32,954 nucleotides of DNA from Chlamydiales bacterium (GTDB lineage: Bacteria > Chlamydiota > Chlamydiia > Chlamydiales > JACRBE01), in the NCBI GenBank assembly GCA_016213235.1, contig JACRBE010000044.1:1-32954 (forward strand), read 5' to 3'. Numbering within the stretch: position 1 is the first letter of the stretch; each line of letters opens with the position of its first letter. The notes under the pieces were generated by a model that saw only the letters and a list, made by a program, of their open reading frames with translations, ran no database searches and was not told where the DNA came from. Below are positions 1 through 32,954 of this stretch, piece by piece. A program made the position numbers and the translations under genes.

Positions 1-263
1 TATAATATCATGAAAAGGGTCATTAAGTTTTTAAAAACATATGAAATCTCTTCTTTTATTTGCTATTCTTTTTTCTCATCTGTCATTACGTCCATAATCT
101 CTTCATCTGTTTTCCAAAGAAAATGCTGCATGAGCTCTCCTACTTCTGCACTTAAAGATAAAATGAGATTTTTAGGGGTGTGGTAGGAGTGCCAATTTCT
201 TTCATTAACAAACTCTGCTAATTTTTTTTTGATTAACATCAAATCTTTATTGGGGGATTCCAT
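1..263 (-). pseudogene. MazG-like / dCTP pyrophosphatase (all-alpha NTP pyrophosphohydrolase), interrupted by an in-frame TAG; runs off the window edge
   Basis: Has the family motif FVNERNWHSYHTPKNLILSLSAEVGEL. After the TAG at 63-65 the same frame continues as QIKEEISYVFKNLMTLFMIL, which resembles the second EE(L/I)ADV helix but has lost its Asp. Confidence 0.7.
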
Positions 264-337
264 GAATGTCCTTTCTATCCATTATCATAGGAAATGATAA
301 AAAATAAAAAGGTAATAAACAAACAAAAAATATTGTT

Positions 338-1348
338 TTACAAAGAGACCCGATTGACAGCTTGTACATAGAGCCCTAAACGGGGCTTTTCTATCGAATA
401 TTGACAACAATATGGTATAGCGATGTCATCCTCTGGAGGAGTAGTAAATGCAATAGTTGCATTATCCTCGATTAAATGCATGCCATGGAGCTCTTGATAG
501 CTTCTTGCTGTTAAAATTGGCACTGTGTAGTTAGCATCAAATTCTCCTTGTAAATCGATCAATAGCACAAGATCTGCTTTTTCTCCACAATGAGTAGCCT
601 TATAGTCTTCTATTGTATGACTATAAGAGATGGAAAATGTAACATCTGGAAAATGATCTCTCATAAAGGAGTGCACATCTTCTACACTATCATCTATAGG
701 TTCTGGTTCAATGACAGATAATTGAATATTTTTATATCCCTTTTCTATTAGTTTTATAATATATACGATCTCTTGATAGCAATTGCCGGCACCTACACTC
801 AGGATATGCAATGGCTTACTGCGATTAGTAGGATAAATATGGGATATTCTTTCTATACTAGCATTTTCTAGAGATGCTCTTATAGGGACTATTTGTTCAC
901 ATCTACACTCTGTTAAGTGTGGGTAGCGTTCTTGTAGACACTCTATTGTGGCAAGTTCATGGGGGATGAATAGTAGCATATTTATTAAGTTAAACGGATG
1001 GTAGATAGAAGGAGATGCTATAGGGGCTTTAACAATAGGGGAATTAATTGCCATACGGGGAGTTTTGGGGCTTGTCTTTGAGAATAGGCTTTCTGAGGTA
1101 TTCAATAGCTCCGTTTCATTTTCTTTATAGATGATGGGAAGCCTGGCGCCAAAACAGGAGACAAAGAGCCATTCCAATATGGAACTGATCTGGCTGAGTA
1201 TAGGAAGCGATTCTGCAGCCACAATAAGCAATTCTACAGCCCGGTTCCCTAAAGAGCCTGTGCGTGCTTTTTCTAGATGCCTAGAAAAATTACCCCATAG
1301 TAAGCTATTGCTTATTGTATAGTCTTCTTGATTTAGTTGATAATTCAT
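338..1348 (-). CDS. Hypothetical protein with an effector-like N-terminus and a C-terminal class I SAM-dependent methyltransferase-like domain
   Basis: 336-aa ORF with a strong upstream promoter. Contains HILSVGAGNC (motif I-like), LSVIEP (acidic end of beta2) and ADLVLLID, after a hydrophobic N-terminal helix pair and a Ser/Pro-rich linker. Confidence 0.55.
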   Translation of the reverse strand: MNYQLNQEDYTISNSLLWGNFSRHLEKARTGSLGNRAVELLIVAAESLPILSQISSILEWLFVSCFGARLPIIYKENETELLNTSESLFSKTSPKTPRMAINSPIVKAPIASPSIYHPFNLINMLLFIPHELATIECLQERYPHLTECRCEQIVPIRASLENASIERISHIYPTNRSKPLHILSVGAGNCYQEIVYIIKLIEKGYKNIQLSVIEPEPIDDSVEDVHSFMRDHFPDVTFSISYSHTIEDYKATHCGEKADLVLLIDLQGEFDANYTVPILTARSYQELHGMHLIEDNATIAFTTPPEDDIAIPYCCQYSIEKPRLGLYVQAVNRVSL

Positions 1349-1380
1349 AATTTGTTATTATTACAATAAAATATGTCACA

Positions 1381-1409
1381 ATTATAATGATTCTTTTAAT
1401 AAAAATCAA
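1381..1409 (-). promoter_or_regulatory. sigma70/sigma66-type promoter for the 338-1348 gene
   Basis: TTGATT-N17-TATAAT on the minus strand, 32 nt before the ATG. Confidence 0.6.
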
Positions 1410-1445
1410 CGCTGAAGGCGCTTGCTGCAACTCGCTAATTGTTAG

Positions 1446-1910
1446 CTATTTAAACGGTTTTGAAAAATCAACAATAAGATGAAAAACATCTGCTATTACA
1501 ATACCTAGAAAAGCAAACAGAATATAGCCTTTATATTGCCTATAAAAGGTAAGAAGATTGGTAGTAGATGGTAATGCCCGGTAAATGAGATAAAACACAA
1601 GTAACATAAGGAAGGCAATCCATACAAGTCTTGTGATGGTGCCAAGCAAAATTACATGTGAGATACCACGGTGTTTAAATACTTTTGCGTAAAGGCGAAA
1701 AGGAAGTGAGAGTATTCCTCGCAACGAAAAGATCTTGATTTTATCAGCGACGTCCATATCTGGGCTCATAAATAGAGTTCCAATGATAAAAGAAGATGAG
1801 CAAATAATAATTTGGTTGTTGGGTAGATGAAAATAGGGTCCAAGAAGAAGATAAACAAGAGGCAATCCAATGAGCAGATTAACAATAGTATGCGTTTTAT
1901 ATTGTGCCAC
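1446..1910 (-). CDS. DUF2227-type putative metal-binding membrane protein (metal-dependent hydrolase-like)
   Basis: Motifs KTH, SPDMD, KHRGISH and ADVFHLIVD, with four hydrophobic segments. The GTG at 1910 (VAQYKTH) fits the family N-terminus better than the ATG at 1928. Overlaps the stop of the upstream gene. Confidence 0.75.
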   Translation of the reverse strand: MAQYKTHTIVNLLIGLPLVYLLLGPYFHLPNNQIIICSSSFIIGTLFMSPDMDVADKIKIFSLRGILSLPFRLYAKVFKHRGISHVILLGTITRLVWIAFLMLLVFYLIYRALPSTTNLLTFYRQYKGYILFAFLGIVIADVFHLIVDFSKPFK

Positions 1911-4026
1911 TAACTTGTTTTTCCTCATTCAAAGGTAATAAAAAAGGATCATATGTTGTTTGAATGACAAGACGACTTTCCCATTCATAAATGCTTTGAT
2001 GGATGATTTGGCTAAAATCGACGTATTCTTGGGTATGTTCAAATTTTAATAAATATCCAATGCATGAAATATCATGAGTAGTAATATAAGAAGAGGTGAG
2101 TTGTTCAGCAAAAGGAGAATCTTCTATTTTTTTTACAATGAAATCTTTGAAAGTTGGATTGATTGCTCCTAGCATTAATATGAAGTAAAAGTCATCTATG
2201 TCTGTTTCTAGAAAGTAAGAACAATCATTGTAATCATGATGCAGGGCGTGGTTAAACATCAAAAACATGGTTTTTAATGTTTTTGGAGGTAGTAGGCTTT
2301 GCATATAAATAGGCGTAATGGAATAGAAGAAATTTTTAAGTAGAAAATCGTTATGCAACTGATGTTTTTTTACTAGTTGATGCAGTTGTTTAAAGACTTC
2401 GCTTTGTTTGGAAATCATACCACCGTTATAATCCCTAAGCTCCCCAAACATTTCCATTAAAGTGGAATAGACTTTTTTCCGAGCTTCAAACAAATCAAGA
2501 GAATAATCCTTCCTCAAAAATTGGTTTTTGCTAAGTAATACCTCAAAAACATTGGCTTCTTTTGGATGTTTTTTTCTTAGTTCACCAACTATTTTAGTAT
2601 CTAAATTATCAAAATAAATAGAAGGAGAAGAGTGAATGGAAAAAATGGTTTTTAAAGGAATAGACCCTGGTTTTAATAGTCGCAGTAGAACAACAGTAAA
2701 GGAAATCATCTTATCTGTTTGTTTGTGAAAAGATATCATGATTTGAGGAATATCTTGAACGTATTTTAATTGCGTTGACAAGGTAAGAATATTTCGGAGC
2801 ACTTCTTCTTCATTGCGAGGCATAAAAACAGGACTAATCATGCTTTCTATGCCATTTTTCAACTCAAAAGGAAGCTTGTTCTTTAGTGTTTTAACCTCTT
2901 TTATATCAAATAAAGAACGATCTTGTTTAGCAACTTCTAAATATAAGATCCTAATACGATCAGACCCTCTTCTATCAATAATAGAATACTCTTTAATCAG
3001 TTCAAGCTCTGGAAGACAAGAGCGTATCGCATCCAGGATGTGTTTTTCTTCAAATAGCTCCGTCTCTCTAAGCAGGTTAATGCCAATAATAATACCAAGA
3101 ATCTGGTGACCTTTATCAGAAGACTGGATAGTAGATTTTAATATTTTAAAACTAAGATGTCTTTTATAAGGATCTAAAAAAACAGTATTATTTAGTGTTT
3201 TTCTAAACAGATACATATAAGCAGCAATTCTAGTAATATGTTTAGGATCCCGTAAAGCAGTAAAAGTTTCTTTAAAGAGATTGATAAAATGCTGTAGTTC
3301 ATTAAAAACATCTCGTTCAAACACCTGTGGTTTTGCATCATGCAAAGAGGCCACTTGTTCAATAACATGGTTGATTTTTTTCTCGCCAAGTATTTTCAAG
3401 ATGGCATGGTGCATTTGGTCAAAGGTATTAAGATCAAAATCTTTCGATGGTCTATCAAGCAAGGAGGCGATGTTTTCTTTAATAATTGAATTTTTTTGAT
3501 CAATCGTAAGAGGTTTTAGAGAAACAATGGTACGCGCATGCTCGACTGCCATGATGTTCAATTTAATTTCTCTTGCAACATTATCGATATTGGCTTTTAC
3601 CTGTTTTAAGTTTTTCTCGCATTCTACTCGCAGTAATAATTCATGTACAAAATAGCTAGGAGAACTATCAATTTCAAATTCAAATACAAGAGAATTTACA
3701 TTGACAATAGGCAATTGCTTGCCTGGAATAAGCCATCTACTGCAAATGTCAGAAATAAAACGACCAGCACCATGTGTATATTGAGAATGACAGATAACTG
3801 TAATAGCAACAATATAAGGAGGTTTGTCTGTAAAGGTATAATGTAGCAAAGGTAAAGAACTACTGAACAATTGAAGAAACGCTATATCAGAGATAGTCTG
3901 TTCTATTTCTTTGGAAAAAAGCTCGGCGATTTGCAATTCTAAAGAATGTAGGTATAATTTAAATGCATAGGAAGCACCATCGGGCATTTGAAAGCTTGTC
4001 TTTATCTTTACTTGATGCTTTTGCAT
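1897..4026 (-). CDS. Conserved Chlamydiota-type hypothetical cytoplasmic protein, possibly tandem ACT-like domains
   Basis: 709-aa ORF with no signal peptide. Conserved-looking blocks are PVFMPRNEEEVLRNILTLS and RDYNGGMISKQ; repeated beta-alpha-beta-beta-alpha patterns are visible. Confidence 0.6.
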   Translation of the reverse strand: MQKHQVKIKTSFQMPDGASYAFKLYLHSLELQIAELFSKEIEQTISDIAFLQLFSSSLPLLHYTFTDKPPYIVAITVICHSQYTHGAGRFISDICSRWLIPGKQLPIVNVNSLVFEFEIDSSPSYFVHELLLRVECEKNLKQVKANIDNVAREIKLNIMAVEHARTIVSLKPLTIDQKNSIIKENIASLLDRPSKDFDLNTFDQMHHAILKILGEKKINHVIEQVASLHDAKPQVFERDVFNELQHFINLFKETFTALRDPKHITRIAAYMYLFRKTLNNTVFLDPYKRHLSFKILKSTIQSSDKGHQILGIIIGINLLRETELFEEKHILDAIRSCLPELELIKEYSIIDRRGSDRIRILYLEVAKQDRSLFDIKEVKTLKNKLPFELKNGIESMISPVFMPRNEEEVLRNILTLSTQLKYVQDIPQIMISFHKQTDKMISFTVVLLRLLKPGSIPLKTIFSIHSSPSIYFDNLDTKIVGELRKKHPKEANVFEVLLSKNQFLRKDYSLDLFEARKKVYSTLMEMFGELRDYNGGMISKQSEVFKQLHQLVKKHQLHNDFLLKNFFYSITPIYMQSLLPPKTLKTMFLMFNHALHHDYNDCSYFLETDIDDFYFILMLGAINPTFKDFIVKKIEDSPFAEQLTSSYITTHDISCIGYLLKFEHTQEYVDFSQIIHQSIYEWESRLVIQTTYDPFLLPLNEEKQVSGTI

Positions 4027-4059
4027 AACAAAAAATTTAATTTTCCTGAGATTGTTTCT

Positions 4060-4088
4060 AACATAGTGCTTCTATCGATTATTTGCAA
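4060..4088 (-). promoter_or_regulatory. sigma70/sigma66-type promoter for the 709-aa gene
   Basis: TTGCAA-N17-TATGTT on the minus strand. Confidence 0.45.
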
Positions 4089-4126
4089 ACTGTAAAGATT
4101 CTAGGTTGTTTTTGTTAAGATGATAG

Positions 4127-5728
4127 CTAGTCGCTCTGTGGAAAAACAAGGCCTTGAATATGAAACCCTCCGACTGGATAAATTTCTAAGTTCTGCAGAT
4201 GCGGTTGTCTGAGGTAGGTAGAATTCCAGTGATATAAAATGGTAAAGGGCATTTCTTCCGCAAGCACTTTTTCAGCTTCCTCTAAAAGGGCAAATCTCTC
4301 TTCCCTGTTTTCATAGAAAACGGAATCTTTTATCAAGGTATTATATTTTTTGTTGTACCATCCTCCATAGTTTTTAGGGTTATCTACGTGTATAAAGCGC
4401 TCTAAGATATTCATCTGGTCAGGATATTGTGCTACCCACCTGGACATGGCGATTTGATAGTCCCGTATTACCAGGTTATTCATAAAAACCTTATATTCAA
4501 ATGATTTTAGTTGAACATTTACACCAAGTACTTTTCTCCATTGCTCTTGTATGGCTTGTGCTATTTTAGATGAATCATCTGTTTTAGAGTGCATATAAGT
4601 TAAAGTGCCAAGTTCATCTAGGCTAATGCCAAGTTCCTTTAATCCAATATCAAGATGATATTTTGCATTTTCTACATCATTATCTTCAAAGAGATGATAA
4701 GACTTCCCATCTTTTAAAGCAGGAGGGACAAAATCAAGCCCTATTGGTTCATTGAGTTGGGTGATATTATCTACGATTTCTTGTCTATTAATAGCTAAGG
4801 CAAATGCTTTTCGAATGTTTTTATTATGAAAAGGGAAGACGTTCACATTAAAAAAACAAACAGTTGAGGCAGCTGTGGGTGTTGTTTTGATTAAATTTTT
4901 TTCTCTTAAGTCAGGAATGGAATCAAACGGTATGGAAGTGTAGGGAAGTCCAATTAAATCTAGTTGCTTATTTTCAAACATATGCAGGGCTGTATTTTCA
5001 CTGTCAATCACACTAATAATAATTTTTTCTAATTGAATGTTTTGTTCATTCCAATAAAAAGGATTCTTTTTCAAGATGATTTCAGAGCCTCGTTTCCAAG
5101 ACTCTATTTGAAAGGCGCCATTAGTAGTAAATAGTGGTGAGATCTGCTCTGCCCACGATGTGTTGCTACATGCAATTTGTTGATTGACCGGGTAAAAAAC
5201 ACAAAAACTAATTAAATCTAAAAAATAGGGAGTTGGATGCTCTAACTCCACTTGAAAGGTAGTTGCATTTAGTGCATAAATGCCAAGCGCATCCATAGGG
5301 AGCAATCCCCGTTTTACTTTTTTTGCATTCTTAATGGGGTAGAGTAGATGAGCATTAGGACATGGAAAATCAGGCGTTAACATATCTTTCCATGTTTTTT
5401 CAAAATCATATGCTGTTACAAGATCCCCATTACTCCATTTGGACTCTTTTAGATGAAACGTATACACCTTTTTATCACTAGAGAGCTCATATGACTCTGC
5501 AATTGCGGGTTCTACCCCCTTTGGAGAGATGGTAAATAGCCCTTCATATAATAAAAAATGAACGGCAGAGGAGATGTAGTCGGCATTTTTTCTTGGGTCT
5601 AGCGTAGAGGGGTCTTGAGTAAAATTAAGATAAATCTCTCTCTTATCTAGAAAGTGATGCTCTGGTTTTTGACATCCTAATAAAAAACAAAGAAAGATGC
5701 TAAAAAAACAATAGAATATATTCTTCAT
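4127..5728 (-). CDS. oppA: Oligopeptide ABC transporter substrate-binding lipoprotein (SBP family 5)
   Basis: Lipobox LLGC, DPSTLDP, LYEGL, YTFHLKESKWSNGDLVTAYDF, NIRKAFALAINRQEI, and W-x-AQYPD. Confidence 0.93.
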   Translation of the reverse strand: MKNIFYCFFSIFLCFLLGCQKPEHHFLDKREIYLNFTQDPSTLDPRKNADYISSAVHFLLYEGLFTISPKGVEPAIAESYELSSDKKVYTFHLKESKWSNGDLVTAYDFEKTWKDMLTPDFPCPNAHLLYPIKNAKKVKRGLLPMDALGIYALNATTFQVELEHPTPYFLDLISFCVFYPVNQQIACSNTSWAEQISPLFTTNGAFQIESWKRGSEIILKKNPFYWNEQNIQLEKIIISVIDSENTALHMFENKQLDLIGLPYTSIPFDSIPDLREKNLIKTTPTAASTVCFFNVNVFPFHNKNIRKAFALAINRQEIVDNITQLNEPIGLDFVPPALKDGKSYHLFEDNDVENAKYHLDIGLKELGISLDELGTLTYMHSKTDDSSKIAQAIQEQWRKVLGVNVQLKSFEYKVFMNNLVIRDYQIAMSRWVAQYPDQMNILERFIHVDNPKNYGGWYNKKYNTLIKDSVFYENREERFALLEEAEKVLAEEMPFTILYHWNSTYLRQPHLQNLEIYPVGGFHIQGLVFPQSD

Positions 5729-5736
5729 ATTAAAAG

Positions 5737-5765
5737 AATATAAGAAATCTACTGTATTTTGTAAA
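5737..5765 (-). promoter_or_regulatory. Promoter for oppA (4127-5728), near-leaderless
   Basis: TTTACA-N17-TATATT followed by only 8 nt (CTTTTAAT) before the ATG; no Shine-Dalgarno. Confidence 0.45.
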
Positions 5766-5779
5766 GATTAGATTAAGGA

Positions 5780-7891
5780 TTAGACGAGAGAGAACGGCCC
5801 TTGTTCTTGTTTTAAGCGATAACTAATAAGATAACAGTCTGATCCTATTGTTTTTAATGAGCGATCACTAGTCGGCGAGACGATGCTATCATTATAGGAA
5901 GTCAAGGTAGCTTTTTCCTTATGATGATAAACGTAGTGTCCTCCCTGTATCGTTGTTCCAATTTGACAGCCAAATCCAATGGGTTCATAAGTGAAATCTT
6001 GGATCTTATTTGGATCGAGTTCGCCATCATCTTCTACTGTTCCGTGATAGATATGCAATACAACAGGATCAAAGATATCGGTTAGCTCGCGCTTTGTTTG
6101 GCGCGCAAGGCCGGCAAATAATTTAAGTAGGCAAACAAGTTCTTCTGGAGGCGTGGTATCTTCATCTAAATAAAAATATTTTTTTATGAAAGATGCGTTG
6201 CTTTTTATAGTTTTTCTTCTATCTACCGATTCTTGTAGAGATAATTCCATTCTATATTCATCAAAGCAGGTCTCGTCGATTGTTGCTTGGAGCAAAGAGG
6301 GACTATTTGGAGCGGCAAATAGGTAGGGCAGAGCAGATTCTTTTGTGGCTTGTTCATGTGTTATTTGCAAACTATTTGTGTGATATTTGAATACTAAGTC
6401 TTTGCGGTCTGCTTGTTTGATTAGTCCTTTGTACTCCATATCATCGAGTACGTAGCTTTTTAGTGTATCACTATCTTTCATTTTTTTAGATACATGCACT
6501 GTTTTCTTCGTAGGATCAAAAATGTATTCTATATCATGTTTCTGTTTGATGACTTGAAGACCTAAGATGGGTGATAGATTCAATCGATCAATAACTAAGG
6601 TAATAAATTCATGTGCGTCTTGTTGAGCGCCTACCCTATATTGATATCTGGTAAGATTATCTGTTTTAATATCACTGAATATTAGCTTAATATCCTTAAC
6701 TAGTGGATTAGCGGTAGCTACTGGGAAAAAGACTTTAATATATTTTCCAAGAATGGTGGCATTAAAAGGGGTTTTATCAAAAAGTTTGATAATGGCATCA
6801 AAAGCAGAATCAATAGATCTTCTATTGGTACGTATATCTGGAGTATTAATATTATCCATTAAACCCGGTATACTCCATAAAATACGCTTTATGTTTTGCT
6901 CATAAGACTGATCCATCTTATCCGATTCCATGACAACTCTTCTTAGTTCTAATAAACAAGAACTAAGAGCTTCATTTTGAAAATGAACAATATGAGATTG
7001 CATCATTTTAAAGATGTCTTTATTAACACATCGATCTAATGTTGGGATGCTTTTTTGTTTTGCAAGATAAGCTAAGGTAAATAAGCTACCGGAAAATTCA
7101 TATAAACACGTGATTAATTTTTTTTGCTGTTGTAATAAATGATAGCGATCTTTTTCATTCAGGGTGGTGGTGGTATCATCTTGTATGGTAAAATAACCAT
7201 GTAGTGTTTTGATGGTATCAAGAGAATGTTGATAAGATTCTGTGGCGCTTGTTATCGCAGCTGTTATTTGCTTATCTGAAAAGGTTGGCAAATCATCAGA
7301 TATGGTATGCCAAATCCCTGTTAATGATGTTGATAATTGATCCAATTGATCTGGATAACTGGATTGCATGGTAAGAAGCCTTTGATGAACGGCGTCCAGT
7401 CTAAACAGCAATTGCATCGAAGTATTGGCAAAACAAGTAGTTCTGTCCGGATTAGAAAGACCAAAACAGGTAGTTACATTTCTTGATCGAGATTGTGATG
7501 GAGTAGTTTCGGTTGATTTTATCGATTTAGAAGGGGGAGAAGCTGGAGGCTTTTTAGTATGGCTGGATAGGGTTTGAGGCTCTTTTGGAAGAGCTTTCGG
7601 AGATGGCGCAGGATCTTCTACGATAGGGGAGGGTGGTGATTCAAAGAAATTATCATCGTTTGTCTTACAGAAAAGAATAGATTGTACAATTTCTACAATA
7701 CACTCTGAAATGGCTCGAACAACACCTTCGATATAAAGACATATGCAATCTATGTAAGAGATGTCCTTGTCTTGTTGTGTAGACTGCAGCGCAGCTATTG
7801 CACTAGGAATTGGAATCACAGCAGGAGAGGGATCTTGAGGGATTAAAGGATTGTCTGTAGGAAAAGATGTTATCTTATTTAGTGCTTCCAT
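5780..7891 (-). CDS. Ubiquitin-specific protease (USP, peptidase C19)-like deubiquitinase, candidate secreted effector, copy A
   Basis: Cys box GLSNPDRTTCFANTSMQLL (C153), QQDAHEF (423-429), PPEELVCLLKLF, His box QIGTTIQGGHY (H652), YNDS (N667-D668), terminal CYLISYR. The N-terminus is Pro/Ser-rich. Confidence 0.85.
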   Translation of the reverse strand: MEALNKITSFPTDNPLIPQDPSPAVIPIPSAIAALQSTQQDKDISYIDCICLYIEGVVRAISECIVEIVQSILFCKTNDDNFFESPPSPIVEDPAPSPKALPKEPQTLSSHTKKPPASPPSKSIKSTETTPSQSRSRNVTTCFGLSNPDRTTCFANTSMQLLFRLDAVHQRLLTMQSSYPDQLDQLSTSLTGIWHTISDDLPTFSDKQITAAITSATESYQHSLDTIKTLHGYFTIQDDTTTTLNEKDRYHLLQQQKKLITCLYEFSGSLFTLAYLAKQKSIPTLDRCVNKDIFKMMQSHIVHFQNEALSSCLLELRRVVMESDKMDQSYEQNIKRILWSIPGLMDNINTPDIRTNRRSIDSAFDAIIKLFDKTPFNATILGKYIKVFFPVATANPLVKDIKLIFSDIKTDNLTRYQYRVGAQQDAHEFITLVIDRLNLSPILGLQVIKQKHDIEYIFDPTKKTVHVSKKMKDSDTLKSYVLDDMEYKGLIKQADRKDLVFKYHTNSLQITHEQATKESALPYLFAAPNSPSLLQATIDETCFDEYRMELSLQESVDRRKTIKSNASFIKKYFYLDEDTTPPEELVCLLKLFAGLARQTKRELTDIFDPVVLHIYHGTVEDDGELDPNKIQDFTYEPIGFGCQIGTTIQGGHYVYHHKEKATLTSYNDSIVSPTSDRSLKTIGSDCYLISYRLKQEQGPFSLV

Positions 7892-7894
7892 GCT

Positions 7895-10294
7895 TTATTC
7901 GTCTTTTGTAGTTATAGTATAGCTAGTAATGTAAGTCTTATTTTCAATACTACGCTCTATCGTCGGATTGTCTGAATAGGTCCTATCGTCTTTTTTATGC
8001 AAAGAAGTGTGAGAATCATCAAATAAAGCAATCATATCATCTGCCCTTTCAAATGCTCGGTAATGACCACTATCAAGGACTCCTTTTTGTACAACAAAAG
8101 TTTTTGGAGTAAGTACAAGTGTGATAAAATGGCTTTCATCTAATTCCTCTCCCTGTGCTGGTAAGTCCCCATGATATATACGTAGTTCAACAGGATCTAA
8201 TATGCCCGTTAGTGTTCTTTTGTTTTGTCGTTCCAGTACCACTTGTTGGGAGTTGTCCACTGTGAAATTAATACACTCGTCCGGTGCAACAGCGCTCGTT
8301 TCAAATTTTAATATGCAGTGAATTGGTACATCAATTCTTCCAAGTCTTATGTTTTGTATCAGATCGTCGCGAATGTGGTTTTTTAACACACTCAATGGAA
8401 TATTAGGATGATTAGGATGAATATAAATAGTGATGGTAGGAGGCTTGTCATCGGAGATAGATGATATGGATAAAGAATATGTTTCTTCTTTTTTCACATT
8501 GAGAAATAAACCATAGATAGCAAGTGTTTCAGTTGGAATAGGTACATCTTTAGGGAGATATAATATTTGCTTATTATAAGATGCCCTAGTGGTGACTCGG
8601 TGAAATTGCCCTGCTGCTGTTGTAACATCATCTCTTTCTATCGATCCATGAGAATCTTTGTATTCTTGCGCGGCACCGTTGGTAAACTGATAAGGTTCAG
8701 GATGATTTTCGATTGCTGTTTTTAATGTATCTTGTAATTTCTGTGGTTCATTGTCTGTGTTTAACAGTAAAATATTTCGAGTCGCTGTTTTAGGATCTTG
8801 ACGGACGATTGTAGGGTCATAATAAGAAGTCCCATACTCCATACAAGCATCATCGTCATCGTCGCACTCTTCAAAATCAAGGTTATAGCTTAGTGGTAGA
8901 TCTATGACTCCCAAACATTTTTTTTCCACCAGATCCTCTTCGATAATTTTTTTTAGCGCATCCAAAGAAATATCAGAGTGATCTTTAGGGAAACGAACGA
9001 TAATAGAGGTTTTTTTTAACGCAGCAGGTGGTGTAGTTGGTATTAATAAAGAGTATTTTATATCATCTCTTCGTTTCAAAGATCCAAACCCAAAAGCAGA
9101 AACAAGATCAAGACGATTTAATATTTCAGATAAAAACTGTTGAGCATCATATTGTTGTCCGACACGGTAACTAGAAGTAAATGGGGATTCTTGTATTCCT
9201 CTAAAAAGATGTAGTGTTGCAGTGTTTGAAAAAGCGCTCTTTAAAAGGGGGGCTAAGAAACGAGCAGTAATGGGGTGAGCTCTAGCAATTCGAGATAAGG
9301 CGTCGTCTTGTTGTGATTGGTCTCCATTTAAATAATCAAAAAAGCCAGGAATAGCCCAAAATGCTTGTTGCATTTTTCTTTCATAATTACGATTAAGGAT
9401 CTGTTGTTCCATGGAGAGGGTTTTTAATTCCAAAAAGGCAGAGCAAAAATCAATGAGTTTCAAATCTTGTATAACTGTTGCAATGGACCCAGTAATGTTG
9501 TCTATAAAAGCAGGATTCCTAAATGATGCAGTAGTATCATCATCTTCGTGTTGACAAGCAAGATAACTTAAAGTAAGTAGCTTACCGGATAAATGATATA
9601 AGTCGTTGATCAGCTCATTTTGTAGTTGAAGAAAGGCAAGTTCTTTATTGCGGTGAATAACCATATGTCCATCATCATCGATAGTAAAGCACTCTCTTAT
9701 CTGATCAATCACTGCCTTGCATTTGTCTTTATTGCTGGTGCAAAGAGTGATTACAGCATTCACATCGTCATGCCCTGCATCTTGTATTGGATTTAACTCT
9801 AAATCGTCTAATAACTGAGATACTTGCAAGAGCTTATCGTTTAGTTCTTTTCGTTTTTCTTCTGTTTTTTCTACGAACACATCGGATACAAATAATAGTT
9901 GCAGACAAGAGTTGGCAAAACAGGTGTTGTGCATGTTAGATAATCCAAAACGATCTGGCTGCGTTGCACCTTTTGTGGAAAAAGATCCATGTAAATAAGA
10001 TAAATCTAACACGTCTGGATTTACATTGATACGAGCAGGTGGAGTAAAAGGACTATGCATTTTTTTGCTTTGTGGATGAAGAATAGACATCGCAATTTCA
10101 TAAATACACTCTAAAAGTGTCTTTACGAACTGTTCAATAGGTTCAAAAGTTCTATTAATAAGCGGTTTTAGAGGTCTATTTTGTCTTTGATGGGATGGTA
10201 GTAAGGCTGTCGCTGGATTAGGAGAATTGGTTACCGGTTTTGCACCACCAGGTGGAGGGTGTCGAGTAGATGTAATTTTTGGAACGCTATTCAT
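7895..10294 (-). CDS. Ubiquitin-specific protease (USP, peptidase C19)-like deubiquitinase, candidate secreted effector, copy B
   Basis: Cys box GLSNMHNTCFANSCLQLL (C125), QQYDAQQFL (380-388), His box QKGVLDSGHY (H744), LFDDS (D759-D760), terminal TYITSY. Pro-rich N-terminus; paralogous to copy A. Confidence 0.85.
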   Translation of the reverse strand: MNSVPKITSTRHPPPGGAKPVTNSPNPATALLPSHQRQNRPLKPLINRTFEPIEQFVKTLLECIYEIAMSILHPQSKKMHSPFTPPARINVNPDVLDLSYLHGSFSTKGATQPDRFGLSNMHNTCFANSCLQLLFVSDVFVEKTEEKRKELNDKLLQVSQLLDDLELNPIQDAGHDDVNAVITLCTSNKDKCKAVIDQIRECFTIDDDGHMVIHRNKELAFLQLQNELINDLYHLSGKLLTLSYLACQHEDDDTTASFRNPAFIDNITGSIATVIQDLKLIDFCSAFLELKTLSMEQQILNRNYERKMQQAFWAIPGFFDYLNGDQSQQDDALSRIARAHPITARFLAPLLKSAFSNTATLHLFRGIQESPFTSSYRVGQQYDAQQFLSEILNRLDLVSAFGFGSLKRRDDIKYSLLIPTTPPAALKKTSIIVRFPKDHSDISLDALKKIIEEDLVEKKCLGVIDLPLSYNLDFEECDDDDDACMEYGTSYYDPTIVRQDPKTATRNILLLNTDNEPQKLQDTLKTAIENHPEPYQFTNGAAQEYKDSHGSIERDDVTTAAGQFHRVTTRASYNKQILYLPKDVPIPTETLAIYGLFLNVKKEETYSLSISSISDDKPPTITIYIHPNHPNIPLSVLKNHIRDDLIQNIRLGRIDVPIHCILKFETSAVAPDECINFTVDNSQQVVLERQNKRTLTGILDPVELRIYHGDLPAQGEELDESHFITLVLTPKTFVVQKGVLDSGHYRAFERADDMIALFDDSHTSLHKKDDRTYSDNPTIERSIENKTYITSYTITTKDE
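8264..9073 (-). repeat. Diverged internal protein duplication (~80 aa, two copies) in USP copy B
   Basis: aa 408-487 (nt 8834-9073) aligns with aa 601-677 (nt 8264-8494): YSLLI/YSLSI, DHSDISLDALKKIIEEDL/NHPNIPLSVLKNHIRDDL, LGVIDLP/LGRIDVP, LDFE/LKFE, DACM/DECI. Confidence 0.75.
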
Positions 10295-10368
10295 AAAATA
10301 ACAAGGGGGTTAAATTTGAGGTTATTATAAGGAATAAAAGAATAAAAAAAACAAACTAATTATTTTAA

Positions 10369-11982
10369 TTAGTCTATTCTAATATAGTTTAAGTGAACAG
10401 ACCCAATCGGTGATATATAAAAATTTTTAATATTACTTTTTGATATGTAAGAATAATTGAAATGATAAATACATGTAATAGGAGATTCATTAATTATTAT
10501 TTGCTCAGCCTGCTGTGCGTAGTACATTCGCTGGTTTAGCCGCTGTTCATTGTCTAATAAATAAAGAATTTCTTTGTATTCATTGTTTTCCCAGTCCGGA
10601 TAGTTTTTAGGATTATCCTTTGCTCGAAAACGATCTAAGATATCCATAGGGTCGTTATATTGCGACATCCAAATCGCTTGTGCTACTTGATAATTCTTGT
10701 TTACTAAATGATCTATAAAAATTTTAAAATCATAGCCAATAAGTTGAACATCTACGCCAAGAGACTTTCTCCACTGTTCTTGTATAGCTTGTGCTATTTT
10801 CGTAAAATAATGAGTCTTAAGATAAGTATAGGTAAGAGTAGGAAAGTCTTTTTTGCTCATTTGTAGTTCTTCCAGCCCCTTTTCAAATAGTTTCTTTGCT
10901 TTTTCCTCATTATAATCTTCATATAGAGGGGTGTTATTCCCGCTTTTTAAAATAGGTGGAATGATTTGCTGTGCAACGACTTCATTTAGTTGTGTAATAT
11001 TTTCTACGATCTCTTTGCGATTAATACATAAAGAGAGCGCCTTTCTGATGCAGATGTTGTTTAGTGGATGTTTTTTGGTGTTAAATGCGCAGAATAGTGT
11101 AGAGCTAATAGGAACTGTTTTTAGATTTTCTTTGAAAGAAACTGATTCTTTTGCCTCTAGAGGAAGCTGAGAAAAGCTCGCTCCCACAAGGTCTATTTCT
11201 CCCTTTTCAAACATCTCAAGCGCAACAAGGTCATCAGATACAAAAGAAATGGCGATTTGATCGATATGAATGTTGTCTTTATCATAGTAATAAGGGTTTT
11301 TTATCAGTTTTGCATCAGCATTCTTTTTCAGATATTGCAACAAGAAGGGACCACAGCTAATCAGATTTTCCATGGATGGATCGATGCTAAAAGTGGATCG
11401 GTAGGAGGGGTGTATGGGAAAGTAGGTGCAAAAGGATGTCAATTCAAGAAAATATGGAGTTGGTTTATCTAGTGTTACGATGAGCGTTTTTTCATCTGGG
11501 CATTCAATACCAACGTCATCTAAAGCAACAAGCCCTTTTTTTGCAAAGAAAGCATGTTTAATTGGATATAGCAAATTAGCATTGGGAGCTGGGAAAGAGG
11601 GATCTAAGATGTTTTTCCAAGATGCAGCAAAATCATAGGAGGTAATAGGATCCCCATTAGACCAATAAGAATCTTTTAAAGTGAAGGTATAACAAAGAAG
11701 ATCGGGAGAAATATCGATCTGTTTGGCAAGGCCGAGTTCACAACTAGAAGAAGGAGTGATTTTTGTTAGTCCTTCAAACATCATAAAAATAAAAGTAGAA
11801 GAGATAATATCCCCAGATTTTCTTGGATCTAATGTTGGAGGGCATTGTGTGAAATTTAATCGAAGGGTTTTTTCTGTGCCTCTTTTTTCTTCTATGGAGG
11901 AACAAGCAACAGTTAGAAAAAAAAGAAGGAGTCCTAATATGTGCAAGCTTTGCTTCATAAAAAAAAGGGCCTCTTTTATCAT
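10369..11982 (-). CDS. oppA: Oligopeptide ABC transporter substrate-binding lipoprotein (SBP family 5), second paralogue
   Basis: Lipobox TVAC, PPTLDPR, MFEGL, YTFTLKDSYWSNGDPITSYDF, IRKALSLCINRKEI. The true start may be the second Met at 11958. Confidence 0.93.
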   Translation of the reverse strand: MIKEALFFMKQSLHILGLLLFFLTVACSSIEEKRGTEKTLRLNFTQCPPTLDPRKSGDIISSTFIFMMFEGLTKITPSSSCELGLAKQIDISPDLLCYTFTLKDSYWSNGDPITSYDFAASWKNILDPSFPAPNANLLYPIKHAFFAKKGLVALDDVGIECPDEKTLIVTLDKPTPYFLELTSFCTYFPIHPSYRSTFSIDPSMENLISCGPFLLQYLKKNADAKLIKNPYYYDKDNIHIDQIAISFVSDDLVALEMFEKGEIDLVGASFSQLPLEAKESVSFKENLKTVPISSTLFCAFNTKKHPLNNICIRKALSLCINRKEIVENITQLNEVVAQQIIPPILKSGNNTPLYEDYNEEKAKKLFEKGLEELQMSKKDFPTLTYTYLKTHYFTKIAQAIQEQWRKSLGVDVQLIGYDFKIFIDHLVNKNYQVAQAIWMSQYNDPMDILDRFRAKDNPKNYPDWENNEYKEILYLLDNEQRLNQRMYYAQQAEQIIINESPITCIYHFNYSYISKSNIKNFYISPIGSVHLNYIRID

Positions 11983-12048
11983 TTTTGTACTTTATTATTA
12001 TTTTATTGTATATTTTTTACAAGATGGTAGTTCTAATAAGGATAATCC

Positions 12049-13602
12049 ATGTCATTGGTACAAAAAAAAGGTGTTTTAGTAAAAATAGCTCCTTTTTTTT
12101 CTATGGTGATTACATTATCTATGATTTTTTTTGATTCTAGCATGTTGCCACTTGTGATCCCTGTTATACAAACAGAACTATCCCTAGCACCGCTGTTACT
12201 GCGATGGATTATTAATATTTATTTCTTAACGTGTGCTTCTCTTGTCATTTTTAGCGGAAAAATTGGAGATAGGATTGGATATAGAAAGACCGTTTTTATT
12301 GGGATGACGATATTTGGGATTGCAGCTATCATTGCCGGTAGCGCTACATCTGGCACTTCATTATTAATATCTAGAGTTATGCAAGGTGTCGCTGCTAGCT
12401 TAATTACGCCATCTGCCATGTCTGTGCTATTTTACACTTATTTGCCTAGTGAGAGAAATAAAGTACTTGGATCAACCATTGGTATCAGTTCGGTATTTTT
12501 AGCGCTAGGACCATTTGTTGCTGGACTCATTACACAATATTACTCTTGGCGAGTCCTTTTTTACCTGTTTGTTCCTTTTACCGTTTTAGGTGCAATTTCT
12601 GCTCTTTTGCTAGAGCAAACTAAATGGGTAGAGCGGGATAAAGGGAAAATAGATATTGGTGGTTTTTTTCTACTCTCTTTAACAATAGGGTTCTCTGTTC
12701 TTCCTATTATGAATGGACAATATTGGGGATGGTTTTCCATTTCTTTTAATACTTGTATGATGATTAGTATTGTCTCTTTGTTTTTGCTCTATTTTTTCAC
12801 CAAACACAATATCATTAAAACCATTGACTTTTCTTTATTTAAAATAAAGTCTTTTTCTGTTGGGCTCATCATACTATTTGCTATTCAGTTCCCCATGATG
12901 AATACCATCATATGGTGGATTTTTTTTCAAAAGGTGCTGCAATTCACACTTTTTCAAACAGGAGTGCTTGCATTAATTTATGCTCTGCCATCGATAGTGA
13001 TACCGCCTCTTAGTGGTATTGTCTCTGATAAAAAGGGATATGCAATACCTGTTTTGCTGGGTCATGTCCTTATTTTAGTGGGTATATCTTGTGTTACTTT
13101 GTTTGTGTTTAGTGAAAAATATGCCTTTATGTGTATAGCACTTTTCCTCTATGGAGCAGGTATTAGTATTGTATTAACAACGATTAGTACACTGACACTA
13201 AAAGATGTCCCTAGTTTTCAGAGAGGAGTTGCGTCTGGCATATATAATACAGTAAGATTTGGAGCAACCGCATTTGCCTTTGCTTCAATTAGCTCCATAA
13301 AATCGCATATAAAATACAATCAAATGCAGGAGCTTATTTCAACAATCCCTCAATTACAATGTGTTCCCATTAAACAACTAAACGATGTCCTTACAGGAAA
13401 GGAAAAAGCATCGGTATTAGAAAGACTTATTTCAGGCGAGGTTTTTCTACTCTTAAAGCAAGGTTTTGTAAATATCTCCTTAGATCTATTCCAACTATTA
13501 AATATTATTGTCTGTGTGTTTGTATTCTTTAGTCTTTTTATATCAATTCGTTATTTTAAAAATAACACAATTGATGGAAAAGTCTTTTTAAAAATAGATT
13601 AA
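12049..13602 (+). CDS. MFS drug:H+ antiporter, DHA2 / 14-TM type
   Basis: MFS motif A GKIGDRIGYRK, SRVMQG, ALGPFVAG and YSWRVLFY, about 14 hydrophobic segments and a large loop before the last TM. Confidence 0.88.
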   Translation: MSLVQKKGVLVKIAPFFSMVITLSMIFFDSSMLPLVIPVIQTELSLAPLLLRWIINIYFLTCASLVIFSGKIGDRIGYRKTVFIGMTIFGIAAIIAGSATSGTSLLISRVMQGVAASLITPSAMSVLFYTYLPSERNKVLGSTIGISSVFLALGPFVAGLITQYYSWRVLFYLFVPFTVLGAISALLLEQTKWVERDKGKIDIGGFFLLSLTIGFSVLPIMNGQYWGWFSISFNTCMMISIVSLFLLYFFTKHNIIKTIDFSLFKIKSFSVGLIILFAIQFPMMNTIIWWIFFQKVLQFTLFQTGVLALIYALPSIVIPPLSGIVSDKKGYAIPVLLGHVLILVGISCVTLFVFSEKYAFMCIALFLYGAGISIVLTTISTLTLKDVPSFQRGVASGIYNTVRFGATAFAFASISSIKSHIKYNQMQELISTIPQLQCVPIKQLNDVLTGKEKASVLERLISGEVFLLLKQGFVNISLDLFQLLNIIVCVFVFFSLFISIRYFKNNTIDGKVFLKID

Positions 13603-13651
13603 ATTCATAGGATGACAAATAAATATATTCTATGGATGGGGGACTATTTTT

Positions 13652-14482
13652 ATGAAAAAGAAACTGCAAGTGGTTGTTTTTGCTGTTTTAACAATGCTTT
13701 TTATACAGGTGCAGGCAGATGTTGGTATCAACAAGATTCAAATCGTAGCATTATCAAATGCTCCGACAAATGAGGCTGTCGTGCTCCAAATTATTTTCCC
13801 TTCTAATGAGGATTTTGTCAGAAAATACCCAGTTAATTCTCAAATCCGATTAGAGACTTTTTCTTTAGGAATACAATCTCGAATCTATCCGCAAATTGCT
13901 GATTTAAGGAATGATAAAGATGGGCAATGTGTTCATGTTGTAATAGATGATTTGCCTTATTTTAAAGTGACATTAAATAGTGAAGATTCTGCAAATGCCA
14001 ATTTCTCTCTTTATAGAAAAATGCTAACCTTTGACATACCTTATAAACTAGAACCAGGAAAACACATCATGAGAGCTTTTCCCGTACTCTCTTATGGGGA
14101 AAGTATCAAACTATCAACTTCATTTGATGTGCATGAATTTTACTATAGAAAAAAAGACAGCTCTTTTACGTTTGATGCAAAGACTCCTCTTCTTACGTAT
14201 AATGAACCTCAAGGGAACTTCGCTATAAAAAAAGATGGCCCCGTCTTGCTTGATTTTTATGTTAGTAGCGCAAAACTCTCTCCAAGAGATTATAAAGTTT
14301 TAGCTAGCGTTGATAATAAGGTGATAATGAAAATAACCGATTGGCAACCTTATTTAATTTATGGACTGGATGCTGGAGAACATATGATTGAGCTCTCTTT
14401 GATCGATGAGGCAGATCAAGTAGTAAAATCACCATTTAATCCAATTCGAAGAAAAATTAGCGTCTCTAATGCTAAAAAATAA
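13652..14482 (+). CDS. Exported hypothetical protein with two related beta-rich halves
   Basis: Signal peptide ending VQA-D. Motifs GQCVHVVIDD, PGKHIMRAFP, SYGESIK, LTYNEPQG and GLDAGEHMIELSLID. Confidence 0.65.
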   Translation: MKKKLQVVVFAVLTMLFIQVQADVGINKIQIVALSNAPTNEAVVLQIIFPSNEDFVRKYPVNSQIRLETFSLGIQSRIYPQIADLRNDKDGQCVHVVIDDLPYFKVTLNSEDSANANFSLYRKMLTFDIPYKLEPGKHIMRAFPVLSYGESIKLSTSFDVHEFYYRKKDSSFTFDAKTPLLTYNEPQGNFAIKKDGPVLLDFYVSSAKLSPRDYKVLASVDNKVIMKITDWQPYLIYGLDAGEHMIELSLIDEADQVVKSPFNPIRRKISVSNAKK

Positions 14483-15395
14483 TAGGACCGTTTTTTCTCT
14501 CTTGAATTAACTCTGCTATTGTTTTTTCATAGGTAGGTACTAGCATAGGGTGGTTTCTCTCAAGCCACTCTTTTAACTCCGAGCAAGACTCATGTAGCTT
14601 GTATTCAAAGAAATCGAAATTTGCAAAAGATTCATTAAATCGAAGAGATCCTAAATCAAGCTGGAATGGCCTATCATTTAAAAATCCAAAATTGCTTCCA
14701 AAGCTAATATCATGATCTTCAATATTTAAACTAATCCGATAAGCAAAAAAGCGCAAGACTTGTTTAATTGCATCTTGTGCTTTTTCCACATTGTTATCGA
14801 TCATCAGTTGATCGATATAGGGATATGTTAAAATACCACGTTTTTGCAAAATGAATTCATAATCATCTACATTAACTGGATGAGCAATCCCTATTTTATC
14901 GACAAGAGTGAGGGTTTGATGAAGATAATCTGTTTTATTTAAATGGAGATAAACAATACCGTTAAACTCTTTAAAATATTCGCTTGCAATCATATAGCTG
15001 TTAAATGTTGAATCAAAAGTCCTCTTTTTTTTAGCAATTTTTACCTCTCTTTTCTCGTCTAGTTTTGCTGGAAGTGGAAGCGGGGACATCCAAATAGGAA
15101 TTCTCATTCGTTTGTGTTTGGTAACTTTTAGTACATATTGGCTGTCTTTGCTTAAAAAAGCGTAATTCTGCCCACCTGTTTTCATTAGAGTATATGGCTG
15201 ATCAAGCAGATGCTTGATTTGTTTTAGATCCTTATCACAAGGTTTTGGGACTTCCCATCTCACATCGTAAGGGTGAGGGTCTTGTATGTTTAGAAGAGTA
15301 AATCCTTGTGTAATGGAGTGGCAAAATCGATCTACTCTCCAAAATACAAGACAAAAAATAGCAAGCTCAAGAATTCGTCGTATATATTTTTTCAT
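14472..15395 (-). CDS. Membrane-anchored protein kinase-like fold protein
   Basis: N-terminal hydrophobic anchor, then in kinase order TGGQNYAF (Gly loop), YVLK (beta3 Lys), FILQKR (hinge), DHD-x5-NFG (catalytic loop) and LDLG (DFG-like). Confidence 0.6.
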   Translation of the reverse strand: MKKYIRRILELAIFCLVFWRVDRFCHSITQGFTLLNIQDPHPYDVRWEVPKPCDKDLKQIKHLLDQPYTLMKTGGQNYAFLSKDSQYVLKVTKHKRMRIPIWMSPLPLPAKLDEKREVKIAKKKRTFDSTFNSYMIASEYFKEFNGIVYLHLNKTDYLHQTLTLVDKIGIAHPVNVDDYEFILQKRGILTYPYIDQLMIDNNVEKAQDAIKQVLRFFAYRISLNIEDHDISFGSNFGFLNDRPFQLDLGSLRFNESFANFDFFEYKLHESCSELKEWLERNHPMLVPTYEKTIAELIQERKNGPIIF

Positions 15396-15403
15396 AGAGG
15401 ATA

Positions 15404-15432
15404 ATCATACTGAAAGAGTTTCAAATTGGCAA
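15404..15432 (-). promoter_or_regulatory. Promoter for the kinase-like gene, near-leaderless
   Basis: TTGCCA-N17-TATGAT followed by 8 nt (TATCCTCT) before the ATG at 15395; no Shine-Dalgarno. Confidence 0.55.
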
Positions 15433-15602
15433 TAAAAAATCTTTGATACTACATAAGTGGTAACTCTCGAAGAGGTTTGTGTGTAACACATTGATGTTCA
15501 ATCTAATAGATATGTTATTCTTATAATGACAATACGTTTGCATAACACAGGTGTATTGCGATAATTATTGCGTAATGAGATGATACAAAAAAGGCTTTTT
15601 TT

Positions 15603-16661
15603 ATGCGCTCCATGGATGCTGATTTTTTGGAAAACCAGAGTATTCCAACATTAATGTCCGGAAGTTTACAGCAACTTGGCCGCTACCAGGGAAAGCAGGA
15701 ACTTGTATTTCAAAGACGTCCGGAGCTTTTAAAAACTCTTAAACACCAAGCTGTTATAGAGAGTGTAGAATCTTCAAACCGTATAGAAGGTGTCATCGTT
15801 CCGGAAAAGAGACTTAAAGAAATTCTAAGCAATCGAGACAAGCCTAAAAATCGCTCGGAAGAAGAAGTCGTTGGATATCGCAATGTGCTAGCTGAAATAC
15901 ATACTAACTACAAGCATATGGAGATTACTCCGGAGAGCATTTGTAAAATGCACAAAAAAATGTTTGATTTAACCAATCGCTCCAAAGGAGTTTGGAAGAA
16001 TAAAGACAATAGCATTGAAGAACAATTACCTGATGGTACTTGGATTACCCGTTTTTTGCCGGTTTCAGCAAAAGAAACTCCATACTATATGGCAGAATTA
16101 TGTAAACGTTTTAATCGATTATGGAACGAGCAACGTGTAGATAGGCTTTTTGTGTCTTTAGCTTTTGTATTTGATTTTTTGTGGATCCATCCTTTTTTAG
16201 ATGGTAATGGTAGGCTATCGAGACTTTTGACGGTGCTCTTATTGCATAAAATGGAATACGATATCCCTTGGTTCATTAGCTTAGAACGCTTAATTGAAGA
16301 CACTAAGGAATTTTATTATGATACTCTCAAAGAAGTTTCTCAAGGATGGCATAAATCTCAACATCATTTAGGTCCATGGCTAGGATATCACATAACCTTA
16401 CTTCTTAAATCGTACAGGGAACTAGAAGAAAAAGCCGGAGATGCTATTCTTGAAAAAGGGGAAAAAACCACTTGGGTTTTGGAGGCTATTAAAAGCCTTC
16501 CAACAGAATTTCGCGTAGGAGATCTTATTCGCCTCTGTCCGGGAGTGAGCCGCCCTATGATTCGTGTAGTTCTTGAAAATCTGCGTAAAGAAGGCAAGCT
16601 CACTATAAAAGGCTTAACCAGATCTGCCAGATGGAGAAAAGTGAAGGAAAGCGATTTTTAA
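15603..16661 (+). CDS. Fic family AMPylase (class II, internal inhibitory helix) with a C-terminal winged-helix-like domain
   Basis: Canonical HPFLDGNGRLSR motif, inhibitory SNRIEG motif, and C-terminal FRVGDLIRLCPGVSRPMIRVVLENLRKEGKL. Confidence 0.92.
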   Translation: MRSMDADFLENQSIPTLMSGSLQQLGRYQGKQELVFQRRPELLKTLKHQAVIESVESSNRIEGVIVPEKRLKEILSNRDKPKNRSEEEVVGYRNVLAEIHTNYKHMEITPESICKMHKKMFDLTNRSKGVWKNKDNSIEEQLPDGTWITRFLPVSAKETPYYMAELCKRFNRLWNEQRVDRLFVSLAFVFDFLWIHPFLDGNGRLSRLLTVLLLHKMEYDIPWFISLERLIEDTKEFYYDTLKEVSQGWHKSQHHLGPWLGYHITLLLKSYRELEEKAGDAILEKGEKTTWVLEAIKSLPTEFRVGDLIRLCPGVSRPMIRVVLENLRKEGKLTIKGLTRSARWRKVKESDF

Positions 16662-16724
16662 CATCATATCCAATCGTCAATAGACAGTCATCTTAACAAT
16701 TTATTAACATTTTTAATAAAAAAT

Positions 16725-16767
16725 AACAAACTCGCAATTGTTTAATTGTGAGTTTGTTTCGTTGTTT
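16725..16767 (+). terminator. Intrinsic terminator-like hairpin after the fic gene
   Basis: AACAAACTCGCAATT-gttt-AATTGTGAGTTTGTT forms a 15-bp stem with one G-U pair, followed by T-rich sequence. Confidence 0.6.
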
Positions 16768-16874
16768 AAATTAAAATCAAATTAAACGTGAATTGAAATA
16801 AAAAAACGTAAATGAATAATAACGATTGAGAAATAGTATAATAAAAAACATAAAAATGTAATATTGAGGAAGTT

Positions 16875-18977
16875 ATGGCTAGGCCGGCATTAAAAGATGA
16901 TAGATTCATTCAAGAGGCTATTGATCAGCTGACTAAAATTGCAGATATTAATATCGATGAATTAATCGAACATCCAGGGCAAATAAAAGAACGTGTATGG
17001 GTTGATATAAAAGATCCTGTTACATTTACAACCACCATAAAACGAACCTTTCAGGTTATACATAAGTATTTAAAAGATGTTTATGCACTGGATGAAGTTA
17101 AGATAAAAGACAATCTGGTTCGCAAGGGTGTTTTAGCAATGATGTCGCTTGCAGGCGAAGCTGCAGAAAAAATCGATGAAATTAATAGTTTTTTTCATAA
17201 GGAAATTACAGCAAGTGTCAAGGAATCTAAAGAGTTTAAAGATTTGCAGGAGTTTTACCATAAAAAACTACATATAAGATTTCAAAAAGCGCTGCAGGAA
17301 CATGAAACATGGGTAGAAGAATGGGCTGGTGAACAAGAAGATGTTTTAGATATCAAAAGACTTGGATTAAAAGATTTAGAGACAGTAAAAAAAGATTGGG
17401 AATATGAGCTGTTTTACTTAAAAAAAGAGGATGGAAGAGCTTTTTTTACACCTAACTTGTTAAAACATATTCGACTGGTAACTGATTTTGACAAGCTAAT
17501 TAGTGCAGAGTCTTTAGAAGATCCCTTTATATCCGTTGCTCTTATTACAGATAAAAGTGCATCTCTTAGGTCCTATTACATCAAACAATCCTGCTTAGGG
17601 CTTATCAATAGCTTTTATAGAGGATACAAACAACATCAAAAAGAAGAACTTGCACAAGAGCTTTCTAAAGCGCTCATGGCTCTTTTTCTTGCTGCAAATG
17701 AGCAAAACAGGTTAGAAGTAACGCCTCGTAAAAATAGCATGAAATATTTGCATGATTTTCTTTTCTTTATACGCAGTTGTCTGCAACATTCTGATTATCA
17801 TCTTTTAATGGAGCATCCTCCACTACCAGAAAATTTTGGACATAAGGTCCTACAACTAATCCATGTTTGTTGTTACTTTTTTTACCACGCTCCACGAGAA
17901 AGAACAAGATCAGAGCAGTATATCATGGCCCTATTAGTAAATGCAAAAAGCAGTAAAGAGGGTCTTTGGAACCAGTTAATTGATCATTATGACCATATCG
18001 AAAATATGCTGAAACATCATCCAAGCGGCCCGCTTTTAAAGGCGATTGACTATTTTAAAGAGGGGGATCACCCATCATTTAATCCGAACTTACTAGAAAA
18101 CTACCCGGAAAAAGCGTTCAGCTTATCTTTTCAGGATCACAAGATAGATTGTTTAAAGCTGCCATCTCCCACTCATCAAGAGTTTATTCAAACAGCATCG
18201 CCTGCAGTAGAGTTCATGGGATGTTTGCAATATATGGCATCTCAGGAAGAAAAAAACAGGTTGCTTATGTTTAATTTACAAGACAGAACATCCTGGAAAG
18301 AATATGCAAGATCAAAGTGTCTTGAAGATCTCCAATATGATGGAAGATATAAAGATGTTTTGTGTGTCGTTTCTATTCCTAAACATACGGATTTTTATAA
18401 ACAGCTGGGTGATTACATAGAAGGAAGCGAAACTCACTCCTTTATACAGTCTATTTATGATCATTTAGAGAGCCATGAAGCATGTGGTTTTTATTTTCCA
18501 AAACAACTATCAACAACAGAGATACTTCAGTTTAGTAAGAAAATCATACCATGGATTCATACATCCTTTTTCTATAAAGCAGATATTATCACAAGACAAA
18601 ATAGGCTCGATTTTATTGAGATTTTCTTTCAATTTTTGATATTGAAGATCATTGAAAGGCTAAAACCTAACGAGTTTTCGTTTACTTGTAAAGATTGGAT
18701 CGATGTAGGATCTGTGCAAACAGCGACATTTTATGCTTTCTTACAATTAATATCAGGAAAGATAGATGACGATACCATAGCGGAAATGGAAAACATCTGT
18801 TTCTTACCGGCTCTATGCATGAGAGAGAGATTAGTAGACCAGGGGAGATTTTATCGTATGGTAGGAGCTCTTTCCCAAATGCAGCAGGCGATCATCAAAG
18901 ATAAAAAGATTATAGAAGAGGTTTTTCATATGTTTGCAACTCTGTTAAAAACCTTAAAAATACGGAGAAGTAATTAA
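16875..18977 (+). CDS. Conserved Chlamydiota-type hypothetical protein
   Basis: 700-aa ORF with a GAGGA RBS and an upstream TATAAT (16837-16842). Motifs HPSGPL, LPSPTHQ, NLQDRTSWKEYARS, RLDFIEIF and FTCKDWIDVG. Confidence 0.7.
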   Translation: MARPALKDDRFIQEAIDQLTKIADINIDELIEHPGQIKERVWVDIKDPVTFTTTIKRTFQVIHKYLKDVYALDEVKIKDNLVRKGVLAMMSLAGEAAEKIDEINSFFHKEITASVKESKEFKDLQEFYHKKLHIRFQKALQEHETWVEEWAGEQEDVLDIKRLGLKDLETVKKDWEYELFYLKKEDGRAFFTPNLLKHIRLVTDFDKLISAESLEDPFISVALITDKSASLRSYYIKQSCLGLINSFYRGYKQHQKEELAQELSKALMALFLAANEQNRLEVTPRKNSMKYLHDFLFFIRSCLQHSDYHLLMEHPPLPENFGHKVLQLIHVCCYFFYHAPRERTRSEQYIMALLVNAKSSKEGLWNQLIDHYDHIENMLKHHPSGPLLKAIDYFKEGDHPSFNPNLLENYPEKAFSLSFQDHKIDCLKLPSPTHQEFIQTASPAVEFMGCLQYMASQEEKNRLLMFNLQDRTSWKEYARSKCLEDLQYDGRYKDVLCVVSIPKHTDFYKQLGDYIEGSETHSFIQSIYDHLESHEACGFYFPKQLSTTEILQFSKKIIPWIHTSFFYKADIITRQNRLDFIEIFFQFLILKIIERLKPNEFSFTCKDWIDVGSVQTATFYAFLQLISGKIDDDTIAEMENICFLPALCMRERLVDQGRFYRMVGALSQMQQAIIKDKKIIEEVFHMFATLLKTLKIRRSN

Positions 18978-19077
18978 TCAGATCTGGTAGATGAAAACGT
19001 CGAGGCAGCATCTTGCCAAGCTAACTGAACTTGGGTCAATGGCTTGATAATGATTGGAGTAAAATGGAAGGAAAGCT

Positions 19078-19647
19078 CTAGTTGAGATTTAAATCATCGG
19101 GAAGCATCGATAAAGAGGCGTATTTCCCTCCCATTTCTCTCAGTAAAGATTGCCAGAGTTTTTCCGGCTCTTTGAAAAATACTTGATTTGCTTTTGCAGG
19201 GTGAATAAACCAGTCACCAAGAGATACTTCCTGGTCTAATTGACCAGCAAGCCATCCTGTGTATCCAAGACATAAGATAAGATGGGGTGGGGTCTCATGA
19301 TTGAGTGATGTTTGCAAAAAATCCATATCCCCACCTAAAAAAACATTATCCGTTATTTCCAGCGTTTGATCTGGTATCGAGTTTGATGAGTGTAGTAGCA
19401 TCATTTGGTTAGGCTGCATAGGGCCTCCAATTCGCATTTCGAGTTCATTAATCGGTAGTTCTGACAGCTCGCTTGGATCTTCATCAATATGAATAGGTTT
19501 ATTGATGATAATACCAAAAGATCCCGCAGAGGAGTGCTCGCAAATTAAAATGACACTGCGCTTAAAAATCATTTGGTTATTATCAGGAGATGCGATTAAA
19601 AACATTCCTTTGCCAACTTCATTTTTTTGATTGATGCTCATGGACAC
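19078..19647 (-). CDS. yqgE: YqgE/AlgH (UPF0301) family protein
   Basis: LIASP, FKRSVILICEH, GSFGIIINKP, IGGPM, and LGYTGWLAGQLDQE..GDW. Confidence 0.92.
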   Translation of the reverse strand: MSMSINQKNEVGKGMFLIASPDNNQMIFKRSVILICEHSSAGSFGIIINKPIHIDEDPSELSELPINELEMRIGGPMQPNQMMLLHSSNSIPDQTLEITDNVFLGGDMDFLQTSLNHETPPHLILCLGYTGWLAGQLDQEVSLGDWFIHPAKANQVFFKEPEKLWQSLLREMGGKYASLSMLPDDLNLN

Positions 19648-20849
19648 TCCTGTTTGGACATTTCTGTTAATTGTTGATTATATAATTTTAGACTCTCTGA
19701 TAGTTCATTGACTTTTCTTAGTAGGGTTGCAAAGTCATCGTGAAAGGCCGGATTTTTAAATACGATTTCACTATCTTTGCTAGCTTGCGCTTTTTCAATT
19801 AACGTAGACAATCTGCTCATCGCAGTATTAATCGTATCTACTTGTGTTTCGAAATAGCTTTTAAAGCTTTGTGGAGTCCTAATGGAATTAAGTAAATTGG
19901 CTTGCTCTACTCTAGTGCGTTGCCATTGTTTATTGTAATTGAAGAGGAGTCCATATTGATTAACATCATTCATCAGAGTGTCGACTTTAGAAAAAAGAGC
20001 ATTCACTTTCAAATACATGTCATCGCTTGTTACGAGTTTGCCAATCGTTCCTGTACCATTTGCAATGTCTTTGGAAGCAATATCAATAGAGTGGCTGAGA
20101 GATTCAAAGTTAGATACTGTTTTAGATAAATTAGGAAAGAAATTATCCCTTTTCATCTGTTCAACACCCGTATCTACATTAGCGAGTATACTCGAAAAAT
20201 GAGAGGTAGACTCTTTTATATCATCCACCAGTTTTTTATCATTTACATCTTTCATTGTGACAGAAATTTGATCCATTGCGCTTGCAAATGAAGATATAGC
20301 AAAAGAGAGGGAGTCTTTATTTTGGTCAAACCAGACAAGAAGATGTTCGATTGCTTCATCCATATTTTCTGCTAAATCAGATAGTTCATTCATCGCATTT
20401 TGCAAAGGATCGGTCGATACTCCATAAACAGGTGTTTTTGCTGTGACCAGTTTTGGTTTTACTCCTTTAGGTGGCGCTTTTGGAATGACACCAATTGATT
20501 TTTCTCCAAGCAGTCCAGAGGTTTGAACGGTGATTTCATCCGTATTATATACTTGAACAGAAGAATCTACATGTAAAATAAGTTGGTAAAAATAGACATT
20601 TCCTGCATGGTCAATGGGTTGTTGTCTTGCATGGGGGATGGTTTCAATAGCAGAGACTTCTCCTACAGCTTTTCCTGCAAAAAGGACTCTAGTCCCCACA
20701 GAAATACCATTGATATTAGCAAACCTAACAATAATGATTTGTTTCCCATCTCCAACACTTGGTTCAATAAATAAAATCATCCCAATAATGAGAGCACAAG
20801 CTGATATGACGAAAAAACCAATCATCATGTTTTTAATTTGATCTGTCAT
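19638..20849 (-). CDS. mlaD: MlaD/MCE family lipid-transport protein with a long helical C-terminal extension
   Basis: N-terminal TM helix, FANINGISVGTRVLFAGKAVGEV, TSGLLGEKSI and GTIGKLV; located in an operon with mlaE and mlaF. Confidence 0.88.
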   Translation of the reverse strand: MTDQIKNMMIGFFVISACALIIGMILFIEPSVGDGKQIIIVRFANINGISVGTRVLFAGKAVGEVSAIETIPHARQQPIDHAGNVYFYQLILHVDSSVQVYNTDEITVQTSGLLGEKSIGVIPKAPPKGVKPKLVTAKTPVYGVSTDPLQNAMNELSDLAENMDEAIEHLLVWFDQNKDSLSFAISSFASAMDQISVTMKDVNDKKLVDDIKESTSHFSSILANVDTGVEQMKRDNFFPNLSKTVSNFESLSHSIDIASKDIANGTGTIGKLVTSDDMYLKVNALFSKVDTLMNDVNQYGLLFNYNKQWQRTRVEQANLLNSIRTPQSFKSYFETQVDTINTAMSRLSTLIEKAQASKDSEIVFKNPAFHDDFATLLRKVNELSESLKLYNQQLTEMSKQECP

Positions 20850-21621
20850 CCCTAAATCTCCTTATTGCCCTAGGATCTTGTTCTACGATTCTACGTAATG
20901 CTTCAATCGTAGGATGTTTTATTTCCATAAAAGGCTCTGGCTTGTCTATGTAGGCTATTTTCCCATCTTCTACAAGTGCCAGGCGATCTCCAACGTAAAG
21001 CGCTGATATGGGATCATGTGTAACAACGATGCTGGTTGCATTCAGCTCTTCTTGTGTTTTTACAATAAGCTCATTAATTTGCATAGAAATAATTGGGTCA
21101 AGACCTGTAGTTGGTTCATCATATAAAAGGTAGGTGGGGCGATACACAATTAACCTTGCAAGGCCGGCTCTTTTTTTCATTCCACCAGATAAGTCAGAAG
21201 GCATTTTTTTCTCTTCGCCACTTAAACCAACCAGCTCTAGAGCATGCTCTACTCTCTCTTTAATTTCAGCTTTAGTATATCTTTTTCCCGTTTGTACATT
21301 GCCATGTTGTTTTAGATAAAAAGCAACATTTTCCTCAATGTTCATCGAGTCAAACAGTGCAGCCCCCTGAAAGAGCATGCCCATGTTCATGATCGCCTGG
21401 TATAGCTCGGTGCCGCCTAAACTTGTAATACAAATTCCATCTACGATGACACTTCCTGCATCTGGTTTGCTAATTCCAATGATGTGTTTGAGCAAAACGC
21501 TTTTACCAACGCCAGATTTCCCAAGTACCACAATAGTCTCCCCAGATTCTATCTTAAGATCTAGGTGATTCATCACCTTGTTATCTCCAAAAGCCTTGCA
21601 TAAATCTTTTATTTCAATCAT
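20833..21621 (-). CDS. mlaF: MlaF/Mkl family ABC ATPase
   Basis: Walker A GKSGVGKS, GMLFQGAALFDSM, LSGGMKKR and YDEPTTGLDP. Confidence 0.92.
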   Translation of the reverse strand: MIEIKDLCKAFGDNKVMNHLDLKIESGETIVVLGKSGVGKSVLLKHIIGISKPDAGSVIVDGICITSLGGTELYQAIMNMGMLFQGAALFDSMNIEENVAFYLKQHGNVQTGKRYTKAEIKERVEHALELVGLSGEEKKMPSDLSGGMKKRAGLARLIVYRPTYLLYDEPTTGLDPIISMQINELIVKTQEELNATSIVVTHDPISALYVGDRLALVEDGKIAYIDKPEPFMEIKHPTIEALRRIVEQDPRAIRRFRDDRSN

Positions 21622-22406
21622 AGCAAGTACCTTTCAATTTGCGCCCGGATAGTGTTAAGACCAACAGTAATTAGGAAGTTGGTAAATAAAATACAGGTGT
21701 AACAGATCACAACGGAATTGGTAGTAGATCGACCCACTCCTTGCGCTCCGCCCTCTGTTTTCATTCCCTTATAACAACAAATGGTTACAATAATAACAGC
21801 AAATACAAAGGCTTTAACCACGCTGATAAAAAAGTCAAAAGGAGTCAGATAGATAGGGAGCGGTTCAAAATAGGAAGTGGGAGCCATTCTAAAAAAGTAG
21901 ACAGAGAGTAAATAACCGCCAAAGATACCCATCAAGATACTGAAAATAGTAAGAAGTGGCATCATGATGATACCCGATAAAAAACGGGGGGCAATTAAAT
22001 AGCGATTAGGATTCACCGACATCGATTTTAATGCATCAATCTGTTCTGTTACCTTCATCGTACCAAGTTCTGCGCACATAGCAGCACCTACGCGTCCTGT
22101 TACCATGAATGCAGTCAAGATAGGGCCGAGCTCCGTAATCATCGCTTTGCTTACCATGATACCGGTAGCGCTTTCTAGCCCTTTATCGCTTAATTGATAA
22201 AACGATTGTGCAGCAAGTACAAGACCTGTAGAAAATCCGGTAAGTGCTACCACTGGAAGGGAGAGTACCCCGATTTCGTAAAGTTGATCGCGAATTTGTG
22301 ACCAACCAGGAGGTCTTCTTAGCGAAGCTAAAATAACATCCCAGATTAAAGTAACATATTCACCAATCGATGCAACAAATTTAAAGCGAGTGAGTAAATA
22401 TTCCAT
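21618..22406 (-). CDS. mlaE: MlaE family ABC permease
   Basis: ELGPILTA, GRVGAAMCAELGTMKVTEQIDAL and GGAQGVGRSTTNSVV. Confidence 0.93.
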   Translation of the reverse strand: MEYLLTRFKFVASIGEYVTLIWDVILASLRRPPGWSQIRDQLYEIGVLSLPVVALTGFSTGLVLAAQSFYQLSDKGLESATGIMVSKAMITELGPILTAFMVTGRVGAAMCAELGTMKVTEQIDALKSMSVNPNRYLIAPRFLSGIIMMPLLTIFSILMGIFGGYLLSVYFFRMAPTSYFEPLPIYLTPFDFFISVVKAFVFAVIIVTICCYKGMKTEGGAQGVGRSTTNSVVICYTCILFTNFLITVGLNTIRAQIERYLL

Positions 22407-22457
22407 ATCCTTTCCCTTTTATCTTTTTTGATTAATTTTTCAAAGAAAAAGGATATG
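22404..22457 (-). promoter_or_regulatory. Predicted 5'UTR hairpin covering the mlaE RBS and start codon
   Basis: In the mRNA, CAUAUCCUUUUUCUUU can pair with AAAGGGAAAGGAUAUG (16 bp, two G-U pairs). Confidence 0.45.
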
Positions 22458-22490
22458 TTTTGTGTTTTTTATGCGACTTACATGGAAAAT

Positions 22491-23231
22491 CTACCTTGCA
22501 GTAGCATCGCCTGTTTGTGCAAGTGAGCGCAATATGGAATCGAGCTGTTGCCAAAAAGCTTGCTGCGTTTGACTGGCTTGTGCAATATGATCACGATCTT
22601 GCCCCATCAAATTTTCTACTGTTTTGATTTCGTAGGCATTATCTCCTGAAATGTCACCATCTTCCAGCGTTCCGAAAAAGGTGCCAACGGATGGGAAAAC
22701 GTTGCTGATACCTTCCATGATTGCTTTACCAATATCACCAAAAGCAGGTGATGCTACTTTACAAAGCCCGCCAAGTGTTCCACCGGCTAAAGCAAACCAG
22801 GCTTTTTTTACATGAGATTCTTTTTGCGCACGGAAAGAATCTTCTTGAGCAGGTCTCATCTTTTGATACATATTAGAATTTTGCACGCGCAAAGTGGTTA
22901 GTATTTCATTTAATTTTTGCATCAGAGCGCAAATGGTAAATAGAGAGTTTGCAGCTTTTTGTGCTAGCTTTTGCACCTCTTGCTCTTCAATATCTTTTTC
23001 GCCGTCGGCAGATGATCGTTTTTCCCCTTTTACAAAATGGGATACCTCGTCTAAAAAACTGGAAGATGCTCCATGTTTTACAAGAATGTCTGCAAAAACA
23101 TCCAGTTCTGTATTTGCCTCACGACAAATAACATCAATTTGATCTCTTATTGATGATTCATCTACGCTAGCGATCTGATTAAGATCAGATCGCGTAATTG
23201 AAATAGGACGATCATAAGTTGTTGATATCAT
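22491..23231 (-). CDS. Putative type III secretion minor hydrophobic translocator (CopD/YopD-like)
   Basis: Last gene after a class II chaperone and a CopB-like gene. Has a coiled-coil region, one Gly/Ala-rich hydrophobic segment (WFALAGGTLGGLCKVA) and an amphipathic C-terminal helix. Confidence 0.65.
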   Translation of the reverse strand: MISTTYDRPISITRSDLNQIASVDESSIRDQIDVICREANTELDVFADILVKHGASSSFLDEVSHFVKGEKRSSADGEKDIEEQEVQKLAQKAANSLFTICALMQKLNEILTTLRVQNSNMYQKMRPAQEDSFRAQKESHVKKAWFALAGGTLGGLCKVASPAFGDIGKAIMEGISNVFPSVGTFFGTLEDGDISGDNAYEIKTVENLMGQDRDHIAQASQTQQAFWQQLDSILRSLAQTGDATAR

Positions 23232-23252
23232 ATTTTTTTCTCCTTAAGTTAT

Positions 23253-24176
23253 TTACCCGGCAATGCCTGCTCCGGCAAATCCCTGTGTTACAAATTTACC
23301 TAGTTCATTTTGATGCTGCGCAATTAAAGCAGCGATTTTTTCTGTTTCTTCAAAGCTTTTTACTGCGCTTGTAACAGCTTTGCCCTCTTTTTCCAAATCA
23401 GATCGAAACAGAGATAGTCGCCCTTCAATATCAGATTGTTTTGCATCTAGCATTGACATTTTATAGTGCTGATAAGCAATTCCCATCTCTGTTACCCCTT
23501 GGCCTACATTAACTAAAGAAGAGGCGATGGTTGCGACAAGTTTAGGTAGTTGATTTGCAATAGTTGCAAAGCTTGCAATACCAGCGCCAATACCAAGTGC
23601 AGCACTTGTAAGGGCAAGAGCTCCAACAACGGTGGGATTTACCCCGACTTCACCAAGAACAAAAGCGGAAATGCCCGCAACTCCCGATGCGATAAGGAGT
23701 CCGCCTGCAATAGAGCCGGCTCCTGTTGCAATCAACGCTCCCCCAATAACAATAGAGACAGTAGATAAAATACAAGTTGCTACCTGTTGTAAAAAATCCC
23801 AAAAAGTAGATTCTTTCTTCTCTTCCATTTGTTCCAGTCTCAGCTCTGTTGCTTTTTTATTTTCCATAATGACTTGATTTACCGTGTACTCATAAAAACC
23901 CTGCTTTTCTTTTAAAGAAAATTGCTGGATGTTTGTGAGTTGATCGACGAGTCCTTTTAGCAATTTTCCCATGTTGAGTTTTTGCATCTCTTCCTCATAT
24001 AATGCAGGAGGAGTAAGCTCTATTTTATCCGGCTGATGCTTTGCTAACATGAACCTACTATCTTGTGCTATAGATAGAGAAGAACTAAAATGGGAAGATC
24101 TAAAACCGTCGCCCTTTTCCATAGGTACATATGTTGTAGAAAAATCAGGCATGAAAGGCTGCTCTATTTTAGTCAT
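23253..24176 (-). CDS. Putative type III secretion major hydrophobic translocator (CopB/YopB-like)
   Basis: Overlaps the lcrH-like gene. Has a chaperone-binding-like IELTPP motif, a coiled coil, a long Gly/Ala-rich hydrophobic region (aa ~130-225) and a C-terminal coiled coil. Confidence 0.75.
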   Translation of the reverse strand: MTKIEQPFMPDFSTTYVPMEKGDGFRSSHFSSSLSIAQDSRFMLAKHQPDKIELTPPALYEEEMQKLNMGKLLKGLVDQLTNIQQFSLKEKQGFYEYTVNQVIMENKKATELRLEQMEEKKESTFWDFLQQVATCILSTVSIVIGGALIATGAGSIAGGLLIASGVAGISAFVLGEVGVNPTVVGALALTSAALGIGAGIASFATIANQLPKLVATIASSLVNVGQGVTEMGIAYQHYKMSMLDAKQSDIEGRLSLFRSDLEKEGKAVTSAVKSFEETEKIAALIAQHQNELGKFVTQGFAGAGIAG

Positions 24177-24639
24177 GTTTCCCTCCCCAAATATGAAGCA
24201 AACTATTAATTTTGGTTTTTAAGGATTCCGTTGCCGCCTGATAGCGCTCTTGTGCCATACGTAGCGCCTTTACTGCCTCTTTTGGCTCATTTAACGAAAT
24301 CAAACATTCTGCTGCATAATAATGTGGCTGTGGATCATTTGGCAGCAAAAGCGCTGACATGCTCCAGCTGGTCAAGGCCTCTTTATATAGATGTTGCATT
24401 TGAAGCGCAGCACCAAGTCCCATCCAATGTTTTGCATCATATGGTTTTGTTTGTATTAATTTTCTAAATAATTGCTCTGCTTGTGGTAGATCTCCCATAT
24501 TATACAAACTATAGGCAAGAGAATAAAGCGTCATGCAATCATTATCAGAGCAAGTTTCCTTGCCTTGCAGGCTCTCTTGATTAACAACACGCTGCCCAAT
24601 TATTTCTAGCGCTTTTTCTATTTCCTTTTCAGAAATCAT
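24169..24639 (-). CDS. lcrH: SycD/LcrH class II type III secretion chaperone (TPR)
   Basis: LYSLAYSLYNMG, HWMGLGAALQ and PNDPQPHYYAAECL; 156 aa. Confidence 0.9.
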   Translation of the reverse strand: MISEKEIEKALEIIGQRVVNQESLQGKETCSDNDCMTLYSLAYSLYNMGDLPQAEQLFRKLIQTKPYDAKHWMGLGAALQMQHLYKEALTSWSMSALLLPNDPQPHYYAAECLISLNEPKEAVKALRMAQERYQAATESLKTKINSLLHIWGGKHD

Positions 24640-24645
24640 CGCTAC

Positions 24646-25176
24646 CTACTTGCTATCTGTTTTTTTGATCCAATACCCGGTAGACTCACGTATAGATTTC
24701 CCAATTTGGACGAGTATCTCTACAATCTGTTTTTGAGCCATGGTCATCGTTTCAAATTCTCCCATGCTTGTCTGTATGCTACCTTGACGTTTGGTCTCTA
24801 AATTTCTGAGTTTTGTTTCTGTCCACTCGAGTTCTTTTTTCGAAACATGGGAAAGATCATTACTAGCAGGGAAAGGGTTTTCTTCTTCTTTAATCAGTCC
24901 CGGATATAAATAGGCGCATTTATTCCACACCTCTCTAAACTCTGCGATATCACTTTCTAAGTGACGCAGATCAACATGGTCTCCATCTTGCTCTTCTTTT
25001 GCTTTCCTAATTTCGCTTAAAACATTTAAGATAATATATAAATCGCAAGAGATGTCATCGATAGAGCTTGTTGCTTTTTCTGTTTTTTGTAAAAAAAACT
25101 GGTCCTGTAGCATAGCGAGTCCTGCTGACTCTCTACCAGGATGAACATGAAAATCTGGATCTCTAGTTATAGACAT
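24646..25176 (-). CDS. Hydrophilic helical protein, first gene of the translocator operon (possible tip/hydrophilic translocator)
   Basis: Ends 6 nt before lcrH and has a long C-terminal amphipathic coiled-coil helix. The function is inferred from position only. Confidence 0.5.
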   Translation of the reverse strand: MSITRDPDFHVHPGRESAGLAMLQDQFFLQKTEKATSSIDDISCDLYIILNVLSEIRKAKEEQDGDHVDLRHLESDIAEFREVWNKCAYLYPGLIKEEENPFPASNDLSHVSKKELEWTETKLRNLETKRQGSIQTSMGEFETMTMAQKQIVEILVQIGKSIRESTGYWIKKTDSK

Positions 25177-25199
25177 AAAATACCCCGTTATTAACCTAG

Positions 25200-25228
25200 A
25201 GGATATTGCCCAGTAACATAAAAAGCAA
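25200..25228 (-). promoter_or_regulatory. sigma70/sigma66-type promoter of the translocator operon
   Basis: TTGCTT-N17-TATCCT on the minus strand. Confidence 0.45.
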
Positions 25229-25376
25229 GGTTTTTAATTATTTTTAATTAAGTCTGTCTGTTTTTGTTTTGTTTTAATAATAAACTTAAATTTTTATTTT
25301 ACACGAACTGATAAATAACATATCTTTCTATTGGTATTTCATTATAATTTCGACAAAAAACATAGGAGATTCATTA

Positions 25377-26720
25377 ATGGGATCAATTAATTTGGTTAGG
25401 TTTCCTCACCCTTCATCTTGTTGTGATAGTTTATTGGGAGCGACTAGTGATTATTTTTGTCTTGATGGAAAGATAGCGGAAGTGGTGGAGAGCATTGACC
25501 CGGTAACAAAATGTTATTCCGTGCGCCAGATCGATAAAACAGCTTCCATGTCAATGATAATAACAGCGTGTAAAATCATCTCCTATATAACTATAGTTCT
25601 TCCTCTCATTGTATTTGCAGCACACCTTATATTAAAATCGATGTATGATTTTTCACTAGTCACTACTGATTCTCCACGGGATAATGTTAATCCTGTAGAG
25701 ACGGAAACGGTAGAGGATGATGGATTTTCTGTAGAGGCAGAGAGTGATAGTGATCCTGTAGAGGATGATTCACTTTCTGTAAGGATGAGCGTGTCGGATG
25801 GTGAGCTTTTAAATGGAGTAAAGAAATCATCCGATCCTGCAAGAAAGGTTTTATCGGGAGAGAATTTTGTAGATGCTTTAAAAAAAGCAGAACTTCAAGG
25901 GGTTGATGCGATGTTGCATTTAATAGAGAGTGTGGAGCTTTCCGCTCAAGATCATGATGAAATGCTCAAACAATTAGAGGGCGATGGAGTAGCCCCCGAA
26001 GTAATAGGACAGATTTCAAACGATGCTGCTAAGGTGGCGCTAAGATGGTTTATAGGATATGGCCATGTTGATGCAGTAAAAAAAGTACTTGAAAAAATAG
26101 ATCTTTCAACAGTCATAAAAGCTTCGGATTTATTAGTTCTAGTGGCGGGACGTTTAGAGGGTGAAGTTCTAACATCGTTACTTGAACGGGTAGATTATAA
26201 TACAATGAGCGACCTGTCCTTCGCAATACGTAAAGCTATGACCATTTACTTAATCATTTCCCCATCTGTCCCTAACTCAGATCAACAACAGAAAGATAGA
26301 ATAGCATTAAAAAAAAGCGGATGTCTTGATGTTTTAACAATATTATTTAAAAAATTAAAGATAGGTGCAACCTGTCCCTTCTTGTATCGGGACGAGTTGG
26401 CAAGAGTGACAGATAAACCGTCGAGAGTGGTAGGGGAGCTGTCTATAGGGGATCTTGGCTGGATGGTAGTCGAGACCTTGGATCTTGATATTATCCAATT
26501 AACGTTTGAAAAGATAAAAGAGTTGGCTGACGATGACGACGATTACAATCAAGTAGTCGATAATGCAATTATGCGTGCAGAAGAGCGTATCCTCAGAGTA
26601 GAGCAGCGCTTCCGCAAAATGCAAGAGCGTGGCCACATGGTAGAAGAGCGCGACCGCATGGCGCTAGAGGACAGCTACAGAGAGGTTATTGCTCTTTTAC
26701 AGACACTTCGCGCAGAATAA
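25377..26720 (+). CDS. DUF648-like N-terminal domain protein with an acidic linker and degenerate ankyrin-like helical repeats; candidate effector
   Basis: DYFCLDGKIAEVV and CKIISYITIVLPLIVFAAHLILK match the chlamydial DUF648 pattern as recalled. ALRWFIGYGHVDAVKKVLE is ankyrin-like. AGGAG RBS present. Confidence 0.65.
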   Translation: MGSINLVRFPHPSSCCDSLLGATSDYFCLDGKIAEVVESIDPVTKCYSVRQIDKTASMSMIITACKIISYITIVLPLIVFAAHLILKSMYDFSLVTTDSPRDNVNPVETETVEDDGFSVEAESDSDPVEDDSLSVRMSVSDGELLNGVKKSSDPARKVLSGENFVDALKKAELQGVDAMLHLIESVELSAQDHDEMLKQLEGDGVAPEVIGQISNDAAKVALRWFIGYGHVDAVKKVLEKIDLSTVIKASDLLVLVAGRLEGEVLTSLLERVDYNTMSDLSFAIRKAMTIYLIISPSVPNSDQQQKDRIALKKSGCLDVLTILFKKLKIGATCPFLYRDELARVTDKPSRVVGELSIGDLGWMVVETLDLDIIQLTFEKIKELADDDDDYNQVVDNAIMRAEERILRVEQRFRKMQERGHMVEERDRMALEDSYREVIALLQTLRAE

Positions 26721-26743
26721 AAACATCTTTTGAATCATATCAG

Positions 26744-26764
26744 GCAATAAGAAATTCTTATTGC
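26744..26764. repeat. Perfect 10-bp inverted repeat
   Basis: GCAATAAGAA-A-TTCTTATTGC, 23 nt after the stop of the upstream gene; no U-tract follows. Confidence 0.6.
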
Positions 26765-26900
26765 AGTTCCAGTTAAAAAAACTTTACTTTAATAAATTTA
26801 AATTTTTATTTAATACAAACAGATTATAAACTTATAAATAACATATCTTTTTATTTGTATTTCATTATAATTTCGACAAAAAACATAGGAGATTTATTTA

Positions 26901-27584
26901 ATGGGATCAATTAATTTGGTTAGGTTTCCTCACCCTTCATCTTGCGCCGATAGATTATTAGGGGTGACTAGCGATTATTTATGCTTTAATGGAAAAATGG
27001 CAGAGGTGGTGGGTAGCATTGACCTGGCAACAAAGCGTTATTCCGTGCAACTGATCGATAAAACAGCTTCCATGTCAATGATAATAACAGCATGTAAAAT
27101 CATCTCTTACGTGACCATAGTTATTCCTCTCATTGTATTTGCAGTACACTGTATGTTAAGATCGATGTACGATTTTTCATTAGTCTCTACTGATGCTCCG
27201 AAGGGTAATGTTGATCCTGTAGAGGTGGAGAGTGAGTCGGACGCGGAGTCCTTAAATGGGGTAAGGAAAGCATCTGATCAAGATCGTGATGCAGAGGTCT
27301 CACCGAGTGATAGCGGTTCTGTAGAAGATGATTCAGCTTCTGCAAGGGTGGTGTTATCGAGTAATGCTCCAAAGGGTAATGTTGATCCTGTAGAGACGGA
27401 AACGGTAGAGGATGATGAGGTTTTATCGGAAGAGAACAGGGTCAGGAAGTTGGTGAGAGAAGGCAGGACCGCGGAGTTAGTTAGAAAAGGCGAATTTTTC
27501 AGTATAATAAATGATGAGCTTAAGAAGATGGGTTCTAGCTTCAGCGTTTTGGATTTTGTGGGATACTCTCTTAATGGTAGATAG
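26901..27584 (+). CDS. Shorter DUF648-like paralogue with acidic repeats; possibly truncated
   Basis: About 80% identical N-terminus to the 25377 gene, with APKGNVDPVE repeats; lacks the helical C-terminal domain. Confidence 0.65.
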   Translation: MGSINLVRFPHPSSCADRLLGVTSDYLCFNGKMAEVVGSIDLATKRYSVQLIDKTASMSMIITACKIISYVTIVIPLIVFAVHCMLRSMYDFSLVSTDAPKGNVDPVEVESESDAESLNGVRKASDQDRDAEVSPSDSGSVEDDSASARVVLSSNAPKGNVDPVETETVEDDEVLSEENRVRKLVREGRTAELVRKGEFFSIINDELKKMGSSFSVLDFVGYSLNGR

Positions 27585-27750
27585 TGATAGCGATCCTGTA
27601 GAAGATGATTCAGCTTCTGCAAGGGTGGTGTTATCGAGTGATGCTCCAAAGGGTAATATTGATCCTGTAGAGATGGAAACGGTAGAGGATGATGAGCTTA
27701 AGAAGAGGGGTGGTGGCTACAGCGCTTTGGATTTTGTGAGATACTCTTAG
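27306..27750 (+). repeat. Out-of-frame direct duplication of the gene's 3' part (27306-~27572 and 27583-27750)
   Basis: Both copies start AGTGATAGCG..CTGTAGAAGATGATTCAGCTTCTGCAAGGGTGGTGTTATCGAGT, 277 bp apart. The second lacks the 99 bp bounded by two ATGATGAG microhomologies. Confidence 0.9.
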
Positions 27751-27910
27751 TCATAATCTACATGGAAGCAACGGATACAGGGATGGCAAGTCAGCAGTAT
27801 AGTGCAGAAAGCAGAGTGTCGGTGGATGTTGTCTACTATTGGAAAGCAAAATAAGCGTAATTTAAAGACTCGTTATCTTGAGCCCTACCAAAGTTGACTA
27901 ACACTTTTAA

Positions 27911-27939
27911 TTGAAAAAACAAAAGAAAAGATCTATTGT
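27911..27939 (+). promoter_or_regulatory. Candidate promoter of the hemL-nfeD-floA unit
   Basis: TTGAAA-N17-TATTGT. Confidence 0.4.
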
Positions 27940-27965
27940 CTTCCTTTTTGCAACTCTAAGGATTT

Positions 27966-29270
27966 ATGAAAACGCGCTCGAATGAGGCCTTGCAACGGTT
28001 AAGAGATGTACTTCCCGGCGGAGTTAATTCTCCTATCAGATCGTTCCCAAGATTAACGCCAAAACCGCTTGTTGCGGCATATGGAAAAGGGGATATGATT
28101 TACGATGTGGACGATAAGGGGTATATTGATTATTGCATGAGCTGGGGATCTTTAATATTAGGACACTGCCATGAAGCGGTAACAAGAGCTGCCAAGGAGC
28201 AGATAGATAAAGGATCGTCCTTTGGGCTTTCCACAGAAATAGAGCAGCAAATTGCACAAAAAGTGATGGAGATTATTCCATCTATCGAGATGATACGCTT
28301 TGTCTCTTCCGGAACGGAATCTACCATGAGCGCAGCAAGACTTGCAAGAGGCTATACCAAAAAAAACAAGATTATCAAGTTTGTTGGAAATTATCATGGA
28401 CATGCTGATCAGTTTATGGTTAGCGCAGGATCTTATCTGAATCTACTGGATAATACGCCCTCTACGCTAGGCATTCCAAAAGAGAGTGTTATTCATACAA
28501 TAGTATTGCCATTTAATGACATAGAGGCTTTAAAAAGATTTTTTCAAACAAGTCCTGATGTAAATGATATAGCAGGATGTATATTGGAGCCTGTGCCAGG
28601 TAATATCGGCGTGCTCCCTCCATCTGATCTATTCATGACCTGTTTAAGAGAGGAGCTTACCAAGATAGGAGCGCTCCTTATTTTTGATGAGGTTATTACA
28701 GGGTTTCGTGTGCACCCACAAGGAGCGCAAGGTATATTCCATGTAAAACCGGATTTGATTTGCCTTGGAAAAATCATAGGAGGAGGGTATCCTGCGGCAG
28801 CATTTGGCGGTAGTAAAGAGATAATGAGACATCTGGCTCCTCTTGGTAGCATTTTTCAGGCAGGGACTTTGTCCGGTAATCCGGTGGCTATGCAATCTGG
28901 CCTTGCAACGCTAAAGCAGCTGCAAGAGCCTCTCTTTTATCAAGATCTCTTTGCTAATTTGGATCGATTATTAAATCCTATTGTTTCTTATATAAGGGAT
29001 AACAATCTTGCTATTACCATGAATAGAGTGGGAGGTATGTTTTCTTTCTTTTTTACCACTAAAGAAATAAAGACATCACACGATCTGAAATATATCAATC
29101 ATGAGCGCTTTGATGCGTTTTTTACCTTTTTACTAGATAAAGGCATTTATTTTTCGCCATCTGCTTTTGAGGCAAATTTTATCAGTAGTGCCCATACAAT
29201 AGAGCATATAGAGTATACCAAAGATACAATACTTGCCTTTTTTAAAGAAAATAAGCAGCAGTTAAAATAG
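27966..29270 (+). CDS. hemL: Glutamate-1-semialdehyde 2,1-aminomutase
   Basis: LPGGVNSPIRSF, RFVSSGTES, YHGHAD, LIFDEVITGFR, LGKIIGGG (PLP Lys) and QAGTLSGNP. Confidence 0.97.
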   Translation: MKTRSNEALQRLRDVLPGGVNSPIRSFPRLTPKPLVAAYGKGDMIYDVDDKGYIDYCMSWGSLILGHCHEAVTRAAKEQIDKGSSFGLSTEIEQQIAQKVMEIIPSIEMIRFVSSGTESTMSAARLARGYTKKNKIIKFVGNYHGHADQFMVSAGSYLNLLDNTPSTLGIPKESVIHTIVLPFNDIEALKRFFQTSPDVNDIAGCILEPVPGNIGVLPPSDLFMTCLREELTKIGALLIFDEVITGFRVHPQGAQGIFHVKPDLICLGKIIGGGYPAAAFGGSKEIMRHLAPLGSIFQAGTLSGNPVAMQSGLATLKQLQEPLFYQDLFANLDRLLNPIVSYIRDNNLAITMNRVGGMFSFFFTTKEIKTSHDLKYINHERFDAFFTFLLDKGIYFSPSAFEANFISSAHTIEHIEYTKDTILAFFKENKQQLK

Positions 29271-29308
29271 GTAGGTGTGCTATCATTGTTTGCTAAAAAA
29301 AGTAGACC

Positions 29309-29776
29309 ATGGGATCTTTGTTATTTATTACTTTAGCTTTAGTTGGGCTGATTTTTGTTATGCTCGAGTTTTTTCTTCCCGGTGGGGTGGTTGGAACAAT
29401 TGGTATGCTCCTTTTTTTGGTCAGCTATCTATTTTGTTTTCAACAACTCGAAACAATTACTCAAATGGCTTTTGCTACGATCGTCTATGTCACGGTGATG
29501 GTGTCGCTTGTTCGTTTTATTACCTACACGATAAAAAAATCGAAAGCTAACACGATATATTTATCAGCAGATCAGGAGGGTTTTTTAGCCTCTTCCTTTG
29601 ATAAGGGGCTTGTAGGAACAAGTGGAGTAGCTATCTCTAATTTATCACTGTCTGGAAAAATCGAGATCAATGGAAAGCAATACCCCGCAGTTTCAGAGAG
29701 TGAATATATAGAAGCAGGCACCATGGTGATGGTAGTAGATGGAAAAGGTGGATATTTTATTGTAAGGAGAGTGTAA
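29309..29776 (+). CDS. nfeD: NfeD family membrane protein (short form, C-terminal OB fold)
   Basis: Three TM segments with LEFFLPGG, then GVAISNLSLSGKIEING and AVSESEYIEAG; directly upstream of floA. Confidence 0.85.
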   Translation: MGSLLFITLALVGLIFVMLEFFLPGGVVGTIGMLLFLVSYLFCFQQLETITQMAFATIVYVTVMVSLVRFITYTIKKSKANTIYLSADQEGFLASSFDKGLVGTSGVAISNLSLSGKIEINGKQYPAVSESEYIEAGTMVMVVDGKGGYFIVRRV

Positions 29777-30784
29777 ATGGATATCACAGGAACAATTAAT
29801 ATCGTTATAATATGCATAGCTATTGCATCGATATTTATTTTTATGACAGTTGGGCGCTTTGTTAGCCTATGGTTTCAGGCGTTTGTTTCAGGCACGCCAA
29901 TTTCTTTATTTAACATCATTGGAATGAGCCTTAGAAAAATACCGCCAAGAGTGATTGTAAATGCTAGAATTACCTCTTATAAGGCAGGTATTAAAACATT
30001 AACTGTGGCCGATCTTGAAACGCATTTCCTCGCTGGCGGCAACGTATATGAAGTAGTAAAAGCGATGATTGTAGCGGATAAAGCAAACATCCCGCTTTCC
30101 TGGAGACAGGCTACTGCTATTGATCTTGCCGGTAGAGATGTTTTAGATGCGGTAAGAACATCTGTAAATCCTAAAGTAATTGATTGCCCTAGTGAAAAAG
30201 GATCTTACATTACTGCTGTTGCAAAAGATGGTATCCAGCTGTTTTGTAAAGCAAGGGTTACTGTAAGAACAAACATTGCGCAACTCGTCGGTGGCGCTAC
30301 AGAGGAGACGATCATTGCAAGAGTAGGGGAAGGGATTGTTAATTCTATTGGTTCTGCAAATACGCATCTTAATGTACTGGAAGCTCCACAAGAAATTTCT
30401 AAACTAGTGCTCAAAAAAGGGTTAGATGCTCAAACAGCATTTGAAATACTCTCTATTGATATTGCAGATATTTCTGTTGGAAAGAATATCGGAGCTACAT
30501 TAAGAGCAGACCAAGCAGAATCAGACAAGCAAATAGCGCAGGCAAAAGCGGAAGAAAAAAGGGCTCTTGCCGTTGCAGTTGAGCAGGAAAACAAAGCAAA
30601 AGTGATCGAGATGAAAGCAAAAGTAGTAGAGGCAGAGTCTAAAATACCGCTTGCTATTGCAGAGGCTTTTAATAACAAACAGCTTGGTATTATGGACTTT
30701 TATCGGATGAAAAACTTGCAGGCAGATACCTTGATGAGAGAGTCCATTGCAGGTGAAAATGAAGAGCAAGAGATTTTATCGTGA
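29777..30784 (+). CDS. floA: Flotillin-like protein FloA (YqfA family)
   Basis: [47 protein letters not shown] and [11 protein letters not shown]. Confidence 0.95.
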
Positions 30785-30906
30785 ACGATAAAAAAGAAAA
30801 TGCACCAAAACAACCTATTAAAAAAAAGAATGCTTCAGTCAAAAGTAGTCTAAAAAATAAAAAACAAGCATTCAAGTTAATGCTTGTTTTAAATAGGCCA
30901 TATTAG
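30781..30906 (+). CDS. Unannotated 41-aa basic short ORF, possible minimal YqfB-like third gene
   Basis: GTG start overlaps the floA stop (GTGA). Translation is [41 protein letters not shown]. Confidence 0.4.
30861..30890. terminator. Inverted repeat, possible bidirectional terminator
   Basis: AAAACAAGCATT-caagtt-AATGCTTGTTTT (perfect 12 bp) between convergent transcription units. Confidence 0.55.
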
Positions 30907-30968
30907 CATTACAAATGCATTAAGCTCCATCCGGTGATATTATGAAGTAGTAGGGGCATTAAAGCATT

Positions 30969-31244
30969 TTAGTGGGTGCTATCTGGGTGATGATAAATAA
31001 CATCACTGGCTATAGTCTCTATAGCATCAACCACAACATCAATATCGTCAGTGTTACAATGCCAAAGAGGTTCACATAGCATGAGTCCAATTAAAAATAG
31101 ACCACTTGTTAAAACAGTAGAAAAAAAAGTGACTGCAAACGCAATGACTTTATCTTGTGTAGACAGCTCTTTTGCCAATGGGTGCAGTGCAAATAATTCA
31201 AAATAATTGTAAGTAGTTAAAGGGGTTTTTTGGGTAGCGTCCAT
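30969..31244 (-). CDS. Small hypothetical protein with one long hydrophobic segment
   Basis: ATG at 31244 follows AAGGA. A TATAAT at 31280-31285 argues against the longer TTG start. Hydrophobic stretch is VIAFAVTFFSTVLTSGLFLIGLML. Confidence 0.55.
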   Translation of the reverse strand: MDATQKTPLTTYNYFELFALHPLAKELSTQDKVIAFAVTFFSTVLTSGLFLIGLMLCEPLWHCNTDDIDVVVDAIETIASDVIYHHPDSTH

Positions 31245-31530
31245 AACGTTTTTTTCCTTTTTAAGGATGTTGAGCGACAATTATAACCATTTGCAAAAAA
31301 AACACCATAATAGTTAGGTTTTAAAACCGATTTAACAATTTGAGAAGTAGGATGTAGCGGTTAAAGAATTATTTTTGTTAAGTTAATTTTTTAACTGGTG
31401 GTGGTCGTAGGCTTTTTTATTCAAACTAGCGCAGTAGAGTTGATTCAATTTGTTTTTAATCGTTTTGATTACTTATCTTTAAATTGCTTTTTTGTTAAAA
31501 TGGGTAAAAAAATAATTAACGGTATTTGTT

Positions 31531-32316
31531 GTGTCTGATATTTTTCACTCTTTATTAAAGCCATGGACCTATGGTCGTGATATTTTAGAAACGTCTTATA
31601 ACATAGATAGTTGGAAGTTTGTTATAGCACATACCCATACACCTAATAAAACAAACGCCAAAACATGCTCGTTGATATCTAACCAGGTAACAGGAAATTT
31701 TTACCAGAAGGATTCATCTTCTCTTGTTGCTTGGAAATGCTTTGCTATCATGATAGCAACTCCTCTTTTTATCACAGGCAAAATACTGTATCACACTGTT
31801 AAAATTGTGGTAGATGTTGCAATGATCTTTTTTTCTCAATTTGCTATTATGGTAGAACATATAGCAGATGGTCAAAATGCAATAGGATGCATCATTGAAT
31901 TCATAAGAGACTCTATTATAGAGAACTCATTCATGGTTGGATCGCATCTATGGCAAATTTCTAGACTGGCTTGGTATTCCATCGGACTTGAGCTTGCAGC
32001 AATTGGTGGTTTCTTGAGCGATCCATTGCAGGCAAGACAGCAAATTGGGATAATAGAGAGAAAAATCAATTACGCTCCAAGGCACTATGATATTCGATTT
32101 GGGTGCAGTAAGCCAGATCGTGTATTTTATCTTGCCTACTGTTTCCAACCAGTGCGTAATTTGATGGAAACTTTTGATAATGGGGGCACTACCATTACCG
32201 TTGATCAAGAGTTTTCTACTTATAGCAAGTTAAAGCAAGCTCATAATTGGGTGGCAGATAGGATAGATATTGCCTGTTGTCCTTTTAATCGCTGTTGCAG
32301 TGAAGAAATGGCCTAA
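31531..32316 (+). CDS. Hypothetical membrane-associated protein, Cys-rich C-terminus
   Basis: 261-aa ORF with a GTG start, several hydrophobic helices, DPLQARQQIGIIERKIN and FYLAYCFQP. Confidence 0.6.
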   Translation: MSDIFHSLLKPWTYGRDILETSYNIDSWKFVIAHTHTPNKTNAKTCSLISNQVTGNFYQKDSSSLVAWKCFAIMIATPLFITGKILYHTVKIVVDVAMIFFSQFAIMVEHIADGQNAIGCIIEFIRDSIIENSFMVGSHLWQISRLAWYSIGLELAAIGGFLSDPLQARQQIGIIERKINYAPRHYDIRFGCSKPDRVFYLAYCFQPVRNLMETFDNGGTTITVDQEFSTYSKLKQAHNWVADRIDIACCPFNRCCSEEMA

Positions 32317-32318
32317 TG

Positions 32319-32714
32319 CTATTCTTGCAAAAACTTATGAGATCTCACTTCAAATTGTGATTCAGAAAGCAGCGTTCGCTTATCACCAATTTGCACCAAA
32401 TAAAGCACTGTTTTAGGACTAATCGATCTTCTTTCAACAATTTTAATATGTTTTACCTGATTGACTTGCATGGTACGATTGATAGCAAATTTTTTTAAGA
32501 TATAGATCGTTAAAAAAATAAGCCCAATTAAACCAACAACCATGAAAACTGTTTTTTTTAGTAAGCTGGCATAATCGGAAGGGGGGGAGGAGCTACTACT
32601 GTCTTGAATCATAGGATGATTGGTAGTAGTTGGATTAGAGGGCTGCTCTATATCATCTTGTGTATATCCAAGAGTGGTAAAGCAAGTAATGAGTATCAAA
32701 ATAATTTTACGCAC
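32319..32714 (-). CDS. FliO/MopB-like protein
   Basis: Signal-like N-terminus, one TM helix, then IKIVERRSISPKTVLYLVQIGDKRTLLSES, which is the FliO beta-domain pattern. Confidence 0.8.
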   Translation of the reverse strand: MRKIILILITCFTTLGYTQDDIEQPSNPTTTNHPMIQDSSSSSPPSDYASLLKKTVFMVVGLIGLIFLTIYILKKFAINRTMQVNQVKHIKIVERRSISPKTVLYLVQIGDKRTLLSESQFEVRSHKFLQE

Positions 32715-32793
32715 GATGTTTCCTGTTTTTGTATATCTTTTTTACAAAAGAGTGGGTTTTGTAGTATACTTCTTTTTTATTTTTAGAGGAAAA

Positions 32794-32954
32794 ATGAAAG
32801 GGATTATCGCGCTGGATATTGATGGGACTATTGCAAATAAGGATCATCTTATTCCAAAAGATGTAGAGCTATTTTTGCATAAGCTCGCAAAAGAGGGGTG
32901 GATCTTAGCATTTCTTACGGGAAGGACCTTTAGTTTTACGATAATGTCTATAGA
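32794..32954 (+). CDS. Cof-type HAD-IIB hydrolase, 5' part only (truncated by the window edge)
   Basis: GAGGA RBS; MKGIIALDIDGTI (motif I DxDGT) and FLTGR (motif II). Confidence 0.88.
   Translation, partial: MKGIIALDIDGTIANKDHLIPKDVELFLHKLAKEGWILAFLTGRTFSFTIMSI

Follow-up and report, generated by a model that had tools for sequence, protein, structure and literature searches.

Why does a member of the Chlamydiales carry, side by side, two genes for proteins of the USP family of deubiquitinases (DUBs), and why are the catalytic regions of both so long? The question is raised by a stretch of 32,954 nucleotides, here called the window. An initial annotation, made from the letters alone, had described there a pair of adjoining reading frames with USP motifs and read it as a co-transcribed pair of secreted DUBs. 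The account below concerns these two genes, A and B, the inserts in their catalytic cores and their relatives in other chlamydial genomes.

The gene pair and its surroundings

The two reading frames were confirmed, with 3 nt between them and with the USP motifs in each, on the minus strand of the window:

7895..10294, minus strand: gene A, 799 aa, predicted USP-family protease with three inserts (ORF, PF00443, motifs)
7892..7894, minus strand: A-B gap, 3 nt; same frame, one stop and one codon apart
5780..7891, minus strand: gene B, 703 aa, predicted paralogue of A with two inserts (ORF, PF00443, Ubp8 match, fold)
10369..11982, minus strand: oppA-like gene upstream of A (PF00496, E 1.5e-73; synteny), border of a variable slot
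4127..5728, minus strand: oppA-like gene downstream of B (PF00496, E 5.2e-70; synteny), other border of the slot

Gene A is the upstream member and is read first, and both genes are co-directional with the flanking oppA genes, from which they are separated by gaps of 74 and 51 nt. A and B are paralogues by their alignment, which shows 27% identity over 525 columns (E 3e-31) and a further block at the His box; a third copy was not found in the genome, which is 81% complete. Although they share a frame, they are two genes, since B has its own N-terminus, homologous to that of A. A contig from a groundwater metagenome (run X1) covers the junction at 7205-8544 with zero differing letters, a match that is not independent because X1 may be the source sample. 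From the 3-nt gap, co-transcription of A and B is plausible; the scan of the locus for promoters and terminators stayed at or below chance (19 promoter sites against 30.4 +/- 4.7 expected). Recent gene transfer was considered and rejected, as the GC content of A and B (0.37) and their GC3 (0.26-0.28) resemble those of the neighbours (0.33-0.40 and 0.27-0.35).

Family, motifs and fold

Both proteins exceed the curated Pfam cut-off of 23.9 bits for the PF00443 (UCH) profile, a check that had been suggested earlier: B scores 37.9 bits (E 2e-9) and A 34.9 bits (E 1.6e-8). B also matches the sequence of yeast Ubp8 (E 1.5e-6). The matches of A to PDB sequences cover the Cys box of USP15/USP4 alone and are weak by themselves (E 0.25-1.8), and NCBIfam assigned neither protein to any family. 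The motifs lie at the following positions:

9890..9946, minus strand: A Cys box, residues 117-135, with Asn120 and the predicted catalytic Cys125 (9920-9922)
7433..7462, minus strand: B Cys box, residues 144-153, with Asn147 and the predicted catalytic Cys153 (7433-7435)
9137..9154, minus strand: A box 2, residues 381-386, QYDAQQ, with Q381/D383
6608..6625, minus strand: B box 2, residues 423-428, QQDAHE, with Q423/D425
8015..8068, minus strand: A His box, Gly743-His744-Tyr745 to Asp759-Asp760
5888..5941, minus strand: B His box, Gly651-His652-Tyr653 to Asn667-Asp668

The residue numbers given earlier for the predicted triads, C125/H744/D759-D760 in A and C153/H652/N667-D668 in B, proved correct at every position in the motif check. 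The Cys-box loop of B has one extra residue, and the terminal motifs are YITSY at A 788 and YLISY at B 687. Three further long homologues were found: one USP in G001, a genome of the same genus, and P0003 and P0005, two unplaced metagenomic proteins that came from nine matches in a search of 1.84 billion representatives. Across the five long proteins, of which the others are 22-31% identical to B, there is no variation in the Cys, in the Gln and Asp of box 2, in the Gly-His or in the Asp that follows the His box. The aromatic gatekeeper Tyr after the His is kept in A (Tyr745) and B (Tyr653). Box 4, which we take to be a motif of the LKRF type, is degenerate in both (LAIYGLF in A, LVCLLKLF in B), and a chlamydial USP core profile gives 62.5 bits for A against 85.1 for B.

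An AlphaFold2 model of B was made from five rows (mean pLDDT 55, pTM 0.50; pLDDT below 50 at residues 121-155, which include the Cys box, 645-651 and 668-684). As the suggested structure prediction, it gives a thumb-palm-fingers USP fold: its 25 best matches among 48,161 chains are all of USP fold, the top one being USP1 (Z 15.1, rmsd 3.9, 260 residues aligned, model residues 142-694), and this alignment takes in both ends of the core. Foldseek agrees (E 1.7e-6). By homology to B, the same fold may be assumed for A. A and B are placed by sequence in the USP family (C19) as predicted cysteine isopeptidases. They share the thumb-palm-fingers architecture and the six-box order with eukaryotic USPs such as USP9X, CYLD, USP4/11/15 and USP25/28 (PF00443, MEROPS C19).

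A helical insert between the Cys box and box 2

The catalytic regions had been called over-long, and they are: the Cys and His are 619 residues apart in A, and in B they are separated by 499. Of 36 other chlamydial domains, 35 have a distance of 177-339, and the remaining one, L069, has 495 with the insertion at another site; these 36 were motif-parsed from 65 loci picked by score, several loci being the same gene and pattern misfits being dropped, so that the set leans to compact domains. The length has two causes, a helical insert (insert 1) and, in A, a duplicated module. The first accounts for the distance from the Cys to box 2, which is 258 in A and 272 in B; box 2 was parsed in 17 of 24 other domains, and there the distance is 67-128.

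9167..9877, minus strand: A insert 1, residues 140-376, Cys box to box 2; homologous to B insert 1
6638..7390, minus strand: B insert 1, residues 168-418, all-helical in the model

Insert 1, 236-250 aa in length, is common to A, B, the G001 USP (837 aa), P0003 (685 aa) and P0005 (605 aa). Its alignment scores, with Z over shuffles, are 162 for A-B (Z 21-23), 109 for A-G001 (Z 14-16), 99 for B-P0003 (Z 13-14), 78 for A-P0005 (Z 6-9) and 44 for B-P0005 (Z 1.6), while compact USPs reach Z 5.2 at most. An insert profile built on three rows, with this genome and G001 among them, was run on two overlapping draws, 401 genomes from the order and 401 from the phylum; in each draw it matched two genomes, this one and G001. 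Used as queries in word-indexed protein searches, A, alignment A1 and P0005 returned one protein each; these blanks are weak because the A1 search missed members of A1 itself. Scans of metagenomes gave no confirmed match for A1 or P0003. By sequence comparison, insert 1 was found only in this genome, G001, P0003 and P0005. In the full-text literature, largely without subscription papers, neither insert 1 nor an order-wide survey of chlamydial USPs was described.

In the B model, residues 161-340 mostly have pLDDT 60-89, and 342-428 fall under 50. The part at about 175-315 models as a four-helix bundle whose sole matches are generic bundles (Z 10-12, model 173-317), which indicates the arrangement and not the function. 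A two-copy model of B 160-345, as a homodimer, scored 0.25 against a mark of 0.42. In eukaryotic USPs, insertions are common at boxes 1/2 and 4/5, with catalytic domains of 300-800 aa, and insertions at box junctions are tolerated and can set specificity (PMC6462090). The box 1/2 insertion of USP9X is 39 aa and disordered (PMC6462090), whereas the one described here is 236-250 aa, modelled as helical and kept in five proteins.

The finger module and its second copy

The second cause of the length lies in a small alpha/beta module of the fingers, which is present in all five long USPs:

8837..9019, minus strand: A module copy 1, residues 426-486, fingers, boxes 2-3; counterparts in B, G001, P0003 and P0005
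6377..6535, minus strand: B finger module, residues 453-505, strand-strand-helix-strand; single copy
8219..8503, minus strand: A module copy 2 with flanks, residues 598-692, repeat core 616-676, boxes 4-5

The finger CxxC is absent in all five and present in one of 46 aligned cores. In A, residues 426-486 align with 616-676 with an internal repeat score of 85-88, and 100 shuffled copies of A gave a best internal score of 40 +/- 4 (maximum 51). The second copy is found in A alone, the other four rows having a short loop or gap. A profile of the five homologues' finger modules finds copy 2 weakly (E 0.033), and without A's own row it was not detected; the repeat therefore rests on the pairwise test. 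At the DNA level no repeat was visible.

By alignment and by box nomenclature as we presume it to apply, copy 2 would sit at the position of blocking loop 1, bordering the ubiquitin-tail cleft. In USPs, the ubiquitin tail is bound in a cleft made by blocking loop 1 (PMC6462090). A model of A 598-692 (four rows, pLDDT 62) is beta-beta-alpha-beta-beta; its best Z is 4.5, and the highest-ranking matches are small, unrelated alpha/beta domains. The idea of a ubiquitin-like module was considered: no chain among 48,161 reached Z 5, no ubiquitin-like chain stood among the top 50, and Foldseek gave no match at E <= 0.001. The idea is dropped, not disproved, because the model is mediocre. ESM Atlas searches with A 400-690 and 596-692 scored under 0.9 throughout and gave leads only. 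In USP11, by contrast, the UBL2 insert is ubiquitin-like (PMC12718135).

Predicted ubiquitin-recognition residues

Five residues beyond the Gln of box 2, USP21 and USP9X have a Glu (Glu304 and Glu1688, respectively) that reads ubiquitin Arg72 and helps to exclude NEDD8 (PMC6462090); it is also marked in another study (PMC10719079). B has the canonical Glu428 at this position and A has Gln386, while G001, P0003 and P0005 keep the Glu. In 46 aligned cores (one row a duplicate) the column holds Glu in 32, Asp in 5, Gln in 4 and other residues in 5. As Gln also occurs in three cores besides A, Gln386 is a weak specificity marker, a hint and not proof. The divergent specificity that had been proposed for the pair would have this difference, Gln386 against Glu428, as its sole clue.

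N-terminal leaders and the type III system

Both proteins begin with a leader of unusual composition:

9965..10294, minus strand: A leader, residues 1-110, Ser/Thr/Pro/Asn-rich, putative type III signal, then a helix at about 45-75
7481..7891, minus strand: B leader, residues 1-137, Pro/Ser-rich, with an amphipathic helix at 46-74; homologous to the A N-terminus

The Pro/Ser-rich character noted in the initial annotation holds, the Pro+Ser fraction of residues 1-140 being 0.21 in A and 0.28 in B against 0.11 in the rest of the proteins. The Ser/Thr/Pro/Asn content is 0.60 at the N-terminus of A, reached by 6 of 896 ORFs of the genome, and 0.44 in B, reached by 34 of 896 (median 0.20). An unstructured N-terminus rich in Ser, Thr and Pro is a heuristic sign of a type III signal. 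The N-terminal helix, which aligns across the five long USPs, has a hydrophobic moment of 0.66 in A; its top 19-residue hydropathy, 1.03, is too low for a transmembrane segment. Among the 896 ORFs, no other protein had the helix motif below E 0.4.

Type III secretion genes are present in the genome (PF00771, E 2e-219; PF01514, E 6e-23), where a CopN-like protein (E 1e-31 to PDB CopN), on which the chlamydial assignment is based, adjoins genes of sctV/sctU type, and an LcrH/SycD chaperone scores above its cut-off within the window. With these genes and the leader composition, the secreted role proposed for the pair is plausible, and we infer that A and B may be exported by type III secretion.

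USPs elsewhere in the Chlamydiales

A 2026 review states that few bacterial USPs have been identified so far (PMC13720258). The rarity that the initial annotation had implied does not hold within the Chlamydiales. Simkania negevensis has three active USPs, SnUSP1, SnUSP2 and SnUSP3 (Boll et al., 2023; PMC10643670), and PF00443 matches 202 of 301 genomes of the order, this one counted (201 above the cut-off), and 150 of 230 high-quality ones, against 0 of 14 control genomes. Same-strand pairs of PF00443 genes within 5 kb on one contig occur in at least 12 genomes among the matches listed (G014, G049, G061, G079, G107, G122, G153, G174, G176, G209, G212 and G220); with G002, this makes at least 13 other genomes. 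Neither a chlamydial USP nor a chlamydial USP pair is new.

The locus is variable in its content. A and B fill a slot between two oppA genes that holds one long USP in G001 and, in G002 of the same family, two compact USPs, one of 485 aa (Cys-to-His 239) and one of 600 aa (Cys-to-His 318). In G003 and G004 no ORF of at least 100 aa separates the two oppA genes, the second of which is 36-38% identical to that of the window and may therefore not be the same gene. Compared with G001, the neighbours are 35-88% identical and the OppA proteins 53-54%, while A and B are 22-24% identical to the syntenic USP over about 280-300 residues. This divergence looks effector-like, faster than that of the flanking OppA.

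In an unrooted tree of 240 core columns without eukaryotic rows, A and B are joined (support 97), and both are joined with P0003 and P0005 (96); the G001 USP is placed elsewhere with support 50, its C-terminal columns being visibly misaligned. The insert 1 scores are mixed, G001 being nearer A and P0003 nearer B. The simplest reading is that the pair arose by tandem duplication. A viral structure library held nothing close, its giant-virus USPs being 9-15% identical.

ChlaDUB1/2 of Chlamydia trachomatis belong to the CE clan and differ from A and B in clan and in catalytic order; their genes are presumably in tandem, as are A and B. PF02902 was not found in this genome at its 81% completeness. 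A vacuole-anchored role is reported for Cdu1 (PMC13720258). SnUSP1-3 are closer in kind: like A and B they have all catalytic residues, a gatekeeper Tyr, which is required in all three, presumed secretion, and N-terminal extensions with hydrophobic stretches that may be likened to the A and B N-termini (PMC10643670). Their Cys-to-His distances, taken from the published residue numbers, are 283, 250 and 263, against 619 and 499 here, which leaves no room for insert 1, and their locus tags are non-adjacent, whereas A and B adjoin (PMC10643670). SnUSP1 and SnUSP2 act fast and with little preference for linkage; SnUSP3 does react with the probe but scarcely cleaves chains, and 4 of 12 Simkania candidates had no DUB activity, so that sequence similarity does not predict chain cleavage there (PMC10643670). 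Burkholderia TssM is likewise a USP-type effector of a bacterium, and its surface for ubiquitin binding is remodelled, but it has lost the fingers and is type II-secreted (PMC10719079), whereas in A and B the fingers are retained and enlarged, and secretion appears to be of type III.

Proposed mechanism and alternatives

A and B are probably deubiquitinases that evolve fast, are exported by type III secretion, are tethered to a membrane and are guided to their substrates by the inserts. The observed basis of this reading is the motifs, the family, the fold of B, the insert homology, the duplication, the synteny and the type III system; from these we infer deubiquitinase activity, secretion, membrane tethering and the roles of the inserts. 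The Ser/Thr/Pro-rich unstructured leader would direct type III export, and the amphipathic helix at residues 45-75 would hold the proteins at a host-facing membrane. There, the Cys-His-Asn/Asp centre would cut after Gly76 of ubiquitin in the papain manner and so take ubiquitin off the vacuole or off selected proteins of the host. Insert 1, on the thumb and outside the catalytic core, would most likely be a docking arm that chooses the substrate or the site. B would be the more canonical enzyme and A the more specialised and restricted one: with module copy 2 near the tail cleft and no Arg72-reading Glu, A may be slower on chains, more substrate-dependent, or laxer toward NEDD8.

SnUSP3 and USPL1 are models for a different outcome, in which A, B or both are retargeted to a ubiquitin-like modifier, be it NEDD8 or one specific to protists, or to one insert-recognised substrate, and are poor general DUBs. 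The Gln of A at the NEDD8-excluding position, together with the degenerate box 4 and remodelled fingers of both proteins, would fit this, and SnUSP3 is a precedent (PMC10643670); B, however, keeps Gln423, Asp425, Glu428 and the gatekeeper Tyr, the Glu is kept in the three other long USPs, and SnUSP1-3 all react with a ubiquitin probe (PMC10643670), which leaves retargeting a doubtful though serious alternative. It is improbable that B alone is the enzyme and A an auto-inhibited form or decoy, with the duplicated module closing the tail cleft, so that A binds ubiquitinated targets or needs an activator. Copy 2 occurs in A alone and would lie at blocking loop 1, which forms that cleft (PMC6462090), and A has the lower score with the chlamydial core profile; yet Asn120, Cys125, Asp383, His744, Tyr745 and Asp759-Asp760 are kept despite heavy divergence elsewhere, and active USPs can carry large box 4/5 insertions (PMC6462090).

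The surroundings of the pair suggest another possibility, that A and B are not host-directed at all and instead supply the neighbouring Opp binding proteins with processed peptides, or work within the bacterial cell. They are co-directional between two oppA genes at the gaps given above, and USPs hold the same position in G001 and G002. Against this, the adjacent oppA genes of G003 and G004 lack an intervening ORF of at least 100 aa, the occupants of the slot vary in number and type while the neighbours are conserved, PF00443 is absent from all 14 control genomes, and the leaders are effector-like; this explanation is very unlikely. Hardly to be credited is the view that the two ORFs make up a single two-domain protein, either because an assembly error has cut it in two or because read-through of the stop joins the halves. 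The shared frame and the single stop between them would allow it, but B starts with its own leader and helix, homologous to the N-terminus of A, the junction is repeated in a second assembly, maybe of the same sample, and the homologues are single-domain.

A further and rather speculative proposal is that the five long proteins form a new USP subfamily in which the four-helix bundle of the thumb is an adaptor for a substrate or a membrane, and that the copying of a finger domain of A into blocking loop 1, within the gene, and the loss of its Arg72-reading Glu together switched the modifier or chain type.

Implications

The A/B pair itself is one more case of chlamydial USP effectors, and with PF00443 in two-thirds of the sampled genomes of the order, USPs seem to belong to the usual equipment of environmental chlamydiae. 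What appears new is the architecture, a large helical insert in the catalytic core and a duplicated module in A. A and B differ by a duplicated domain near the ubiquitin-tail cleft and by one recognition residue, and so offer a compact test of the effects of insertions on USP specificity, so far a subject of work on human enzymes. Laboratories have also come to use bacterial DUBs of unusual specificity as reagents. If the reading of a new subfamily with a switch of modifier is true, the pair would be a natural experiment in which a new USP specificity arose by means of a moved domain.

Other genes of the window

Besides the tandem USP-family paralogues, the window carries the following genes:

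22491-25176, minus strand: type III translocator-like cluster
25377-26720 and 26901-27584, plus strand: another tandem pair of paralogues, almost identical to each other in the N-terminal region
15603-16661, plus strand: Fic-domain gene (PF02661, E 2.4e-14)
29309-30784, plus strand: small membrane protein and flotillin-like FloA, the latter above the NCBIfam cut-off
14472-15395, minus strand: 307-aa ORF, 48-49% identical in G001 (same genus) and G002 (same family)
1897-4026, minus strand: 709-aa protein kept in all four family relatives (46-65% identity)

In the translocator-like cluster, an LcrH/SycD chaperone scored above the cut-off, and it is accompanied by two helical, hydrophobic ORFs with a weak SseC match and by a 176-aa ORF. 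Identity of this cluster to that of G001 is only 35-50%. The second paralogue pair has a hydrophobic stretch and weak, sub-threshold matches to DUF648 in Pfam. In the synteny comparison no counterpart of the pair was found at the equivalent site of G001, where hemL lies next to the translocator cluster. The two genes are likely to encode lineage-specific membrane effectors. The Fic-domain gene is absent from the syntenic place of G001 and G002, and the small membrane protein and FloA have no match at that of G001.

The 307-aa ORF has no match in Pfam or NCBIfam; by eye, it has putative kinase-like motifs close to the C-terminus. No family match above the cut-off was obtained for the 709-aa protein, of which each of the four relatives has a second paralogue.

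USPs across the order

In the profile search of the order draw, 202 of the 301 genomes have a PF00443 match, with up to eight matches per genome that are frequently paired. Family f35, whose genomes measure 1.0-1.2 Mb and which, judged by that size, may be the Chlamydiaceae, is absent from the listed rows with a match.

The chlamydial USP L069 (G142:C20:43435-45060) has a lysine-rich insertion after box 2, the QxD region. This insertion differs from the insert of A and B, the tandem pair of the window, and by eye a unit of about 40 residues seems to be repeated within it. In G001, a 477-aa divergent USP-like protein (L049:3938-5371, contig C6) has a long, Pro/Ala-rich N-terminus; its PF00443 match covers the His-box half, and box 2 is unrecognised. 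A survey of chlamydial USPs across the whole family seems overdue.
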